Part shown: positions 1-64,000 of the stretch, one piece after another
How positions within the stretch are numbered: the stretch's first letter is position 1
Layout: each line of letters begins with the position of its first letter
Origin: Acidimicrobiia bacterium
Lineage (GTDB): Bacteria; Actinomycetota; Acidimicrobiia; Spongiisociales; ZC4RG35
Length of the DNA stretch: 64,000 nucleotides
NCBI GenBank assembly: GCA_036375695.1
Contig: DASVBU010000007.1
Span: forward strand, 5,380-69,379
Direction of reading: 5' to 3'
The notes under the pieces: model-generated
Seen by the model: only the letters and a program-made list of their open reading frames with translations
What the model was told of the DNA's origin: nothing
The model's database searches: none
Translations under genes and position numbers: made by a program

Positions 1-80
1 GAAGCCGACCCGCGAGCGGCGGCAGCCACAGGACTCACCTCCTCGAAACGACCCCTGACGCGGCCCCGACACCGAGGGTA

Positions 81-509
81 GTGTCGACGGCCACGCCTAC
101 CGAAGGAGCACGGGTGATCAAGGAATTCAGGGAGTTCGCACTCAAAGGAAGCCTCCTCGACGTGGCGGTCGGCTTCGTGCTCGGCGCCGCCTTCGCCACC
201 GTCGTCACCTCTCTCGTCGACGACGTGATCATGCCGATCGTGGCCGGCATCTTCGGCGCACCCGACTTCTCCGAGCTGGCCGTCCAGGTGGGCGAAGCCG
301 AGATCCGGTACGGCAACTTCATCAACGCCGTCATCGCCTTCCTGTTGGTGGCTCTGGCCCTCTTCCTCTTCATCGTCAAGCCGATGAACGCCCTGCGTGC
401 CAGATTCGCCAAGGGGGAAGTGGCTGAGGAGGAGGTTGCCCCTTCCCCCGAGGCGGCCCTCCTCGCCGAGATCCGGGACGAGCTGCGCCGCCGGCCGCTA
501 GCGCAATAG
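81..509 (+). CDS. mscL: Large-conductance mechanosensitive channel MscL
   Basis: 142 aa. The N-terminus 'IKEFREFALKGSLLDVAVGFVLGAAF..DDVIMPIV' is the MscL signature, and there are two TM helices. Confidence 0.85.
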   Translation: MSTATPTEGARVIKEFREFALKGSLLDVAVGFVLGAAFATVVTSLVDDVIMPIVAGIFGAPDFSELAVQVGEAEIRYGNFINAVIAFLLVALALFLFIVKPMNALRARFAKGEVAEEEVAPSPEAALLAEIRDELRRRPLAQ

Positions 510-2618
510 CGCCACCATCGCCACGTTGCCCTGGGCGACGCTCTCGGCCATGACCGCCGCCATGACACGATGCAGGTCCACCGCGAGCCGCGGGTCGGAC
601 CTCTCGATCCTGGCGATCGCCCGGTCGTCGAGGCTCCACAGGACGGAAGACTCCGCCGCCGTGACGCGTGCCGATCTGCCCCCGGATCGGTAGATCGACA
701 TCTCGCCGACGATGGCACCCGGGCCGGACGAGCGGACCCGGCGATAGCCGCGGTCCGTCGGGATCTCCGTGACCAGACGACCCCGCTCCACCAGTAGCGC
801 CCCGGTGGTGGCCTCGCCCTCACGGATCACCACCTCGCCCGCCTCCACCTCGCGGCGGTCGAGATGCGGTCGGAGACGGTTCCACACCGAAGGCCCGAAC
901 ACATCCTCGAGATCGCACGAGTCGGGTGAGGTGATGTCGCCGATGACCAGGTTCTCTGCCAACTCCAGGGCGTGATCCACATCCTGTGCCACTTCCACGC
1001 CCTGGAAGTCCCCGAGCACTGCATCGAGCTCCCCTTGCAGGGAAGCGGGGACCGAGGAGACGACCAGCTTCACACCGTGGCGATCGGCCATGGCGGCCAC
1101 CTTGCCGATGACCGAGACACCGGTGGCATCAGCGCCGTGGACCCGCTCCAGGTCGAGGATCACCACCTCGAGGTCGTCCCCCTCCGAGACGAGCCGGCCG
1201 ACCCGTTCGACGGCGAGCTTGGCGGTCCCGAAGAACAGGAAGCCGTGGAGTTGAACCACGAGGATCCGATCCCCTCGCTCGCCCAGCACGCCGACAGCCT
1301 CCGCGGGTCGGTCGACGACGCTGCGCATCTCGAGGCCGGTTGCGTGGTGACGCACCGGGTCCATGGCGGCGTAGCGGACGGCGAAGATGATCGTGGACGC
1401 CACCAGGCCCAGCCCCACGGCGACGAGGAAGCCGAGCGTGGCCACCGCCACCGTGATCGCGGCCATGAGCAGGACCTCGGGCCCGGTCATGTGACGCCGC
1501 CGGTCGACGAACCAGTCGGTGATGAAGCCCAGACCGATGAACATGATCAGGCCGCCGATCACGGGCATGGGGAGCAGGGAGAGGAGGGGGCCGCCGATCA
1601 CGATCGCCAACAGGCACATGGCGGCGACGACCACGGGAACACCCCGGTTGCGCACCCCGACCCGGTAGCCGAGGGCGGTGATACCGAGGGTGTGATACGC
1701 CGCCGGCATGGCGCTCACCCCGCCGGCGACGTTGGCGATCCCGACTGCCCGCAGCTCACGGTCGAGATCGGCGTCATGTCCCTGCAACATCTCCAGGGCG
1801 TTGACGTTGAGCAGCATGCCCAGGGTGGCGACCAGAGGCACCGTGGCCAGGCCACCCCACGCCGCACCCACCACGGACCAGTCGGCCGAGCCGAACTCGG
1901 CGAACGGCAATCCCAGACCCGTGCGGACCGACTCCATGAGCAACCCGGCAGCGCGAGCGTCCGCCATCGAGGTCCCGCTGACCCATAGAGCGACGAAGAA
2001 GACGACGGCCCCGGCCACGACGCTTCCCGGGACCAGGCTGGGTCTCGGCCACCTCCTCAGCACGAGGAGCATGCCGAGGGCGAAGACGGACCCGCCGACG
2101 AGCCCGGCCACGCCGGCGGTGCTCCAGTCGAACCCCCTGGTGATGACGTCGGCCCCGCCGACCACGAGGTGGTAGCCCGTCCCGCCCAGGAAGCCCCCGA
2201 TCACGGGCAAGGGGATGAACCTGATCAGGCCACCCTGACGCAGGACGCCGATGAGCCACATGAGGGCCCCGGTGACCACCGTGGCGACCGCCACGTAGGT
2301 GACCAGTGTGGCGAAGGCCGCGCCCGCGTCCATGACCACCAGGAAAGGCGCGGCGGTGGCTGCGAGGATCGCGGTCGAGGTGTCCTGCGGGACGATGACG
2401 GCCCCGGGCATCGACGACCACCGGGAGGAGATCAGGTTGGACACCATGGCGCCGAGGAGCACGAAGGCCGCCCCTTTGGCGTACGCGGCCGGGCCCATGC
2501 CTGCGAAGAGAAGGGCGGCGAACGAAAGGGCGACGGCGACCTCCATGGTCCCCGCCACCAGACCGATCCCCGCCACCGAGCCGAGACCGGCCCTGCCGCC
2601 CGTCAGGCCCTTGTCCAC
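498..2618 (-). CDS. SulP-family anion transporter with C-terminal STAS and cyclic-nucleotide-binding (CAP-like) domains
   Basis: 706 aa. The N-terminal two thirds form a multi-TM SulP-like core, followed by a STAS-like segment. The C-terminus 'GEVVIREGEATTGALLVERGRLVTEI...GEMSIYRSGGRSARVTAAESSVLWSL' is a cNMP-binding fold. The 3' end overlaps mscL by 12 bp, convergently. Confidence 0.7.
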   Translation of the reverse strand: MDKGLTGGRAGLGSVAGIGLVAGTMEVAVALSFAALLFAGMGPAAYAKGAAFVLLGAMVSNLISSRWSSMPGAVIVPQDTSTAILAATAAPFLVVMDAGAAFATLVTYVAVATVVTGALMWLIGVLRQGGLIRFIPLPVIGGFLGGTGYHLVVGGADVITRGFDWSTAGVAGLVGGSVFALGMLLVLRRWPRPSLVPGSVVAGAVVFFVALWVSGTSMADARAAGLLMESVRTGLGLPFAEFGSADWSVVGAAWGGLATVPLVATLGMLLNVNALEMLQGHDADLDRELRAVGIANVAGGVSAMPAAYHTLGITALGYRVGVRNRGVPVVVAAMCLLAIVIGGPLLSLLPMPVIGGLIMFIGLGFITDWFVDRRRHMTGPEVLLMAAITVAVATLGFLVAVGLGLVASTIIFAVRYAAMDPVRHHATGLEMRSVVDRPAEAVGVLGERGDRILVVQLHGFLFFGTAKLAVERVGRLVSEGDDLEVVILDLERVHGADATGVSVIGKVAAMADRHGVKLVVSSVPASLQGELDAVLGDFQGVEVAQDVDHALELAENLVIGDITSPDSCDLEDVFGPSVWNRLRPHLDRREVEAGEVVIREGEATTGALLVERGRLVTEIPTDRGYRRVRSSGPGAIVGEMSIYRSGGRSARVTAAESSVLWSLDDRAIARIERSDPRLAVDLHRVMAAVMAESVAQGNVAMVALLR

Positions 2619-2710
2619 GGCGGGAAGTTAGCGGTCGCCGCCATGGCTCGCCGAGAGATGGCTTGCTTCCCGACCGCGGTTAACGTCGATTCGTTGGCGA
2701 CAAAGGGTTC

Positions 2711-4963
<2,253 letters not shown>

Positions 4964-4967
4964 GCCC

Positions 4968-6203
4968 TTGACCCATCCAAGGACAGCCACTCTCCGCGAC
5001 CCCGACCTTCCCGAGCTCGCCGTCCTCCTCGGCACCGACGCGCCGCCACCCCTGACGGCCGCGGTCGAGACGCTGCAGGGCGAAGTGGCCTCCTGCCGTG
5101 TGGATCAAGTCTCCTGGTCCCCCGGCAGGAGCGTGGTGGTGCGATATCAGGTCGAGGTGCGAGGCGGCCCCCTGGACGGCACACAACAGTTCGTCGCCGC
5201 CGCCGGGCGGATCCCCCACGGGGCGATGATCATCGAGGACGACGAGGGGCGTCGCGTCGGAGTGTGGCGGTTCCCCCACGATCCGGCTCTGCCCGGTCTG
5301 CCTTCGGCGATCGACCCCGCCGCGGCCGAAGAGGTCCTGGTCGGCCTGGATGGCAAGCCCGGCCCGACCACGACCCATCTCCGCGCCTACCGACCGTCCC
5401 GCCGTGCCGTGGTGGAGGTGCGGGGACCCGAGGAGCGACTCTTCTTCAAGGTCGTCCGTCCCAACGCCATCGAGGGTCTGCACCGCATCCACCGCACACT
5501 CGCCGAAGTGTTGCCGGTGCCGGCGAGTCTCGGTTACGACGAACGGCTCGGCCTGGTGGTGCTCCAGGCGATGCCCGGTATCACGCTCCGCGAGGCCATG
5601 GCCCACCCCGACCTGCCGCTGCCCGAACCCGAGACCGTGGCCGGCCTGGTCGCCGACCTCCCCCGGCCGGACGGGCTCGACGAGGCACATTCCCCGCTGG
5701 ACCGCGCCCAGCGGGCCATCCCGATGGTCATGAGGATCTGCCCCGAGCTCACCGAGCGTCTCGAACGGCTGGCCGAAGGGATCGGCTCCGAGACCCTGCC
5801 CGCCGACCGCCCGGTCCACGGGGACTACTACGAGGCCCAGTTGATGGTCGATGACGGGAAGATCCTCGGGATCCTGGACGTCGACACCTACGGCCTGGGG
5901 CGAGCCGCAGATGACCCTTCCACGATGCTCGCCCATCTCTCGGTGTGGGGGCCCATCAGCCCCCGGCCCGAACGGGTGAGGGAGTACGGAAGCACCCTGG
6001 TGCGGCTGTGGGACTCCGTGGTCGATCCGGTGGACCTCCGTCGCCGCGCCGCGGCGATGTCGTTGCTCCTCGCCACCGGGCCGTTCCGGGTGCAGTCGCG
6101 CAACTGGCCTGACGAAGTCGCGGCGCGGGTGGCCATCGCCGAAACGTGGGTGGAGAGCGCACTGCGGATGGATGAGAGAACTCTCATCCCCTTCTCAGAT
6201 TGA
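4968..6203 (+). CDS. Phosphotransferase-family protein (APH/ChoK-like kinase fold)
   Basis: 411 aa. 'PVHGDYYEAQLMV' and 'LGILDVDTYGLG' are the Brenner motif and DxxxxxG of aminoglycoside/choline kinase-like phosphotransferases. The start codon is TTG. Confidence 0.55.
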   Translation: MTHPRTATLRDPDLPELAVLLGTDAPPPLTAAVETLQGEVASCRVDQVSWSPGRSVVVRYQVEVRGGPLDGTQQFVAAAGRIPHGAMIIEDDEGRRVGVWRFPHDPALPGLPSAIDPAAAEEVLVGLDGKPGPTTTHLRAYRPSRRAVVEVRGPEERLFFKVVRPNAIEGLHRIHRTLAEVLPVPASLGYDERLGLVVLQAMPGITLREAMAHPDLPLPEPETVAGLVADLPRPDGLDEAHSPLDRAQRAIPMVMRICPELTERLERLAEGIGSETLPADRPVHGDYYEAQLMVDDGKILGILDVDTYGLGRAADDPSTMLAHLSVWGPISPRPERVREYGSTLVRLWDSVVDPVDLRRRAAAMSLLLATGPFRVQSRNWPDEVAARVAIAETWVESALRMDERTLIPFSD

Positions 6204-6260
6204 TCTCACGACCGAATCCGACACTGGTCGTAGTCGCTGATCGAAGAGAAGGAACTCACC

Positions 6261-6743
6261 ATGCAACTCAAGGAACAGGCTTCGAAGAAGTGGAAGGTCG
6301 TGGCGGCCGTGACGGCGGTGACCGCCATCGGTGGCACGGCCCTTGCTGCCACGTCACCGTCGACCGGCACCTCGACTTCGATCGACCTCGACGACCGCAC
6401 CAGCATCTCATCGCTGTCGGGCTCATCGAGCAGCTCGTCATCGACCTCGCCGTCGGTCACGAGCCCGTCGTCTTCGACGTCGGCCCCGTCGATCCCGGGT
6501 GTCAACTTCGGGAGTCTCGACCCGACGCCCACCAACACCCCGTTCGACAGCGTGGATACTGCGACCCCGGACAGCCCGGTCACACCACCCACCCCGGACT
6601 CCCCGAACACCCCGGACTCTCCGAACACACCGGACAGCCCCGACACGCCGGACAGCCCGGACTCTCCGAACACACCGGACAGCCCCGACACGCCGAACAC
6701 GCCCGACACGCCGGACAGCCCGGACAGCGCCGACACACCCTGA
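6261..6743 (+). CDS. Small secreted protein with C-terminal TPDSP(N/D) tandem repeats
   Basis: 160 aa with a signal-peptide-like N-terminus (KKWKVVAAVTAVTAIGGTALA) and a C-terminus made of TPDSP units. A GAAGGA RBS precedes the ATG. Confidence 0.5.
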   Translation: MQLKEQASKKWKVVAAVTAVTAIGGTALAATSPSTGTSTSIDLDDRTSISSLSGSSSSSSSTSPSVTSPSSSTSAPSIPGVNFGSLDPTPTNTPFDSVDTATPDSPVTPPTPDSPNTPDSPNTPDSPDTPDSPDSPNTPDSPDTPNTPDTPDSPDSADTP

Positions 6744-6763
6744 CCAGCAAGACCCCCGGGAAG

Positions 6764-6789
6764 CAGGGCCGTCCTCCGGGACGGCCCTG
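6764..6789 (+). terminator. GC-rich hairpin (11-bp stem) after the first repeat-protein gene
   Basis: cagggccgtcc-tccg-ggacggccctg is a perfect inverted repeat lying 20 nt after the stop codon. Confidence 0.4.
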
Positions 6790-6876
6790 TCCTCCATGAG
6801 AGAGCTCTCATCGTCTTCTCAGGGGATCTCATCATCCGTCATAACGACACTCGACCACGACAATTGGGGACACAAG

Positions 6877-7233
6877 ATGCAGTTGAAGGACCAGGTCAGG
6901 CGGAACTGGAAGGTGGCGGCCGCCGTTACGGCCGTCTCCGCCATCGGTCTCACGGGTCTGGCGATGGCCGACCCCGGTGACGGGGTGCCCGACCCCGACC
7001 CGATAAACCTCCAGGATCGGACGCCGATCAGCCGGGTGACTTCGACGACGGTGACGACGATCCCCGCTGTGACGTTCGGGACACTCGACATCGCCACCAG
7101 CTCGCCATTCGACGACGACCAGCCCACGTCGACCACCGGCGTGACGGTGGCCAGCCCGAAGACGCCGCAGACCCCCGAGACCCCACCGACTCCCGATACA
7201 CCCCGCACGCCGGACACACCGGACACGCCCTGA
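6877..7233 (+). CDS. Paralogous small secreted protein with TP(D/E)TP repeats
   Basis: 118 aa. Its N-terminus 'MQLKDQVRRNWKVAAAVTAVSAIGLTGLAMA' is homologous to the N-terminus of the upstream gene, and its C-terminus reads 'TPQTPETPPTPDTPRTPDTPDTP'. Confidence 0.5.
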   Translation: MQLKDQVRRNWKVAAAVTAVSAIGLTGLAMADPGDGVPDPDPINLQDRTPISRVTSTTVTTIPAVTFGTLDIATSSPFDDDQPTSTTGVTVASPKTPQTPETPPTPDTPRTPDTPDTP

Positions 7234-7345
7234 TGGACGCCGGCGAATCCTCCCGGCGGGCCTCCACCTAGCCTGACCGATCATCGAGACCCGGGAGCAA
7301 CGTCGTCGCTTCGGCTCCACCCGGTGGCGAATCCTCGGGTGGTAC

Positions 7346-8688
7346 GTGGGTCTGCTCGCCTTCGCCCTCGTCACCGCCCTCCTCATCCAGCGCGCCTATC
7401 TGGGTGGGGCCGTCCGCAACAACGCCGACGAGGCGCTCGACCAGGAGGTCGAAGAGCTGCGACAGATCGCCGCCGGCCCCAACCCCGCCACCGGAGAGGC
7501 GTTCGGGGGCGACGTCCAGGCGATCTTCGAGACCTTCTTCGCCCGATACGCCCCCCTTTCCGGGGAGTTCGTCGTCACATTCGTCGACGGCCGCCCCTAC
7601 AAGGTGGCGCCGTCACGACCGGTCCCGACGGAGCTGGTGGACCGATGGGCGACGTTGACGCAGCCCGAGCGGGATGCGGTCAACACCGGGAACGGGCCGC
7701 TCCGCTACGTGGCCGTGCCCATGTTCGACGAGACCGGAGAGGCCGGTGGCGTGTTCGTCGCCGCGTTCTACATGCAGGAGCGCCAGCAGCCGGTCGACGA
7801 CACCATCCGGATCACCGCGTTGGTGCTCGGCTCGATCTTCGTGCTCGCCTCGGTCGTCGCCTGGATCGCGGCCGGCGACGTGCTCCGGCCCGTCCGTCTC
7901 GTCACCGACACGGCCCGCAGCATCACCCAGTCAGACCTGAGCCGCCGCATCCCGGTGGAGAGCGATGACGAGGTGGGGCGTCTCGCCAGCACCTTCAACG
8001 AGATGCTCGACCGGCTCGAGGAGGCCTTCGCCACCCAGCGGAGGTTCGTCGACGACGCCGGTCACGAGCTGCGCACACCCATAACCGTGATCCGCGGCCA
8101 GCTCGAGCTCCTCGGCGACGACCCCGAGGAGCGGAGACAGACCATGGAGCTGGTCAACAGCGAGCTCGACCGCATGTCCCGCATGGTCGAGGACCTGCTC
8201 ATCCTCGCCCGCTCCGAGACCCCCGACTTCATCGAAGCCCGCCCGATCGACCTTCAGGACTTCATGGACGAGATGACGGTCAAGGCGTCGGGGCTCGCAG
8301 GTCGTGAGGTGACCCTGGAGCGTGCCGATCCGGGAGTGTTCACCGCCGACCGCCAGCGACTCACCCAGGCCGTCACCAACCTGGTGCGCAACTCGGTCGA
8401 GCACGGCGGTCGCGACGTCAAGGTGTCGATCGGAGGCATGCTGGACGGGGCGAGGGTGCGGATCTGGGTCGAGGACGACGGGCCAGGTGTGCCCGACGAG
8501 GTCCGGACGCACCTGTTCGAACGGTTCTATCGAGGCAACAACCGGCGCTCGGGGACGGGCGCCGGCCTGGGCCTTTCCATCGTGCGTGCCATCGTCGAGG
8601 GCCACGGCGGTAGTGTCGACCTGCAGAGCAGACCGGGACGCACCAAGTTCGAGATCGTGTTGCCCGCCGCCCCATCGGAGGAGGAGCC

Positions 8689-8704
<16 letters not shown>
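7346..8704 (+). CDS. Two-component sensor histidine kinase (HisKA + HATPase_c)
   Basis: 452 aa with two TM segments flanking a periplasmic loop. 'HELRTPITVI' is the H-box, and the G1/G2 boxes are 'VEDDGPGVP' and 'GTGAGLGLSIV'. The start codon is GTG. Confidence 0.8.
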
Positions 8705-9354
<650 letters not shown>

Positions 9355-9373
9355 TCACCGCTACGGTCGGGGC

Positions 9374-11044
9374 ATGACTCTCTCCGACCTCGCCGACCGC
9401 CACTGGGCCACCAGATGCGAGTTCTCTCCCACCATTGCCACCGTCTATGGGGTCCACGACTTCGACGACCGGTTGCGGCGTTTCGACGACGAGTGGCTGG
9501 GCGACATGGAGAGACGGTTCTCGGACATCGCAGACTCGGCGCGGGCCCTCGATACTGAGGGCCTCACGACCCAGGAGCGGATCACCCGCGAGCTGCTGAT
9601 CTACGAGGCATCGACCTTCGCCGAGGAGATCCGCACCAAATACCTGGTGGCGCCGATCGACCCGTTCATCGGGCCCCACACCCGGATCCTGGGCGACAGC
9701 CGTCAGAACACGGTCGCCGACCGGGAACAGGCAGACATGCTCCTACGCCGGTACGAGCGGATCCCGGAGTACCTGGACGGGGCCTTGGGGTACCACCGGC
9801 AGAACGTCGCGCGGGGCATGACCCCGGCTCGGGCCCCGGTGGAACGGGTCCTCGCCCAGCTCGACGCCTATGTGGACTCACCGCTGGACAGCGACCCGTT
9901 CCTCGTCCTCAAGGTGCCGGGCGACGGGGCCGACTGGCGCGACAAGGCGGAGCGCCTGGTCACCGAGGTGATCCGTCCCGCGGTGGCGGCCTATGCAGAC
10001 GGCATCAGGGCGCACGTCCTCCCCCACGCCCGTGGCGACGACCGCTGCGGGCTGGTGTGGATGGAGGGCGGCGAGGAGATCTATGCCGCACTGCTCCGCA
10101 AGTACACCCAGCTCGACATCACGCCGCAGCAGATCCACGACACCGGCCAGGAGTGGGCGACTGAGATCAACGCCGCGGAGTGGGTGGAGATCGGCAGTGA
10201 CGCTTTCGGGGCGACCACCAAGGACGAGGTGTTCGCCCGACTCCACGGTGACCCCGACCTGAAGTTCCGATCCGAGGTGGAGATGCTGGAGCACGGCCGG
10301 GCGGCCGTGGCTCGTGCCTGGGACGCGGTGGACGACTGGTTCGGCGCTCGACCCGATACGCCTTGCGACGTGGTCCCGGTGCCGCCGGCGCAGGCGCCGG
10401 CCATGCCGCCGGCGTACTACCTGATGCCGCCGATGGACCGCTCCCGACCCGGCACCTACTTCCTCAACACCTACCGACCCGAGGAGCGCGACCGGTTCGA
10501 GTACGAGTCGATCCACTTCCACGAGGCGGTGCCGGGCCATCACTTCGACCGGTCACTGGCCGCGGAGCTGGAGGGCATCCCCACGTTCCGCCGGTACGCC
10601 CAGGTGTACGCCCACACCGAGGGTTGGGGGCTCTACTCGGAGCGTCTCGCCGACGAGATGGGCTTGTACAGCTCGGCGGTGGACCGGCTGGGGATGGTGA
10701 GCGCCGACGCCTGGCGGGCAGGTCGGCTCGTCACCGACACCGGGATGCACGCCCTGGGTTGGAGTCGGCAGCAGGCGATCGAGTTCCTCGAGGAGTGGAC
10801 GCCGATCGGCCGGCTCACCATCGAGCAGGAGGTGGACCGGTACATCGGGATGGCCGGCCAGGCGGTCGCCTACAAGATCGGCCAGCTCGAGATCATGCGG
10901 CTCCGTCGCCACGCCGAGGCCGAGCTGGGCGACCGGTTCGACATCAAGGGCTTCCACGACCAGATGCTGGTCAACGGCGCCATGCCACTGCCGCTGCTGT
11001 CCACCGCCGTCGAGGAGTGGATCGCTGAGTCGCGTCAGGCCTGA
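9374..11044 (+). CDS. DUF885-family protein (putative metallopeptidase-like)
   Basis: 556 aa. 'FHEAVPGHHFD' plus the overall length and composition are typical of DUF885. Confidence 0.6.
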   Translation: MTLSDLADRHWATRCEFSPTIATVYGVHDFDDRLRRFDDEWLGDMERRFSDIADSARALDTEGLTTQERITRELLIYEASTFAEEIRTKYLVAPIDPFIGPHTRILGDSRQNTVADREQADMLLRRYERIPEYLDGALGYHRQNVARGMTPARAPVERVLAQLDAYVDSPLDSDPFLVLKVPGDGADWRDKAERLVTEVIRPAVAAYADGIRAHVLPHARGDDRCGLVWMEGGEEIYAALLRKYTQLDITPQQIHDTGQEWATEINAAEWVEIGSDAFGATTKDEVFARLHGDPDLKFRSEVEMLEHGRAAVARAWDAVDDWFGARPDTPCDVVPVPPAQAPAMPPAYYLMPPMDRSRPGTYFLNTYRPEERDRFEYESIHFHEAVPGHHFDRSLAAELEGIPTFRRYAQVYAHTEGWGLYSERLADEMGLYSSAVDRLGMVSADAWRAGRLVTDTGMHALGWSRQQAIEFLEEWTPIGRLTIEQEVDRYIGMAGQAVAYKIGQLEIMRLRRHAEAELGDRFDIKGFHDQMLVNGAMPLPLLSTAVEEWIAESRQA

Positions 11045-11544
11045 TCCGGCCTGTCCGGCACGATTCGCCTGCGTGCCCGAAGACCCAACACCACCCACAC
11101 CGCCACGGCGGCTGCTGCGACTGCGAGTCCGATCCCGGCCATGAGGCGATCGTTCCCGCTGATCTGCCCACCGTCGGCGATCCAGTTCCCGGAGACGAAC
11201 GCGAAGAGACCGATTCCGAAGGGCAGGCCAAGTGCACCGGGGCCCCCTGTCAAGGCGAGCAGGAGAAAGGCGAGACCGGCGGAGATCATGGCCCCGACCG
11301 AGCGGGATGCCGGCCCGGCGACGACGAGGACCCACCAGAGCACCCACGACCCGAAGGCAATCCACAGTGCGACCCGGAACCGGAAGGAAATGGTTCGCCT
11401 GCCGAGCAGGACGGTGAGGAGCACGGCGAGGATCATCACCACCCCGCCCACCGAGAGGGCGGCCAGGTAGGAGTAGAACCACAGGAGCCCGCAAATGGCC
11501 CAGGCGATGAAGGCGTCGATCGACGAGTCACGCTTGGTAGCCAT
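11035..11544 (-). CDS. Hypothetical integral membrane protein
   Basis: 169 aa with 4-5 predicted hydrophobic helices and no recognisable motif. Confidence 0.4.
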   Translation of the reverse strand: MATKRDSSIDAFIAWAICGLLWFYSYLAALSVGGVVMILAVLLTVLLGRRTISFRFRVALWIAFGSWVLWWVLVVAGPASRSVGAMISAGLAFLLLALTGGPGALGLPFGIGLFAFVSGNWIADGGQISGNDRLMAGIGLAVAAAAVAVWVVLGLRARRRIVPDRPDQA

Positions 11545-11633
11545 CAGGACACCAGGGATTCGAGACGACGGATCTCGGCTTCCAGTTCTTTCGAGCCCGC
11601 GGCCGCAGCGACGGCGTTCTCGACCTCGCTCAT
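11544..11633 (-). CDS. Possible small ORF (29 aa) translationally coupled to the downstream membrane-protein gene
   Basis: The ATG at 11633 gives MSEVENAVAAAAGSKELEAEIRRLESLVS. Its stop overlaps the start of the 11035..11544 gene in an ATGA arrangement. Confidence 0.2.
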   Translation of the reverse strand: MSEVENAVAAAAGSKELEAEIRRLESLVS

Positions 11634-11723
11634 GTTTCGATTGTCCGAATGAGCGGAAGAGAAGTCAATGGTTGACGATGAAATAGCGGTGCCGTCGTTG
11701 GAGACCGGCACCGAATCACGGAG

Positions 11724-11814
11724 CGGAGAGGGAGGGATTTGAACCCTCGAAGGGGCTGTATCACCCCTTACTCGCTTAGCAGGCGAGCGCCTTCGACCTC
11801 TCGGCCACCTCTCC
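11724..11814 (-). tRNA. tRNA-Ser (anticodon GCT)
   Basis: Reverse complement GGAGAGGTGGCCGAGAGGTCGAAGGCGCTCGCCTGCTAAGCGAG...GGTTCAAATCCCTCCCTCTCCG. It has a long variable arm and an anticodon loop CTGCTAA. Confidence 0.85.
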
Positions 11815-11850
11815 GGGCCCACATAGCGTACGTGAAAGCCGGCCTCACCC

Positions 11851-12471
11851 CTACTCCGTCGCAGCACGACTGCTGGAGTCGTCTGCCGATCGTCCAGTGA
11901 CCAGCAGCGCGACCGCGATCACGGCCGGCATCACCACGTGCGCCACCGGGAAGTACATGTCGTTGGGGGTGAGAACGAGCAGGCCTACGAGCAGCCCGAG
12001 GTTGAAGACGACAACGATCCAGCCAACCGCCCTCATCCAGCGGATCAGGCCCCATCCGACGCCCGCCTGACCGAGGCAGGCCAGGATCACATAGCCCGCG
12101 GTCAGGGAGCGGGCCTGGAGGATCCGCCAGCCGGCGGCAGAGGCCGCCTCCACGGTGAAGATCAGGAATGCGCCCACCAGGAAGATCAAGGCACCCACCC
12201 TCGCGGTCATCTCACCGGAAACCATGGAGAGCATCCACAACCCGATCGCAGTGACGATCGCCGAGGCGCCGAAGAGGCTGCGCTCGATGTCGTAGAGCAT
12301 CGAGGGGGAGGCAACCTCGGGGCAAGGGCCCAAGCGCAACCCGATCGGGTCACGACAGCCGAAGAGATAGAGGGCGACGGCCATGACCGCGACTCCCACC
12401 AGCAGGAAGACGACCGCAGAGCCAGGAGACGGTCTCGTCCGCCGCCCATCGGATGCCTGTGGCGCGGTCAT
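11851..12471 (-). CDS. Hypothetical integral membrane protein
   Basis: About 206 aa from the internal ATG (MTAPQ...), with several TM helices. The longer ORF in the track overlaps the tRNA and is unlikely to be real. Confidence 0.4.
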   Translation of the reverse strand: MTAPQASDGRRTRPSPGSAVVFLLVGVAVMAVALYLFGCRDPIGLRLGPCPEVASPSMLYDIERSLFGASAIVTAIGLWMLSMVSGEMTARVGALIFLVGAFLIFTVEAASAAGWRILQARSLTAGYVILACLGQAGVGWGLIRWMRAVGWIVVVFNLGLLVGLLVLTPNDMYFPVAHVVMPAVIAVALLVTGRSADDSSSRAATE

Positions 12472-12508
12472 GACACGGCCTTCCTTTCGAAGTGCTCGAA
12501 GCCGTGAG

Positions 12509-12595
12509 CGGAGGGGGTGGGATTTGAACCCACGAGACCCGTGAGGGCCCAACGGTTTTCAAGACCGTCTCCTTCGACCGCTCGGACACCCCTCC
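12509..12595 (-). tRNA. tRNA-Ser (anticodon TGA)
   Basis: Reverse complement GGAGGGGTGTCCGAGCGGTCGAAGGAGACGGTCTTGAAAACCGT...GGTTCAAATCCCACCCCCTCCG. The anticodon loop is CTTGAAA. Confidence 0.85.
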
Positions 12596-12641
12596 AGGTA
12601 ATCCAACGCCGCAGACGCTAGAAGGCATCCCGGAGAAAGGC

Positions 12642-12673
12642 GGAAACCCCCGGAACACATTCCGGGGGTTTCC
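12642..12673 (-). terminator. 14-bp perfect hairpin, likely terminator of the 12690..13055 gene
   Basis: ggaaacccccggaa-caca-ttccgggggtttcc lies 17 nt downstream of the stop on the minus strand. Confidence 0.45.
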
Positions 12674-12689
12674 GCGGAGCGCTATTGGT

Positions 12690-13055
12690 TTAGGGCTGCT
12701 TCTTCGGATTCCCGAACGGAGCCCGATTCGGGTTACAGGAGTCGCCGGGAGCCTCACCAAGAATCGCCTTGGCAGTCTTCACGTCCACTTCCGCGCCATG
12801 CATGATCGCCACCATGAATCGTCCGTAGGACTGAACCTGCGTCGGCTCCTCTTCGGAGATCTCATCGTTCAACCCCGAGAAGGAGCAGATCGAGGCAGCG
12901 CCTGTTCCGCCGAAGAACCCGGCGATTGGCGTTTCCCCTCCGGTGGCGCCGCCCGGTCCGGGTGGGCCTTTCACCTCACCGGCCCAAGCAGCCGGAGCCA
13001 GAGCCATCACCAGAGCCACCAACGCACCCAGCAGGGCAACTCGTTGTCTTGACAT
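12690..13055 (-). CDS. Small secreted hypothetical protein
   Basis: The signal peptide MSRQRVALLGALVALVMALAPAAWA is preceded by a GGGAGG RBS. The mature region is Gly/Pro-rich. Confidence 0.45.
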   Translation of the reverse strand: MSRQRVALLGALVALVMALAPAAWAGEVKGPPGPGGATGGETPIAGFFGGTGAASICSFSGLNDEISEEEPTQVQSYGRFMVAIMHGAEVDVKTAKAILGEAPGDSCNPNRAPFGNPKKQP

Positions 13056-13225
13056 GATCCCTCCCATCGGATCCCACCGCCGGTATGACGGATCGCGAGA
13101 AACTACATGTCCAGCGGGGGGCTTGCGGCCATAATGAACTGGAGATTTCGGCGGTCTGATCAAATGTTTCAGTAGGCCACTTCTTGGTGGATCTGGGTTT
13201 CGCTGGGCTTCGTTAGCCTTTCGAA

Positions 13226-13969
13226 ATGGAACTCTTCGATCGTGAAGAGACATTCGGCGACGACTACCTCTACTTCTACGCCCAGTTCCTCGACGACGAC
13301 CGCAACGCCGCCGACGCGGCGAGAATCGTCGAGGTTCTCGGCCTGACCCCAGGCAACCGCGTCCTGGACGCTCCGTGTGGGCACGGAAGGGTTTCCAATC
13401 TCCTTGCCGCTCACGGCTTGGAGGTGACGGGCATAGACGCCACCCCGGAGTTCATCGAACTCGCAATCGCCGACGCTGCTCGACGAGGGGTCGAGGTGGA
13501 CTATGGGGTCGGCGACCTGCGCGACCTGGGTGTCGACGGGCCGTTCGACGCCGTGGTGTGCTGGTTCACCTCCTTCGGCTACTTCGACGACGCGGGCAAC
13601 AACGCCGTACTCGGGGAGTTCGCTCGCGTTCTGAAACCGGGCGGGAAGTTGGTGATCGACACGCTGCATCATGACGGCTTCGTCCGCCGGTTCGTGCCAG
13701 CTCCGTTCTCCTCGACCAGCTCCAGAGGCGACGACGTGATGATCGACACCACTGAGTTCGATCCGATCACCGGTAGAGCTAGGACCGATCGTGTGGTGCA
13801 TCGAGGTGGCGAGGTGAGGAGGAGCCAGCACACCGTGCGACTCCCCACCATCCCCGAATTCAAGGAATGGCTTGCTTCGGCCGGTTTCGCGGACGTCGTG
13901 TTCTACGGCCGGGACCAAGCCACGCCCACCATCGACGACATGCGAGTCCTTGTAGTGGCGACGAGGTGA
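13226..13969 (+). CDS. Class I SAM-dependent methyltransferase
   Basis: 'VLDAPCGHGRVSNLLA' is motif I, and 'VVCWFTSFGYF' and 'LKPGGKLVID' are post I/II motifs. Confidence 0.7.
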   Translation: MELFDREETFGDDYLYFYAQFLDDDRNAADAARIVEVLGLTPGNRVLDAPCGHGRVSNLLAAHGLEVTGIDATPEFIELAIADAARRGVEVDYGVGDLRDLGVDGPFDAVVCWFTSFGYFDDAGNNAVLGEFARVLKPGGKLVIDTLHHDGFVRRFVPAPFSSTSSRGDDVMIDTTEFDPITGRARTDRVVHRGGEVRRSQHTVRLPTIPEFKEWLASAGFADVVFYGRDQATPTIDDMRVLVVATR

Positions 13970-13992
13970 CCGACTCCACATCAGGGGTTCGA

Positions 13993-14541
13993 ATGGAAGC
14001 CTGGCCAACTCTCATCACGGATCGCCTCGTGTTGCGTCCGCTGGCGATCGAGGACTTGGACGATCTTGCGAAGTTGCACGCTCAGGAATCGTTTTGGCAC
14101 TACCCCTACGGTCGTGGCTGGTCGAGAAGCGAGACCGAATCATTCCTCGCCCGCACCGTGGAGAGCTATCGCGATCCAGGGATAGGGGTGTCCGCGGTTG
14201 TGGTGGCCGAAACCGAGCAGCTAGCCGGATGGGCCGGCCTGTCGGTTCCGGCATTCCTCCCAGAGATCCTTCCGGCGGTCGAGGTCGGATGGAGGCTAGG
14301 CGAGCAGCACCGTGGTATTGGATTCGCTACGGAGGCCGGGCAAGCTTGGGTCCGCTTCGGATTCGAGACACTTGGACTAGATGCGATCGTCAGCATCTGC
14401 CAGCCCGAGAACAGCGAGTCGAAGGCGGTCATGGAGCGCCTCGGGTTCTCCCTCGCACGCGAGACCATCCATCCGGTGCGTGGAGTTCAATTGCAGGTCA
14501 TGTCCCTCACCCGGAACGCTTGGCGCCTGAGCAATGGGTGA
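13993..14541 (+). CDS. GNAT-family N-acetyltransferase (RimJ/RimL-like)
   Basis: 'LVLRPLAIEDLDDLAKLH' and 'EVGWRLGEQHRGIGFATEA' form the acetyl-CoA binding motif A. Confidence 0.7.
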   Translation: MEAWPTLITDRLVLRPLAIEDLDDLAKLHAQESFWHYPYGRGWSRSETESFLARTVESYRDPGIGVSAVVVAETEQLAGWAGLSVPAFLPEILPAVEVGWRLGEQHRGIGFATEAGQAWVRFGFETLGLDAIVSICQPENSESKAVMERLGFSLARETIHPVRGVQLQVMSLTRNAWRLSNG

Positions 14542-14552
14542 CATTGGCTTGG

Positions 14553-14643
14553 CGGAGGGGGTGGGATTCGAACCCACGAGGAGGCGATAACCCCCTACGG
14601 CATTTCGAGTGCCGCGCACTAGACCGGACTATGCGACCCCTCC
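14553..14643 (-). tRNA. tRNA-Ser (anticodon CGA)
   Basis: Reverse complement GGAGGGGTCGCATAGTCCGGTCTAGTGCGCGGCACTCGAAATGCCG...GGTTCGAATCCCACCCCCTCCG. Confidence 0.85.
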
Positions 14644-14666
14644 AACATGCCGACCTTCGGTCGGCT

Positions 14667-14737
14667 GTACCCAGTACCGAGTACTTGGTACGAGGATTCA
14701 ATTGTTCTACGTACCGAGTACCAGGTACTGAGGTACC
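14667..14737. repeat. GTAC-N3-GTAC palindromic motif cluster in the tRNA-Ser spacer (copy A)
   Basis: gtacccagtaccgagtacttggtac and gtaccgagtaccaggtactgaggtacc. The 17-mer gtacccagtaccgagtac recurs at 27265..27282. Confidence 0.4.
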
Positions 14738-14760
14738 GCACCAGCGAAGCTGGTGCACCG

Positions 14761-14851
14761 CGGAGGGAGAGGGATTTGAACCCTCGAGGGGGCGCAAACC
14801 CCCAACGGCATTTCCAGTGCCGCGCACTAGACCGGACTATGCGATCCCTCC
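14761..14851 (-). tRNA. tRNA-Ser (anticodon GGA)
   Basis: Reverse complement GGAGGGATCGCATAGTCCGGTCTAGTGCGCGGCACTGGAAATGCCG...GGTTCAAATCCCTCTCCCTCCG. Confidence 0.85.
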
Positions 14852-14958
14852 AAAGTCGTATCCCGCACCCGTGGCCCGACCTGAACCGGCGACCGGAGTA
14901 CGGGGTACGAGACACGAAGCCGAGCTCGGCTCGGCGACCTAAAGGATAATGCCCACCG

Positions 14959-15429
14959 ATGAGTGATCCATTCCCGACCGGCCGGTACGCCCCGGCCATG
15001 GAGAAGGCCCTCGCCCTGGCGCGGGAGGCGGGTGAGGCGGGCGACGTGCCCGTCGGCGCGGTGCTCCTCGATGCCAACGAAGAGGTGGTCGCCGCCGACC
15101 GCAACCGTCGGGAGGAGCTCAGGGACCCCGTCGCCCACGCCGAGATGCTGGTGATCTCGTCCCGTGCGCGGGAGATCGGCGACTGGCGCTTGACCGGCCA
15201 CACCCTGGTGGTGACACTCGAGCCCTGCGTCATGTGTTCGGGGGCCGCCGTGTGGGCGCGACTCGATCGCATCGTCTACGGGGCTGCCGATCCCAAGGCC
15301 GGGGGCGCCTGGTCCCTCTACAACATCCCCCAGGACCGCCGTCTCAACCATCGCGTCGAGATGGCCGAGGGTGTCCTTGCCGAGGAGTCATCCGCCCTGT
15401 TGTCAGACTTCTTCGCCCGCCATCGCTAG
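14959..15429 (+). CDS. tadA: tRNA-specific adenosine deaminase TadA
   Basis: 156 aa. 'HAEMLVI' and 'LEPCVMCSGAA' are the CDA-fold zinc motifs H(A)E / PCxxC. Confidence 0.85.
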   Translation: MSDPFPTGRYAPAMEKALALAREAGEAGDVPVGAVLLDANEEVVAADRNRREELRDPVAHAEMLVISSRAREIGDWRLTGHTLVVTLEPCVMCSGAAVWARLDRIVYGAADPKAGGAWSLYNIPQDRRLNHRVEMAEGVLAEESSALLSDFFARHR

Positions 15430-16578
15430 CTCGGCGGCGACCGATCGCCGGTCCCAGATGAGGTAGGTGAGGGCACCGAGCACCAGCGCCACGCCGGCCA
15501 CCGAGAACGCCAACCGGTAGCCCGACAGGTCGATGACCAGCCCCACAAGGGGCGCCCCCAACAGCAGGGCCACGTCGAACAGGGCGGTGAAGATGGACAT
15601 CGCCGAGCCACGCTCCGACTCCCGGGCCCGGTTCACCACCTCCGACGACAACAACGGGAACGCGGCGCCATGTGCCATCCCGGTCATGCCGGCTGCGATC
15701 ACCAGCACGGCGACATGCTCGGCGAAGGCCATCGCCCCCAGACCCAGGCCGTAGAAGGCGAGGGACGACACCAGCATCGGACGATGGGGCACCACGTCGT
15801 AGACACGTCCGCCGACGATCCGGGTCAAAGCCGCCACCGTCCCGTACGCGGCGAAGAAGACTCCCGTGCTCCCCACCCCGCGGTCGGCCACATACGTCCT
15901 GGTGAAGGTGAACACCGACTCCATCCCGATGGCGAACATGAGCGTGCCGAACCAGAGCGGGAGCAGGTTCCTCTGGGCGAACGCGGCCCAGAAGCTCCGT
16001 CTGGGCTCGGGTGTCCGGATCGGGAGCGTGGGCATGGTCCAGACGATCCCCCAGGAGATCGCCATGGAGATGGCGGCCCCGACGAAGAGCCCTCCGAAGC
16101 CGAACCCGTCGATGACCACGTCGCCGAAGAAGCCCCCGCCGGCGATGGGCACGAGACCGGACAGCCCGTAGATGGCGAGGCCCTGGGTTCGGGTGGAGAC
16201 CGGTATGGCGTCGGCGGCGTAGGTGATGATCGTGGTGAACAGACCCAGCTGAAGGACGCGCTGGACGAGGAAGATCGCCCACAGATACGGGCCCCAGGTC
16301 TCCGTGGTGGCCAGGATGAGGACGACTATGGCGTTGGCCGGGCCGGCGATCAGCAGCACCGTGCGGCGGTGGGTCTTGTCGAGGATCCGGCCGAGCAGGG
16401 GCCGCATCAGCAGTGAGGCGACCGCGCACACCGAGAAGAGCAGCCCGATCCGCCCCTCGGTCGCCCCCAGGTTCTCGAAGTAGCCCGGGATGTGGATCAG
16501 GAAGGCGAAGCACAGCTCCTGGAACAGCGCCGCGGCGAACAGCCGCGGGAAGGTGTCTCCGAAGCGTCGGGCGGGCAT
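15403..16578 (-). CDS. MFS transporter
   Basis: About 391 aa from ATG 16578 with 12 TM-like segments. An MFS motif 'GRILDKTHRRTVLL' sits between TM2 and TM3. The 3' end overlaps tadA convergently by 27 bp. Confidence 0.7.
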   Translation of the reverse strand: MPARRFGDTFPRLFAAALFQELCFAFLIHIPGYFENLGATEGRIGLLFSVCAVASLLMRPLLGRILDKTHRRTVLLIAGPANAIVVLILATTETWGPYLWAIFLVQRVLQLGLFTTIITYAADAIPVSTRTQGLAIYGLSGLVPIAGGGFFGDVVIDGFGFGGLFVGAAISMAISWGIVWTMPTLPIRTPEPRRSFWAAFAQRNLLPLWFGTLMFAIGMESVFTFTRTYVADRGVGSTGVFFAAYGTVAALTRIVGGRVYDVVPHRPMLVSSLAFYGLGLGAMAFAEHVAVLVIAAGMTGMAHGAAFPLLSSEVVNRARESERGSAMSIFTALFDVALLLGAPLVGLVIDLSGYRLAFSVAGVALVLGALTYLIWDRRSVAAELAMAGEEV

Positions 16579-16922
16579 GACGGGCGACGGTAACCGCTCC
16601 GGAGCGAGACTCGGTCCGACTTGATCGTGACCCCGCCGTCGAGACACGGTGGGCGCCGGCAACGGCGGTCGTGGACTCGGGCCGGGCTGTCCTCGACACC
16701 CGGAGCCGACCACTTAGGGCTGCTTCCTTCCGGACCTGACCCGGTTCGCGGCGCTCCGCCGCCGGGGACCCGGCCGTCAACGCCTCGGTTCCGCCGTCAG
16801 GGGTGGAACACCCCCGGCGTGTCGTGCCCCTCGGGCGGGGGATTCAGCCCCGCATGAAGAGGGTTTCGGGTACAGGGCACCCCTAGCGCCCCGCCTACAC
16901 GATCACCGCATAGGGTACCCCG

Positions 16923-17137
16923 GATCAGTCCCCCAGCCGAAGGCCGGGGGAAAGTACCGCCGCCGGAGCGAGCGGACGCGGGGGTAGGCCCAAGATCAGT
17001 CCCCCAGCCGGAGGCTGGGGGAAAGTACCGCCGCCGGAGCGAAGCGGAGGCGGGGGTAAGCCCAAGATCAGTCCCCCAGCCGGAGGCTGGGGGAAGGTAC
17101 CGCCGCCGGAGCGAAGCGGAGGCGGGGGTAGGGGGCA
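16923..17137. repeat. Tandem repeat, 3 copies of ~71-72 bp, each with a 9-bp GC hairpin
   Basis: Units start at 16923, 16994 and 17066. The unit reads gatcagtcccccagccggaggctgggggaaagtaccgccgccggagcgaagcggaggcgggggtaagcccaa. Confidence 0.75.
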
Positions 17138-17207
17138 AACGCTGCGTACCACTTCCCGCGCCAGCACGCTGCCTGACGGGACCTCCACTCCCTCCGGTCG
17201 TGGGGGA

Positions 17208-17843
17208 CTAATCCGCAGGTGGCCTCTTCAACTTCGCTCCGTAGACGAAGCCGAACAGGCCCATGCGCCACACCTCCTCCAGCACGAGCGGGCCGCCGGC
17301 GAACATGGCCTCGGGCTGGGGCAGCGAGTCGAGACTGCGATGCAGGTACCGGTACTCGCCCGGCGCGCCGGCGAACAGGAGGCCGACCAATGGCAGGACG
17401 ATCGCCGTACCGAGCCGATGGAGCATCCGGAGAAGCGGGTTCCGGGGCCGGCCCAGATCGATCACCACCGCCACACCGCCTGGCTGCAACACCCGGGCGA
17501 TCTCCTCCAGGGTCAGGGCGACCGACGTCAGGTTCCGGAACACATATGCGCTGAACACGCCTCCGAAGCTCCCGTCGGCGAACGGAAGTGCCTCGCCATA
17601 CCCGACCACCTTCGCCGGCACGGGACTCAGGGCGAGCATCTCCGGCACCGGGTCGAGACCCACCACCTGCCTTCCCTCGAAGTCGGTGGCACCGGTGCCA
17701 CACCCGAGGTCGAGCGCCAGTCCCGGACCGAGACGACGCACCCCTTCCCGGCGCCAGGCCCGCTCCCGGCCCAGCGAGAGGATGGCGTTGATCCGGTCGT
17801 AGCGTCGGGCGATCCTGGCGAAGACCCGGTCGGGATGGTTCAC
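17208..17843 (-). CDS. menG: UbiE/MenG-family demethylmenaquinone methyltransferase
   Basis: 'FARIARRYDRINAILSLGRERAWRR' is the UbiE signature, 'LDLGCGTG' is the SAM motif, and 'LQPGGVAVV' follows. The GTG start overlaps the serS stop in a GTGA arrangement. Confidence 0.65.
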   Translation of the reverse strand: MNHPDRVFARIARRYDRINAILSLGRERAWRREGVRRLGPGLALDLGCGTGATDFEGRQVVGLDPVPEMLALSPVPAKVVGYGEALPFADGSFGGVFSAYVFRNLTSVALTLEEIARVLQPGGVAVVIDLGRPRNPLLRMLHRLGTAIVLPLVGLLFAGAPGEYRYLHRSLDSLPQPEAMFAGGPLVLEEVWRMGLFGFVYGAKLKRPPAD

Positions 17844-19087
17844 GGCTCGATCGTGTCGAAGCCGGTGTAACGCACCAGGGCTTCGGGCATCCGAACCGAC
17901 CCGTCGGGCTGCTGGTGGTTCTCCAGGATCGCCAGGATGGTGCGACCGACGGCGCAGGCGGTTCCATTGAGGGTGTGGGCGATCTCGTTGCCCGCCTCGC
18001 CACGGACGCGGACCTTGAGCCGCCGCGCCTGGAAATCCGTGGTGTTGGAGCAGGATGTGATCTCCCGGAAGCGCTGCTCGCCGGGGAACCACGCCTCGAT
18101 GTCGTACTTCTTCGCCGCCGAGGCACCGAGATCGCCGGCGGCGATGTTCACCACCCGGTACGGGACCTCGAGATCCTGCACCAGTTTCTCCTCGATCCCG
18201 AGCATCCGCTCATGCATCTCCCGGGATTGCTCCGGGGTGCAGAACACGAACATCTCCACCTTGTCGAACTGGTGAACCCGGAAGATCCCCGCCGTGTCCT
18301 TCCCGTAGGTCCCCGCCTCGCGCCTGAAGCAGGTGGAGAAGCCGGCGTATTTCAACGGCAGGTCGTCGGGGTCGAGGATCTCGTCCATGTGGTAAGCGGC
18401 GAGCGGGACCTCGGCGGTGCCGACCAGGAACAGCTCGTCCTTGGGGATCTCATAGACCTGCTCCCGGGCCTCGGGGAAGAACCCGGTTCCCTCCAGAGCG
18501 GCCTCTTTGACCAGTACCGGCGGGATCATCGGCGTGAATCCCTCCTCCACCAGGTGGTCCATCGCCCAGCGGACCAGGGCGAACTCGAGCAGCGCCCCTT
18601 TCCCCTTCAGGTACCCGAAACGCGAACCGGAGACCTTGGCGGCGCGCTCGGTGTCGATGATGTCCAGCGTCGACCCGAGCGTGGCGTGATCGGTCCCCTC
18701 GGTCGCCGTCTCACCGTGCCGGCGGATCTCGACGGCATCGTCCTCGGTGTGACCGTCGGCGGCGTCGTCGGCGACGAGGTTGGGGACCTCCAGCCAGGCG
18801 AGGCGGAACTCTTCACCGAGGCGGTCGGCCTCCGCGTTCTTCTCCTTCACCTGCTCGGCGAGATCGGCCACGGCGGCGATGGCCTGCTGCTTGGCGTCGC
18901 CGTCCAGGGTGGCGATCTCCCGACCCGCCTCCTTCTGCTTCGCCCGAAGATCCTCTGCCTCTCTCAGTGCGGCCCGATGACGGGCGTCGAGGTCGATGAG
19001 CGCGTCGAGGTCGATCTTTGCTCCGCGGCGCTGCAACGAGTGGCGGATGACGTCGGGATCGTCGCGGAGGAGACGCGGATCGAGCAT
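17840..19087 (-). CDS. serS: Seryl-tRNA synthetase
   Basis: 415 aa with an N-terminal coiled-coil tRNA-binding arm and a class II core (motif 2 'FRREAG', motif 3 'GTACAVGRTILAILE'). Confidence 0.9.
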   Translation of the reverse strand: MLDPRLLRDDPDVIRHSLQRRGAKIDLDALIDLDARHRAALREAEDLRAKQKEAGREIATLDGDAKQQAIAAVADLAEQVKEKNAEADRLGEEFRLAWLEVPNLVADDAADGHTEDDAVEIRRHGETATEGTDHATLGSTLDIIDTERAAKVSGSRFGYLKGKGALLEFALVRWAMDHLVEEGFTPMIPPVLVKEAALEGTGFFPEAREQVYEIPKDELFLVGTAEVPLAAYHMDEILDPDDLPLKYAGFSTCFRREAGTYGKDTAGIFRVHQFDKVEMFVFCTPEQSREMHERMLGIEEKLVQDLEVPYRVVNIAAGDLGASAAKKYDIEAWFPGEQRFREITSCSNTTDFQARRLKVRVRGEAGNEIAHTLNGTACAVGRTILAILENHQQPDGSVRMPEALVRYTGFDTIEP

Positions 19088-19112
19088 GTGGCGACCGATG
19101 GTACCGAGCGCC

Positions 19113-20111
19113 TCAATCGTCGCCGACGACGAATGGGACGACGATGGTGTTGTCCTCGAGGTCCGTGTCGGGTGAGTCGACCGTGATCGCGGCGCTGACC
19201 TCGTACACGGTGCCAGGTGTCACCGGGATGGGCTCGAACGTCAGGGTGACCTGGCGGCCCGGGGGCAGCGGGTCCACGGGCAGTGTCATCTGCACCGGCT
19301 CCGTCCCGCCGATGACGGTGAGGACGAGCGTCTCGGGCTGCGTGTCCACGTTGCCCACGTTGGTGACCACCACGGAGAAGATGATCTCCTCGGTGATCGG
19401 CACCACCACCTGGTCGTTGGCATCCACCTGCCACTCGGGATCGGAGAGGAGTGAGCTCACCTTGATCCCGGGACGCAACCCCAGCGTGTTCGTCTCGGCG
19501 CGGGCGGCCTCCATGTAGCCCAGGGCGAGCGGGAGGGCCGCGCCTTCGCCCGGCGACATGGCGATCTCCGGGAAGGGCCGGATCGGATCAGGGACGTCGT
19601 CGCTCTCCAATTCCGACACGAGCTGCGCCCAGATCGTGTCACCGACCTCGAGCATCGACAGGGCGACCACCAGCCCTTCGACGGCGGTGTTGTCGCTGGG
19701 ATCGTCGGCCGCCTGGAGTAGGGCAGAGGAGAGACCCGCGACCCCTTCCTGCCAGGCGTCGACCGCCTGGCGGAACAAGGCAGTGATGGGGAGCACCGCC
19801 CGACTGGGTGGCTCCTCGTCCAGGATCGCAGTGGCGGCCCCGAGGTCGGCAACGAGACCATCCATCGCCGTCGTGAACTCGACGCGACTGATCGTGCTGA
19901 GACGATCGATGACGCCCGACAGCGCTACCGGACCGTCGGCCAATTCTCCGGCACTGTCCGCGAGACGGGTCAGGTACTCGATTTGCGCCCGAGTCTCAGC
20001 CCCGGCCGCCGTGACCACGATCCCCAGAATGATCAAACCCGCCACCAGCAGCGGGAGGAGCAGCCGTCCCAGCAGACGCCGGCGGGGGCGGGAGGGGATT
20101 TCGAAGGTCAA
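19113..20111 (-). CDS. Hypothetical membrane-anchored protein
   Basis: 332 aa with an N-terminal TM 'LLLPLLVAGLIILGIVV' and an acidic extracytoplasmic region. No recognised motif. Confidence 0.5.
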   Translation of the reverse strand: MTFEIPSRPRRRLLGRLLLPLLVAGLIILGIVVTAAGAETRAQIEYLTRLADSAGELADGPVALSGVIDRLSTISRVEFTTAMDGLVADLGAATAILDEEPPSRAVLPITALFRQAVDAWQEGVAGLSSALLQAADDPSDNTAVEGLVVALSMLEVGDTIWAQLVSELESDDVPDPIRPFPEIAMSPGEGAALPLALGYMEAARAETNTLGLRPGIKVSSLLSDPEWQVDANDQVVVPITEEIIFSVVVTNVGNVDTQPETLVLTVIGGTEPVQMTLPVDPLPPGRQVTLTFEPIPVTPGTVYEVSAAITVDSPDTDLEDNTIVVPFVVGDD

Positions 20112-20186
20112 AGCGCCTCAAAGTACACACGGTTGCCCCTGGTACGGCAACTGCGAGCGTGACGCCCGAGGGAGGAGGATTCCTCG

Positions 20187-20270
<84 letters not shown>

Positions 20271-20354
20271 GGGGAATCGGGGTGAATCGTACCGTCGGCC
20301 GAAGGGTTCCGGAAAGTCGCCGACCCGGCGACAGCCCGTAACCTGGCGAGCACC

Positions 20355-21014
20355 ATGAACCTGGTACGCGGCCTGGAGCGTCGTCTCGAGCGCCTGCTGG
20401 AAGGCGTGGCCGGACGGGTCTTCTCGGGCCGGCTCCACCCGACCGAGATCGCCGGTCGTCTCGCCCGCGAGGCGGACTTCGCCCGCTTCGAGCACGACAG
20501 CGGCCCGGCGACGGCCAACCACTACACCCTCCTGGTCAACGCCAAGGACCTCGACGGTGATCCCGCCGATCTGGAGCGGTCTCTGACCGAGGAATTGGAG
20601 CGCTACACCGCCGATCAGGGTCTCCGCCTCGAGGGCCCGTGCCGTGTTCGTGTCGAGGCCTCCGACCGGGTGACCCCGGGCCACCTGGCGTGCCACGCCG
20701 AGGTGGTGCCCGGGCCCCTCAAGGCCTGGGCGAAGCTGATCGCCCAGGGCACCTCACTCGAGATCGGTCACAACCGTGCGATCGTGGGTCGGGGCGAGGA
20801 GGCCGACGTGGTGATCCCGATCCAATCGGTGAGCCGGCAACACGCCCTGATCTGGCGTGAGGGCGGGCGCGCCTACATCGCGGATCTGCGCTCGGCCAAC
20901 GGCACACTCCTCGACGGGAAGCGGGTGGGTGAGACGCCGGCGCCCCTCGACCCGGGTTCGATGATCGTCTTAGCCGCACAGCCGTTCCGGTGGATGGAAG
21001 AGCGGGATGCCTGA
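20355..21014 (+). CDS. fhaA: FHA-domain protein FhaA (DUF3662 N-terminus + FHA)
   Basis: 219 aa. 'MNLVRGLERRLERLLEGVAGRVFSGRLHPTEIAGRL' is a DUF3662-type N-terminus, and the C-terminal FHA reads 'GRGEEADVVIPIQSVSRQHALIW..SANGTLLDGKRV'. Confidence 0.75.
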   Translation: MNLVRGLERRLERLLEGVAGRVFSGRLHPTEIAGRLAREADFARFEHDSGPATANHYTLLVNAKDLDGDPADLERSLTEELERYTADQGLRLEGPCRVRVEASDRVTPGHLACHAEVVPGPLKAWAKLIAQGTSLEIGHNRAIVGRGEEADVVIPIQSVSRQHALIWREGGRAYIADLRSANGTLLDGKRVGETPAPLDPGSMIVLAAQPFRWMEERDA

Positions 21015-21417
21015 TCTCATCCTGGCCCTCCTTCGGATCATCTTCCTGGGGCTGGTCTACCTGTTCGTCTGGCAGATCGCCCGCGCCATCGGCTCCCATC
21101 TCAGCATCTCGGTCCGCCGCCAACGCCGCGAGGGGCGCCGGATCTTGTTCGTCAGGTCGGAGAGCCTCGCCGGGCAGGAGATCGAAGTGACCAATGTGAC
21201 GGTGCTGGGCAGGTCGGAAGAGGCGGACGTTGTCCTCGATGATCCCTACGCTTCCGAATTCCACATGCGCTTGGTGGCGGCGGAGAACGGGATCACACTG
21301 CACGATTTGGGGAGCACCAACGGCACCTATGTCAATGGGCGCCGGGTGACGGCCCCGGTCACGCTGCGCCGTGGCGACACGATCCAGGTGGGCAAGACGG
21401 TCATGGAGGTCAGGTGA
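21007..21417 (+). CDS. fhaB: FHA-domain protein FhaB/FipA
   Basis: 136 aa with an N-terminal TM and an FHA domain 'LGRSEEADVVLDDPYASEFHMRL...STNGTYVNGRRV'. Confidence 0.75.
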   Translation: MPDLILALLRIIFLGLVYLFVWQIARAIGSHLSISVRRQRREGRRILFVRSESLAGQEIEVTNVTVLGRSEEADVVLDDPYASEFHMRLVAAENGITLHDLGSTNGTYVNGRRVTAPVTLRRGDTIQVGKTVMEVR

Positions 21418-22124
21418 GGTTCATCTGGTCGGCGGCCAGCCATCAAGGCATGGTCCGACAGAACAACGAGGATGCGCTCTATCCCGACTCGGCCGGCGAG
21501 TCCGCCGAGGTCGTGACCCTCATGGTCGCCGACGGGATGGGCGGCCACGTCGCCGGTGAGGTGGCGTCACGGCTCGCCGTCAACGCCGCCGCGGCGACCG
21601 ACGAGCTCTCACCCGCCGACCGGGTGGCAGCCGGCAACCGGGCCATCCGCGAGGAAGTGGCGCGCGAGCCCAGCCTGGAGGGCATGGGGACCACGATGAC
21701 CCTGGTCACCCTGGACCCCGCGGGGAAGGCCCGGTTCGCCCACGTCGGCGACTCCCGCGCCTACCACTATCGCAAGGGCGAGCTCCGCCAGGTGACCCAG
21801 GATCACACCGTCGCCGCCGAGTACGTCTCTCAGGGCCGCATCGCCCCGGAGGAGGCGGCGTCACATCCGCAGCGTCACATGCTCACCCGAACCCTGGGCT
21901 TGACCCGTTTCGTCAACGTCGACGAGATCGACCTCGACCTGGAAGCGGGGGACCGCATCCTCCTCTGCTCCGACGGGCTCACCGAGATGGTTCCCGACAA
22001 GTTGATCGGCGAGGTGCTCGACGAGAAGGGTGTCGAGGAGGCGGCATGGCGGTTGATCGACCTGGCCAACGCGGCAGGAGGGCTGGACAACATCTCGGTG
22101 ATCGTCATCGAAGCATTGGACTGA
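21414..22124 (+). CDS. pstP: PP2C-family Ser/Thr phosphatase (PstP-like, catalytic domain only)
   Basis: 236 aa. 'VRQNNEDA', 'VADGMGGHVAGEVAS' and 'LCSDGL' are PP2C metal-binding motifs. There is no TM or extracellular extension. Confidence 0.8.
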   Translation: MRFIWSAASHQGMVRQNNEDALYPDSAGESAEVVTLMVADGMGGHVAGEVASRLAVNAAAATDELSPADRVAAGNRAIREEVAREPSLEGMGTTMTLVTLDPAGKARFAHVGDSRAYHYRKGELRQVTQDHTVAAEYVSQGRIAPEEAASHPQRHMLTRTLGLTRFVNVDEIDLDLEAGDRILLCSDGLTEMVPDKLIGEVLDEKGVEEAAWRLIDLANAAGGLDNISVIVIEALD

Positions 22125-22125
22125 C

Positions 22126-23421
22126 ATGACCCGAAAGGCCGAGCTGGCCAGCATCGTCACCGCCTCGGCTCTCGCCTCGTTCGGGGTGACCCTCGTCAAC
22201 TTCGCCAGGGACGCGGGCATCGACGTCCAGGTGGGCGTCACCTTCCTCGTCTTCGTGATCGCCTTCGGCGGCCTCTCGCTGGCGACGCAGCGCTGGGCGC
22301 CCAAGGCCAGCCCACTGCTCCTTCCCTTGGTGGTGGCCATCACGGGCCTGGGGTTCATGACGGTGTTCTCCCTCTCGGCAACGCGGGCAGGGCTGCAGAG
22401 GTGGTGGATCCTGATCGGGTCGGCGACGGCGACGACGGTGCTGTGGCTGCTGGCCGGAAGGGGCACCTCCCTGCTCCGTCGCTACCGCAACCTGATCCTG
22501 CTGGTGTCGGTGGTCTTGCTCCTGCTGCCCAACCTGCCCTCCGGCTGGGGATTCCCGCTCAAGGGCCTGGAGCAGGGTGGGTCGCGTCTCTGGGTGACGC
22601 TCGACCTCGGGTTCATCTCCATCGGGTTCCAACCCGCGGAGCTCGCCAAGCTGGGTCTGGTCGTCTTCTTCGCCGGCTACCTGGCAGACCATCAACGCGC
22701 CCTACGCGAGGCGCACCGCAAGTTCGGGCCGTTCCGCTTCCCCGAGCCACGCCAACTCCTCCCCCTCCTCTTCGCCTGGGGGGCCAGCGTGGTCATCCTG
22801 ATCTGGCAACGGGACCTGGGCGCCTCGATCCTTCTCTTCGCCGGCTTCGTCCTCCTCCTCTACGCCGCCACCGGCACCTCCGGGTATCTGGTGACCGGGG
22901 GGCTGCTCACGCTGCTCGCCGGGTTCGCCGCCTATTACAGCTTCGACCACGTCCAGCGCCGGGTCGCCGCCTGGCTCTGGCCGTTCCAGCACTACGCCGA
23001 CGAGGGTTACCAGATCGCGCAGGGAGCGTTCGCGCTGGCGTCGGGGAGTCTCGCCGGGGCCGGGCCCGGGCTGGGCAGACCCGACCTCATCCCCAACGCC
23101 TCCACCGACTTCATCTTCGCCGCGGTGGGAGAGGAGCTGGGGTTGGCCGGGTCCGTCGTGGTCATCGCGCTCTACGCCCTGCTCGTCGCCGTCGGCCTGG
23201 GCGTCGCGTTTCGCAGCCGGGACACCTTCCGCAAGCTCCTCGCCGCCGGTCTCACCCTCACCCTCGGTGTCCAGGTGTTCCTCATCGTCGGAGGGGTTCT
23301 CCGGCTCGTCCCGCTGACCGGGATCACATTGCCGTTCATGTCCTATGGCGGGTCGGCGTTCGTCGGCAATCTCATCCTGGTCGCGCTCCTCCTCCGGATC
23401 AGTCACGAGGAAGCGCCATGA
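22126..23421 (+). CDS. rodA: SEDS-family peptidoglycan glycosyltransferase RodA/FtsW
   Basis: 431 aa, polytopic, with 'DFIFAAVGEELGLAGSVVVI' and 'GVLRLVPLTGITLPFMSYGGSA' as SEDS signatures. Confidence 0.85.
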   Translation: MTRKAELASIVTASALASFGVTLVNFARDAGIDVQVGVTFLVFVIAFGGLSLATQRWAPKASPLLLPLVVAITGLGFMTVFSLSATRAGLQRWWILIGSATATTVLWLLAGRGTSLLRRYRNLILLVSVVLLLLPNLPSGWGFPLKGLEQGGSRLWVTLDLGFISIGFQPAELAKLGLVVFFAGYLADHQRALREAHRKFGPFRFPEPRQLLPLLFAWGASVVILIWQRDLGASILLFAGFVLLLYAATGTSGYLVTGGLLTLLAGFAAYYSFDHVQRRVAAWLWPFQHYADEGYQIAQGAFALASGSLAGAGPGLGRPDLIPNASTDFIFAAVGEELGLAGSVVVIALYALLVAVGLGVAFRSRDTFRKLLAAGLTLTLGVQVFLIVGGVLRLVPLTGITLPFMSYGGSAFVGNLILVALLLRISHEEAP

Positions 23422-24872
23422 ACGGGCCGATCCGCCGTCTCGCCGTCGGCTTGTACCTCGCCTTGGGGGCCCTCCTCGTGTCGGTCACCTGGCTGCAGGT
23501 GATCCAGGCCGACGCCCTGAAGCTGGATGTCCGCAACCCGCGGCCGGCCCTGACGGTCCGGGGCAAGGAACGGGGCGTCATCGTCACCGTCGACGGCACC
23601 GTGGTCGCCCAGTCGGTGCAGGAGGAGAACAGCCGCGACTTCCTCCGTCAGTACCCGGAGGGTGGCACCTTCGCCCATGTCGTCGGCTTCTCCTCGTACC
23701 TGGTCGGCGAGTCGGGGATCGAGGCCGCCTACTCGAACCAGCTGCGTTCCCGGCGGGACCTGACCATCAGCGACATCATCGCCGTGATCTTCGGAGCCGA
23801 CCTGGCGCCGAGGAACCTGGAGCTGACCCTCGACGCTCGCATCCAGCGCGCCGCCGCCGAGGCGTTGGGCGACCTCACCGGCGCAGCCGTGGCGCTCGAC
23901 GTCCAGACCGGAGCGGTGCTCGCCTCCTATTCCAACCCCACCTTCGATCCGGCGTCGCTGGTCTCCGACGACGCCGCCGCCAACTGGGAGGCCCTCCTCG
24001 GCGAGCCGACACGGCCTCTCGCCGACCGAGCCACCAGGGAGCTGTACGCACCGGGCTCGACCTTCAAGGTGGTGGTGGCGGCGGCCGCGATGGACACGGG
24101 CATCGCCACCCCGAGCACGATCTTCGCCGACCCGGTCCGGTTCCAGCTCCCCGGGTCGACCGCCACCATCTCCAACTTCGACGGGGGTGCCTGTGGTGAC
24201 GGCAACTCGGTCCAGCTCCGCCGGGCCTTCGTCCGCAGCTGCAACACGATCTTCGCCGACCTCGCCATCCAGACCGGGGCGCCCAACATCGGCCTCACCG
24301 CGGACGGAATGGGTTGGAACCGCCAGCTCGACTTCCCCTGGGATGTCCCGGAGGCGACCTTCCGGACCGAGGACCTGTCTGTCGACTCCGCCGCGCTGGG
24401 GCAGAGTGGCATCGGGGAACGCGACGTGCGCGCCACGCCGTTGCATATGGCGATGGTGGCTGCGACGGTTGCCAACGACGGTGTGGCGGTGACGCCCTAC
24501 CTGGTGCGACGCGTCTTCGACGCGGACGGGATCACGGTGGAGGAGACCGAGCCGACTCCCATCGGCAGGGCGATGAGTTCCGAGACGGCGGCCACTCTCC
24601 GAGAGCTCATGACCCAGGTCGTGACCGACGGGACGGGTCGGAGGGCGGCCGTTTCCGGCGTCCAGGTGGCCGGCAAGACCGGCACGGCCACGGGTGTCGG
24701 CGACTTCTCCAACGCCTGGTTCATCGGTTTCGCACCCGCCGAAGACCCCCGAATCGCCTTTGCAGTGCTGGTGGAAGGCAACGAACGGACCGGCCCGAAC
24801 GCCACGGGTGGGACGGTGGCGGCGCCCATCGCGGCGCGCATCGTCGAGGCCTGGCTTGAAACCACCCGCTGA
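23418..24872 (+). CDS. pbpA: Penicillin-binding protein PbpA (class B transpeptidase)
   Basis: 484 aa. 'GSTFKVV' is the SxxK motif, 'SCN' is SxN, and 'KTGTA' is KTG. The start overlaps the rodA stop in an ATGA arrangement. Confidence 0.85.
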   Translation: MNGPIRRLAVGLYLALGALLVSVTWLQVIQADALKLDVRNPRPALTVRGKERGVIVTVDGTVVAQSVQEENSRDFLRQYPEGGTFAHVVGFSSYLVGESGIEAAYSNQLRSRRDLTISDIIAVIFGADLAPRNLELTLDARIQRAAAEALGDLTGAAVALDVQTGAVLASYSNPTFDPASLVSDDAAANWEALLGEPTRPLADRATRELYAPGSTFKVVVAAAAMDTGIATPSTIFADPVRFQLPGSTATISNFDGGACGDGNSVQLRRAFVRSCNTIFADLAIQTGAPNIGLTADGMGWNRQLDFPWDVPEATFRTEDLSVDSAALGQSGIGERDVRATPLHMAMVAATVANDGVAVTPYLVRRVFDADGITVEETEPTPIGRAMSSETAATLRELMTQVVTDGTGRRAAVSGVQVAGKTGTATGVGDFSNAWFIGFAPAEDPRIAFAVLVEGNERTGPNATGGTVAAPIAARIVEAWLETTR

Positions 24873-24908
24873 GTTGGGGCGTCACACTTCCTACAATCGC
24901 TTGACCGC

Positions 24909-26861
24909 ATGCAAACCCCCACGGCCCTGACCGAGCGCTACCAGATCACGTCCCACCTCGCCCGGGGGGGCATGGCCGACGTGTACGAGGGGCAGGACAC
25001 CCTTCTCAACCGCCGCGTCGCCATCAAGGTGCTCCACTCCCAGTACTCGTCCGACGAGGCGTTCGTGAAGCGCTTCCGGCGGGAGGCCCAGGCCGCGGCC
25101 AACCTGAGCCACCCCAACATCGTCGGCATCTTCGACTGGGGCCAGGCGCAGAACACCTACTTCATCGTCATGGAGATCGTCGAGGGACGGTCTCTGCGCG
25201 ACGTCCTCAAGTCGGAGGGCGCTCTGCTCCCGAGACGTGCGATCGAGATCGCCGCCGAGACCGCAGCCGCCCTGTCCGTGGCCCACCGGGCCGGTCTCGT
25301 CCATCGCGACGTCAAGCCGGGCAACATCCTCCTCGCCCGCGACGGCACCGTGAAGGTGACGGATTTCGGCATCGCCCGGGCCTGGGACGACAGCCAGGAG
25401 CTCACCCGAACCGGTGCCGTGATCGGCACGGCCACCTACTTCAGCCCGGAGCAGGCCCAGGGCGCTCCCGCCGACGCCCGCAGCGACGTCTACGCGCTGG
25501 GGGTCGTCCTCTACGAGATGCTCACGGGACGCCCGCCATTCCTGGGGGACAGCCCCATGTCGGTGGCGTTCCAGCACGTCTCGGCCGAGGCGCCGGCACC
25601 CTCTTCGCTCAACCCCGACGTCTCCCGTGACCTCGACAACGTCGTGATGAAGGCGCTGCGCAAGGATCCGGCCGCCCGGTACCAGTCCGCGGAGGAGATG
25701 CGTCAGGACCTCCTCTCCGTGCTCGCAGGGGAGCCGATCTCGGCGGAGATCCCGCTGCCGGCCGTCGTCGGCGGCGGTGAGGACGGCACCCGTCTCCTCC
25801 CCTCGATGCCACCGCCCACGGCGCTCCCCGACGAGGTCTACCGCCAGATCGAGGAGGAGCCGCCGTCGCAGGTGCCCTTCATCGTCACGGCCTTCGCCCT
25901 GCTCGCCGCATTGGGAATCCTCGTGTTCTTCCTCTTCCGCAATGCGATCGGGACGGGCGAGGACATGGTCGTCATCCCCGACGTCGCCGGTCAGACGCAG
26001 GACGTGGCCCTTCAGATGCTGCGCGCCGAGGGCTTCGTCCCGATCCCCGTGCCCGAGCCCAACGACGAGATCGAGACCAATGTCGTCATCAGGACCGACC
26101 CGCCCGCCGGTGAGGAGGCACCGGAGGGATCGAGCGTGTCCGTCTACGTGTCCTCCGGACCGGCCGAGGTGGTGGTGCCACCGGTCGTTGGCCAGCCTCT
26201 GGACGAGGCGGAGGAGGCGATCACTGCTGCCGGACTGACCGTGGGACAGGTCACCGAGCGCCCCGACGCCAACTTCGAGGCGGGTGTGGTCCTGGAACAG
26301 TCCCCACCCGGAGGGGTCCGGGTCGGCCGCAATGCCGCCATCAACCTCGTGGTGTCGAGCGGCCCGGAGACCGTGGTGGTGCCCGATGTGGTCGGCAAGT
26401 CCGAGCGTGACGCCACGGCCGAGCTCAACGCCCTCGACCTGCTGGTCCGGCCCCAGGACGAGTACTCGGACGAGGTCCCCGAGGGAATGGTGATCCGGAC
26501 GGATCCCGAGGCCGGCACCGAGGTCACCATCGGCGACACCATCCTGATCGTGGTCTCGCAGGGCCCGGCACCCGTCCAGGTGCCCGATCTGCGGGGCATG
26601 ACGGAGCAGCAGGCGCGTGAGGCCGTCGAAGCCCTGGGGCTGAAGCTCAACGTGGCGGCTGGCCGCCAGCCGGTTGCCGACCCGGCCCAGGACGGGTTGG
26701 TGGTGGCGCAGGTGCCCAACCCCGGTCTGACCGTGGACAAGGGCAGCACGGTGACCATCACGCTGGGGCAGTACCAGGCGCCGCCCACCACGACGACACC
26801 CCCCACCACGACCACCACCCCCGGGCCTCCACCACCTCCGGGACCGCCCGGAAATCCCTAG
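24909..26861 (+). CDS. pknB: Ser/Thr protein kinase PknB with four PASTA domains
   Basis: 650 aa. The kinase motifs are 'VAIKVL', 'VHRDVKPGNILL', 'VTDFGIA' and 'SPEQA'. A TM segment and four PASTA repeats follow (e.g. VPDVAGQ..., VPPVVGQ..., VPDVVGK..., VPDLRGM...). Confidence 0.9.
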   Translation: MQTPTALTERYQITSHLARGGMADVYEGQDTLLNRRVAIKVLHSQYSSDEAFVKRFRREAQAAANLSHPNIVGIFDWGQAQNTYFIVMEIVEGRSLRDVLKSEGALLPRRAIEIAAETAAALSVAHRAGLVHRDVKPGNILLARDGTVKVTDFGIARAWDDSQELTRTGAVIGTATYFSPEQAQGAPADARSDVYALGVVLYEMLTGRPPFLGDSPMSVAFQHVSAEAPAPSSLNPDVSRDLDNVVMKALRKDPAARYQSAEEMRQDLLSVLAGEPISAEIPLPAVVGGGEDGTRLLPSMPPPTALPDEVYRQIEEEPPSQVPFIVTAFALLAALGILVFFLFRNAIGTGEDMVVIPDVAGQTQDVALQMLRAEGFVPIPVPEPNDEIETNVVIRTDPPAGEEAPEGSSVSVYVSSGPAEVVVPPVVGQPLDEAEEAITAAGLTVGQVTERPDANFEAGVVLEQSPPGGVRVGRNAAINLVVSSGPETVVVPDVVGKSERDATAELNALDLLVRPQDEYSDEVPEGMVIRTDPEAGTEVTIGDTILIVVSQGPAPVQVPDLRGMTEQQAREAVEALGLKLNVAAGRQPVADPAQDGLVVAQVPNPGLTVDKGSTVTITLGQYQAPPTTTTPPTTTTTPGPPPPPGPPGNP

Positions 26862-27094
26862 TGGTAGTTGGTGGTCATCGCGAAACCGATCGCGATGGCG
26901 ACCAGCCCGCCGAACATCACGATCTGGTCCAACTGGAAGACGAATCTGGCCAGTACGGCGAGCACGCCCACGATCATGAGCCCGGCCATCATGGCCACGT
27001 ACCAGGTCGGGCTGGGCTCCTTGGCCTTGGACGCCGCCTGTGCAGCCGATGACAGCGGTCGGCTCTTCGGCTTGCGGCGCTTGGATTCGGGCAT
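26858..27094 (-). CDS. crgA: Cell division protein CrgA
   Basis: 78 aa from ATG 27094 (MPESKRRKPK...). It has two TM helices and a C-terminus '...TTNYH', which is the CrgA family pattern. It is convergent with pknB. Confidence 0.7.
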   Translation of the reverse strand: MPESKRRKPKSRPLSSAAQAASKAKEPSPTWYVAMMAGLMIVGVLAVLARFVFQLDQIVMFGGLVAIAIGFAMTTNYH

Positions 27095-27200
27095 GGCGCC
27101 GGCGACGCTAGCGCAAACGACCCACCCCACGAAAGTGACTTACACGCGTGTGATTCTCCACAACCTGTGGAAGATTCCGTGGATAACTACAAGGGTGTAA

Positions 27201-27288
27201 GTACTTGGTACTGGGCACCTGGTACCTGGACCACGGCGGTGCCGCTCAACGGGGATGAGTCCGAGTACCCAGTACCGAGTACCAAGTG
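27201..27288. repeat. GTAC-N3-GTAC palindromic motif cluster upstream of crgA (copy B)
   Basis: gtacttggtactgggcacctggtacctgg and gagtacccagtaccgagtaccaagtg. Shares a 17-mer with 14667..14684. Confidence 0.4.
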
Positions 27289-27305
27289 CGGAGGCACTGA
27301 CGAGG

Positions 27306-27551
27306 TCAGGGCCTCCAGACCGGCACCATCTCCTCGCGACAGTGCTTCGGTGGCTTGTCCTCGGCCGGGTTGACCATCCGCATCGTGACCTCGGCGCCAC
27401 ACACCGTGCAGCGATAGTCCTGGTCTGTCGTCACGATGTCGGTCGGATCGACCTCCGGCGGCTTGCTGGAGAGCATTCGGATCAGAACCATCGCCACGGA
27501 CCAGATGACCACCGCCATGCCCACCGCCAGAAGTACGTCGAGCAGGCTCAT
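27306..27551 (-). CDS. Small membrane protein with CxxC...C motif
   Basis: 81 aa from ATG 27551, with an N-terminal TM (LLDVLLAVGMAVVIWSVAMVLI) followed by 'YRCTVCGAEVTMRMVNPAEDKPPKHC'. Confidence 0.4.
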   Translation of the reverse strand: MSLLDVLLAVGMAVVIWSVAMVLIRMLSSKPPEVDPTDIVTTDQDYRCTVCGAEVTMRMVNPAEDKPPKHCREEMVPVWRP

Positions 27552-27573
27552 CTGACGCCCTGGCTGGGCTGGT

Positions 27574-28752
27574 TCACACCCGCTCGATGATGGTGGCGTT
27601 GGCCATGCCACCGCCCTCGCACATGGTCTGAAGCCCGTAGCGACCGCCCGTCCGCTCCAGCTCGTTGAGGAGGGTGGTCATCAGCCGGGCGCCCGAAGCC
27701 CCCAGCGGGTGGCCCAGGGCGATGGCGCCACCGTTGACGTTGGTCCGCTCCCAGAGGGCCGCCGGGTCGGAGCCCCCGTGCTCCATTCTCCAGGCGGCGA
27801 TCACGGAGGCGAACGCCTCGTTGACCTCGAACAGGTCGATGTCGTCGACGCCGAGACTGGACCGCTCCAGGGCCTTCTCGGTTGCCGGAATCGGACCGGT
27901 GAGCATGATCACGGGGTCGACGCCAGCCATCACCATGGTGCGGATGATCGCCCGTGCCTCGAACCCGAGACGCTCTGCGGTGTCCTCACCCATGATCAGG
28001 AGGGCGGCAGCCCCGTCGGAGATCTGGGAGGAGTTGCCCGCGGTCACCTTGCCGTCGGCCTGGAACGCCGGCTGTAGGGAGGCCAGCTTCTCCAGGCTGG
28101 TGTCCTCACGAATGCCCTCGTCCCTGGTGACGGTCCTGGTGTTGCCCTCCTCGTCGGTGACCTCGACCGGGACGATCTGGGTCTCGAAGCGGCCCTCGGA
28201 GGTGGCCCGTGCGGCGCGCATGTGCGAGTCGAGCGAGATCTGGTCGAGCTCCTCGCGGGAGATGTTCCACTTCTCGGCGATCATCTCGGCGGAGATCCCC
28301 TGCGGCACCAGGCCGTTGGCGTAGCGCTCCATCATCTTCGGCCCGAAGGGAAGACCGGGGCCGTTCTGCACCGAGGAGCCCATGGGCACCCGGGTCATCG
28401 ACTCGACACCGGCGGCGATGACTATGTCCTGTACGCCCGACATGACGGCCTGGGCTGCGAAGTGAACCGACTGCTGCGACGAGCCGCACTGGCGGTCGAT
28501 GCTGACGCCAGGGACCGACTCGGGGAACCCGGCGGCGAGCAGGGCGTTGCGGCCGATGTTGTACCCCTGTTCACCGACCTGGCCGACGTTGCCCATGATC
28601 ACGTCGTCGACCAGAGAAGGATCGAGGTCGTTGCGCTCCACGAGCGCCCGAAGCGGGATCGAGGCGAGATCGACGGCGTGGATGTCCTTGAAGACCCCGT
28701 TGCGACGCCCCACCGGAGTGCGAACGGCGTCGACGATCACGGCATTGCGCAT
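27574..28752 (-). CDS. Acetyl-CoA C-acyltransferase (thiolase)
   Basis: 392 aa. 'VIVDAVRTPVGR', the active-site Cys region 'DRQCGSSQQS', and the C-terminal 'NVNGGAIALGHPLGASG ... CEGGGMANA' motif. Confidence 0.85.
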   Translation of the reverse strand: MRNAVIVDAVRTPVGRRNGVFKDIHAVDLASIPLRALVERNDLDPSLVDDVIMGNVGQVGEQGYNIGRNALLAAGFPESVPGVSIDRQCGSSQQSVHFAAQAVMSGVQDIVIAAGVESMTRVPMGSSVQNGPGLPFGPKMMERYANGLVPQGISAEMIAEKWNISREELDQISLDSHMRAARATSEGRFETQIVPVEVTDEEGNTRTVTRDEGIREDTSLEKLASLQPAFQADGKVTAGNSSQISDGAAALLIMGEDTAERLGFEARAIIRTMVMAGVDPVIMLTGPIPATEKALERSSLGVDDIDLFEVNEAFASVIAAWRMEHGGSDPAALWERTNVNGGAIALGHPLGASGARLMTTLLNELERTGGRYGLQTMCEGGGMANATIIERV

Positions 28753-28794
28753 GTCACTCCTTTCAGGTTCGAGCCTATCAAGGCCACCATCTCA

Positions 28795-29238
28795 TCACCG
28801 ATCCGGCTCCAGATAGCGGGGACCGACCCCGGTCCGCCCCGCGACGTCCTGCGGATTGAGCAGACCGCACCTGTTCATGGACAGGCAGCCACAGCCGATG
28901 CAGGAGTCCAGTTGGTCCCGCAGGAGCTGGAGACGGGCGATCCTCTCGGTGAGCTGGTCACGCCAGACGCTGGAGACTCGCTCCCAATCGGCCTGGCGGG
29001 CGACGCCCGATGGCAGCTCCTCCATCACTGCGGAGATCTCCTCGAGACTCAGGCCGACCCGCTGCGCGGCCCGGATCACGGAGACCCGTCTGATGGTGGA
29101 GCGACGGAAGCGTCTCTGGTTGCCGTCGGTGCGCTCCGATGCGATCAGCCCCTTGTCCTCGTAGAAGCGGAGGGCCGAAGTGGCGACCCCGGTCCGCCTC
29201 GACAGCTCCCCGATGGTGAGCAGATCCGTTGAATCCAT
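28795..29238 (-). CDS. soxR: Redox-sensitive MerR-family regulator SoxR
   Basis: 147 aa with a MerR HTH 'LTIGELSRRTGVATSALRFYEDKGLI' and the [2Fe-2S] cluster motif 'CIGCGCLSMNRCGLLNP'. Confidence 0.85.
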   Translation of the reverse strand: MDSTDLLTIGELSRRTGVATSALRFYEDKGLIASERTDGNQRRFRRSTIRRVSVIRAAQRVGLSLEEISAVMEELPSGVARQADWERVSSVWRDQLTERIARLQLLRDQLDSCIGCGCLSMNRCGLLNPQDVAGRTGVGPRYLEPDR

Positions 29239-29259
29239 GGTCTCCCGAGAATCGACTTG

Positions 29260-29279
29260 ACTTCAAGTTAACTTGAAGT
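29260..29279. promoter_or_regulatory. SoxR box (perfect 20-bp palindrome) in a -35/-10 spacer
   Basis: ACTTCAAGTTAACTTGAAGT is flanked by ttgact (-35-like) and tacgtt (-10-like). It is divergent from soxR and directly upstream of the SDR gene. Confidence 0.7.
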
Positions 29280-29293
29280 TGTACGTTGCGCAC

Positions 29294-29980
29294 ATGATGA
29301 GATGCGCAATAGTGACCGGAGCCTCACGCGGTCTGGGGCTCGCATTGACGAGACAGCTCTCGGCGGACGGTTGGAAGGTGATCGTCGACGCCCGCCACGG
29401 CGACGATCTCGCCGCCGCCACGGCAGAACTCCCGGGTGTGGAGGCCGTCCCCGGGGATGTGGCCGATCCGCTCCACTGGGCAGACCTGATCGAAGCCGTA
29501 CGGGCGGTGGGACGTCTCGACCTCCTCGTGAACAACGCCTCGACACTGGGTCCGACGCCGCTACCGGCGCTCGCCGAGGTGGACCTCGACGAGTTGGCCC
29601 GGGTGTTCGACGTCAACGTCGTCGGGCCACTCGGTCTGATCCAGGCGGCCCTGCCATTGCTCACCGAATCCCACGGCGTGGTCGTCAACGTCACGTCCGA
29701 TGCCGCCGTCGAGGGGTACCCGGGATGGGGCGCCTACGGGGCCTCCAAGGCGGCACTGGAGCAGTTGAGCCGGGTGTTGGCGGCCGAGGAGCCGAGGATC
29801 TCCGTCTACTGGGTCGACCCTGGCGACATGCGGACCCGGATGCATCAGGACGCGGTGGGCGACGAGGACATCTCCCATCTCCCGTCACCCGAGCACAGCG
29901 TCCCCGGGATGATCCGTCTCATCGAAGAGCGGCCGCCTTCGGGCCGATACCAGGTGCAGGGTCTGGAGAGCCCCGTATGA
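29294..29980 (+). CDS. SDR-family oxidoreductase (likely SoxR target)
   Basis: 'AIVTGASRGLGLAL' is the Rossmann TGxxxGxG, 'NNAS' follows, and 'YGASKAALE' is the YxxxK catalytic motif. Probably a leaderless start at ATG 29294. Confidence 0.8.
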   Translation: MMRCAIVTGASRGLGLALTRQLSADGWKVIVDARHGDDLAAATAELPGVEAVPGDVADPLHWADLIEAVRAVGRLDLLVNNASTLGPTPLPALAEVDLDELARVFDVNVVGPLGLIQAALPLLTESHGVVVNVTSDAAVEGYPGWGAYGASKAALEQLSRVLAAEEPRISVYWVDPGDMRTRMHQDAVGDEDISHLPSPEHSVPGMIRLIEERPPSGRYQVQGLESPV

Positions 29981-31014
29981 CGGCTCTGGCGCGGGAGTCC
30001 CTGGCCGAGACCGGCTCCGCCGGTGCGCCGCCGGAGCGCATCGGGCTCCGTCGTGACGGCGTCCGCCTCATGGTGGCCATCGGTGAGGACATCATCCACA
30101 CCCGGTTCTCCCGGATCGGGGAGTTCCTCGACCCGGGCGACGTCCTCGTGGTCAACGTGTCCAGGACCATCCCCGCCTCGTTGGACGGCGAGGCATCGGA
30201 CGGGACCCCGGTGCGCATCCACCTCTCCTCGCCGATCAGCGACACCCTTTGGACGGTCGAGCCACGGCAACCCGTGGGTACGGGCTCGTACCGCTGGGTC
30301 GACTACGACGGTGGTGTGGTCCGTCTTCCGGGTGGGGCGGAGGCGGTGTTGTTCACTCGCGACTCCCGGACGCCGCGTCTCTGGATCGCGGAGTTGCGGG
30401 GTCTCGGCGACACGATGGCGTACCTGCGGGCCTACGGGGCACCCATCCGCTACGCCCACACCAATCGCCCGTGGCCGCTCTCGGACTACCAGAGCGTCTA
30501 CGCCCGGGAGCCCGGCTCGGCGGAGATGCCGAGCGCAGGCCGACCGTTCACCACCAGTCTGCTCACGTCCCTCGTCGCCAACGGTGTGACGATCGCGCCG
30601 ATCGTGCTCCACGCCGGCGTCGCCTCGTTCGAGGAGGGCGAGCTCCCCGACGTCGAGCGCTACCGCGTCCCCGAGACGACGGCGCGGATGATCAACCAGG
30701 CCAGGGAGGCGGGCTCGATGGTGGTGGCGGTCGGGACCACCTCGGTCCGCGCCATCGAGACGGTGACCGACACCAGCGGAGTCGTCCACCCCGGATCGGG
30801 TGTCACCGACCTCATCATCACTGCGGAGCGTGGCGTGCGGGGTGTCGATGGCATCCTCACCGGCTGGCACGAGACCGGCGCATCGCATCTGCAGATGGTC
30901 GAGGGCGTCGCCGGCCGGGACCTCGTGGAACGCGCCCACGCCGAGGCTTCGGCCAACGGGTACCTGCGTCACGAGTTCGGCGACTCGCTGCTGGTGACGC
31001 GGCGGACCACCTGA
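29977..31014 (+). CDS. QueA-like protein (S-adenosylmethionine:tRNA ribosyltransferase-isomerase family)
   Basis: 345 aa. 'VVAVGTTSVRAIE' matches the QueA VGTTSxRxLE signature and 'LHAGVASF' matches LHVGxGTF. The start overlaps the SDR stop. Confidence 0.6.
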   Translation: MTALARESLAETGSAGAPPERIGLRRDGVRLMVAIGEDIIHTRFSRIGEFLDPGDVLVVNVSRTIPASLDGEASDGTPVRIHLSSPISDTLWTVEPRQPVGTGSYRWVDYDGGVVRLPGGAEAVLFTRDSRTPRLWIAELRGLGDTMAYLRAYGAPIRYAHTNRPWPLSDYQSVYAREPGSAEMPSAGRPFTTSLLTSLVANGVTIAPIVLHAGVASFEEGELPDVERYRVPETTARMINQAREAGSMVVAVGTTSVRAIETVTDTSGVVHPGSGVTDLIITAERGVRGVDGILTGWHETGASHLQMVEGVAGRDLVERAHAEASANGYLRHEFGDSLLVTRRTT

Positions 31015-31058
31015 TCCCGGGTTCGTGCCATGATCCACAGGCCCGCGAGAGGAGAGGG

Positions 31059-31634
31059 ATGGTCGACCTGATCTACACCGCCTTCACGTCCATCGACGGA
31101 GTGGTCGAGGCTCCGGGTGGTGAGCCCGGATACCGCAACAGCGGCTGGACCTTCGAGGGGATCGAGTTCGTGCCCGAGGCGTACGAGTTGAAGGGGCGGG
31201 AGCAGGAGGAGGCTGGGGCGCTGATGATGGGACGGGTCAGCTACGAGGCCTTCAGCCCGGTCTGGCCGTCGATCGAGGAGTTCCCCCGCTACAACGCCAT
31301 GCCCAAGTTCGTCGTCTCGACCACCCTCCGGGAGGAGGAGCTGGTCGACAACTGGGGCGAGATCACCATCCTCCGCTCCCTGGACGACGTGGCACGGGTC
31401 AAGGAGGAGTTCCAGGGTGGTCCGATCTCCATCCACGGGTCGGCCACGCTGGCCAGGAGCCTCGGAGACGCCGGCCTCATCGACCGCTACCACCTGCTCG
31501 TCTTCCCCGTGGTACTCGGCGCAGGGAAGCGGATGTGGAGCGACACGGACAAGGACAAGCAGCCGCTTCGTCTCCTCGAGAGCGAGTGCTACTCGAACGG
31601 GATCCAGAAACTGGTCTACGAGGTGGTCCGCTGA
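31059..31634 (+). CDS. Dihydrofolate reductase-like / RibD C-terminal domain protein
   Basis: 191 aa. 'LIYTAFTSIDGVVEAP..MGRVSYEAF' and 'ISIHGSATLARSL...YHLLVFPVVLGAGKRMW' are the RibD_C/YwjB pattern. GAGAGGAGAGG is the RBS. Confidence 0.6.
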   Translation: MVDLIYTAFTSIDGVVEAPGGEPGYRNSGWTFEGIEFVPEAYELKGREQEEAGALMMGRVSYEAFSPVWPSIEEFPRYNAMPKFVVSTTLREEELVDNWGEITILRSLDDVARVKEEFQGGPISIHGSATLARSLGDAGLIDRYHLLVFPVVLGAGKRMWSDTDKDKQPLRLLESECYSNGIQKLVYEVVR

Positions 31635-33361
31635 CCGCGGCTCCGAACGAACCCTGGTGGAAACGTGCCGTCGTCTACCAGGTGTACCCGCGCTCGTTCC
31701 AGGACTCGGATGGCGATGGCGTCGGGGACCTGAAGGGCATCCTCCAACGGGTCGACTACCTCGCCGAGTTGGGTGTGGACGTGGTGTGGCTGTCTCCCGT
31801 CTACCGCAGTCCCCATGACGACGCCGGGTACGACATCTCCGACTATCGGGACATCGACCCCATTTTCGGCACGATGGCCGACCTCGATCGGCTCCTCGAG
31901 GCCCTCCACGAGCGTGGCATCAAGCTGATCATGGACCTGGTGGTGAACCACACCAGCGACGAGCACCCGTGGTTCGTCGAGTCCCGCTCCTCGAGGGACA
32001 ACCCGAAGCGCGACTGGTACTGGTGGCGACCGGCTCGGGAGGGCATGGAGCCGGGAACACCCGGCGCGGAGCCGACGAACTGGGGGTCGTTCTTCGGCGT
32101 GCCGGCGTGGGAGTTCGACCCCCACACCGGCGAGTACTACCTGCATCTGTTCAGCCGCAAGCAGCCCGACCTGAACTGGGAAAACCCCGAGGTGCGACGG
32201 GCGGTGTACGACATGATGCGCTGGTGGCTCGATCGGGGAGTGGACGGCTTCCGGATGGACGTGATCAACTTCATCTCCAAAGACGTCCGGCCCGACGGGT
32301 CCCTACCGGATGTGCCCCCGGAGGGGACGATCTACGGCGGGCCGGCCACGGCGACGATCAACGGCCCCAGGATCCACGAGTTCCTCCAGGAGATGCACCG
32401 GGAGGTGTTCCACGGTCGTCGCGACGGGCTACTCCTCGTCGGCGAGACTCCAGGGGCGACGGTGGAGCACGGCAGGCTTTACACCGACCCCGCCCGCCAC
32501 GAGCTCGACATGATCTTCACCTTCGAGCACATGATGCTGGACCACGGCCCGGACGGGCATTTCGAGCGCATCCCGCTCCGACTCGCCGACCTCAAGGCGA
32601 CCATGACCCGGTGGCAAACCGGTCTGGCGGAGGTGGGCTGGAACGCCCTCTACTGGGACAACCACGACCAGCCTCGCATCGTCTCCCGTTGGGGTGACGA
32701 CGGCCCCTACCGGCGTCAGTCGGCGGCGATGCTCGCCATCATCCTCCACCTCCATCGGGGCACCCCCTTCGTCTACCAGGGCGAGGAGTTGGGGATGACC
32801 AACGCCCGGTTCACCTCGTTCGAGCAGTACCGGGACATCGAGACCCTCAACTTCGTCGCCTTCGAGCGACGACGCGGAGTGCTCAGCGACGAGCAACTGC
32901 TCGCCTGGCTGGCAAACAGCAGCCGGGACAACGCCCGCACCCCGATGCAATGGGATGCCTCGCCCAACGCCGGCTTCACCACCGCACGGCCCTGGATCGA
33001 GGTCAACCCCAACCATGAGCACGTCAACGCCGAGGCGGAGATGGCCGACCCAGACTCCGTCTTCCACACCTACAGGCGGCTCATCTCCTTGCGTCACGAG
33101 GATCCGGTGGTCCAACAGGGCGAGTTCCAACCGCTGCTGGAGGATCACCCTCATGTCTACGCGTTCACCCGCACCATGGGGGCAGAGCAGTTGCTGGTGC
33201 TGGGCAACTTCTCGGGTGACGAGCAGTTCGCCGCCGTAGGTCCGGACTGGGTGGGCTCCCAGCTGGTCCTGGGCAACTACCGGCCGGCGGCCGAGCCACG
33301 GGATGAGGGCGTGACGCTGCGACCGTGGGAGGGATTGGTCCTGCGTCGACAGCTCGGATGA
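31586..33361 (+). CDS. GH13 alpha-glucosidase / oligo-1,6-glucosidase
   Basis: 'WWKRAVVYQVYPRSFQDSDGDGVGDLKGI', 'GVDVVWLSPVY', 'DLVVNHTSDEHPWF', 'GVDGFRMDVINFISK' and 'GETPG' are the GH13 conserved regions. The start is uncertain: no in-frame ATG lies after the upstream stop, so GTG 31586 or CTG 31631 are the candidates. Confidence 0.8.
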   Translation: MLLERDPETGLRGGPLTAAPNEPWWKRAVVYQVYPRSFQDSDGDGVGDLKGILQRVDYLAELGVDVVWLSPVYRSPHDDAGYDISDYRDIDPIFGTMADLDRLLEALHERGIKLIMDLVVNHTSDEHPWFVESRSSRDNPKRDWYWWRPAREGMEPGTPGAEPTNWGSFFGVPAWEFDPHTGEYYLHLFSRKQPDLNWENPEVRRAVYDMMRWWLDRGVDGFRMDVINFISKDVRPDGSLPDVPPEGTIYGGPATATINGPRIHEFLQEMHREVFHGRRDGLLLVGETPGATVEHGRLYTDPARHELDMIFTFEHMMLDHGPDGHFERIPLRLADLKATMTRWQTGLAEVGWNALYWDNHDQPRIVSRWGDDGPYRRQSAAMLAIILHLHRGTPFVYQGEELGMTNARFTSFEQYRDIETLNFVAFERRRGVLSDEQLLAWLANSSRDNARTPMQWDASPNAGFTTARPWIEVNPNHEHVNAEAEMADPDSVFHTYRRLISLRHEDPVVQQGEFQPLLEDHPHVYAFTRTMGAEQLLVLGNFSGDEQFAAVGPDWVGSQLVLGNYRPAAEPRDEGVTLRPWEGLVLRRQLG

Positions 33362-33364
33362 CGG

Positions 33365-33437
33365 TGGAGACGATGGGATTCGAACCCACGACCCCCGGCT
33401 TGCAAAGCCGGTGCTCTTCCAGCTGAGCTACGTCCCC
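33365..33437 (-). tRNA. tRNA-Ala (anticodon TGC)
   Basis: Reverse complement GGGGACGTAGCTCAGCTGGAAGAGCACCGGCTTTGCAAGCCGGGGGTCGTGGGTTCGAATCCCATCGTCTCCA. The G3:U70 identity pair is present. Confidence 0.85.
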
Positions 33438-33557
33438 TTGCGACCCCAATGGTACCGGGGGTCCTGTTTGGGGAAACGCGACCGGGTCGGCCCTCCCGAC
33501 CGGGCAGCCGGCGGGGTCCTGCAGCGGATCATCGAGGCGGGTCTGTAGGCTCCCGTC

Positions 33558-33998
33558 GTGCTCCGGGTGATCCTCAACATCATCTGGCTCCTGTTCGCCG
33601 GGATCGAGCTCGCGGTCGTCTACGTCGTGGGCGGGATCATCCTGTGCCTCACCGTCGTCGGTGTCCCCTTCGGGATCCAACTCTTCAAGCTCGCCGGGTT
33701 CGCCGTGTGGCCGTTCGGGAGGGCTGTGGTGCCGGCGCCGGACTCGAACGCCGCGGTCTCGGCGATCTTCAACATCCTCTGGCTCGTCTTCGTCGGCTGG
33801 TGGCTGGCCCTGCTCCACATCGTGTTCGGGTTGGTCCTGTGCATCACGATCATCGGCATCCCTCTGGGGATCGCCGTCCTCAAGATGACCGGTCTCGCCC
33901 TGTGGCCGTTCGGCCGGACCGTCGTCTTCGTGGACGACGACACACGACTCCCGCCCGGCTCGTACGCGGTGGGGACGCGGCTCGCCCAACCCGCCTGA
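33558..33998 (+). CDS. YccF-like inner membrane protein (DUF307), internally duplicated
   Basis: 146 aa built from two homologous halves, 'LNIIWLLFAGIELAVVYVVGGIILCLTVVGVPFGIQLFKLAGFAVWPFGR' and 'FNILWLVFVGWWLALLHIVFGLVLCITIIGIPLGIAVLKMTGLALWPFGR'. Confidence 0.65.
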   Translation: MLRVILNIIWLLFAGIELAVVYVVGGIILCLTVVGVPFGIQLFKLAGFAVWPFGRAVVPAPDSNAAVSAIFNILWLVFVGWWLALLHIVFGLVLCITIIGIPLGIAVLKMTGLALWPFGRTVVFVDDDTRLPPGSYAVGTRLAQPA

Positions 33999-34043
33999 CC
34001 GTCTTGGGCTTGTCCCGGCAGCCGCTCTAGGGTCGTTGGCACC

Positions 34044-34481
34044 ATGCCAGAGCAGGAGAAGGTCTACGACTCCCCATCATCATGGGTCGCCGACCACATC
34101 CGCGACTACGTGGAGACGGGCGGCGAGAAGGGTCACGAATGGCGCCCCGGCGTGCCATCGCTCCTCTTGACCACCCGAGGCCGCAGGACCGGCAAACTGC
34201 GTCGCTCGGCTCTCATATACGGGCGGATGGGCGACGCCTACGTGGTCGTCGCCTCCAAGGGCGGCGCCCCCACCCACCCCATGTGGTACCTCAACCTCAA
34301 GGCCAACCCGGACGTCGAGGTGCAAGTCGGCTCCGAGGTGTTCCAGGCCACCGCCCGGGATGCGACCGAGGACGAACGGCCCTTCCTCTGGGAGCAGATG
34401 GTGTCGATCTGGCCGGCCTACGACGACTACCAGGAGAGGACCACGCGTCGCATCCCGCTCCTTGTGATCGAACCCAAATAG
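34044..34481 (+). CDS. Deazaflavin(F420)-dependent nitroreductase-family protein (Ddn-like, PNPOx split-barrel)
   Basis: 145 aa. 'LLLTTRGRRTGKLRRSALIYGRMGDAYVVVASKGGAPTHPMWYLNLKANPDVEVQVG' is the DUF385/Ddn family pattern. Confidence 0.65.
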   Translation: MPEQEKVYDSPSSWVADHIRDYVETGGEKGHEWRPGVPSLLLTTRGRRTGKLRRSALIYGRMGDAYVVVASKGGAPTHPMWYLNLKANPDVEVQVGSEVFQATARDATEDERPFLWEQMVSIWPAYDDYQERTTRRIPLLVIEPK

Positions 34482-34543
34482 CCGACTTGATAGGCTGGCG
34501 ACCGCCGTCAGGGCGACGGCACCAACGAACGGGGGTTCCTCGG

Positions 34544-35056
34544 GTGAAGCACGCTTTCAGACTCCTCTGCCTCGTGGTGGCGATGGCGGTCCTCGCCGCC
34601 TGTGGTGGCGGTTCGGCAGCAACCACTACCACCGGGCCCGACGAAGCGACGACCACTACCGTCGACGACGACACCACCACGACCTCCGACGATGGCGAGG
34701 GTGGCACCGGCACCCCCGACCTCACCGTCTGTGGCGGCAGCGACGCCATGAACGAGGCGATGGCGGGGTACGACCAGGCGTTGAGCGGCGCCGAGATCGA
34801 CTTCGAAGAGGCGATCGCCCAGCTGCACGCAGCGGCCGACGCCGCACCCAACGAGATCCGCGAGGACTTCCAGATCGTGGCCGACGAGCTGGAGAAGATC
34901 CTCCTCGGCCTCGCCGAGATCAACCTCGAGCCCGGGGCCACACCGACCGAGGAGCAGCTCGAGGCACTCATGGAGCTCGGTGAGTCAATGGATGAGGAGC
35001 GCTTCAACGCCGCGGCGACCCGACTCGAGGAGTGGTTCGTGGAGAACTGCAGCTAG
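34544..35056 (+). CDS. Lipoprotein, hypothetical
   Basis: A GTG start followed by the signal peptide 'VKHAFRLLCLVVAMAVLAACGG' with lipobox LAAC, then a Thr/Asp-rich linker and an acidic helical domain. Confidence 0.5.
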   Translation: MKHAFRLLCLVVAMAVLAACGGGSAATTTTGPDEATTTTVDDDTTTTSDDGEGGTGTPDLTVCGGSDAMNEAMAGYDQALSGAEIDFEEAIAQLHAAADAAPNEIREDFQIVADELEKILLGLAEINLEPGATPTEEQLEALMELGESMDEERFNAAATRLEEWFVENCS

Positions 35057-35110
35057 AGGACAGCATCTTTCCGGGTCTCCCGCCAGACTCGGTCACATGA
35101 TGGGTCTGCT

Positions 35111-35719
35111 GTGGGGTCGGTCGTGACCGACGAGCTGAGGATCGTCCCCGCCAACCAGGCCGCCTGTGGCGACCTCCAGGTCGTGTTCGGTGAGCGCGGC
35201 ACCGGCCACGTCTGCCAATGCCAGCGGTACAAGCTCGAGCCGGGCGAGTCGTTCGGATCGGTCCCGGTCGAGGAGCGGATGCTCCGGCTATGGGACCAGA
35301 CCGACTGCGGCAACCCGGGTTCCGACCGCACCACCGGCCTGGTCGGGTACGTGGGTGACGAGCCGGTGGCATGGTGTGCCGTCGAGCCGCGTTCCGACTA
35401 CCCCGGTCTGGTCCGTGTGTTCAGGGTTCCCTGGGAGGGTCGGGACGAGGACAAGGCCGACCCGACCGTGTGGGCGATCACATGTCTTTTCACCCGTGCC
35501 GGGCACCGCAAGCGTGGCTACAGCAAGGAGATGGCCAAGGCAGCGGTGGAGTTCGCCCGCAGCCGGGGCGCCCGGGCGGTCGAGGCGTACCCGATCACGA
35601 CCAAGAACGTGATCCCCGAGGAGTTGCACGCGGGGACGCCGGACACCTTCGCCGCCGCCGGTCTCGCCGAGGTCAGCCGGCCCACCAAGCGGCGAATGGT
35701 GATGCGTCGCGACTTCTGA
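35111..35719 (+). CDS. GNAT-like acetyltransferase (paralog of 59115..59849)
   Basis: 202 aa. 'VWAITCLFTRAGHRKRGYSKEMAKAAVEFARSRGARAVEAYPI' resembles GNAT motif A/B. It shares the 'WC(A/N)...FPG...GYP' blocks with the gene at 59115. Confidence 0.45.
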   Translation: MGSVVTDELRIVPANQAACGDLQVVFGERGTGHVCQCQRYKLEPGESFGSVPVEERMLRLWDQTDCGNPGSDRTTGLVGYVGDEPVAWCAVEPRSDYPGLVRVFRVPWEGRDEDKADPTVWAITCLFTRAGHRKRGYSKEMAKAAVEFARSRGARAVEAYPITTKNVIPEELHAGTPDTFAAAGLAEVSRPTKRRMVMRRDF

Positions 35720-35722
35720 GCT

Positions 35723-36928
35723 TCAAGCAGGTGCCGCGGAGCGGGCTGCCTCGATCGTCCGGTTGGAGATGATCCGCCACGTCAGGAGCATGGACAGGAG
35801 CGTTCCGGCGGCGGCTAGGTAGAACGGCGCCTGCAGGCCGAGTGCCGAGGCGATCAACCCGCCCATGAGTGCGCCCAGGGGCTGGAACCCCCAGGCCAAT
35901 GTTCGTGTGGCTCCGGCGACGCGGCCCCGCAATGCATCGGGGGTGAGGCTCTGTCGCAACGAGACGGCGACGACGTTCCAGACCGCCGTGCAGGCGGAGA
36001 AGAGGAAGAGGACTACGCCCGCCGGCGCCGGGGCGGTCAATTGTGACATCACGATGAAGGCGATCCCCTGGATCCACAGGGTGGTCCGGATGGCATTCCC
36101 GGGTCCGAGCATCCGCACCACCCTGGGCGCGATCACGGCACCGGTGAGGCCACCGACGCCCAGCAGGGAGAGGAGCACCCCGTACCCGACATCGGAGACG
36201 CCGAGTCGCTCCTGTGCGAACAGGACGAAGATGGCGATGATCGCGAACGTCAGCATGTTGGTGCTCCCCGCCAGGAAGGCGAGGGTGCGCACCACCTTCT
36301 GAGCCCACAGCCACCGCATCCCGGAGGCCACGTTCTTCAGCATCGGGCCGACCTCGGCATCCGCGGTGCGGAAGGTGCCGGGCACCGCCAGCACGAAGAG
36401 GGCAGCGGCCAGCACCAATCCACCGTTGACGAAGAACGGGGCCGCGGCGGCGACCGTGAAGAGGAAGGCGCCCACGGGCGGGCCGATGAAGGCGTTGCCC
36501 ACGAACTCGACCCCCTGGAGGCGGGCGTTGGCCGACGGCAACTGGTCGGGACCGACGAGACTGGGCATGATCGCCTCCGAGGACGTGTCGAAGAAGGTCT
36601 CCGCCAAACCGAAGCCGAAGGCGAGGACGTAGAGGAGGCTGAGCCCGGCCGTGTCGGTCGCCACCGCCAGGGCGAGAAGGGTGATCCCGGCGGCACGGAG
36701 CAGGTCGGTCACCACCATCACCTTCTTGCGGTCCATGCGGTCGACCAGAGCCCCCGATACCAGGCCGAACAACAGCCACGGGATGCGGCCCGCCAGGGTG
36801 ACGCCGGAAACGAGGAGGGGGTCGCGGGTGATCGACGCCACGAGAAGCGGCAGAGCGGCACCGAATATCCCGTCGCCGAGGTTGGACACCCCCGCGGCGG
36901 CCCATACCCGGTTGAACCCAGGAGTCAT
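35723..36928 (-). CDS. MFS transporter
   Basis: 401 aa with 12 TMs and the MFS motif 'GALVDRMDRKKVMVV'. Confidence 0.75.
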   Translation of the reverse strand: MTPGFNRVWAAAGVSNLGDGIFGAALPLLVASITRDPLLVSGVTLAGRIPWLLFGLVSGALVDRMDRKKVMVVTDLLRAAGITLLALAVATDTAGLSLLYVLAFGFGLAETFFDTSSEAIMPSLVGPDQLPSANARLQGVEFVGNAFIGPPVGAFLFTVAAAAPFFVNGGLVLAAALFVLAVPGTFRTADAEVGPMLKNVASGMRWLWAQKVVRTLAFLAGSTNMLTFAIIAIFVLFAQERLGVSDVGYGVLLSLLGVGGLTGAVIAPRVVRMLGPGNAIRTTLWIQGIAFIVMSQLTAPAPAGVVLFLFSACTAVWNVVAVSLRQSLTPDALRGRVAGATRTLAWGFQPLGALMGGLIASALGLQAPFYLAAAGTLLSMLLTWRIISNRTIEAARSAAPA

Positions 36929-36968
36929 GAGGACCTCCGCGTAACGGATCCGATCCTATTTGCCCGTC

Positions 36969-37445
36969 CTAGGGCTGCTCTTCGGGGACGCTGATCTCCG
37001 CCACCTGGGCCTCGAGATGCTCGGCCAGGGCATGTGGCGAGAGATGGACGTTGACGCCATGGGCCCCACCACCGATGGCGACCACGGGTTGCCCCAAGGC
37101 GGACGAGTCGATGATCACGGGTAGGGATCTCCGGGCCCCGAACGGGGTGATGGCCCCACGCTCGTACCCGGTGACCTCCTTGGCCTCCTCGGCATCGGGC
37201 ATGGTCATCCGTCGCACGCCGAGGAGGTCACGGAGCTTGGCCCAGTCGAACTTCCGCCCACCGGGCACCAGCACGAACAGGTAGTCGTCCTCACCGCGCC
37301 GCACCACCAGCGTTCGGAGTAGCGCGCCGAGGGGAATGCCCTGGAACCGGGCGCTCTCCTCGGCGCTGCGAGCGCGCTCGGTGCGGACTACCCGATACTC
37401 GAGGTCGGTCTCGGCGAGAGCCCTGAGTGCCGGAGTGTCGGTCAT
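36969..37445 (-). CDS. YbaK/EbsC-family aminoacyl-tRNA deacylase
   Basis: 158 aa from ATG 37445. 'GALLRTLVV...YLFVLVPGGRKFDWAKL...EVTGYERGAITPFG' is the YbaK/ProX editing-domain pattern. Confidence 0.7.
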   Translation of the reverse strand: MTDTPALRALAETDLEYRVVRTERARSAEESARFQGIPLGALLRTLVVRRGEDDYLFVLVPGGRKFDWAKLRDLLGVRRMTMPDAEEAKEVTGYERGAITPFGARRSLPVIIDSSALGQPVVAIGGGAHGVNVHLSPHALAEHLEAQVAEISVPEEQP

Positions 37446-37590
37446 GATCCGGACGATAGGTGTCGAAGACGGAGCCTCCGGTGGATATGACAACGCTGGG
37501 ATACTTCGACCGGGTCACGATGGTCAGATGTTCGGAATGAGTCGCGTGCTCGAACCATGGCCGAGATGGGCGAGTCGTCCGATCGGGAGG

Positions 37591-37851
37591 GTGATCCTGA
37601 TTGCCGGCGGGACTCTCGGATGCATCATCGGCTTCTTGATGCTGGCGTTCGCCTTTGCCGCCATGCAGTGGCTGGAGCAGTTCAGTTCCGAACCGGTCCG
37701 ACTCGGGCGGGACGAAGTTCTCTTCGTCTTCTGTGGGTTCGGAATGATCGGTGGATCAGTGTGGGCAGCGAGGCGACCGAGTCGTGCGTCGTTCTCTGCC
37801 CTGGCCGTCGTGATCGTGACGATCATCCTCGTCGCGCTCGAGGTCCTCTGA
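37591..37851 (+). CDS. Small hypothetical membrane protein
   Basis: A GTG start follows a GGGAGG RBS. The 86 aa include three hydrophobic helices. Low confidence. Confidence 0.3.
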   Translation: MILIAGGTLGCIIGFLMLAFAFAAMQWLEQFSSEPVRLGRDEVLFVFCGFGMIGGSVWAARRPSRASFSALAVVIVTIILVALEVL

Positions 37852-37916
37852 TCCGGCCGACCCGACATCCGCGCTTTCACGTCCGGGCGGCCTCGCCTTA
37901 GAATCTCGTCTCCCGA

Positions 37917-37991
37917 GGGCCCATAGCTCAGTCCGGTTAGAGCGCATCCCTGATAAGGATGAGGTCCGTGGTTCAAGTCCACGTGGGCCCA
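37917..37991 (+). tRNA. tRNA-Ile (anticodon GAT)
   Basis: GGGCCCATAGCTCAGTCCGGTTAGAGCGCATCCCTGATAAGGATGAGGTCCGTGGTTCAAGTCCACGTGGGCCCA. A TAGAAT -10 element lies about 15 nt upstream. Confidence 0.9.
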
Positions 37992-38022
37992 CTCACTTTT
38001 CCCAATCACTAGTTGACATTCG

Positions 38023-38634
38023 TCAACTTAGGGCCGGGAGATCTGAGACTGTCTGAACCGCCATGTACAGCTCTCCATGGGGCGAGAGCGGGGCACGAGC
38101 GCCTGGCATCAGCTGGGAGTCCACGAGCGCACGGTGATATGTTCCTCTTGTGCAATCCGTCGCAAGCGACCCTGATCCTGTCGCGGCTGAGCTCGAGCGA
38201 GGGATCGACGTAGTTCGGCGTCTTGTCGGGACACGGCTTGACACGCTCTCATTGGCCAAGCTCGATCCCCGGTATGCGCGATTCCTCGCGCAGAAAGTCT
38301 CCACGCTTTCACCGCTCATCGCGGCCTTGGTAGAGATTCGGATGACGAGGGGGCCACCCCGGAGGGAGAGTGCGATGACTCCGTCGACGATGACGAAGGC
38401 CAGGCTTCCCAGCCTCCGGGCGTCCCGGGCCGCCCACAGGGTGACTCCCACCCAGAGCGTGGCGACCACCGCCGCACCGGCCAGGACGACGCGATTCCCC
38501 GGCTGGCCCGCGGCGAAGATGACCGAGATCTGGATCATCAGCCAGATCCAGACCAGGACCTGGTACGTGGCCACCACCCGGCGCAAGGTGTCGCCTACAG
38601 GAACCACCGCCCGAGAACCGGACAAGCCGGTCAT
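38023..38634 (-). CDS. Hypothetical membrane protein (uncertain; an alternative plus-strand ORF 38150..38707 exists)
   Basis: The N-terminal half has 3 TM-like helices and no motif. I cannot discriminate the coding strand by eye. Confidence 0.3.
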   Translation of the reverse strand: MTGLSGSRAVVPVGDTLRRVVATYQVLVWIWLMIQISVIFAAGQPGNRVVLAGAAVVATLWVGVTLWAARDARRLGSLAFVIVDGVIALSLRGGPLVIRISTKAAMSGESVETFCARNRAYRGSSLANESVSSRVPTRRRTTSIPRSSSAATGSGSLATDCTRGTYHRALVDSQLMPGARAPLSPHGELYMAVQTVSDLPALS

Positions 38635-38717
38635 GGCGGGAAGCTACTCGCGGGCTCCCACTGCGTGCCCGCGGAAATCCGGGACGGACAGGAGGCCGAC
38701 CCGCTAGAAACGGGTCC

Positions 38718-39245
38718 TTGTCCGACCTGCACCTGCGTCCGATCGAGCCCGAGGATGTGGCGACCATCGCCGCCTTCTTGGCGCATCCGTCCCTGGATGG
38801 ACGTCGGGGTCTGGATCGTGAGCGAACGAATCAGTCATCGGCCTCCCTGACCAAGGCGATCGAGGGGATGATCGAGCCCGAGTTGGGTGCGACCTGGGTG
38901 GCCGAGGCCGACGGCGTGGTCGGCGTCGTCCGGGCCGACTGGTGGTGGGATGCGCTCAGCCCCTGGATCCATGTTGTCATCGACCCGCAGCACCAGCGGC
39001 AGGGACACGGCACCGGAGCGGTCCGTCAGGCACTGGATCACCTCTTCCTGAACACGCCGGCGATGGTCATCCAGGGAGGCGTCCCCAGCTGGGACGAAGC
39101 CGGCCTGGCCTTCGCCGCCGCGCTGGGAGCTCTCGAGGTCGGTAGGAAGCGACGCGCCGGGGTCAGGGACGGCGTCTACTTCGACCAGGTCGAGTTCGTC
39201 GTCCAGCGTGTCGACTGGGAGGGTGATCGTGCCGCTCGAAGGTGA
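38718..39245 (+). CDS. GNAT-family N-acetyltransferase
   Basis: 175 aa. 'LRPIEPEDVATIAAFL' and 'IDPQHQRQGHGTGAV' are the Q/RxxGxG/A motif. Confidence 0.65.
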   Translation: MSDLHLRPIEPEDVATIAAFLAHPSLDGRRGLDRERTNQSSASLTKAIEGMIEPELGATWVAEADGVVGVVRADWWWDALSPWIHVVIDPQHQRQGHGTGAVRQALDHLFLNTPAMVIQGGVPSWDEAGLAFAAALGALEVGRKRRAGVRDGVYFDQVEFVVQRVDWEGDRAARR

Positions 39246-39804
39246 CATCGTCAGACTCCGCGAGGTGCGGGAGTCCGACCTGCCACTCTTCGTCGAGCTC
39301 CGCAACGACCTCGAGACCCAGGCCTGGAGCCGGACACTTCCTCCCGACTACACACTGGAGATGATCCGCCGCCGGTACTGGGAGAGGGACTTCTCCTACC
39401 GCAGGACGGATGGGATCTTCATCGTCGAGGTCAAAGAGACCGGCGAGGCGGCCGGGATGATCTCCTATTCCGACCTCGTGGACCGGATGGAGGCCACCTG
39501 GGGCCTGGCGGTCCACAAGCGGTTCTGGGGCACCGGGGTGGCCCACGACGCCGCCGACACCCTGCTCCGATTCCTGTTCCACGAGCTCGGGCTGAGGGTG
39601 GTCCGTCTCTACACCCAGAGCGGCAACGAGCGTGCAGTGGGGGCTTTCGAGAAGCTCGGCTTCAAGGTTGCGACCCGCACCCCGAACGCCATCTTCAAAG
39701 ACGGACGCTACGTCGACAACATCTCCATGGACATCCTCCGGGAGGAGTGGTACGACCTCCACCCCGACCTCGAAGACCTGCTCGACGACCCGTTCGCCCG
39801 CTGA
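39208..39804 (+). CDS. GNAT-family N-acetyltransferase (RimJ/RimL-like)
   Basis: 'VRLREVRESDLPLFVEL' and 'LAVHKRFWGTGVAHDAADTLLRFLFHELGLRVVRLYT'. It has a GTG start and overlaps the upstream GNAT gene. Confidence 0.7.
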   Translation: MSTGRVIVPLEGDIVRLREVRESDLPLFVELRNDLETQAWSRTLPPDYTLEMIRRRYWERDFSYRRTDGIFIVEVKETGEAAGMISYSDLVDRMEATWGLAVHKRFWGTGVAHDAADTLLRFLFHELGLRVVRLYTQSGNERAVGAFEKLGFKVATRTPNAIFKDGRYVDNISMDILREEWYDLHPDLEDLLDDPFAR

Positions 39805-39805
39805 G

Positions 39806-40180
39806 TCAACGACGGTTGGTCGGCGTCGCCTGGTGGAAGACGAGACGCCACCGACCGTCGGACCACTTCTTCCACACCGAGCAACGATTGGCCGCCGTGG
39901 CGTAGTCGATGCCCATCTCGGTCCGGTAGGTGACCAGGGCCACCTCGTCCCCCAGCAGACGCACCTCGAAGTCGGGTAACGGCAGCCGGGCGTCGATGTC
40001 CACCGGCTGGGTGCGAATGATCTGACCGCGAGTCCACACCCGTCCCGACGACCCGAACTCCATGTAGTCGGGCGCGAGCAGCTCTTCCATGTAGGCCTCG
40101 TCGAAGCGGGTCGACGGCTCGTACAACGACTCCTCGAGTTGCTGCAACGTGCGAAGCACCTGGTTGGGACTCTCGAACAT
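39806..40180 (-). CDS. SnoaL-like / NTF2-fold protein (DUF4440-like)
   Basis: 124 aa with the pattern 'LAPDYMEFGSSGRVWTRGQI...DFEVRLLGDEVALVTYR...RCSVWKKWSDGRWRLVFHQ'. Confidence 0.5.
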   Translation of the reverse strand: MFESPNQVLRTLQQLEESLYEPSTRFDEAYMEELLAPDYMEFGSSGRVWTRGQIIRTQPVDIDARLPLPDFEVRLLGDEVALVTYRTEMGIDYATAANRCSVWKKWSDGRWRLVFHQATPTNRR

Positions 40181-40223
40181 GCGGACGACAAGTTAGTGGC
40201 GGTCCCCCGAGGACTAGGTTGAC

Positions 40224-40694
40224 GTGGTGGCCGACCCCTTCGTACCCGACGATTTCAACCCGCCCCGGGAACTGGTCACTCCGCAGTTCCGTCTCGAGCC
40301 CCTCGGTCCCGAGCACAATGAGCGTGATCACACGGCCTGGATGAGCAGCATCGAGCACATCCGATCCACCCCCGGCTTCCCCGACGGGGATTGGCCCCCG
40401 TTGGAGGGCATGACCCTGGAGCGAAACCTCGCCGATCTGCAAAGACACGCCGACGACTTCGAGCGGCGGGTCGGGTTCACCTACACCGTCCTCGACGACA
40501 CGGACGACGTCATCGGCTGTGTCTACATCTACCCCGATCCGACGGGCGCCAGCGACGCCGAGGTGCAGTCGTGGGTGCGGGCAGACCGTGCCGACCTCGA
40601 CATGGTGCTCTACGACGCCGTTTCGGAGTGGCTCGCCACCCACTGGCCGTTCGGGACCGTCCGCTACGCGCCCCGGCGTCCCCAGGCCGGGTAG
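40224..40694 (+). CDS. Possible GNAT-like acetyltransferase
   Basis: 156 aa. 'LRLEPLGPEHNERDHTAW' and 'IGCVYIYP' give a weak GNAT resemblance. Confidence 0.35.
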   Translation: MVADPFVPDDFNPPRELVTPQFRLEPLGPEHNERDHTAWMSSIEHIRSTPGFPDGDWPPLEGMTLERNLADLQRHADDFERRVGFTYTVLDDTDDVIGCVYIYPDPTGASDAEVQSWVRADRADLDMVLYDAVSEWLATHWPFGTVRYAPRRPQAG

Positions 40695-40770
40695 CGCCCC
40701 GGCGCGTCGTTTCGCCGGCTCGGGCCCACGGGTATGAAACCGGGCGCAACCGTTCCGGAGCTAGCCTGAG

Positions 40771-41202
40771 ATGGTGCTTCTGCAGCAGATCCTTCTCACC
40801 CTGCACATCATCGCCGCAGGGTTGTGGCTCGGTGGCGGCATCTACGCCACCCTCGCCTACCGGAGACATGCGGCCGAGGGCACCCTGAGCAGGGTGATGG
40901 CCGTGGAGGAGAAGATCGGTGCCTTCTTCGGCGTCGCCGTGGTGACGCTGTTGCTCACGGGCATAGGGATGGTCCTCAACTCGGAGCGGTTCAGCTTCAC
41001 CCACGCCTTCGTGATCATCGGGATCGGCGCCATCGTCGTCAGCGGCGCTCTCGAGGGCCGTGTCTTCGGGCCCGCGATGAAGAGGGCAGGCGAGGCCGAA
41101 GGCCCCGCATCCTTCCCTGCGCCGATGCGCTGGGCGCTGCCCTGGTATGTGGTGGTGTTCGTGTTCGTCGTGTGGGCCATGGTCGCCAAGCTCGGCGCCT
41201 AG
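40771..41202 (+). CDS. Hypothetical integral membrane protein
   Basis: 143 aa with 4 TM helices. Confidence 0.5.
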   Translation: MVLLQQILLTLHIIAAGLWLGGGIYATLAYRRHAAEGTLSRVMAVEEKIGAFFGVAVVTLLLTGIGMVLNSERFSFTHAFVIIGIGAIVVSGALEGRVFGPAMKRAGEAEGPASFPAPMRWALPWYVVVFVFVVWAMVAKLGA

Positions 41203-41272
41203 ACCTACGACTGTCGGCCACATGAGAGAGGGGCCCCGGCGACGGAGCCCCTCTGCTCATGTCCCCCCGAAC

Positions 41273-42193
41273 TCAGCGGCTCGTCACGTAGATGTCACCC
41301 ATCCCGGAACGACCGGAACCGAAGTAGAGGACCTTCCCGTTCCTGGAGAGCGAAGGACGCGTGTCGGGGGCCGTGCTGTTCACCAGGGCGCCCAGACTCA
41401 CCGGATCCGACCAGCCGTCACTCGACAGCGTGGACGTGTAGATGTCGGGACCCGTCGCCGCGCCGCCGCGGTTGCTCCAGAAGAACAGTTCCTTGCCGTT
41501 GACCCTCAGGTTCGGCTGGGCCTCCTCGAATTGCGTATTGATCTCCAGGGGTATCCCCGGCCCGTAGGCCCCGCCCGACAGCGGTGACATGTAGATGTCG
41601 TGGTCGGTCGTGGTGTCGCCCGGGAATGCCGGCCGGCCGCTCGAGTACAACAAGACCTTCCCGATCCCTTGCATCACAGCCGGGAACGGGCTGTGCTCCT
41701 CGAACGGGCTGTTGACCACGCAACCCAGGTGGGTGACGCTCGTGGCATGCGAGTTCTCATCCAGTTGGGCGGTGTAGAGATCGGCGTTGGTGGCCGAACC
41801 ACAGTGCCCGGGACGGTTGCTGGCGAAGAAGAACGTCTTCCCGTCCGCCGAGATCGTCGGGCAGAAGTCGTTCGACGTCGAGTTGATCGGCGGCCCGACG
41901 TTCACCGGCTCACTCCACGGTTCGTTGGGGCCGCTCCGGGTGGAGACCCAGATGTCCTGCCCGCCCTGGGACGTCTCATCCTGCCTGGTCGACATGAGGA
42001 AGAACCTCTTGCCATCCGGCGAGATGAAGGGACACCCTTCCGTCGAGTTGTCCAGGTTGAAGCTCGGATGCGCACCCGCCCCGAAGTCCTCGATGCTCAC
42101 CGCCTGGCCCCACGGCCCGGCCGCGCCGGCGACCAGTGCAGCCGATAGGACCAGCAACACCGCAAGGCTGGTGATCGTCGTCTTTCGTCTCAT
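41273..42193 (-). CDS. Secreted TolB-like (PD40/WD40-like) beta-propeller protein
   Basis: About 306 aa from ATG 42193, with the signal peptide 'MRRKTTITSLAVLLVLSAALVAGAAG'. It carries repeated 'P(S/T)IS(A/P)DGK.L(F/Y)F.S.R' PD40-like units. Confidence 0.6.
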   Translation of the reverse strand: MRRKTTITSLAVLLVLSAALVAGAAGPWGQAVSIEDFGAGAHPSFNLDNSTEGCPFISPDGKRFFLMSTRQDETSQGGQDIWVSTRSGPNEPWSEPVNVGPPINSTSNDFCPTISADGKTFFFASNRPGHCGSATNADLYTAQLDENSHATSVTHLGCVVNSPFEEHSPFPAVMQGIGKVLLYSSGRPAFPGDTTTDHDIYMSPLSGGAYGPGIPLEINTQFEEAQPNLRVNGKELFFWSNRGGAATGPDIYTSTLSSDGWSDPVSLGALVNSTAPDTRPSLSRNGKVLYFGSGRSGMGDIYVTSR

Positions 42194-42218
42194 GGGCGTC
42201 TCCCTTCGGCGGGTCCGC

Positions 42219-42632
42219 TCATGGCTTCTCCACCGGTAGTCCCTCTCTCTTCCAAGCCTCGATCCCACCCGAGAGATGACCGAGGTCGCGGTAGCCCAGG
42301 GTCCACAACGTGGACGCAGCCAGGGCCGACCGCTCCCCCGACGAGCAGTAGAGGATGAGGCGGCGACGGTGGTCGAACTCCACCCGATGACGGTGATCCG
42401 CAGGGTCCGCCCAGAACTCGAGCATTCCCCGCGGGGCCCACACCGAGTCAGGGATCCAGCCTGAGACCCTGAGCTCGTCCTCCTCGCGCACGTCGACGAG
42501 AACCGCACCGTCCGACAACTCGCCCCGGACCTCCTGGGGAGACAGGCTCACCAGGTGCCGACTGGCGTCCTCCACCAGTTCGGCTGCCGTTCTGCCGGCT
42601 CTCTCTTCTCCCGTCGACACGGTCCGGACCAT
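42219..42632 (-). CDS. Rhodanese-domain sulfurtransferase
   Basis: 137 aa. The active-site loop is 'LILYCSSGERSALAA', followed by 'GYRDLGHLSGGIEAW'. Confidence 0.8.
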   Translation of the reverse strand: MVRTVSTGEERAGRTAAELVEDASRHLVSLSPQEVRGELSDGAVLVDVREEDELRVSGWIPDSVWAPRGMLEFWADPADHRHRVEFDHRRRLILYCSSGERSALAASTLWTLGYRDLGHLSGGIEAWKREGLPVEKP

Positions 42633-42707
42633 GAATCACGCCGCTGGTACGACTCTGGGAGCCCCCTGGCCACCGCTACCAGCAGATTCCCAGTGGCAGA
42701 TGACACG

Positions 42708-45700
42708 GTGATTCGGGACGCAGGGGTAGAGCCAAGGAGAGTAAGAATCGCCACTGTGAGGTACCGGGCGTTGGGCCCGATCACAGTCGAGGTCGACGGC
42801 CATGCCTCGAGACTCGGCGGTCACCGCCAACGGATCGTTCTGGCGGTACTCCTCAGCCGTGCCAATCAGGTGGTGGCGCAGGACACCCTGATCGACGCCG
42901 TGTGGAGCGGCGAGCCGCCCGAGGCGGCCAGGGCCACCCTGCAGAGCTACATCTACAACCTCCGCCGAGCCACCAAGAGCGACCTCATCCTCCGCCGCGG
43001 CGACGGATATCTGATCGAGGCCGACGCCGGGAGCTTCGACGTGCTCGACTTCACGGCCAAGCTGGAGCAGGGCCGTTCGCTCCTCGCCACCAATCCGGGG
43101 GCGGCCAGGGAGGAGCTCGCAGACGCCCTCGGCCTCTGGTACGGAGCGCCGTACGGCGGGGTGGACCATCTCGAGCTCCACTCCGAGATCCAACGCCTCG
43201 ACGAGATGCGGGTGAACGCAGTCGAGGCGCGGATCCAGGCAGATCTGGCGCTGGGACGGGACGGGGAGCTGGTGGGCGAGCTGGACGCCCTCGTCCGCGA
43301 GTACCCGCTCCGGGAGCGGTTCTGGGGACAGTTGATGCTCGCCCTCTACCGATCCGGGAGGCAGGCCGAGGCACTCCGCACTTTCCAGCAGGCACGCGCC
43401 CGACTGGTCGACGAACTGGGGATCGAGCCCGGGGCCGAACTGCAGGAGCTCGAGGATCGAATCCTGGCTCAGGACCCCTCGCTCCTCCCCGATCGTTCGT
43501 CGAACCCTCACAAGATGGATGCCGGTTCGCTTCGTGGGTACGAATTGCGAGAGGTCCTCGCATCCACCGCTCTGGGTGTGGCCTATCGCGCCTACCAACA
43601 CTCGGTGGGCCGGGAGGTGGTCGTCAAGTCGATCCGGCCCGAGTTCGCCAACGACACGGCATTCGTCGCCCGCTTCGAGAAGGAGGCACAGACGGTCGCA
43701 GCGCTGGGCCACCCGCACATCCTCCCCTTGCACGACTATTGGAGGGACCCGAGTGGTGCCTATCTGGTCGTGCCGTTCATGGCCGGCGGCAGCCTGGCCC
43801 ATTCCCTCCGGGCCCAGCACTGGCACCTGGAGCCGGCGATGCGATTGCTCGACCAGATCGGCGGCGCCCTCGGCCACGCCCATCGCCGGGGAGTGATCCA
43901 CGGGCACCTGACCGCGTCCAGCGTCGTCCTCGACGACGAGGGAAACGCCTATCTGGGGGACTTCGGCATCGGGCTGGCTCCCGACGGCGGTCTTCCGACC
44001 GTGCTCACGGATGTCGAGGCCCTGGGCAGGCTGGCCCTTCACCTGCTCACCGGGGAGCCACCCCGGGGCCAGCCCGACACGACCGGCCTCCCGGCCGGGT
44101 TCGGCGAGGTCGTCGCCCGCGCCGTCGCCGCATCGCCCGGCCGCTATTCCCGGGTGTCCGACTTCCTCCGAGACCTCAGGCGGGCTGCCGGCATGGACGT
44201 GTCCACGGGATCGGATCTGGTCGAGCCACGCGGCGAGCCCATCCGTAACCCGTACAAGGGGCTCCGTGCCTTCACCGAGATGGACGCGGCCGACTTCCAC
44301 GGCCGCGCCGAACTCGTCGGACATCTCCTGCAGACGATCTCCGAGCAGAGGCTGGTCACGATCGTGGGGCCTTCGGGGAGCGGGAAGTCCTCGGTGGTCC
44401 GGGCAGGCGTGGTGCCGTCCTTGCGCGCCGGGGCGTTGGCGGGATCCCAGGACTGGCTGATCACCGACATGTTCCCCGGCTCCTACCCGTTCGAAGAGCT
44501 CGAGGCAGCCCTGCGCCGTGTGTCGGTGCGAGGCGCAGACGACATCATGAGTGAGCTGACCGCACCGACGGGGTTGCTCCGCGTCTGCAAGAGGATCCTC
44601 CCCGAGGACTCGATGCTGCTCCTCATCATCGACCAGTTCGAGGAGCTGTTCTCGCTGGTGCGCTCCGAGGAGGTCAGGCGCACCTTCATCGACAACCTCA
44701 TCGCGGTGGCGGACGACGAGCGGGGTCGGATACGCGTCGTCACCACCATCCGGGCCGACTTCCTCGATCGACCACTCTCCTACGGCGACTTCGCAGCAGC
44801 CATCGCCCCCGGGCTGGTGACAGTCGGGCCACCGGCCCGTGACGGCCTCGCCCAGTCGATCGCCGCCCCGGCACGTGCCGTCGGCCTCGAGCTGGAACCG
44901 GGTCTGGTCACCCAGGTCGTCGCCGACGTGGAGGGCCAACCGGGCGCTCTGCCACTTCTCCAGTACGCGCTCACGGAGACCTTCGCCGCCCGGGAAGGAG
45001 GCACGCTGACCTTCGCCGCCTACGAGTCGACCGGTGGCGTGGCCGGGGCGATCGGGCGACGAGCCGAAGAGCTGTACCAGGACCTGAGCCCTGTCGCCCG
45101 GGAGGTGGCGAGGGAGGTCTTCCTCCGTCTGGTCGCGGTCGACGAAGTCGGAGTGGTGACGCGCAAACGCGCCCGCCAGAACGACCTGACATCGCTGGCC
45201 GTGGATCGGGCGGCCCTGCAGAAGGTGCTCGACGCCTACGCCCGGTTCCGCCTCATCAGCTTCGACCGGGACCCGGTGACCCGAGGTCCGACCGTGGAGG
45301 TCGCCCACGAGGCGCTGCTGACCACGTGGCCGAGGCTGGAGACCTGGATCGACGACGCCCGGGAGACCCTCGTCATGGCCAGACGGGTCGGGGAGTCCGC
45401 CCACGACTGGGTCGCGTCCGACAAGGACCCCAGCTACCTGCTCCGCGGCTCGCGTCTCGACGACATCGAGCGATGGTCCGCCGGCCCGGGCGTGATCCTG
45501 ACCGGCGACGAGGAGGACTTCATCACCGCCAGCGTCATCACCCGCAACGAGGAGATCGCGGCCGGGCGCCGCCGCCGCCGCCGAGCGCTGACGACCCTGT
45601 CCGTGGGGATGGTCCTGGTGAGCCTCTTCGCCATCCTGGCGTTCTTCCAGCGGCAGGCAGCCCGCCGGGAGGCGACCCTCTCCATCAGCAGGGAGCTCGC

Positions 45701-47813
45701 CGGGGCTTCCCGTCAGCTCGCCAATCCGGAGCTGGCCCTCCTGGTGGCCATGGAGGCATTCGACACTTCGATCAGGGACGGTGCGGAGCCGACACAGGAG
45801 GCGGTCAGTGCCCTGGCCCATGCCATGTTCGATTGGCGCCTGATCACACGCTACCCGGCGGCGGGTCGGCTCGGCCCGATGTCGTCCCCGGACGGATCCC
45901 GGGTGGCTGCCCAGTCTGTCGACAACCCCAGGAACGTCGTCGTGTTCGATGCGGGCGGATCCCCGCTGTCCGAGCTCGTCGGTCCGGACCTGGAGGGCAT
46001 CCAGGCCGACTCGACCGCATTCCACCCCGATGGTGAGTTGATCGCGGTCGCATACACCATCGAGGGTGCCCGGACCTATTCGGCAGTCCCGGAAGGTGAA
46101 CCGGACGTGATCTTGTTCCGGGCGTCCACCGGTGCCGAGGTGGCCCGAATCGACCTGGTCCCCATTCCGGACCAGCCGCTCGACAACGGCACGGGCGCTT
46201 TCCCGGTTTCCTTCAGCGCCTCGGGACGGCTTCTGGCACTCTCCGGCGGCACCGAAGTCGCCGTGGTGGACTGGGCCCGAGGCGAGGAGATCACCCGGAT
46301 CCGATTCGCGGGCCCGACGGGCCCTGCGACCTTCCTCGGTGAAGACACGCTCTTCGTCCCCGTGGCCTCACGAGGCTGGACGTGGTACTCGATCAGCGAG
46401 GCCCGGGAAATCGGGGCGGTCGACGTGCCGGGCATGACCGACATCGCCGCGGCCGATCCCGCCGGGCGTCGCCTAGCCCATCGCGTCGGCGAGCGGGTCG
46501 AGGTGTTGGACGCCATGACCAACGAGGTCCTCATCAGCGTGGAGGATCCCGGGATCCTGGCCCTGGCGGTCAGCCCGGACGGCGCGCGTTTCGCCTACTC
46601 CGGATACGACTCCACCATCCACGTCATCGACCTCGAGGGAGGGCGCCCCGAGATCCTTCTCGAGGGCGCCTTGTCGAACGTGATATCGATCACCTTCGTC
46701 GGCCCCGATCGACTCCTCACCAACGGCGAGAACCCGCTCATGTGGGACGTATCCATGGGCTCGGAGGCGTTCGGGTTCGCGTCGCTGTCGAGACCGCAAT
46801 GGGGGTTCCAGGTGTCACCCGACGAACGCTGGCTCGCCTACATGGTCTCCGCGAGCACCGGTCTTCCCATCTTCGACCCGGGCGACGGGGTGCGTCTCAT
46901 CGACCTCGCCTCGCATGACGAGGTCCTGGCCATCGAGGGAGAGCTCCAGAGCGTCCCGATCGGGCTCAGGATGGTGAGCCCCGACTTCACCCTGTTCGGG
47001 TCGCTCCGGGAGGACATGTCGTCCAGCTTGAGGCTCCTGCCCTCCTGGGATCCCGTCGTGGAGTTCGAGCGCTGCCGGGCTGCGCTCGCGTTCTCACCGG
47101 ACAGCACCCGGGTCCTCCTGTCGGGATCACTGTGCCCGGAAGAGCCCGATGGCGCCCCCAACACCGAACTGATCGACCTGGAGACGGGCGAGACGGTGCT
47201 CACCCTGCCCTACTCGTACACCTTCTCAGCCGAGCTGAACCCCGAAGGAACCTTCGAGGCCGGGCGCTATCTCGTCGCCACCGACCAGGACACCGTGGGC
47301 GTCTGGGACACCCACACCGGCGAGCAGTTGGTCGCCCTGGACCCCCCACCCAGCTGGGAGTACGTCCTCGTGGTGAGCTTCGACTCCAGCGGGCGGCGCA
47401 TCGTTGGTGGTACGACTGCAGGGACGGTCTGGGTCCTGGACCTCGCCGCCGTGGTCGAGGGCGCCACGACCGATGAGGCACTGGTGTTCACCAGACAGGC
47501 CCACTCGGGTGCCACCCCAGGCCCGGCCGTGGGCCCCCAGGGGATCGTGGCGTCCCCGGGGTTCGATGGCCTGATCCGGATCTGGGACGTGGATACGGGT
47601 GCCCTTCTCTTCGAGTACGAAGCGGACATGACGACGCCGTATGTCCGGTTCTCCACCGACGGGAGCAGGCTGTTCTATCCCCATGGGCTCAGCATCAGGC
47701 AGATGCCTGTCGACCCCTACGAGCTCCGTGCATTGGCGGGCGAGTTGGTCACTCGGGACTTCCTCCCCGACGAGTGCGAGAGGTACTCCCGCGACCCGTG
47801 CGAACAGGGCTGA
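42708..47813 (+). CDS. Giant multidomain signalling protein: SARP (wHTH + BTAD) - degenerate Ser/Thr kinase - STAND P-loop NTPase - WD40 beta-propeller
   Basis: About 1700 aa. The N-terminus 'YRALGPITVEVDG..RQRIVLAVLL...LIDAVW' is wHTH, and the BTAD carries 'ELHSEIQRLDEMRV...ALYRSGRQAEALRTFQQAR..L..ELGIEP'. The kinase-like region has 'VVVKSI', 'HPHILPL', 'HRRGVIHGHLTASSVVL' (the HRD Asp is replaced) and 'LGDFGIG'. The STAND region has 'PYKGLRAFTEMDAADFHGR' and the Walker A 'GPSGSGKSS'. The C-terminal repeats include 'LIRIWDVDTGALLFEYE'. The start is uncertain: the ATG at 42555 overlaps the rhodanese gene, so GTG 42708 is proposed. Confidence 0.8.
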   Translation: MIRDAGVEPRRVRIATVRYRALGPITVEVDGHASRLGGHRQRIVLAVLLSRANQVVAQDTLIDAVWSGEPPEAARATLQSYIYNLRRATKSDLILRRGDGYLIEADAGSFDVLDFTAKLEQGRSLLATNPGAAREELADALGLWYGAPYGGVDHLELHSEIQRLDEMRVNAVEARIQADLALGRDGELVGELDALVREYPLRERFWGQLMLALYRSGRQAEALRTFQQARARLVDELGIEPGAELQELEDRILAQDPSLLPDRSSNPHKMDAGSLRGYELREVLASTALGVAYRAYQHSVGREVVVKSIRPEFANDTAFVARFEKEAQTVAALGHPHILPLHDYWRDPSGAYLVVPFMAGGSLAHSLRAQHWHLEPAMRLLDQIGGALGHAHRRGVIHGHLTASSVVLDDEGNAYLGDFGIGLAPDGGLPTVLTDVEALGRLALHLLTGEPPRGQPDTTGLPAGFGEVVARAVAASPGRYSRVSDFLRDLRRAAGMDVSTGSDLVEPRGEPIRNPYKGLRAFTEMDAADFHGRAELVGHLLQTISEQRLVTIVGPSGSGKSSVVRAGVVPSLRAGALAGSQDWLITDMFPGSYPFEELEAALRRVSVRGADDIMSELTAPTGLLRVCKRILPEDSMLLLIIDQFEELFSLVRSEEVRRTFIDNLIAVADDERGRIRVVTTIRADFLDRPLSYGDFAAAIAPGLVTVGPPARDGLAQSIAAPARAVGLELEPGLVTQVVADVEGQPGALPLLQYALTETFAAREGGTLTFAAYESTGGVAGAIGRRAEELYQDLSPVAREVAREVFLRLVAVDEVGVVTRKRARQNDLTSLAVDRAALQKVLDAYARFRLISFDRDPVTRGPTVEVAHEALLTTWPRLETWIDDARETLVMARRVGESAHDWVASDKDPSYLLRGSRLDDIERWSAGPGVILTGDEEDFITASVITRNEEIAAGRRRRRRALTTLSVGMVLVSLFAILAFFQRQAARREATLSISRELAGASRQLANPELALLVAMEAFDTSIRDGAEPTQEAVSALAHAMFDWRLITRYPAAGRLGPMSSPDGSRVAAQSVDNPRNVVVFDAGGSPLSELVGPDLEGIQADSTAFHPDGELIAVAYTIEGARTYSAVPEGEPDVILFRASTGAEVARIDLVPIPDQPLDNGTGAFPVSFSASGRLLALSGGTEVAVVDWARGEEITRIRFAGPTGPATFLGEDTLFVPVASRGWTWYSISEAREIGAVDVPGMTDIAAADPAGRRLAHRVGERVEVLDAMTNEVLISVEDPGILALAVSPDGARFAYSGYDSTIHVIDLEGGRPEILLEGALSNVISITFVGPDRLLTNGENPLMWDVSMGSEAFGFASLSRPQWGFQVSPDERWLAYMVSASTGLPIFDPGDGVRLIDLASHDEVLAIEGELQSVPIGLRMVSPDFTLFGSLREDMSSSLRLLPSWDPVVEFERCRAALAFSPDSTRVLLSGSLCPEEPDGAPNTELIDLETGETVLTLPYSYTFSAELNPEGTFEAGRYLVATDQDTVGVWDTHTGEQLVALDPPPSWEYVLVVSFDSSGRRIVGGTTAGTVWVLDLAAVVEGATTDEALVFTRQAHSGATPGPAVGPQGIVASPGFDGLIRIWDVDTGALLFEYEADMTTPYVRFSTDGSRLFYPHGLSIRQMPVDPYELRALAGELVTRDFLPDECERYSRDPCEQG

Positions 47814-47944
47814 GAAGATCGCGAAACAAAATCGTCGATCCCACTTGCACGCCGGCTTCGGGATCTGATACAAATCCGCTGTCTGGCCGATGGGTTCTTC
47901 GGAATTCGTCGGCCAGACACTTTTTTGTCTCCCCTCTTCCCCGC

Positions 47945-48628
47945 TCAGCGGTCCCGGCGGAGCAGTGTCCGTATCGCCGAGTTCTTCCACAGGTTGGACA
48001 CGTACTTCCAGTGACGCTTCCGGTCCACCAGTTGAGCCGTCATCTCCACCTTCGGCTCGGCGACCCCGAAGTGGCCGGCGACCTGGCTCAGCGTGTGGTT
48101 CCAGATCTTGTCCTCCAGCCGCGAGGTGTAGATCTTGAAGCTCACCTCGTACAGCGGGTCGTTGGCGCGGACCAGGAGATGGATCCGGGCGACCGTGACA
48201 CCCTCGTCGTCCTCATGGGCGCTGAATGTGATGATGGCCGCCCAGGGATGACCCTCCGGCGTCATGTACGACCAGGAACGCTCGTCGGCGTAGATCACAC
48301 GGACGCCGGTCGTCACCCGGGTCGGCCCCTTGCCGCCGCCGATGACGGCGATCTCACCGGGGGCGATGCCGCCGGCCGGGGCGTAGAACTTGTTCGACGG
48401 GTACCAGAAGTCCCCGAACTTCGTCTTCCAGGTCGCGATCACCTCTTCCGGCGTCGGGCCCGGGATCCTGACCTCGTAGGTCTTCTGCCAGAGCTGGCCG
48501 AATCCTTGCAGCGGACCCACCGGGCGACGTCCCTCGACGTTGCCGGTCGGTGCCCCCTCGGGGACTTCCCCGAGACGGAACGCATCCACGGGCTTGGCCC
48601 AGTTGTCGGCGTTGATCGGTTCCGCCAT
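47945..48628 (-). CDS. Hypothetical protein (possibly DUF1990-like)
   Basis: 227 aa from ATG 48628 (MAEPINADNW...). The resemblance to DUF1990 is weak. The longer ORF in the track has an Arg-rich N-terminus that is probably not coding. Confidence 0.4.
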   Translation of the reverse strand: MAEPINADNWAKPVDAFRLGEVPEGAPTGNVEGRRPVGPLQGFGQLWQKTYEVRIPGPTPEEVIATWKTKFGDFWYPSNKFYAPAGGIAPGEIAVIGGGKGPTRVTTGVRVIYADERSWSYMTPEGHPWAAIITFSAHEDDEGVTVARIHLLVRANDPLYEVSFKIYTSRLEDKIWNHTLSQVAGHFGVAEPKVEMTAQLVDRKRHWKYVSNLWKNSAIRTLLRRDR

Positions 48629-48678
48629 ACGTGTCCTTTCGACACCACCGATCTTGCCGGGCACGCGTTCCGCGATCG

Positions 48679-49812
48679 TTACGACCGGATCCAGACACCG
48701 GCGGACACCGGCTGAACCGTTTCGGCCACCACGTCCCTCCATCCCGTGGCGATGTCGTCGGGGTCGACGCGGGAGCGGAGCGAGCGTGCGAAGGCGTCGG
48801 TCACCTTCCAGGCGTCGTAGCGGGCCCGGTTGAATCGGCGGTCGATGGCGCCCTGAACGCGCCTTCGGAGAGGGTTGAAGAGCGCCGCCACCGCCAGGGT
48901 GGAGGCGGCAACCGCCAGGGACGAATCCGTCGGCATCATCGACCCGATCACGGTCACGACTCCTACGAAGACCAGACCGAGGAGGCCCACCACCAGCAGG
49001 TAGGTGACGGTGCGGGAGACGATCTTGTCGATGTCGTAGAGACGGTATTTGAGGACCGATATCCCGATCGCGATCGGGAGGCCGAGGATGGCGGCCCCTG
49101 TCAGCAGGTCCCAAACGAACATGGGGACCGGGATCAGGTCGGCCAGCGTCTCCTGGATCGCGGTGGTGACGATCATGGCGAAGACCGCGAAGGCGAACCA
49201 CTTGATCTGCTGCCGCTCCAGATGACGGGCGTTGATCCATCTCGACACGAGCGAGAGCGCGGCGAGGACCACGAATATCGCCAGCACCAGATACCCGGCC
49301 GTGGAGAGTGGCCCGTGCTCCGGGTTGGGGATCCAGGAGATGCCGATCGGGTTATCCGCCCAGACGAGACACGAGCCATCCCCGGCGGTCTCCATGCAGA
49401 TGCGACCGGCGACGACATAGCTCGCGGCCAGCAGCCCGATACCCGCCCCGACCCAGCCGAGAAAGCCCCATCTACTCGAGGCAGGCCTCCCGTCGGGGAA
49501 CCAGTAGACCAGGAGCCCGACGAGCACGAACCAGGAGAGCCAAACCGCGCCACCGATCGCCCCCGCCAGCGCGTTGCCTCCCTTTGCCAGGTCGTCGAGG
49601 ACACCGCTGCTGAGGAGGAACACGCCGATGCCGGTCATCACCCAGCCGACGCGGTTGCCGTCTGTCCGGTAGAGGATCAGAGCGCCGACGACCGCGAAGA
49701 CCAGAGCTGCCAGACCGAGCAGGACCTCACCGGGCTCCTCCGCATCCGAGATCGCCATCGCGCTCAGGGCGGCCGCCCCGGAGACCAGGGCCAGCGAGGA
49801 GGCGACCCTCAC
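48679..49812 (-). CDS. Membrane protein resembling a histidine-kinase sensor/linker region without a kinase core (paralog 1)
   Basis: 377 aa with about 8 TM helices. The C-terminus 'VLKYRLYDIDKIVSRT...NPLRRRVQGAIDRRFNRARYDA...VAETVQPVSAGVWIRS' ends where HisKA_3 would normally begin. Confidence 0.6.
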   Translation of the reverse strand: MRVASSLALVSGAAALSAMAISDAEEPGEVLLGLAALVFAVVGALILYRTDGNRVGWVMTGIGVFLLSSGVLDDLAKGGNALAGAIGGAVWLSWFVLVGLLVYWFPDGRPASSRWGFLGWVGAGIGLLAASYVVAGRICMETAGDGSCLVWADNPIGISWIPNPEHGPLSTAGYLVLAIFVVLAALSLVSRWINARHLERQQIKWFAFAVFAMIVTTAIQETLADLIPVPMFVWDLLTGAAILGLPIAIGISVLKYRLYDIDKIVSRTVTYLLVVGLLGLVFVGVVTVIGSMMPTDSSLAVAASTLAVAALFNPLRRRVQGAIDRRFNRARYDAWKVTDAFARSLRSRVDPDDIATGWRDVVAETVQPVSAGVWIRS

Positions 49813-49828
49813 ACCGACGGATCTGCGC

Positions 49829-50179
49829 TCAGACTGCGGCGAGGGCGGCCTCCTCGTCGTCGAAGACCTCGATGGCCTCGTCGATGCGAGTGAGTGCGAG
49901 GATCTGGCGATAGTGGTCGGTCAGACCGCACGCCAGGAGCCGGTGCCCGCTCCGCTGCGCCCGGATCAGCGTCGTGACGAGCAACCCGATACCGCCACTG
50001 TTCATGTACTGGAGGCCCTCGAAGTTGAGGATGACGGCGTCGACGCCGCCTGCCGAGGCCTCCTCGTGCGCCCTGGTGATCTCGGCCTCGGAGAAGGCCG
50101 TGATCTCGCCCACGATGTCGACGGCGCGGACGCGTGGCGCCAGTTCTCGTACGGTCATCGTCACATTGGCGGATGGCAT
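49829..50179 (-). CDS. STAS-domain anti-sigma-factor antagonist
   Basis: 'VDIVGEITAFSEAEI...AVILNFEGLQYMNSGGIGLLVTTL...LLACGLTDHYRQILALTRIDEAIEVF' is the SpoIIAA/RsbV fold pattern. The start is chosen at the internal ATG (MPSANV). Confidence 0.7.
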   Translation of the reverse strand: MPSANVTMTVRELAPRVRAVDIVGEITAFSEAEITRAHEEASAGGVDAVILNFEGLQYMNSGGIGLLVTTLIRAQRSGHRLLACGLTDHYRQILALTRIDEAIEVFDDEEAALAAV

Positions 50180-50189
50180 TGGTCTCCTC

Positions 50190-50534
50190 TCACCGGGCCG
50201 CGACCGCGGCCTCTTCGTCGTCATGGATCGTCATGAAGTCGGCCAGACGGGTGATGGTGAACACCTCGCGGTAGTGGTCCGACAGTCCGAATGCGTGGAT
50301 CTCCCGCTCCTCGGCGCGGGCCCTCGCCAGCAGTCCGACGATGACCGCGATCCCGGTGGAGTTGATGTAGTCCACGCCCCGGAAGTCCAACACCACGCGT
50401 CCCGGCCGGCTGGTCGCCTCGGCGTAGGCCGCCTCGAGGGTCTCCTTGGCGCCACGGTCCACGGTGCCCACGAGGGTCACGACACTTCCGTCGTCGAGTG
50501 GCGCCGTCGTGGCCCGAAACTCGCTGTCCATCAC
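50190..50534 (-). CDS. STAS-domain anti-sigma-factor antagonist
   Basis: 114 aa. 'VTLVGTVDRGAKETL...VVLDFRGVDYINSTGIAVIVGLL...HAFGLSDHYREVFTITRLADFMTIH'. Confidence 0.75.
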   Translation of the reverse strand: MMDSEFRATTAPLDDGSVVTLVGTVDRGAKETLEAAYAEATSRPGRVVLDFRGVDYINSTGIAVIVGLLARARAEEREIHAFGLSDHYREVFTITRLADFMTIHDDEEAAVAAR

Positions 50535-52111
50535 AGCGCTCCCTTCCTCTTCACGATCAGCTCCACCGTGTGGGTGCGACCGTCGCTGGTGGAGCGGACC
50601 TCGTCGACCATCTTCTCGATCAGGAACAGGCCCCAGCCGCGAGGTGTCTGGGTGCCGGCGAGCTTCGCCTCGAGATCCGGGGTCTGCGCCTCGGGTATCT
50701 CCTTCGCCCCGCCCTGGTCGGTGACGCGAATCGTCAGGACCTCGTCCGTGGCCCTGACCTCGACCCCCACCTCGAGTTCGGGGCGGTTCTCGTTGCCGTG
50801 CTCGATGGCGTTCATCACCGTCTCGGCGAGGGCTGTCTTGAGACGCTCGACGTCCCGTTCCTCGAACCCGAGCGGGGCGACCACCTCCGCCAGACGGGCA
50901 ATGGCGACGCGCTCGTTCCCCTCCTCGCTGGCGACCGTGAAGGCGTCCAGCAGCTCACCGCTCTCGAAGGCCAGCGCCGAGTCCTGGGCCGAGCTCGACC
51001 GACGCACCACCACCAGCGTGATGTCGTCTTCCTGCTCCGCGTCGGGACCGGTGAAGGCCTCCAGGTCGCTGACCACCGCCGTGACCATGTCGTCCGACCG
51101 CCGGGCCACGCGGGACATCAGCCTCCCGAAGCCGTACATCTCGCCTCTGGGGTCGTGGGCCTCGGTGATCCCGTCGCTCGTCAGGACCATGATCTCGCCC
51201 GAGCCCATGGTGTAACGCTTCTCCTCGTAGTCCATGCCGGGCATGAGGCCGAGGGGCATCCCTGCGGCGCGGATCTCGACGACGCCGTCGGAGGTCTGCA
51301 TGTAGGGGAGGTTGTGGCCGGCGTTGGCCAACACGACGTCGCCACGCTCCGTGTCGATGATGGCGTACAGACACGTGACGAACATCGCCGCCGGGATCTC
51401 GGGGACCAGGGCGTCGTTGACCTCGGCGAGGACCTGTGAGGGTGACCCGTGCCGCTGCGCCGCGGCCCGCAGCATCGACCGGCAGGTGGCCATGACCAAT
51501 GCCGCGGGCACACCCTTGTCGGTGACGTCGCCGATGACCACGCCGAGCCGGCCGTCGCCCAGGGGGATGAAGTCGTAGAAGTCCCCGCCCACGGCCCGGG
51601 CGGGGCGATAGAAGGCGCTGACGTGCCAACCGGGGATCGCCGGCAGCTCCTTCGGGAGCAGGGTCTGCTGGATCAGGGCGGCGACCTTGAGCTCCTGCTC
51701 GATCCGCTCCCGCTCCTTGGCCTCGGCCTGCTGCTCCCGGATCAGTTGGGCGACCCGCATCGCCGGCGCCACCTGGGCGGCGAGACCACCGAGGAGCCTG
51801 CGGTCGTCGCTCGAGTACGGCTGGTCGGAGAGACGGGGCCCGAGATAGAGGGCGCCGAGGAGCTCTCCCTGGCCGATGAGGGGGACGATGAGCTCGACTC
51901 CCGCGGAGCGGATGGTCTCCAGCGTCGGAGAGACGAGCTCCAGGTCGCCGACGCCCACCGGTCCGCCCGCGGACAAGAGGACAGTCTCGAGGGGGTCGCC
52001 CGACGGGATGGGGATCGGGTCGAGCAGGGTCGTCGGCGTCACGGGCCCCTTGCCTACGGATGTCTGCCCGTTCTCGGCCCGGCGCCGTCGCAATCTCTGA
52101 AGCATCGTCAC
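50531..52111 (-). CDS. GAF - PP2C(SpoIIE) phosphatase - HATPase_c (RsbW-like kinase) fusion protein
   Basis: 526 aa. The N-terminus is GAF-like ('GELLGALYLGPRLSDQPYSSDDRRLLGGLAAQVA'), the middle is a SpoIIE phosphatase ('GGDFYDFIPLGDGRLGVVIGDVTDKG', 'VLTSDGITEA'), and the C-terminus is a GHKL ATPase ('AETVMNAIEHGN', 'TPRGWGLFLIEKMVDEV'). Confidence 0.8.
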   Translation of the reverse strand: MTMLQRLRRRRAENGQTSVGKGPVTPTTLLDPIPIPSGDPLETVLLSAGGPVGVGDLELVSPTLETIRSAGVELIVPLIGQGELLGALYLGPRLSDQPYSSDDRRLLGGLAAQVAPAMRVAQLIREQQAEAKERERIEQELKVAALIQQTLLPKELPAIPGWHVSAFYRPARAVGGDFYDFIPLGDGRLGVVIGDVTDKGVPAALVMATCRSMLRAAAQRHGSPSQVLAEVNDALVPEIPAAMFVTCLYAIIDTERGDVVLANAGHNLPYMQTSDGVVEIRAAGMPLGLMPGMDYEEKRYTMGSGEIMVLTSDGITEAHDPRGEMYGFGRLMSRVARRSDDMVTAVVSDLEAFTGPDAEQEDDITLVVVRRSSSAQDSALAFESGELLDAFTVASEEGNERVAIARLAEVVAPLGFEERDVERLKTALAETVMNAIEHGNENRPELEVGVEVRATDEVLTIRVTDQGGAKEIPEAQTPDLEAKLAGTQTPRGWGLFLIEKMVDEVRSTSDGRTHTVELIVKRKGAL

Positions 52112-52116
52112 GATGT

Positions 52117-53277
52117 CTACTCCCCCATCGTCCCGGAACCGTTACGGAGCCAGACGCCCACCGAGGCCGGCTGCATCGTCTCCGACACCACACCGACCCA
52201 TCCGTCGACCACCTCCGGCCCGTCCACCTTGTCCTGCAACGATCCCACGAAACGCTCCACGACCTGAACCGCGTCGTAGCGTGATCGGTTGAATCGGCGG
52301 TCCACCCAACTCTGGACACGACGCCTGACCGGGTTGAAAGAACCGGCCACCGCCAGGGTCGAACCGGCCACCGCCAGGGGGCTCTCGGTGGGCAGGATGG
52401 AAGACAGGGCGGTCACCCCGACGAAGAACAGGGCTGCGAGGAGCCCCACAACGATCACATACGACACGGTCCGGGAGAGGATCCGGTCGATCTCGTACAG
52501 CCGGTACCGGACGATGGCCACCCCGATCGACACGGGTATGGCCCAACCTCCCACCAGCACCCACAAGTCGGTGGCGATGGAATTCTCGGGGAGGACCTGG
52601 CCGAGGGCGCTGTCCAACACGAAGACGAGCCCACCGAGGAGCAACCACCGGTACTGCTGACCTTCGACACCCGAGCTCCCGCGGGCGCGGGCGAACAACC
52701 TCAGGAGAGCCAGAGCGCCCAAGAGAACGATGAGGAAGAAGCCGGACTCGTTGGTGATCACGGCCAGACCCGCAAGGCCGGGCACGGCGAGAGGGCTGGG
52801 CCGGCCCGTGTCGTACATGGGCTCGGGACTGATCGTGAATCCGAGCACGGCCCAGAGGGCGACCAGGATGAGCAACCTCCCCAGCCGGGCCTCCCACCGC
52901 GTGGCGTAGGCCCCGGTGGGGAAGGTGTTGAGAAGGGCGACGATGACGATCCAGGGCACTATGCCGAGCACCGTGTAGGCCAACTCCACCCACGGGCCGA
53001 TGGCTGGACGGACGTCGTACACGAAGGCCTGCAACCCGAACGCCAGGCCCATGATCGCGCCCACGCCGAGGGACAGTCGCCCGATGCGGTTGCCGGGCCT
53101 CTGCGTCAGGATCATCCACCCCGCGATCGGCCAACCCAGCCAGTACAGCGGGAACCAGCCGCCGGAGACGGCGTTGGCCAGGGGGCCTCGTCGGGTGGCG
53201 AGGACCATGCCCGCCAGGCTGGCCAGGGCGACCAGGGTCACCAGCGACCGCCGCAGATCCCAGCGCGCCCTCTTCAT
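52117..53277 (-). CDS. Membrane protein resembling a histidine-kinase sensor/linker region without a kinase core (paralog 2)
   Basis: 386 aa with about 8 TMs. The C-terminus 'IVRYRLYEIDRILSRT...NPVRRRVQSWVDRRFNRSRYDA...VSETMQPASVGVWLRN' is homologous to 48679..49812. Confidence 0.6.
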   Translation of the reverse strand: MKRARWDLRRSLVTLVALASLAGMVLATRRGPLANAVSGGWFPLYWLGWPIAGWMILTQRPGNRIGRLSLGVGAIMGLAFGLQAFVYDVRPAIGPWVELAYTVLGIVPWIVIVALLNTFPTGAYATRWEARLGRLLILVALWAVLGFTISPEPMYDTGRPSPLAVPGLAGLAVITNESGFFLIVLLGALALLRLFARARGSSGVEGQQYRWLLLGGLVFVLDSALGQVLPENSIATDLWVLVGGWAIPVSIGVAIVRYRLYEIDRILSRTVSYVIVVGLLAALFFVGVTALSSILPTESPLAVAGSTLAVAGSFNPVRRRVQSWVDRRFNRSRYDAVQVVERFVGSLQDKVDGPEVVDGWVGVVSETMQPASVGVWLRNGSGTMGE

Positions 53278-53404
53278 CCTGGTACGTGGTGGTTCATGTC
53301 GTAGACCCCACCCTCACCATCGTCCGTTACGGAATCGCTACCACCATGGCGTTCCGGTCAGCCACATCGAAGCAGCACCCGTAACGGTGGGTTAGGTTGC
53401 TGCC

Positions 53405-56113
53405 GTGCTCGACGTCAACCTACTAGGGACTCCGGAGGCCCTGGTCGACGGGAAGCCGATCAGGGTCGACACCACCAAGGCGATCGCCCTCCTGGCCTAC
53501 CTGGTGGTGGAACGCACCGCGCGGAGGGACACCCTGGCCGCGCTCCTCTGGGCGGATTCGTCACAGGAACGTGCCCGGGCGACCCTCCGTCGCACCCTGT
53601 CTGCCCTGCGCACCGCGGCGGGAGCCGACCTGATCGACTCCGATCGCAGCACCGTCACCCTCAGCGACCAGGTCGTGTCCGACTACGGCCAACTGCTCGC
53701 CGAATTGGATGCCACGACCCGGCACGACCACGCGCCAGGTGATGTTTGCCCGCTCTGCATGCCACATCTCGAGAAGGCGTCATCCCTCTATCGGGGCGAC
53801 TTCCTCCAGGGATTCGCCGTCCGGTCCGCCCCCGAGTTCGAGCACTGGTCCCGAAACGTGGCCCAGGCACTCCAGATCCGCATGTCCGGCGTCTTCGAGA
53901 GACTGGCCTCCGGCCTCGCCGCCTCCGGGGACTTCGACGCCGCCTCCGCGACCGTGGTGCGGTGGATCGAACTCGACCCACTCCACGAGCCGGCCTATCG
54001 CCTCCTCATGCTGCTCCGGGCCTGGGCGGGCGACCGGCCCGGCTCCATCGACGCCTACCGGGAGTGCGTCGCCGTGCTCGACCGCGAGTTGGCCGTGCCA
54101 CCACTCGAGGAGACCACGGAGTTGTACGAGGCGATCCTCGACGAGGACCTCCCGCCACCGCCCGGTGCCCGGAGGCGGGTGAGGCAGGCGGACTCCAAGC
54201 AGGCTCCCGTCCCCCCGGGTCTCATCGATCGGCAAGCCGAGTTGCAGAGCCTCCGGGGCGCGCTCGACGCCGCCCGGGAAGGAGGTCAGGTCGTGGCGAT
54301 GACAGGAGCACCATGGATGGGCAAGACCCGGCTCGCAGACGAGCTCATCGCCGCGGCGTCGGACCGCTGGACCGTCCTGGCCGGACGCGGTTACCGGATG
54401 GAGCAGGACCTTCCATACGGCGTGGTGACACAGCTCCTCCGGCCCGCGATCGAACGCATCGAGGAGGCCGGGCTCCCGGCATGGGTGATCGGAGAGCTGG
54501 CCCGCCTGCTGCCCGGTCTCGGTCGGGCCGGCATCGCCGACCCGTACGGCGAGAGCAGGTTGCTCGAGGCCATCCACGCCGCCGTGGGAGCTCTGGCAGC
54601 CGGCCGACCCCTGCTCATCGTGGTCGACGACGCCCATTGGGCGGATTCGTCATCGGCGGCCGTGCTCGCTTTCGTCGCCCGCCGCACGAAGGGGTTGCCC
54701 GTCCTCGTCCTCGTCCTGGCGCGAGAAGGCGAGGCCCCGCCTGCCGAGCTGGCGGACCTCATGTCCACCGCAGACGTGAGGATCTCGCTCCAGCCCCTCA
54801 CGGTGACCCAGCTGCTCCCGTTGGTGGGGAACGACGCGACGGCAGCACGGGACCTCGAGCTCCGCACCGGCGGGATCCCCCTCCTCGCGGCCGAGGCCCT
54901 CGCCTCCGGTGACGGCACATCGACACCCGGTTTGACCCGTTATCTGGAGACGAGGTGGAACGAACTGGGTGACCTGGAGCGACAACTCCTCACCGCCGCG
55001 GCCGTTCTCGGCGGGACCTGTGATCCCGGGTTGCTCCGGGACACCAGTGGGCGCTCTGAGGAAGAGGTCGTGGAGGGGGTGGAGAGGCTGACTGCCTTGG
55101 GGCTCCTCCGCGAGACGGCCGACGGAATCGGCTTCACCCTGGATGCGATGGAGCGGTTGGCATACGAGTCCGCATCCCTGGTTCGGCGCCGTCTGCTCCA
55201 TGGCCGCGCCGGCGATGCGCTGGCAGCCCGGCCCGACGTGCAGCGTGACGTCGCCGCCGCCGCGTCGGTCGCAGCGCAATACCAGGCCGCCGCTCGACCC
55301 GAGGCCGCGACCTGGTACCTCCTCGCCGGGGACCTCGCCCGAGCCGTCTACGCCCACGACATGGCCCGCCACTTCTACGAGTCGGCCCTGGCCCTGGGGA
55401 CGAACCGGGTGGCCGAAGCGAGACTGGCGATCGCGGAGCTCGACATGGCGGCCGGCCGATACGAGGAGGCTCGACGACAGCTCACCCTGGCGGGTCCTTC
55501 GGCCGGTGACCTCTCCGGGGTGATCCTGCATCGACTCGGTGACGTCGAGCGTCTCCTCGGCCGTTTCGACTCCGCCGAGGACCTGTATCGGTCGGCCCTG
55601 GACTCGGGCGCCGCCGAAGTGGCCCTGTTCTCCGACTGGGCGCTCCTCGCCATGCGCACCGGCAGGCAAGCCGTGGCCGTCGAGTTGGCCGAGAGGGCAC
55701 GCGCCTCGGCGGAGGAAGGAGGCAGCGACCTGGAACGCTCCCGGGTGCGCAGCATCCTCGCCGCGGTGACCACCGACCCGGGTACCGCCCTGGCCCATGC
55801 GGAGGCGGCCGCCGAGCTCGCCGGCGAGGACGAGGTCCTGCTCATGGCGGCGCTCAACAGCCAGGCGCTCGTCCTCGCCGAGCGCGGCGACCACGACCGC
55901 GCCGGCACGGTCCTGGAGCAGGCTATTGCCATCGCCCAACGGACCGGCCACCGGCATCGCGAGGCCGCGCTGTGGAGCCATCTCGGCGACATCCATCACC
56001 GTGCCGGCCGGGAGGACGAGGCCCGCCGGGCGCAGACACGGGCCGTGTCGATGTTCGCCGACATCGACGCCGGAGGGTTCGAGCCCGAGCTCTGGCTGCT
56101 CACCCGTTGGTGA
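53405..56113 (+). CDS. AfsR-like SARP-family regulator (wHTH/BTAD + AAA/NB-ARC-like ATPase + TPR-like C-terminus)
   Basis: 902 aa. The N-terminus 'LLGTPEALVDGKPIRV..KAIALLAYLVV...LLWAD' is followed by a BTAD ('LRAWAGDRPGSIDAYRECVAVLDRELAVPP'), the Walker A 'MTGAPWMGKTRLADEL', the Walker B 'LLIVVDDAHWAD', and a helical repeat C-terminus. Confidence 0.8.
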   Translation: MLDVNLLGTPEALVDGKPIRVDTTKAIALLAYLVVERTARRDTLAALLWADSSQERARATLRRTLSALRTAAGADLIDSDRSTVTLSDQVVSDYGQLLAELDATTRHDHAPGDVCPLCMPHLEKASSLYRGDFLQGFAVRSAPEFEHWSRNVAQALQIRMSGVFERLASGLAASGDFDAASATVVRWIELDPLHEPAYRLLMLLRAWAGDRPGSIDAYRECVAVLDRELAVPPLEETTELYEAILDEDLPPPPGARRRVRQADSKQAPVPPGLIDRQAELQSLRGALDAAREGGQVVAMTGAPWMGKTRLADELIAAASDRWTVLAGRGYRMEQDLPYGVVTQLLRPAIERIEEAGLPAWVIGELARLLPGLGRAGIADPYGESRLLEAIHAAVGALAAGRPLLIVVDDAHWADSSSAAVLAFVARRTKGLPVLVLVLAREGEAPPAELADLMSTADVRISLQPLTVTQLLPLVGNDATAARDLELRTGGIPLLAAEALASGDGTSTPGLTRYLETRWNELGDLERQLLTAAAVLGGTCDPGLLRDTSGRSEEEVVEGVERLTALGLLRETADGIGFTLDAMERLAYESASLVRRRLLHGRAGDALAARPDVQRDVAAAASVAAQYQAAARPEAATWYLLAGDLARAVYAHDMARHFYESALALGTNRVAEARLAIAELDMAAGRYEEARRQLTLAGPSAGDLSGVILHRLGDVERLLGRFDSAEDLYRSALDSGAAEVALFSDWALLAMRTGRQAVAVELAERARASAEEGGSDLERSRVRSILAAVTTDPGTALAHAEAAAELAGEDEVLLMAALNSQALVLAERGDHDRAGTVLEQAIAIAQRTGHRHREAALWSHLGDIHHRAGREDEARRAQTRAVSMFADIDAGGFEPELWLLTRW

Positions 56114-56159
56114 GATCCGCGTTTGCGTCGAACACCTGTTCGGGTATGGTGTCCCGGTC

Positions 56160-57095
56160 ATGGGTGACCTGCGCTGGAGAGGCCCCAACGAGGGCGGCCT
56201 GTTCGAATTGAGTCGACGCGTCCCGGGCCGGGGCGCCTATCGGGGTCTGACCTTCCACGAGGTGGAGGCGCAGACGATCCTCAACCGTGTCGACGCCCCG
56301 AACCTCCCGTTCGGCTGGACGATCAACCCCTATCGGGGCTGCAGCCACGCCTGCGTCTACTGCTTCGCCCGTCCCACCCACGAGTATCTGGGTCTGGGCA
56401 TCGGGCGGGAGTTCGAGACCGAGATCGTGGTCAAGATCAACGCGGTCGAGTTGACCCGGGCGGAGACCGCCCCGGGCCGATGGGCCGGGGAGCACATCGC
56501 GATGGGGACCAACACCGATCCCTATCAGCCCGCCGAGGGCAAGTATCGGCTGACGCGGGGCATCCTCGAAGTGCTGGTCGAGCGTCGCAACCCGTTCGGC
56601 ATGCTCACCAAGTCGACGCTGGCGCTTCGCGACCTCGACCTCTTCGTCGAGGCCTCACGTCACACCGAGGTATCGGTGAGCTTCTCCATCGGCACCCTCG
56701 ACCCCGAGGTGTGGAGGGAGACCGAGCCGGGCACACCCCACCCCATGCGGCGGGTGGAGGCCATCGCCAAGCTCAGCGAGGCCGGCGTGCGCACCGGGGT
56801 CCTCATAGCACCCATCATCCCCGGCCTCTCGGACCATCCCGACCAGGTGGCGGCGGTGGAGGCCGCCTGTCGGGAAGCGGGAGCCGGCTCGATCTCCACG
56901 ATCAAGCTCCATCTCCGCCCCGGCGTAAAGGAGCACTTCATGGGCTGGCTCGGTGACACCCATCCCGAGCTGGTGGCCCGCTACGAGGCCCTGTATCGCA
57001 ACCGGGCCTACCTGTCCCGGGGGACCTCCCGCCGCAGGCCCCCGAGGGAACGAAACAAGCCGGCGGCGTTCCAGCCCTCCCTCCCACTGGGCTGA
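56160..57095 (+). CDS. Radical SAM protein, SplB/DNA-repair-photolyase-like (COG1533)
   Basis: 'INPYRGCSHACVYCFARP' carries the CxxxCxxC radical-SAM motif in the SplB-family context. Confidence 0.7.
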   Translation: MGDLRWRGPNEGGLFELSRRVPGRGAYRGLTFHEVEAQTILNRVDAPNLPFGWTINPYRGCSHACVYCFARPTHEYLGLGIGREFETEIVVKINAVELTRAETAPGRWAGEHIAMGTNTDPYQPAEGKYRLTRGILEVLVERRNPFGMLTKSTLALRDLDLFVEASRHTEVSVSFSIGTLDPEVWRETEPGTPHPMRRVEAIAKLSEAGVRTGVLIAPIIPGLSDHPDQVAAVEAACREAGAGSISTIKLHLRPGVKEHFMGWLGDTHPELVARYEALYRNRAYLSRGTSRRRPPRERNKPAAFQPSLPLG

Positions 57096-57097
57096 GG

Positions 57098-58126
57098 TCA
57101 CGGCAGGACCACGACCTTGGTCCCGAGATCGGCCCACTCGTACAGGAAGGCCGCGTCCTCGTCGGTCTGCCGAACACACCCCGCGCTCATGTACTCGCCC
57201 AACTGCTCCTCACTCTGCAGTGGCTCGCCGTCACCGTCCCGGGGGATGGCGTGGAACCCGATGGGCAGGTTCCTCCCGTGGGCGAACCGGACCATGTGGG
57301 CCATGGTGATCCCGTCGTGCCCGGCGCTGGCCACCTCCGACTTCGAGTAGACCTCGTAGGTCCCGGGTGCGGGCACACCCTTTCGGCCCGACACCGGGTA
57401 GGTCCTCTCGATGCTGCCATCCGACTCCACCAGCCAGATGCGCTGATCGGAATTGGAATAGACGATGCGGCGGCCCTCACCCGAATCCGGCGGAAGCGGA
57501 TACCCATCTGCGGAAGCACCCTCGTCATCCTCCTGCTCGGGCGCGGCCTCGAAGTCGAGGTCGAGACCGCGGAACGGGTCGAGCAGGATGCGTTCGTCGG
57601 TGAAGAAGAGGGGCATCATCACTTCGCGGTCCGCCCGTGACCCTTCCTGCTCCACGACGCCGTTCACGACCAGCAGGGCGTGACCGTCCTCGCCATGGTC
57701 CAGGCTGTACTCCAGATCCTCGGCCCATGCCCAGGCGCCCCACCCTTCGGCGAAATCGGTGCGCAGGGCGGCGAGGCGCTCGTAGCCGCCGATCCTCCTC
57801 TGTGACTCCGGTGTGAGCAGGTCCCACGCCCGCTCGAGATCACCGTCGGCCAGGGATTCCACCCACTCGCCGAACAGCGCCACGACGCGGCCCAGGTCTC
57901 CCGGCAGGGTCGTCGACGGCGGCAGCATGGTGGTCGGCGGCAGCATGGTGGTCGGCGGCAGCGTGGTCGTGGTCGACGCGGGCACCGAAGTCGTCGGTGG
58001 AAGGGTGGTCGAGGCCTGCGCCGAGGTCTCCGGCGGTGCCACGGACGGCACCGAGGAACCACCGAGTGCCTGCCCGACACCACAGGCGGCCAGGATCAGA
58101 ACGAGGAGGATTCCGATTGCTCGCAT
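57098..58126 (-). CDS. L,D-transpeptidase (YkuD domain) lipoprotein with Pro/Thr-rich linker
   Basis: 'MRAIGILLVLILAACG' is the lipobox, the linker has 'TTLPPTT' repeats, and the catalytic 'HAIP...SAGCVRQ' is the His/Cys motif of the YkuD fold. Confidence 0.75.
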   Translation of the reverse strand: MRAIGILLVLILAACGVGQALGGSSVPSVAPPETSAQASTTLPPTTSVPASTTTTLPPTTMLPPTTMLPPSTTLPGDLGRVVALFGEWVESLADGDLERAWDLLTPESQRRIGGYERLAALRTDFAEGWGAWAWAEDLEYSLDHGEDGHALLVVNGVVEQEGSRADREVMMPLFFTDERILLDPFRGLDLDFEAAPEQEDDEGASADGYPLPPDSGEGRRIVYSNSDQRIWLVESDGSIERTYPVSGRKGVPAPGTYEVYSKSEVASAGHDGITMAHMVRFAHGRNLPIGFHAIPRDGDGEPLQSEEQLGEYMSAGCVRQTDEDAAFLYEWADLGTKVVVLP

Positions 58127-58325
58127 GTACCGGACACGCAGCAAGCGGGGCCGCGGTTTACGCGAGGCGTCGAGGAGTCAGCCCTCGAGGCGGGGGAAGG
58201 TCCCTGAGGCGGTCCCACAGGGACCTTCCGGTGTGGGAGGGCACACCGACATCATCGGCGCGAGACCCATTTTTGAACCTGGTCCCAAGGACTCATTCAA
58301 GATTCGACGCCGTGCCGCCGATGCC

Positions 58326-59093
58326 GTGAGTGTGGAGACGCCAGTCCTCCGACCGCATCACATCAGATCGAATCCGCGGGACCTGGAGGCGTTGGCGACG
58401 GTCTGGCGTTGGGAGGGGATCGTGCAACGCCTGCTGCCGCGTGTGCTCGAGTCGAACCAGATCGAGACCCGATTCCAGGCCGTGTTCGACATCCGACCGT
58501 CCGTGCCCGTATTGCGCGGCTACGAGGCCTACGCGCGCTTCCCGGCCGCACCGGACATCCCCACCGGTCTCTGGTTCGCCACCGCTGAACAGATGGGTCT
58601 GGGCTTCGAATTGTCGGTGGCATCGGGGCGGACCGCACTCGAGGTCGTCGATCGCCTCCCCCGGACCACGGTCCTGTTCGTCAACACCATTCCCGAGGCA
58701 ATGGGGGCCCTGGCCGCCGAGATCGACCGCCAGTCCCTGGGAAGGGTCGTGTTCGACGTTCCCGCGTCGGAGTTCGGTGGCTCGGCCATCGCCGACGAGA
58801 TCGCCTCGGCCCGTGAAGCCGGGATCGGCGTGAGCTTCGACGGAGAGCCGCTGGACGACGACACCTTCGCCAAGGTCACGGAGTGCAGTGACCATCTCGA
58901 CTTCGTGAAGCTCGACGCCGTCCACGAGACCGTCTCTGTCGGCACCATGCGCCGGCTCGCCGACTGGTGCCATCGCAACGGCGTCTTCCTGGTGGCGAAG
59001 CGGGTCGAGTCTCTCGACGTCGTCGATCGTCTCAAGGACGCAGGCGTCGACTGGGCCCAGGGGCACGCCCTCTCCCACGACATCGAAATCTGA
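58326..59093 (+). CDS. EAL-domain protein (stand-alone, partly degenerate motifs)
   Basis: 'RGYEAYARF' (EAL-like E), 'FVNT' (N), 'FVKLD' (KxD) and 'QGHALS' (QG-aromatic). The 'DDFGTG' equivalent is diverged ('SFDGEPL'). A GTG start is assumed. Confidence 0.55.
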   Translation: MSVETPVLRPHHIRSNPRDLEALATVWRWEGIVQRLLPRVLESNQIETRFQAVFDIRPSVPVLRGYEAYARFPAAPDIPTGLWFATAEQMGLGFELSVASGRTALEVVDRLPRTTVLFVNTIPEAMGALAAEIDRQSLGRVVFDVPASEFGGSAIADEIASAREAGIGVSFDGEPLDDDTFAKVTECSDHLDFVKLDAVHETVSVGTMRRLADWCHRNGVFLVAKRVESLDVVDRLKDAGVDWAQGHALSHDIEI

Positions 59094-59114
59094 CCTCCCG
59101 ATAACCTGGCTCGA

Positions 59115-59849
59115 ATGCGAGCCTTCACCTGTGGTTGCGGCGTCGAGATCACCGAGGCGGACACCGACACCGTCGTCGACCCCGTCCATCGGCACTTCAC
59201 CGAGGCGCATCCTGAGTACGGGCTCACGCCCGTGGCCGTCCGCAACTACCTGGAGGCGGAGGACCGGGCCACCGGCGGAACGGAACGCCTGGAGACGATC
59301 GACCCGATCAGGATCGTCCCCGTCGAGCCCGCTGCCGCCGACGAGATCCTGTCGTTCTTCGACCACGAGCTCTTCGCCGACAACCCCGCCTGGGGTTCGT
59401 GCTACTGCATGTTCTACTTCCTCGGAGGCGCCGGGAACCATGACTGGGGCAACCAGCCCTGGCAGGACGTGCGGCGGGCCCAGCACGACCGGATCAGCAC
59501 GGGTCGAACGACAGGTGTGGTCGCCTACTCGGGTGACCGGCTGGCCGGTTGGTGCAACGCCACGTCCCGGGCGGAGTTCCCCGGCCATCGCCAAGGGGGC
59601 GACGAACGCGTCTGCTCGGTCGTCTGCTTCGCCGTGGCACCGCCCTACAGGGGCCACGGTGTGGCGAGGCTGCTCCTCGACGGCGCGGTGGCAATGGCGC
59701 GTGACCACGGCTTCGATGCCGTCGAGGGGTACCCGGTCCGGGATCCGTCCAGCCCGCAGGCCGCCTATCACGGGACCCTGGACCTGTTCCAGGGCCAGGG
59801 CTTCCGCATCACGTCCGAGGACCCGCTCACCGTCCGTCTCGATCTCTGA
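59115..59849 (+). CDS. GNAT-like acetyltransferase with N-terminal Cys-containing extension (paralog of 35111..35719)
   Basis: 244 aa. The N-terminus reads 'MRAFTCGCGVEITEADTD', and the C-terminus 'VVCFAVAPPYRGHGVARLLLDGAVAMARDHGFDAVEGYPV' resembles GNAT motif A. Confidence 0.45.
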   Translation: MRAFTCGCGVEITEADTDTVVDPVHRHFTEAHPEYGLTPVAVRNYLEAEDRATGGTERLETIDPIRIVPVEPAAADEILSFFDHELFADNPAWGSCYCMFYFLGGAGNHDWGNQPWQDVRRAQHDRISTGRTTGVVAYSGDRLAGWCNATSRAEFPGHRQGGDERVCSVVCFAVAPPYRGHGVARLLLDGAVAMARDHGFDAVEGYPVRDPSSPQAAYHGTLDLFQGQGFRITSEDPLTVRLDL

Positions 59850-59882
59850 TCCGCAAATCCCGATCATCCCTAGACTCGCCAC

Positions 59883-59999
59883 ATGAAGCGCATCCTGATC
59901 CTGGCGCTCTTGGCCCTGGGCATCGCCGGCATCGTCATGGCAGCCCGTCGGGCCGGCGAAGAGTCTGCCGAGACCTGGACCCCCGTCCAGCCTTCGTGA
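59883..59999 (+). CDS. Candidate 38-aa hydrophobic peptide ORF, translationally coupled (GTGA) to the downstream gene
   Basis: ATG 59883 gives MKRILILALLALGIAGIVMAARRAGEESAETWTPVQPS. Its stop TGA overlaps the GTG start of the 59996 ORF. Confidence 0.3.
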   Translation: MKRILILALLALGIAGIVMAARRAGEESAETWTPVQPS

Positions 60000-60643
60000 A
60001 GGTCGGCGTCCCGGCGGCAGGCGAGGCTGCGTCCCGCGCGGCTCACTCTCTCGCGGCCCATCCCGCCGTCGATCAGTTGGTGATCATCGGACCGGCGAAC
60101 TCCCGCTACTACCAGGTGGTCGAGGACCCGTCCGACTGTGACCTCCTCGTCGTGACCGGACCAGACGCACCGTCCCGACACGCATCGTCGGGCGTCCCCA
60201 TGGTCTGGGACGGCCCCCAACGGCTGCCGGGGGTCGTGGTATGGGGAGCGTCACCATTGGGCCTGGCCCTCGCCCTGGCCGAGAGGGAGAACGATCCAGA
60301 GGAGATCGCGGTGGCCCACCCCGACCTCGCCCCGCAACTCGGCGGGCGGGTCAGGTTCCCCGACCCCGTCGGCAGGGTCGGTGTCGCCGAGACGGCGGTC
60401 GGCGGGCGGAGCCTGCTCGCCGGGAAGCCCAATGGCTCGTTCGCCGCCGTGATGGTCAAGGGCCGGGACCGTTCCGTGGCCGTCGTCGACGACGGGGCTT
60501 TCATGACCGGGATCACCCTCGCCGCAGGCGTGGCGGTGGCCGACGGCACACCGAGGCCCGTGTGGGGCGATTCCCTGTCCTATCTGAGGGCCGTCACCGA
60601 GATGGGTCTGGTGATGGCCGAGAGCGCAACCACCCCGGCCTAG
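59996..60643 (+). CDS. Hypothetical protein
   Basis: 215 aa from a GTG start. No recognisable motif; Ala/Gly/Val-rich. Confidence 0.4.
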   Translation: MKVGVPAAGEAASRAAHSLAAHPAVDQLVIIGPANSRYYQVVEDPSDCDLLVVTGPDAPSRHASSGVPMVWDGPQRLPGVVVWGASPLGLALALAERENDPEEIAVAHPDLAPQLGGRVRFPDPVGRVGVAETAVGGRSLLAGKPNGSFAAVMVKGRDRSVAVVDDGAFMTGITLAAGVAVADGTPRPVWGDSLSYLRAVTEMGLVMAESATTPA

Positions 60644-61152
60644 TCGCCGACGGCGGGTTCCACCACCGGTGTCTCCTCGGTGGGGATGTCCACGTGCGCG
60701 GACGGTGGGGTCGAACCGCCGTTTCCGGTCCTGTAGTCGGCCGGAGGGTGGAGCACCGACGCAGGAGCGGCTGCGAACGGGGCATTGAGGGTCTCTTCGA
60801 GGACCACGATCTCCAGGCCCCCAACCACGTCGGAGACCAGGTTGTAGACGATGGCGCCGGCAACCGTGAGGCCCGTCATGGCGACCCACCAGGCGACGGC
60901 GCTGAAGATCACCGCCCGCAGGAACTGCTCGGTGTTGGCGAACGGCTGGGTCCCCTGCTCGATGAGGGTGATCTCGGTGAGGAACTCGGTGAGCTTGTCG
61001 GGGATGCCGGCGCGATCCACCACGGCCCAGAAGATGACCATGCCCAGGACGAGGGCCACGGCGAGAACCGCCCACACCAAGGACGCGACCTTGAGGGCGG
61101 TCCAAGGATCGATCTTCCGCACTATGCGTCTGACGCGCCGAACTGTGGCCAC
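60640..61152 (-). CDS. DUF3566 transmembrane protein (conserved neighbour of gyrA)
   Basis: 170 aa. 'IDPWTALKVASLVWAVLAVALVLGMVIFW...FLRAVIFSAVAWWVAMTGLTVAGAIVYNLVSDVVGGLEI' is the DUF3566 pattern. It sits immediately downstream of gyrA, as in other actinobacteria. Confidence 0.7.
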   Translation of the reverse strand: MATVRRVRRIVRKIDPWTALKVASLVWAVLAVALVLGMVIFWAVVDRAGIPDKLTEFLTEITLIEQGTQPFANTEQFLRAVIFSAVAWWVAMTGLTVAGAIVYNLVSDVVGGLEIVVLEETLNAPFAAAPASVLHPPADYRTGNGGSTPPSAHVDIPTEETPVVEPAVGD

Positions 61153-61266
61153 TGGGCTCCTGGGGGTTACGACGAAAAGTCTACGAGAAGGGGACGAATA
61201 GAAAACGTCATGTCGCTTCTCCGGGTTCCCACCCTACGTACCCAGCCCGCGGAAGCGTGAATCGCG

Positions 61267-63705
61267 CTACTGGGCGTCGCCGTTGACATCGTCGACCAGG
61301 GCGGCCGCCGCCAACTCGTTCCCGTCACCGACGTCGATGACCTTGACGCCGGTGGCGTCCCGCCCCTGCCGGCTGATCGACCCCACCGCCGTGCGGATCC
61401 CGACACCCGCCGTGGAGACGAGGAACACCTCGTCCTCGGGGGACACCGCCAGAGCCGACACCAGCGACCGCCGCGCCCGGGTCAGCTTGAAGGCCTTGAC
61501 CCCCATGCCGCCTCGGCCCTGACGGCGGAACTCCTTCATGGCGGTGCGCTTCCCGTACCCGGCCGAAGTGAGGAGGAGCACCTCGTCGCCCTCGACGTTG
61601 GAGACGGCGGAGACGACCTCGTCGCCCTCGCGCAACTTGATTCCCCGGACGCCTTGGGTGCCCCGGCCCATGCTCCGGAGCTCCTTCTCGGCGAACCGGA
61701 TCCCCATGCCGTCCCGGGTGAAGATCAGGATGTCGTTCTCGCCGTTGGTCGTGCGGACCGAGACCAGCTCGTCGTCGTCCGCCAGTCTGATGGCCACGAG
61801 GGTGTTGTTCCGGGAGTCGTACTCCTTGAACTCGGTCTTCTTCGCCTGGCCCTTCTTGGTCACCATCACCAGGTAGCGGCTGGTCTCGTAGTCCCGGGTG
61901 TCGATGACCGCCTGGATGATCTCCTCGGGGCCGAGCGGGAGCACGGCCTGGGCGAGGACGCCCTTGGCCGTCCGCTCCTTGCGCGGGATGGCGTGTGCCT
62001 TGACCCGATGCACCAGCCCCTTGTTGGTGAAGAACAACAGATAGGCGTGCGCCGTGGTGTGGATCAGGTGCCTGATCACCTCATCGCCCGGCACCTCGGC
62101 GGCCTTGACCCCACGACCACCTCGGGACTGCGTCCGGTAGGTGGAGGCGGGCACCGACTTCACGTAGCCGGAGGAGGTGACGGTGACGATGATCTCTTCG
62201 TCGGCGATGAGATCCTCGAGGCTGAGCTCGCCATCGTCGGGGACGATCCGGGTGCGCCGCTCGTCGCCGTACTTCTCCCTGATCTCGGTGAGTTCGTCTC
62301 TGATGATCTGCCAGCGTCGACCGGGGTCGGCGAGGATCGCCTCCAGGTCCTTGATCCGCTCATGGAGCTCGGCCAGTTCGGCGCGCAGCTTGTCGACCTC
62401 GAGGGCGGTGAGCCGCCGCAGTGGCATGTCGAGGATGGCGTTGGCCTGGATCTCGGTCAGTTCGAACCGCTCGATGAGGTTGGCGCGGGCCTCGCTGGTG
62501 TCGGCCGACCCGCGGATGATCGCCACCACTTCGTCGATGTTGTCCACCGCGACGATGAGGCCCTCGAGGATGTGGGCCCGGGCCTTCGCCTGGTCGAGAC
62601 GGAACCGGGTGCGCCGCTCGACCACGTCCATCTGGTGATCGAGGTAGTAGCCGACCATCTCGGCGATGTTCAGGGTGCGGGGCACCCCGTCGACCAGCGC
62701 CACCATGTTGTAGGGGATGCTCTCCTGGAGGGGCGTGTTCTTGTACAGCTGGTTGAGCACCACCTGGGGCACCGCCTCTTTGCGGAGGTAGATGGCGAGG
62801 CGGGTGCCGACCCGATCGGACGACTCGTTCCGGACCTCCGCGATCCCCGTGATCTTCTTGTCCTCGACCAGTTCCTTGATCCGGGAGATGATCCGCTCGA
62901 TCGAAACCTGGTAGGGCAGCTCCGTGGCGACGATGGCGGTCCGGCCCTTCTTCGACTCTTCGATGTCGCACACCGCCCGGACCTTGACCGAGCCGCGACC
63001 GGTGGTCAGCGCCTCCCGGGCGCCGCCGGCGCCGAGGAGATACCCGCCAGTGGGGAAGTCAGGGCCCTTGACGAAGCGGAGAAGTTCCTCGGCCGACGCA
63101 TCGGGGTTGTCGATGACATGGATGCAGGCGTCGATGACCTCGGTGAGGTTGTGGGGCGGGATGCTGGTCGCCATGCCCACGGCGATGCCCTGCGAGCCGT
63201 TGACGATCAGGTTGGGGAAGCGGGAGGGCAGGACCGAGGGCTCCTGCTGCTCCCCGTTGTAGTTGTCGACGAAATCGACGGTGTTCTCGTCGATCCCCTC
63301 CAGCATGTGCATGGCGAGACGGGTGAGCCGGCACTCCGTGTACCGGGCCGCGCCGGGCGGGTCGTCGATGCTCCCGAAGTTCCCCTGCGGGTCGATGAGC
63401 AGGTAGCGCATCGAGAAGTCCTGCCCCATGCGCACCAGAGCGTCGTAGATGGCCTGGTCGCCGTGGGGGTGGTAGTTGCCCATGACGTCGCCGACGACCT
63501 TGGCGCACTTCCGGTGGGGCCCCGTCGGACCCATGTTGGACTCCGACATCGAGTAGATGATCCGCCGCTGCACCGGCTTGAGACCGTCCCTCACGTCCGG
63601 GAGGGCGCGGGAGACGATCACCGACATGGCGTAGTCGATGAACGACGCCTCCATCTCGTCGGTGATCTCGATCTCGGGGAGTTCTGGGCGGGTCTCGCTG
63701 GTCAT
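61267..63705 (-). CDS. gyrA: DNA gyrase subunit A
   Basis: 812 aa. 'AMSVIVSRALPDVRDGLKPVQRRI', the active-site 'YHPHGD', and the C-terminal beta-pinwheel repeats. Confidence 0.95.
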   Translation of the reverse strand: MTSETRPELPEIEITDEMEASFIDYAMSVIVSRALPDVRDGLKPVQRRIIYSMSESNMGPTGPHRKCAKVVGDVMGNYHPHGDQAIYDALVRMGQDFSMRYLLIDPQGNFGSIDDPPGAARYTECRLTRLAMHMLEGIDENTVDFVDNYNGEQQEPSVLPSRFPNLIVNGSQGIAVGMATSIPPHNLTEVIDACIHVIDNPDASAEELLRFVKGPDFPTGGYLLGAGGAREALTTGRGSVKVRAVCDIEESKKGRTAIVATELPYQVSIERIISRIKELVEDKKITGIAEVRNESSDRVGTRLAIYLRKEAVPQVVLNQLYKNTPLQESIPYNMVALVDGVPRTLNIAEMVGYYLDHQMDVVERRTRFRLDQAKARAHILEGLIVAVDNIDEVVAIIRGSADTSEARANLIERFELTEIQANAILDMPLRRLTALEVDKLRAELAELHERIKDLEAILADPGRRWQIIRDELTEIREKYGDERRTRIVPDDGELSLEDLIADEEIIVTVTSSGYVKSVPASTYRTQSRGGRGVKAAEVPGDEVIRHLIHTTAHAYLLFFTNKGLVHRVKAHAIPRKERTAKGVLAQAVLPLGPEEIIQAVIDTRDYETSRYLVMVTKKGQAKKTEFKEYDSRNNTLVAIRLADDDELVSVRTTNGENDILIFTRDGMGIRFAEKELRSMGRGTQGVRGIKLREGDEVVSAVSNVEGDEVLLLTSAGYGKRTAMKEFRRQGRGGMGVKAFKLTRARRSLVSALAVSPEDEVFLVSTAGVGIRTAVGSISRQGRDATGVKVIDVGDGNELAAAALVDDVNGDAQ

Positions 63706-63711
63706 GTGGGT

Positions 63712-64000
63712 CTAGATGTCGAGGAACCGGATGTCGCCGGCGTTCTCCTGGATGAAGGTCTTGCGGGAGGCGACGTCGTCTCCCATGAGGGTGCTGAACA
63801 CCTCTTCGGCCCTGGCGGCGTCCTCCATCTGCACCTGGACGAGGACGCGGGACTCCGGGTCCATGGTGGTCTCCCTGAGCTCGGCGGCGTTCATCTCACC
63901 GAGACCCTTGAAGCGGGTGGGCTTGGCCTTGGGGTGCTCCTCGAGGAACTCCGCCAGGGCCGCGTCGTCCTTCAGGTAATGGACCTGCGATCCCACCTTG
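63712..64000 (-). CDS. gyrB: DNA gyrase subunit B (C-terminal fragment; the gene runs past the window edge)
   Basis: '...[24 protein letters not shown]...DA..A...F..LMGD.V..R..FI..NA..I..LDI' is the GyrB C-terminal tail. Confidence 0.9.

What the first reader, a model, noticed from the sequence alone, without database searches (positions are those of the whole stretch)
47945..53277. Partner-switching module (2 STAS + GAF-PP2C-HATPase fusion) bracketed by two kinase-less sensor-membrane paralogs
On the minus strand the order is sensor-like membrane protein (52117..53277), GAF-SpoIIE-RsbW-like fusion (50531..52111), STAS (50190..50534), STAS (49829..50179), second sensor-like membrane protein (48679..49812), then a small hypothetical. 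Adjacent genes overlap (50531/50534), which suggests an operon. Phosphatase and anti-sigma kinase activities sit in one polypeptide, and there are two antagonists. No sigma factor gene is in the window, so the output may be the flanking SARP/STAND regulators or a sigma factor elsewhere.
Basis: partly seen in the sequence, partly recalled or inferred. Interest (0 to 1): 0.65.

Follow-up and report, generated by a model that had tools for sequence, protein, structure and literature searches.

The report
Partner-switch module with a split sensor domain
This is a real six-gene operon for a phosphatase/kinase "partner-switching" signalling module, conserved in two bacterial phyla, and it is unusual because its GAF sensor domain is divided between the enzyme and a family of membrane proteins that occurs in arrays of up to ten copies.

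Summary
On the minus strand lie memA, a PP2C/HATPase_c_2 fusion, two STAS genes, memB and a small gene, tightly packed and ending at a hairpin. All catalytic motifs are invariant, and so is the phosphorylatable Ser of both STAS proteins.

New points:
1. The fusion's GAF is N-terminally truncated. The missing helix and first strand form the C-terminal tail of memA and memB. At least 11 single-chain relatives carry membrane domain, complete GAF and PP2C contiguously, so this is a gene fission inside a domain.
2. In 83 related loci (Actinomycetota and Chloroflexota) the order is conserved: SARP regulator, 0-10 mem paralogs, fusion, STAS, STAS, START-fold protein, usually a CrtI-like flavoenzyme. 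No sigma factor is co-conserved.
3. mem paralogs have variable sensor parts (24% identity) and a conserved tail (49%), and nearly all end at the same point.
4. The divergent SARP gene is orthologous across loci. Heptamer direct repeats (CGTAACG, 11-nt period) lie in its intergenic region in 49 of 51 loci, which looks like a SARP-dependent promoter.

Likely mechanism (inferred): alternative membrane sensors dock by completing the GAF and set the phosphorylation state of the STAS proteins. The output is unknown. This is a new variant of a known kind.

The parts
53405..56113 (+). AfsR-like SARP regulator (BTAD, AAA_16/NOD, TPR; 902 aa), transcribed divergently from the operon
   Evidence: Pfam: BTAD E 2.5e-16, AAA_16 E 9e-22, TPR_12. 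Full-length orthologues (aligned over residues 1-902, E 1e-85 to 1e-145) sit on the opposite strand in most related loci: 32 of 40 loci with full flanks.
53325..53342 (-). Candidate SARP box: heptamers GGTAGCG (53342-53336) and CGTAACG (53331-53325) separated by a 4-nt spacer. A weak -10-like GAGGGT follows 9 nt downstream (53315-53310). It reads towards memA.
   Evidence: CGTAACG or its complement lies within 350 nt beyond the SARP start in 49 of 51 loci, against a background of 0.059 per 350 nt. A second heptamer is enriched only at offset +11: mean 3.34 of 6 matches, against 1.0-2.2 at other offsets. This architecture matches the published SARP sites (PMC10972967).
53380..53386 (+). Inverted copy of the heptamer (CGTAACG on the + strand), close to the SARP start codon. 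Possibly an autoregulatory site.
   Evidence: Present as CGTTACG on the operon strand in the window and in 15 other loci, nearly all Acidimicrobiia.
52117..53277 (-). memA: polytopic membrane sensor-like protein (about 10 TM segments, HisKA_7TM-related, no kinase domains)
   Evidence: No Pfam hit for the window protein itself. 30 of 47 family members hit PF16927 (best E 1.2e-8). The family has a constant length of 370-390 aa. The count of TM segments is my reading of the translation.
52141..52554 (-). Conserved C-terminal coupling module of memA (residues about 242-379). Its last ~28 residues (52141-52224) correspond to helix alpha1 and strand beta1 of a GAF domain.
   Evidence: Aligns to residues 347-486 of the single-chain relative P0353 (41% identity), where the Pfam GAF match starts at 461. 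Across 169 paralogs this part is 48.5% identical, against 23.7% for the N-terminal part. 225 of 240 paralogs end within 20 aa after it.
50531..52111 (-). Fusion protein: short basic N-terminal peptide, truncated GAF (residues about 30-125; 51737-52024), long helical linker (to about residue 151), PP2C/SpoIIE (186-371; 50999-51556), HATPase_c_2 Ser kinase/anti-sigma-like domain (399-518; 50558-50917)
   Evidence: Domains and relatives. Motifs GGDFYD, GDVTDKG, TSDGITEA, ETVMNAIEHGN, DxGG and RGWGLFL have invariant core residues in 48 homologues; EDDITLV is nearly invariant there and invariant in the 16-sequence alignment. In the AF2 model the PP2C and HATPase domains are confident, but pLDDT is below 50 for the invariant GAF core (residues 79-119).
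50190..50534 (-). STAS1 (114 aa), candidate phospho-acceptor Ser59 (codon 50358-50360)
   Evidence: Pfam STAS E 2e-12. The motif N-S-T-G-I is kept in 72 of 73 orthologues.
49829..50179 (-). STAS2 (116 aa), candidate phospho-acceptor Ser61 (codon 49997-49999)
   Evidence: Pfam STAS E 3e-13. N-S-x-G-I is kept in 83 of 83 orthologues. 45% identical to STAS1.
48679..49812 (-). memB: second membrane paralog, ending in the same GAF alpha1/beta1 tail (...VAETVQPVSAGVWIRS*)
   Evidence: The tail is 56% identical to memA's, against 38% overall. The chimera test also extends the GAF profile match.
47945..48628 (-). START/SRPBCC-fold protein (weakly DUF1990-like, 227 aa), last gene of the operon
47880..47919 (.). 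18-bp GC-rich hairpin between the convergent gene ends; likely terminator

Best explanation
This is a multi-input partner-switching phospho-switch.

Shown by the sequence:
- The six genes form one tightly packed, conserved unit.
- The fusion has intact PP2C and GHKL Ser-kinase motifs.
- Both STAS proteins keep the phosphorylatable Ser.
- The fusion's GAF lacks helix alpha1 and strand beta1. Exactly that piece ends every mem paralog. Single-chain relatives have the two halves contiguous.

Inferred:
1. The AfsR-like SARP regulator binds the 11-nt-spaced heptamers and drives the operon.
2. memA and memB (elsewhere up to ten paralogs) each sense a different membrane or extracytoplasmic cue with their variable 10-TM part.
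3. The conserved cytoplasmic tail of a mem protein docks on the fusion by completing its GAF fold in trans. This tethers the fusion to the membrane and lets alternative sensors compete for, or combine on, one transducer.
4. The state of the completed GAF passes through the ~50-residue helix to the PP2C switch element, as in RsbU-type phosphatases. This shifts the balance between the PP2C and the fused kinase.
5. The phosphorylation state of STAS1 and STAS2 is the output. It is read by a partner that is not a linked sigma factor. Candidates are the co-conserved START-fold protein with the CrtI-like flavoenzyme (the latter missing from this window), the TPR domain of the SARP regulator, or a sigma factor encoded elsewhere and held by the HATPase domain.
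For: - Domains and motifs. The closest solved relative is Rv1364c, PP2C plus kinase, at E 1e-16.
- Fission inside the GAF: P0353 (1008 aa) aligns to memA 242-377 at its residues 347-486 and to fusion 31-523 at 495-1007, while its Pfam GAF match spans 461-586 (profile positions 1-130). P0267 behaves likewise. At least 11 full-length representatives carry the end of the mem profile 0-29 residues before the fusion-like GAF remainder.
- Chimera test: joining a mem tail to the fusion head extends the GAF profile match from positions 57-132 to 12-132 (memA) or 15-132 (memB).
- AF2 on the fusion alone folds PP2C and HATPase but not the invariant GAF core (pLDDT below 50 for residues 79-119).
- All 83 related loci are in the split state. 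There are 229 mem domains; the variable part is 24% identical and the tail 49%; 225 of 240 end at the same point.
- Synteny across two phyla.
- SARP-box-like repeats: with the published site architecture in PMC10972967.
- Sensor, coiled-coil linker, PPM logic: PMC12143880.
- A PP2C/kinase fusion acting on a STAS protein, with the sigma factor or other targets encoded elsewhere: HsbR/CrsR, PMC6482189.
Against: - No physical evidence exists. Complementation in trans is inferred only from fused relatives and from conservation.
- The chimera test adds few bits (+3.1 for memA, +0.8 for memB).
- The low AF2 confidence could partly reflect a shallow alignment (48 sequences, all at least 68% identical).
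- A mem gene lies directly upstream of the fusion in only 40 of 72 loci, and 2 of 40 full-flank loci have no mem gene within 10 kb.
- The G1 box of the kinase is DxGG rather than DxGxG.
- The window's -10-like hexamer (GAGGGT) is poor.
- The output step is unassigned.
Confidence: 0.45

Rival explanations
1. The phospho-switch core is the same, but the membrane proteins do not complete the GAF. The fission left a vestigial tail on the mem proteins and a degenerate helical or dimerisation stub on the fusion. Any coupling is indirect, or goes through other surfaces such as the fusion's basic N-terminal peptide.
For: A mem gene is adjacent to the fusion in only 40 of 72 loci, and some loci lack mem genes within 10 kb. 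AF2 draws the stub as helices rather than a sheet. The chimera score gain is small. A conserved basic amphipathic N-terminal peptide exists only in the split forms and could be the real anchor.
Against: The stub is the most invariant stretch of the fusion outside the catalytic motifs. The mem tail is twice as conserved as the rest of the protein and ends at the same residue in 225 of 240 copies across two phyla. That pattern is not expected of vestiges.
Confidence: 0.25
2. This is a canonical anti-sigma module. The HATPase_c_2 domain sequesters an alternative sigma factor encoded elsewhere in the genome, and unphosphorylated STAS releases it. The START-fold protein and the SARP regulator are only co-regulated neighbours. 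This rival concerns the output only and is compatible with the split-GAF input.
For: NCBIfam similarity to SpoIIAB and RsbW (E 8e-15 and 3e-12). PDB hits to SpoIIAB and RsbW. CrsR and HsbR bind RpoS, which is encoded elsewhere (PMC6482189). Rv1364c belongs to the SigF network (my own knowledge).
Against: No sigma gene in the 64-kb window, and a sigma gene within 10 kb in only 6 of 83 loci, at varied positions. By contrast, four non-sigma partners are co-conserved.
Confidence: 0.25
3. The memA/fusion boundary is a frameshift error, a pseudogene or a programmed frameshift, and the real product is one long membrane-GAF-PP2C-kinase protein.
For: The stop of memA and the start of the fusion are 5 nt apart and in different frames. 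Single-chain relatives exist.
Against: All 83 loci are split, with varying spacing and frames. The long 'fused' ORFs I saw were out-of-frame over-extensions. memB and about 230 other paralogs end at the same residue without any fusion gene downstream. The family length is constant at 370-390 aa. The fusion has its own ribosome-binding site and a conserved N-terminal peptide.
Confidence: 0.02

Closest known systems
HsbR-HsbA (Pseudomonas) and CrsR-CrsA (Shewanella) partner switches
   Same: PP2C phosphatase and kinase/anti-sigma (GHKL) domains sit in one polypeptide that sets the phosphorylation state of a STAS protein. The targets (RpoS, FlgM, HsbD) are encoded elsewhere (PMC6482189).
   Different: Their input is a receiver domain fed by a phosphorelay. 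Here it is a truncated GAF paired with membrane proteins. They have one STAS protein, not two, and no linked SARP, START-fold or CrtI-like genes. The phyla differ.
Mycobacterium tuberculosis Rv1364c (PDB 3KE6)
   Same: Closest solved relative (E 1e-16), with a contiguous PP2C and RsbW-like kinase. It is also actinobacterial.
   Different: Rv1364c has an N-terminal PAS domain and a C-terminal STAS domain in the same chain. Here the STAS proteins are separate and duplicated, and the sensor is a split GAF.
RsbU/RsbP/RsbZ-type stress-response PPM phosphatases with N-terminal sensor domains
   Same: Sensor domain (GAF in RsbZ), helical linker, PPM domain. This is the proposed general activation route through the linker and switch helices (PMC12143880). 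The window protein has a predicted helix spanning residues 101-151 before its PP2C.
   Different: In those proteins the sensor domain is complete and in cis, and the kinase is a separate protein.
Single-chain membrane-GAF-SpoIIE(-HATPase_c_2) proteins (for example P0353, P0267, P0341 from the representative library)
   Same: Homologous along the whole length of memA plus the fusion.
   Different: They form one polypeptide with an intact GAF. The window and all 83 related loci have the gene cut in the beta1-beta2 loop and the membrane half multiplied.
Bacillus stressosome with RsbR paralogs
   Same: Several paralogous sensor proteins feed one phosphatase-controlled partner switch (PMC11821858 abstract).
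   Different: RsbR proteins are soluble STAS-domain proteins in a large complex that releases RsbT. There is no membrane domain and no split domain.
AfsR (Streptomyces SARP-NOD-TPR regulator)
   Same: Same three-part architecture. Binds direct repeats that overlap the -35 region, and the ligand of its TPR domain is unknown (PMC10936776 and PMC10972967).
   Different: Only weak similarity (NCBIfam AfsR E 5e-7, far below the cut-off). The heptamer here is CGTAACG. AfsR is linked to Ser/Thr kinases such as AfsK, not to a PP2C/STAS module.
Plant PYR/PYL/RCAR receptors with clade A PP2C (analogy only)
   Different: No sequence relationship (5-17% identity). The fold is very common. There is no evidence that this protein touches the PP2C. 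The PYL-PP2C mechanism is cited from my own knowledge.

Membership tests
Partner-switching system (RsbU/RsbW/RsbV type) | PPM/PP2C phosphatase with the metal-binding Asp motifs | tested here: met
   SpoIIE E 4e-51. D177/D180, D195/D198 and D313 are invariant in 48 homologues; D362/D363 are nearly invariant there and invariant in the 16-sequence alignment.
Partner-switching system (RsbU/RsbW/RsbV type) | GHKL Ser kinase/anti-sigma domain with N, G1 and G2 boxes | tested here: met
   HATPase_c_2 E 2e-19, and similarity to SpoIIAB and RsbW. E430, N434, H438, D465, G467 and R491-L497 are invariant. G1 is the variant DxGG.
Partner-switching system (RsbU/RsbW/RsbV type) | STAS antagonist with a phosphorylatable Ser in the [DN]-S-x-G motif | tested here: met
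   Ser59 of STAS1 is kept in 72 of 73 orthologues and Ser61 of STAS2 in 83 of 83.
Partner-switching system (RsbU/RsbW/RsbV type) | A switched target (sigma factor or other protein) bound alternately | tested here: inconclusive
   No sigma factor in the window, and none co-conserved (6 of 83 loci). The candidate partners (START-fold protein, SARP TPR domain) are inferred only.
Partner-switching system (RsbU/RsbW/RsbV type) | Reversible Ser phosphorylation of the STAS protein actually occurs | not testable with these tools
   Needs biochemistry.
HsbR/CrsR family | Receiver, PP2C and kinase in one chain | tested here: not met
   PP2C and kinase are present, but there is no receiver domain. It works like this family but is not a member.
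GAF domain (PF01590) | Complete alpha/beta fold covering the whole profile (about 130 positions) | tested here: not met
   The fusion alone matches profile positions 57-132 only. Single-chain relatives match 1-133. A mem tail joined to the fusion head matches 12-132.
HisKA_7TM (PF16927) membrane sensor region | Significant match to the profile, normally followed by histidine-kinase domains | tested here: inconclusive
   memA and memB themselves have no hit. 30 of 47 family members match at E up to 1 (best 1.2e-8). No HisKA or HATPase domain follows.
SRPBCC/START/Bet v 1 superfamily | Helix-grip fold | tested here: met
DUF1990 (PF09348) | Score above the Pfam gathering threshold (23 bits) | tested here: not met
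   19.8 bits, E 9e-4. Only 2 of 120 close homologues carry the precomputed hit.
SARP regulators (AfsR-like, with NOD and TPR) | BTAD domain with N-terminal DNA-binding region, NTPase and TPR | tested here: met
   BTAD E 2.5e-16, AAA_16 E 9e-22, TPR_12. The Trans_reg_C profile itself was not detected in this protein.
SARP regulators (AfsR-like, with NOD and TPR) | Target promoter with heptamer direct repeats at 11-nt period near the -35 position | tested here: met
   49 of 51 loci carry the heptamer, and a second heptamer is enriched only at +11. Binding itself was not tested.
Known anti-phage defence systems (PADLOC) | Match of any module protein to a defence-system model | tested here: not met
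   No hits for the six operon proteins.

The most novel reading that the evidence does not exclude
A signalling domain is split between two genes as a design principle. Up to ten paralogous membrane sensors each carry the first helix and strand of a GAF domain as a 'plug'. They compete for, or combine on, a single 'socket': the GAF remainder fused to a PP2C/kinase pair. One partner switch can therefore integrate many inputs by fold complementation. Its output runs through two STAS proteins to a START-fold protein, a CrtI-like flavoenzyme and/or an AfsR-like regulator, rather than to a sigma factor.
Probability: 0.35. Interest if true: 0.8.

Novelty: new variant of a known kind. Interest (0 to 1): 0.65.

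Why it matters
Partner-switching modules are widespread, but how they receive signals is mostly unknown. This family is abundant: the fusion search returned its ceiling of 8,000 hits, and the cluster occurs in Acidimicrobiia, Thermoleophilia, Nocardioidaceae and many Chloroflexota.

If the membrane proteins plug into the enzyme by completing its GAF fold, that would be a natural example of signal integration by trans-complementation of a domain. It would also explain the tandem arrays of 'orphan' kinase-less sensor proteins.

The system links three regulator classes usually studied apart (SARP/STAND, PP2C/STAS and START-fold proteins). It is present in cultured strains (Kribbella spp., Ktedonobacter racemifer DSM 44963), so the hypothesis can be tested directly.

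Tried and rejected
- **Frameshift or pseudogene at the memA/fusion junction.** Rejected: the split is universal, memB and about 230 paralogs end at the same residue, and family length is constant.
- **Apparent mem-fusion single ORFs in related loci** (L076 1037 aa, L026, L051 and others). These are Arg/Pro-rich out-of-frame over-extensions. A separate mem gene was found in another frame in L076.
- **Apparent STAS1-STAS2 fusions** (ORFs of 170-226 aa). Also over-extended ORFs.
- **P0081 (543 aa) as a longer mem protein.** It is an N-terminal mis-call.
- **Co-conserved sigma factor.** None found.
- **Anti-phage defence system.** No PADLOC match.
- **Conserved ORF clusters 'c1' and 'c3' in the related loci.** They are antisense shadows of the flavoenzyme gene.
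- **Flavoenzyme in the window.** Absent (tblastn).
- **Sigma-70-type promoter scan.** Nothing found.
- **Literature.** There were no hits for 'split GAF domain', and HisKA_7TM and DUF1990 papers were uninformative.
- **AFDB fold library.** Not available.


Full report
**1. What is there**

The window is about 68% G+C. Its proteins are closest to Acidimicrobiia metagenome-assembled genomes.

- Pfam and NCBIfam confirm SpoIIE/PP2C (E 4e-51) and HATPase_c_2 (E 2e-19; SpoIIAB- and RsbW-like) in the 526-aa protein. They also confirm a STAS domain in each of the two small proteins.
- memA and memB have no Pfam hit. They are paralogs (38% identity, E 1e-50) of a large family of stand-alone proteins of about 375 aa. 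In that family, 30 of 47 sampled members weakly match HisKA_7TM.
- Gene spacing is a 4-nt overlap and gaps of 5, 10, 16 and 50 nt. A ribosome-binding site for the fusion lies inside the end of memA. A strong hairpin follows the last gene. This is an operon-like unit.

**2. Integrity of the enzymatic core**

I aligned 16 and then 48 homologues, all 68-86% identical to the window protein.

- The core residues of the PP2C motifs GGDFYD, GDVTDKG and TSDGITEA are invariant in both alignments. EDDITLV is invariant in the 16-sequence alignment and nearly invariant in the larger one.
- The kinase N box (ETVMNAIEHGN), G1 box (DxGG, a variant) and G2 box (RGWGLFL) have invariant core residues.
- The closest solved structure is Rv1364c, which has the same contiguous PP2C and kinase (E 1e-16).
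- The phospho-acceptor Ser is kept in 72 of 73 STAS1 orthologues (N-S-T-G-I) and in 83 of 83 STAS2 orthologues.

**3. The GAF is split**

The fusion matches only positions 57-132 of the 133-position GAF profile.

I searched 1.84 billion representative proteins with the fusion's first 135 residues. The hits included single-chain relatives with an extra ~400 residues at the N-terminus.

- P0353 (1008 aa) has Pfam GAF (residues 461-586, profile 1-130), SpoIIE and HATPase_c_2. Its residues 347-486 align to memA 242-377 (41% identity). Its residues 495-1007 align to fusion 31-523 (50% identity).
- P0267 aligns to memA over almost its whole length, up to residue 442. Its GAF match spans 408-547 (profile 1-133).
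- With a profile of the mem family, at least 11 full-length representatives show the mem C-terminus followed within 0-29 residues by the fusion-like GAF remainder.

So memA plus the fusion corresponds to one ancestral-type protein cut in the loop after the first GAF strand. The mem tail (…EVVDGWVGVVSETMQPASVGVWLR) is GAF helix alpha1 plus strand beta1.

Two further tests agree with this.

- Joining either mem tail to the fusion head extends the Pfam GAF match to profile positions 12-132 (memA) or 15-132 (memB). The score gain is modest, +3.1 and +0.8 bits.
- AF2 on the fusion alone models PP2C and HATPase confidently. It gives pLDDT below 50 for the invariant GAF core (residues 79-119) and builds no sheet there. 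From general knowledge of the GAF fold, beta1 is an inner strand, so a GAF without it should not be stable.

**4. It is not an artefact**

- All 83 related loci are in the split state.
- Of 240 mem domains whose match reaches the end of the profile, 225 stop within 20 residues after it. That includes copies with no fusion gene downstream, such as memB.
- Across 169 full-length paralogs, the N-terminal transmembrane part is 23.7% identical on average and the C-terminal module 48.5%. Variable sensors that share a common docking partner would show this pattern.

**5. Conserved system**

A scan of species-representative genomes with the fusion alignment returned 80 loci. They come from Acidimicrobiia, Thermoleophilia/Gaiellaceae, Kribbella/Nocardioidaceae and many Chloroflexota, including Ktedonobacter racemifer DSM 44963. 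I mapped the window proteins onto six-frame ORFs of these loci plus three found earlier.

| Component | Loci with it / loci with enough flank |
|---|---|
| At least two STAS genes after the fusion | 71 / 79 |
| The small protein | 61 / 68 |
| CrtI/CrtO-like FAD oxidoreductase next to it | 41 / 63 |
| At least one mem gene (0-10 copies, often in tandem) | 38 / 40 |
| BTAD-AAA_16-TPR regulator, usually divergent | 32 / 40 |

- The SARP hits are full-length orthologues (E 1e-85 to 1e-145), even in Chloroflexota.
- The flavoenzyme is missing from this window. Its place is taken by an unrelated SARP-kinase-nSTAND1-WD40 gene.
- No sigma factor is co-conserved.
- No defence-system model matches the operon proteins.

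**6. The small protein**

**7. Promoter**

The SARP-memA intergenic region carries CGTAACG, and an inverted copy lies nearer the SARP start.

- The heptamer or its complement lies in the corresponding region of 49 of 51 loci, against 0.059 expected per 350 nt.
- A second related heptamer (CGGAACG or CGGGACG) is enriched only at offset +11: mean 3.34 of 6 matches against 1.0-2.2 at other offsets, and 20 of 65 sites reach at least 5 of 6.
- In the Acidimicrobiia group, including the window, the partner heptamer lies at -11 instead (GGTAGCG/CGTTGCG-N4-CGTAACG).
- In the many loci I inspected by eye, a -10-like hexamer follows after 9 nt. In the window it is weak.
- Heptamer direct repeats with 4-nt spacers that overlap the -35 region are the classical SARP site (PMC10972967).

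This points to the SARP regulator as activator of the operon, and possibly of itself.

**8. Mechanism**

Steps shown and steps inferred are separated in the Best explanation section. In brief:

1. SARP-driven expression of the operon.
2. Variable membrane sensors dock through the GAF plug.
3. The signal passes down the predicted helix (residues 101-151) to the PP2C, as proposed for RsbU-type phosphatases (PMC12143880).
4. The PP2C/kinase balance sets the phosphorylation state of STAS1 and STAS2, as in HsbR/CrsR (PMC6482189).
5. The output is unassigned.

**9. Novelty**

The PP2C-kinase fusion with STAS partners is a known kind (HsbR/CrsR, Rv1364c). The following appear undescribed in the searched literature, and the proteins are annotated only as 'hypothetical' or 'SpoIIE family protein phosphatase':

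- the split GAF;
- the arrays of plug-bearing membrane paralogs;
- the fixed association with a START-fold protein, a CrtI-like enzyme and an AfsR-like regulator with its own conserved operator.

I rate it a new variant of a known kind, with interest 0.65.

Noticed in passing
window 52076-52111 (-); related loci L001-L083, fusion N-termini: The split-form fusion proteins begin with a short conserved basic amphipathic peptide (MVQLMRRRR, MSAWPQSIARVIRR, MTTLTRSFRRRLLGR, MATLLQSMKRIW...). A Pro/Ala/Glu-rich linker follows before the GAF remainder. The single-chain relative P0353 lacks this peptide. It may be a membrane or partner anchor.
   Followed up: partly
window 47945-48628 (-), residues 1-50: The N-terminal ~50 residues of the START-fold protein are almost invariant (W10, A11, P13, F17, G29, N30, G33, R34, P36, P39, Q41-G44, W47-K49) but are predicted disordered. 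This suggests a docking segment.
   Followed up: no
window 42555-47813 (+): A 1752-aa protein combines SARP (Trans_reg_C and BTAD), a Ser/Thr protein kinase domain, nSTAND1 NTPase (E 7e-114) and WD40 repeats. It occupies the position where related loci carry the CrtI-like flavoenzyme, and it is not co-conserved with the module.
   Followed up: partly
L028-L083 and others, immediately after the START-fold gene; L001-L016 between STAS2 and that gene on the opposite strand: A CrtI/CrtO-like FAD oxidoreductase (about 475 aa) is part of the conserved cluster in most lineages. It is inverted in Acidimicrobiia and absent from this window.
   Followed up: partly
window 55797-57095 (+): A radical SAM ORF whose longest reading overlaps the 3' end of the SARP gene by about 316 nt. 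The Pfam domain starts at residue 176, so the true start is probably further downstream.
   Followed up: no
window 24939-25538 (+): A second region with similarity to the kinase segment of the 1752-aa protein (27.5% identity over 200 aa, E 2e-15).
   Followed up: no
representative proteins P0241, P0281, P0304, P0342, P0343 and others: Giant proteins of 1,500-3,950 aa contain 5-18 tandem stretches similar to the fusion's GAF remainder.
   Followed up: no
window 53380-53386 and the equivalent sites in 15 other loci, nearly all Acidimicrobiia: In the Acidimicrobiia group the heptamer occurs as an inverted pair 55-90 nt apart. The copy facing the SARP gene lies only 19-45 nt from the annotated start, which would imply a leaderless or mis-called start if it is a promoter element.
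   Followed up: partly

What the first reader, a model, noticed from the sequence alone, without database searches (positions are those of the whole stretch)
48679..49812. Histidine-kinase-like sensor and linker region terminating exactly where the kinase core should start (paralog 1 of 2)
The C-terminal 'YRLYDIDKI..RT..Y...NPLRRRVQ..IDRRFNRARYDA.....QP.S.GVWIR' is the sort of polytopic sensor-plus-linker region that I recall preceding the HisKA_3 H-box (normally followed by ...ELHD) in some actinobacterial sensor kinases. Here the protein simply ends. A homologous copy lies 3.4 kb away at 52117..53277. The two appear to be stand-alone sensor halves that may signal through the adjacent GAF-PP2C-HATPase protein rather than through a fused kinase.
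Basis: inference. Interest (0 to 1): 0.5.

Follow-up and report, generated by a model that had tools for sequence, protein, structure and literature searches.

The report
Stand-alone kinase-type membrane sensors beside phosphatase switch
The two genes encode intact membrane proteins that are the sensor part of a class of histidine kinases without the kinase, and they sit in a widely conserved gene cassette next to a phosphatase/kinase "partner-switching" protein that probably reads them out.

Summary
ORFs 48679-49812 and 52117-53277 (both on the minus strand) are paralogues (37% identity, E 4e-51). Both end just after a conserved ...QP...GVW(I/L)R motif, and no kinase remnant follows either.

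They are not truncated genes. They belong to a very large family with no Pfam or NCBIfam model: 17,836 representative clusters match the C-terminal module. In 236 of 242 copies the protein stops within 20 residues of that motif.

Complete GAF-HisKA_3 histidine kinases from Deinococcus, Streptomyces, Embleya and Chlorohelix carry the whole module at their N-terminus (165-219 bits for the first three, 102 bits for Chlorohelix; hhalign probability 100%). In those kinases the family's end corresponds to the first helix and strand of a GAF-like domain, about 85 residues before the H-box. So it does not end "exactly" at the kinase core.

The neighbouring GAF-PP2C-HATPase protein starts with the rest of that GAF-like domain.

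A cassette is conserved across Acidimicrobiia, Rubrobacteraceae and Chloroflexota: AfsR-like regulator, 1-9 tandem sensor paralogues, GAF-PP2C-RsbW-like protein, two STAS proteins, and a DUF1990-like protein. Within arrays the sensor bundles diverge (18-38% identity) while the C-terminal module stays conserved (52-75%).

Signalling from the sensors to the phosphatase is strongly suggested but not shown.

The parts
48679..49812 (-). M paralogue 1 (377 aa). A 10-helix membrane protein: a variable N-terminal helix bundle, a conserved YRLYDID loop, a TM9-TM10 hairpin, and a cytoplasmic tail of about 60 aa that ends ...QPVSAGVWIRS.
   Evidence: ORF. 100% identical to P0001. AF2 model has pLDDT 90.6 and pTM 0.80. 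Conservation and charge distribution by region. Family profile score 474 bits.
52117..53277 (-). M paralogue 2 (386 aa). Same family. Its stop codon lies 5 nt before the start of the GAF-PP2C-HATPase gene.
   Evidence: (389 bits).
50531..52111 (-). P (526 aa). A partial GAF-like N-terminal domain, a long helical linker (aa 101-151), a PP2C/SpoIIE phosphatase domain, and an RsbW-like HATPase_c_2 kinase domain.
   Evidence: Pfam: SpoIIE 4e-51, HATPase_c_2 2e-19; the GAF hits cover only the C-terminal part of the profiles. NCBIfam hits to SpoIIAB and RsbW. AF2 model. Best PDB fold match is 3KE6, the RsbU and RsbW domains of Rv1364c, E 3e-21.
50190..50531 (-). STAS protein 1 (113 aa), an anti-sigma-factor-antagonist type. 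It has ...INSTG... at the position of the canonical phospho-serine.
   Evidence: Pfam STAS 2e-12. Gene call. The motif is read from the translation.
49829..50179 (-). STAS protein 2 (116 aa). It has ...MNSGG... at the position of the canonical phospho-serine.
   Evidence: Pfam STAS 3e-13. Gene call.
47945..48628 (-). D (227 aa), a DUF1990-like protein and the last gene of the cassette.
   Evidence: Weak Pfam DUF1990 hit, E 8e-4. Start codon. Present in 18 of 22 cassette loci.
53405..56113 (+). B (902 aa), an AfsR-like regulator (SARP/BTAD, AAA_16, TPR), transcribed divergently from the cassette.
   Evidence: ORF. Pfam families on the same gene. Present in 19 of 22 cassette loci.

Best explanation
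Both ORFs are intact members of a very large membrane-protein family with no Pfam or NCBIfam model. The family is the stand-alone form of the membrane sensor module found at the N-terminus of a class of GAF-HisKA_3 histidine kinases.

Each protein has a fast-diverging N-terminal helix bundle with an outward-facing beta-hairpin, which I take to be the input. It also has a strongly conserved C-terminal module: the YRLYDID cytoplasmic loop, the TM9-TM10 hairpin, and a cytoplasmic tail of about 60 aa.

The protein stops after the element that, in the kinases, is the first helix and strand of a small GAF-like domain. The neighbouring protein P begins with the remainder of that GAF-like domain. P continues through a long helical linker into a PP2C phosphatase and an RsbW-like serine kinase.

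Proposed mechanism (inferred, not shown): the membrane proteins, probably as dimers, dock through their conserved tail onto the incomplete GAF-like domain of P. The signal passes down the coiled-coil linker and sets the balance between P's phosphatase and kinase activities towards the two STAS proteins. The STAS proteins then act by partner switching on a target not encoded in the cassette.

The 1-9 tandem paralogues would be alternative input subunits for a single, highly conserved output protein.
For: Homology to kinase sensors (shown).
- Family profile against Deinococcus WP_015231682.1: 218.9 bits, profile positions 9-366 aligned to aa 32-406.
- hhalign probability 100%, E 4e-40, 341 columns; the family's C-terminus aligns to kinase residues 404-418.
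- BLASTP of paralogue 1 against that kinase: 28% identity over 352 aa, E 2e-26.
- Streptomyces, Embleya and Chlorohelix kinases also carry the module.
- The Deinococcus kinase then has a partial GAF (418-480), HisKA_3 (502-569) and HATPase_c, followed by a NarL-type response regulator.
- Weaker independent signals: PrsK TIGR02916 is hit by 31 of 120 members, best E 1e-8, and the three alignments shown all end at profile position 346, at the protein's C-terminus. HisKA_7TM is hit by 7 of 120 members.

A complete family (shown).
- 17,836 representative clusters match the C-terminal 142 aa.
- 236 of 242 copies stop less than 20 aa after the W-x-R motif.

Variable input, constant output (shown).
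- Mean top-residue frequency is 0.31-0.47 in the N-terminal helices against 0.64-0.88 in the C-terminal module.
- Within arrays, identity is 18-38% in the N-terminal part against 52-75% in the C-terminal module.

Link to P.
- The gene order B< M(xN)> P> S> S> (M>) D> recurs in Acidimicrobiia, Rubrobacteraceae, Chloroflexota and other MAGs.
- The gap from the M stop to the P start is 4-11 nt in 8 loci.
- The P N-terminal profile matches three of these kinases immediately after their sensor module.
- In the whole window, the only significant match to the post-sensor part of the kinases is P aa 72-142.
- The Pfam GAF hits on P start at profile position 59 of 133. The AF2 model shows only two long strands before the linker helix, and residues 1-27 are disordered.
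- P is very conserved, at least 68% identity in 120 clusters.
- Control of PP2C phosphatases by exchangeable N-terminal sensor domains through a coiled-coil linker is established (PMC12143880).
- Proteins with two fused M modules exist, which is consistent with the module acting as a dimer.
Against: - No physical or functional M-P interaction was tested.
- No natural M-P fusion was seen among the 120 best hits of a concatenated query.
- 33 of 80 loci hold a solitary M among housekeeping genes, with no P within reach. Their tails are as conserved as those in cassettes. So the tail's role cannot be limited to a neighbouring P. At least three MAGs do hold both a P-linked locus and a solitary copy.
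- No sigma factor or other obvious target is encoded nearby.
- The ligand or stimulus is unknown.
- The 80 loci are the best matches to this protein, not an unbiased sample.
Confidence: 0.65

Rival explanations
1. The membrane proteins are anchors, scaffolds or substrates rather than sensors. They would hold P at the membrane, or be phosphorylated and dephosphorylated by P on the invariant Ser/Thr residues of the conserved module, without detecting any signal themselves.
For: The most conserved residues lie on the cytoplasmic side and include near-invariant S266, T268, T305 and T365. Synteny with a kinase/phosphatase protein is conserved.
Against: The same module is the only N-terminal region of bona fide histidine kinases, where it sits in the sensor position. 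Strong diversification of the helix bundle among co-resident paralogues is typical of input domains. It is not needed for a simple anchor.
Confidence: 0.17
2. The proteins are transporters or other membrane enzymes that are merely co-regulated with the partner-switching genes and do not pass information to P.
For: One homologue carries the automatic JGI label 'MFS family permease'. Solitary copies lie next to ion channels or Na+/H+ exchangers in three loci. Fold search finds only generic helix bundles.
Against: No transporter family is matched in Pfam or NCBIfam. The module is fused to kinase cores in several phyla. The conserved part is the cytoplasmic tail, not the membrane core. The gene boundary with P falls inside a GAF-like domain that is continuous in the kinases.
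Confidence: 0.1
3. The two ORFs are decayed histidine-kinase genes, that is, truncations or pseudogenes whose kinase half was lost recently.
For: They end where related kinases continue.
Against: The same end point is kept in 236 of 242 copies across phyla and in thousands of clusters. There is no kinase-like sequence downstream in any frame. The intergenic gaps are 50 nt and 5 nt.
Confidence: 0.01

Closest known systems
GAF domain-containing HisKA_3 sensor histidine kinases that carry this membrane module: Deinococcus peraridilitoris WP_015231682.1, and Streptomyces sp. YIM 121038 WP_138957285.1 and WP_138957284.1.
   Same: The whole membrane module is shared, including the FPxG loop, the R..ER.Q.KW motif, the LRYRLYDID loop, the TM9-TM10 hairpin and the tail helices (165-219 bits). 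It is followed by a small GAF-like domain whose C-terminal half resembles the N-terminus of P.
   Different: The kinases continue into the complete GAF-like domain, a HisKA_3 H-box (RDLHD) and HATPase_c, and are paired with a NarL-type response regulator. The window proteins stop after the first helix and strand of that domain. They carry the family-specific DRRFNRxRYDA tail motif, which the kinases lack.
PrsK (TIGR02916), the PEP-CTERM system histidine kinase, and Pfam HisKA_7TM (PF16927).
   Same: There is weak but recurrent similarity to their N-terminal membrane regions. PrsK is hit by 31 of 120 members (best E 1e-8), and the three alignments shown all end at PrsK profile position 346. The GAF region of P matches PrsK positions 410-472. 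HisKA_7TM is hit by 7 of 120 members.
   Different: All scores are far below the curated cut-offs (12.7 against 300 bits; no HisKA_7TM hit for the window proteins). There is no kinase core. The PrsK sensor region is itself uncharacterised (PMC1569441).
RsbU/RsbV/RsbW and SpoIIE/SpoIIAA/SpoIIAB partner-switching modules, and the fused M. tuberculosis protein Rv1364c.
   Same: The cassette has a PP2C phosphatase, an RsbW-like HATPase_c_2 kinase and STAS proteins. The best structural match of P is 3KE6, the RsbU and RsbW domains of Rv1364c. An N-terminal sensor domain joined to the PP2C by a long helix fits the general linker mechanism (PMC12143880). From general knowledge, SpoIIE also combines a 10-helix membrane domain with a PP2C.
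   Different: Here the membrane part is a separate, multiplied gene with kinase-sensor ancestry. The GAF-like domain of P is incomplete. There are two separate STAS genes. No sigma factor gene is in the cluster.
Stressosome RsbR paralogues: several sensor paralogues feeding one output.
   Same: The logic is similar: multiple diverged input paralogues with a conserved output-facing part, associated with one partner-switching output (general knowledge, and for the literature).
   Different: RsbR proteins are soluble globin-STAS proteins in a large cytoplasmic complex. The proteins here are polytopic membrane proteins unrelated in sequence. The analogy is functional only.

Membership tests
Sensor histidine kinase, HisKA_3 (NarL-partner) class | A DHp domain with the phospho-accepting H-box (Pfam HisKA_3). 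| tested here: not met
   Neither paralogue has any Pfam hit at E <= 0.1. The proteins end at the position equivalent to residue ~418 of the Deinococcus kinase, whose HisKA_3 domain starts at 502.
Sensor histidine kinase, HisKA_3 (NarL-partner) class | An HATPase_c catalytic domain, either in the same protein or as a decayed remnant downstream. | tested here: not met
   No HATPase_c hit in either paralogue. tblastn of three kinase cores against the window finds nothing downstream of either stop.
Sensor histidine kinase, HisKA_3 (NarL-partner) class | An N-terminal membrane sensor module homologous to that of family members. | tested here: met
   Family profile against the kinases scores 102-219 bits. 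hhalign probability is 100%. BLASTP E 2e-26.
Pfam HisKA_7TM (PF16927) | A match to the model above the gathering score (28.6 bits). | tested here: not met
   The window proteins give no hit. Seven of 120 relatives hit at E <= 0.01 (best 1.9e-4); the one score seen, for homologue P0118, is 25.3 bits, below the cut-off.
PrsK (NCBIfam TIGR02916) | A match above the curated cut-off (300 bits) that includes the kinase core. | tested here: not met
   12.7 bits, E 0.035, covering profile positions 128-346 only.
Stand-alone membrane-module family with no Pfam or NCBIfam model (this family) | A full-length match to the family profile, with the protein ending within about 20 residues of the W-x-R motif. 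| tested here: met
   474 and 389 bits for the two window ORFs. The end point is shared by 236 of 242 copies. More than 100 homologues of 360-430 aa were found.
Partner-switching cassette (RsbU/RsbV/RsbW type) | A PP2C phosphatase, an RsbW-type HATPase_c_2 kinase and STAS antagonist(s) encoded together. | tested here: met
   Pfam SpoIIE 4e-51, HATPase_c_2 2e-19, and STAS 2e-12 and 3e-13. Fold match to the RsbU and RsbW domains of Rv1364c.
Partner-switching cassette (RsbU/RsbV/RsbW type) | A target sigma factor, or other switched partner, encoded in the same cluster. | tested here: not met
   No sigma-factor family appears among the called genes within +/-10 kb or in the related loci.
GAF domain (N-terminus of P) | A complete GAF fold, with the N-terminal helix and a 5-6-stranded sheet. 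| tested here: inconclusive
   Pfam hits cover only profile positions 59-132 of 133 (GAF) and 86-135 of 136 (GAF_2). The AF2 model shows two short helices and two long strands, with residues 1-27 disordered. Coordinates could not be inspected.

The most novel reading that the evidence does not exclude
The boundary between the membrane protein and P is a fission inside a GAF-like domain. The tail of each membrane paralogue (helix plus the GVW(I/L)R strand) would complete the truncated GAF-like domain of P in trans. Up to nine diverged membrane sensors, including solitary copies elsewhere in the genome, would then compete or alternate as detachable input subunits of one PP2C/RsbW-type switch. 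This would be a modular, many-sensors-to-one-output membrane signalling system built by splitting a histidine-kinase sensor from its transmitter.
Probability: 0.3. Interest if true: 0.8.

Novelty: new variant of a known kind. Interest (0 to 1): 0.6.

Why it matters
How partner-switching phosphatases receive membrane or environmental signals is poorly understood outside a few model organisms. This cassette offers a natural case in which a histidine-kinase sensor module has been detached, multiplied and placed next to a PP2C/RsbW-type protein. It fits the recent proposal that sensor domains are exchangeable between kinases, cyclases and PP2C phosphatases through a common helical linker (PMC12143880).

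The family is large: 17,836 representative clusters match its C-terminal module. It has no Pfam or NCBIfam model, so defining it would annotate many "hypothetical proteins" in Actinomycetota and Chloroflexota. If the tail really completes the GAF-like domain of P in trans, that would be a new way of wiring several sensors to one output.

Tried and rejected
- **Direct family and structure searches on the two ORFs.** Pfam and NCBIfam gave nothing usable for the ORFs themselves.
- **Extra NCBIfam scans.** I scanned the family consensus plus 9 members, and then 10 further members. Only two more weak PrsK hits appeared.
- **PDB searches.** Sequence search with the family profile and Foldseek on the AF2 model found no meaningful relative; the best hits were generic GPCR-like bundles, E > 0.008, TM <= 0.36. 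The afdb50 library was not available.
- **Plasmid search.** tblastn of the window's own C-terminal 142 aa against plasmids found nothing. Only the family consensus found the Deinococcus kinase, at a weak E of 0.1, which was then confirmed with profiles.
- **The search for homologous proteins.** This tool appears to return only proteins of roughly 0.6-1.75 times the query length. The first search therefore could not show kinase-fused relatives. The GAF-region search returned only short fragments.
- **Concatenated query.** A synthetic paralogue 2 + P query (912 aa) returned only P orthologues and no natural fusion.
- **Fusion model.** An alignment for a synthetic M+P fusion model was misaligned by MAFFT, so I abandoned it. 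No multimer prediction was possible.
- **Kinase GAF-like region against the PDB.** Only the DesK H-box was hit.
- **Long family members.** They turned out to be tandem M-M fusions, not kinase fusions.
- **Literature.** Searches found no description of this family or cassette.
- **Pseudogene reading.** Rejected on the evidence.

Full report
**Observation.** The window is high-GC DNA (about 67% GC). The ORF at 48679-49812 (minus strand, 377 aa) is 100% identical to P0001, a hypothetical protein from an Acidimicrobiia metagenome-assembled genome. The ORF at 52117-53277 (minus strand, 386 aa) is a real paralogue, with 37% identity over 348 residues and E 4e-51.

**Local context.** All on the minus strand, the order is:
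- paralogue 2 (52117-53277);
- a 526-aa GAF-SpoIIE(PP2C)-HATPase_c_2 protein, here called P (50531-52111);
- two STAS proteins (50190-50531 and 49829-50179);
- paralogue 1 (48679-49812);
- a 227-aa DUF1990-like protein, D (47945-48628).

A 902-aa BTAD-AAA_16-TPR regulator of the AfsR type, here called B (53405-56113, plus strand), is transcribed divergently. Paralogue 2 stops 5 nt before the GTG of P, with a GGGGGAG stretch just upstream of it. Paralogue 1 is followed by 50 nt and then the ATG of D. There is no room for a kinase remnant. In addition, tblastn of the post-sensor parts of three real kinases against the whole window finds nothing downstream of either stop.

**A complete and very large family.**
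- Neither paralogue matches any Pfam model at E <= 0.1.
- A search with paralogue 1 returns more than 5,000 homologues. The best 120 are almost all 360-430 aa and come mostly from Acidimicrobiia.
- The C-terminal 142 residues alone match 17,836 representative clusters at E <= 0.001 and 774 at E <= 1e-30. The best 150 nearly all end with the match.
- In 86 loci, 242 family ORFs have the C-terminal end aligned. Of these, 236 stop within 20 residues of the W-x-R motif, and none runs into another domain.
- The few long family members are two modules fused in tandem, not kinase fusions.

The proteins are therefore not truncated.

**Anatomy.** AlphaFold2 with a 120-sequence alignment gives a confident model (pLDDT 90.6, pTM 0.80). 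It has ten long helices, a beta-hairpin at 137-153, and then tail helices at 329-345 and 351-365 followed by a final extended segment.

Charge distribution fits an N-in, C-in topology. The tail averages 11 Lys+Arg. The loops I assign to the outside have almost none, and the hairpin loop is acidic.

Conservation is strongly polarised. In the first eight helices the mean top-residue frequency is 0.31-0.47. It is 0.88 in the YRLYDI loop, 0.64 in helix 9, 0.81 in the membrane part of helix 10 and 0.67 in the tail. Additional conserved cytoplasmic motifs are FPxG and R..R.Q..W.

Among paralogues of the same array, the first 250 profile columns are 18-38% identical and the rest 52-75% identical. For the two window copies the figures are 18% and 56%. 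This is the pattern of a variable input joined to a constant output-facing part.

**Relation to histidine kinases.** Curated models give weak hints only:
- PrsK (TIGR02916) is hit by 31 of 120 members, best E 1e-8. The three alignments shown all end at profile position 346, which is the C-terminus of the family member.
- HisKA_7TM is hit by 7 of 120 members.

The decisive evidence came from a tblastn of the family consensus against plasmids. It found a Deinococcus peraridilitoris "GAF domain-containing sensor histidine kinase" of 717 aa.
- The family profile matches residues 32-406 of this kinase with 218.9 bits.
- hhalign gives probability 100% and E 4e-40 over 341 columns. The family's last residues (ETMQP...GVWVR) align to kinase residues 404-418 (EALKLPFVAVTLESD).
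- BLASTP of paralogue 1 against the kinase gives E 2e-26.
- After the module, the kinase has a partial GAF match (418-480), HisKA_3 (502-569, H-box RRDLHDD) and HATPase_c. A NarL/GerE response regulator is encoded next to it.

Two tandem kinases in Streptomyces sp. YIM 121038, an Embleya ORF and a 1,373-aa Chlorohelix kinase carry the same module, scoring 102-178 bits.

One correction is needed: the family ends about 85 residues before the H-box, after the first helix and strand of an intervening GAF-like domain.

**P supplies the rest of that domain.**
- The Pfam GAF hits on P cover only the C-terminal part of the profiles (positions 59-132 of 133 and 86-135 of 136).
- The AF2 model of P has residues 1-27 disordered, then two short helices and two long strands (74-80 and 83-90), and then a 50-residue helix into the PP2C domain.
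- A profile of P residues 1-140 matches three of these kinases just after their sensor module: P 70-130 against Deinococcus 434-492, Streptomyces 390-452 and Streptomyces 433-482, with E 2e-7 to 3e-6.
- In an unbiased tblastn of the kinases' post-sensor parts against the 64-kb window, the only significant hits are P residues 72-142.

So M plus the N-terminus of P is colinear with the sensor plus GAF-like domain of the kinases. The PP2C and HATPase part of P is most like the RsbU and RsbW domains of M. tuberculosis Rv1364c (3KE6, E 3e-21).

**Conserved cassette.** Contigs that encode homologues, together with 80 species-level loci from the genome collection, show a recurring order: B< M(xN)> P> S> S> (M>) D>. 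It occurs in Acidimicrobiia, Chloroflexota, Nocardioidaceae and other MAGs. Rubrobacteraceae have the variant P S S D M...M B<.

Of the 80 loci:
- 22 carry P plus both STAS genes, and 4 more have P at a contig end;
- 44 have two or more tandem M genes, up to nine;
- 33 have a solitary M.

B is present in 19 and D in 18 of the 22 complete cassettes. In 8 loci the last M stops 4-11 nt before P. P is far more conserved than M, with at least 68% identity across 120 clusters.

Solitary copies lie among housekeeping genes, and their tails are as conserved as those in cassettes. At least three MAGs contain both a P-linked locus and a solitary copy; this is read from the contig accession prefixes together with the layouts.

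**Mechanism.** These points are shown:
- homology to kinase sensor modules;
- completeness of the family;
- the polarised conservation;
- the conserved cassette;
- the colinearity of M plus P with the kinases.

These points are inferred. The membrane proteins detect a membrane or extracytoplasmic cue with their variable bundle. They pass it through the conserved tail to the incomplete GAF-like domain of P. The long helix then controls the PP2C domain, as described for RsbU and related phosphatases with exchangeable sensor domains (PMC12143880). P's phosphatase and RsbW-like kinase set the phosphorylation state of the two STAS proteins. Both STAS proteins keep a Ser at the canonical position (INSTG and MNSGG, read). 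The switched target is unknown, because no sigma factor is encoded nearby.

The more specific idea, that the tail completes the GAF fold of P in trans, could not be tested. Only single-chain predictions without coordinates were available.

**Rivals.** An anchor or substrate role, or an unrelated transport function, cannot be excluded. Both fit poorly with three facts: the module occupies the sensor position in real kinases, the helix bundle diversifies strongly between co-resident paralogues, and the gene boundary with P lies inside a domain that is continuous in the kinases. The pseudogene reading is refuted.

**Novelty.** None of the five literature searches turned up a description of the family or the cassette, and no Pfam or NCBIfam model covers the family. 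Every component belongs to a known class. What is new is the arrangement: a kinase-type membrane sensor detached from its transmitter, multiplied in tandem, and placed in front of a PP2C/RsbW partner-switching protein with a truncated GAF-like domain. I rate it a new variant of a known kind, of moderate to good interest.

Noticed in passing
window 42555-47813 (+): A giant ORF (1,752 aa from the first start codon; called as 1,680 aa in the public contig). It combines Trans_reg_C/BTAD, a Ser/Thr protein kinase, an nSTAND1 NTPase and beta-propeller repeats. It is convergent with the cassette.
   Followed up: no
P0122, P0136, P0217, P0226 (917-961 aa); P0093, P0140, P0157 (577-654 aa): Some family members hold two modules in one polypeptide, either both complete or one partial plus one complete. 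P0136 also has an N-terminal PDZ domain. This may mean the module works as a dimer, or it may reflect read-through gene calls.
   Followed up: partly
P0269 and P0270 (145 aa, on contigs of 400 kb and 31 kb): Short proteins 69-71% identical to the first ~140 residues of P. They look like the partial GAF-like domain encoded as a gene of its own, which suggests further splitting of the system in some genomes. In L006 the HATPase part of P is also called as a separate gene.
   Followed up: no
L032:8649-11300 (+): Next to a solitary family member lies a SufB gene interrupted by an intein (Hint and LAGLIDADG domains).
   Followed up: no
L004:2982-5657 (-): The AfsR-like regulator of this cassette is split into five ORF pieces and P into two. 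This points either to a decaying copy or to sequencing frameshifts in that contig.
   Followed up: no
window 58422-59093 (+) and 56160-57095 (+): An EAL-domain protein (223 aa) and a radical-SAM protein (311 aa) flank the regulator side of the cassette. The radical-SAM gene is also next to the regulator in L001 and L002.
   Followed up: no
window 53278-53404: The 127-bp divergent promoter region between the AfsR-like regulator and paralogue 2 holds two similar CGT(T/A)ACGG elements about 57 bp apart and several short inverted repeats. These are possible regulator binding sites. Conservation in other loci was not tested.
   Followed up: no
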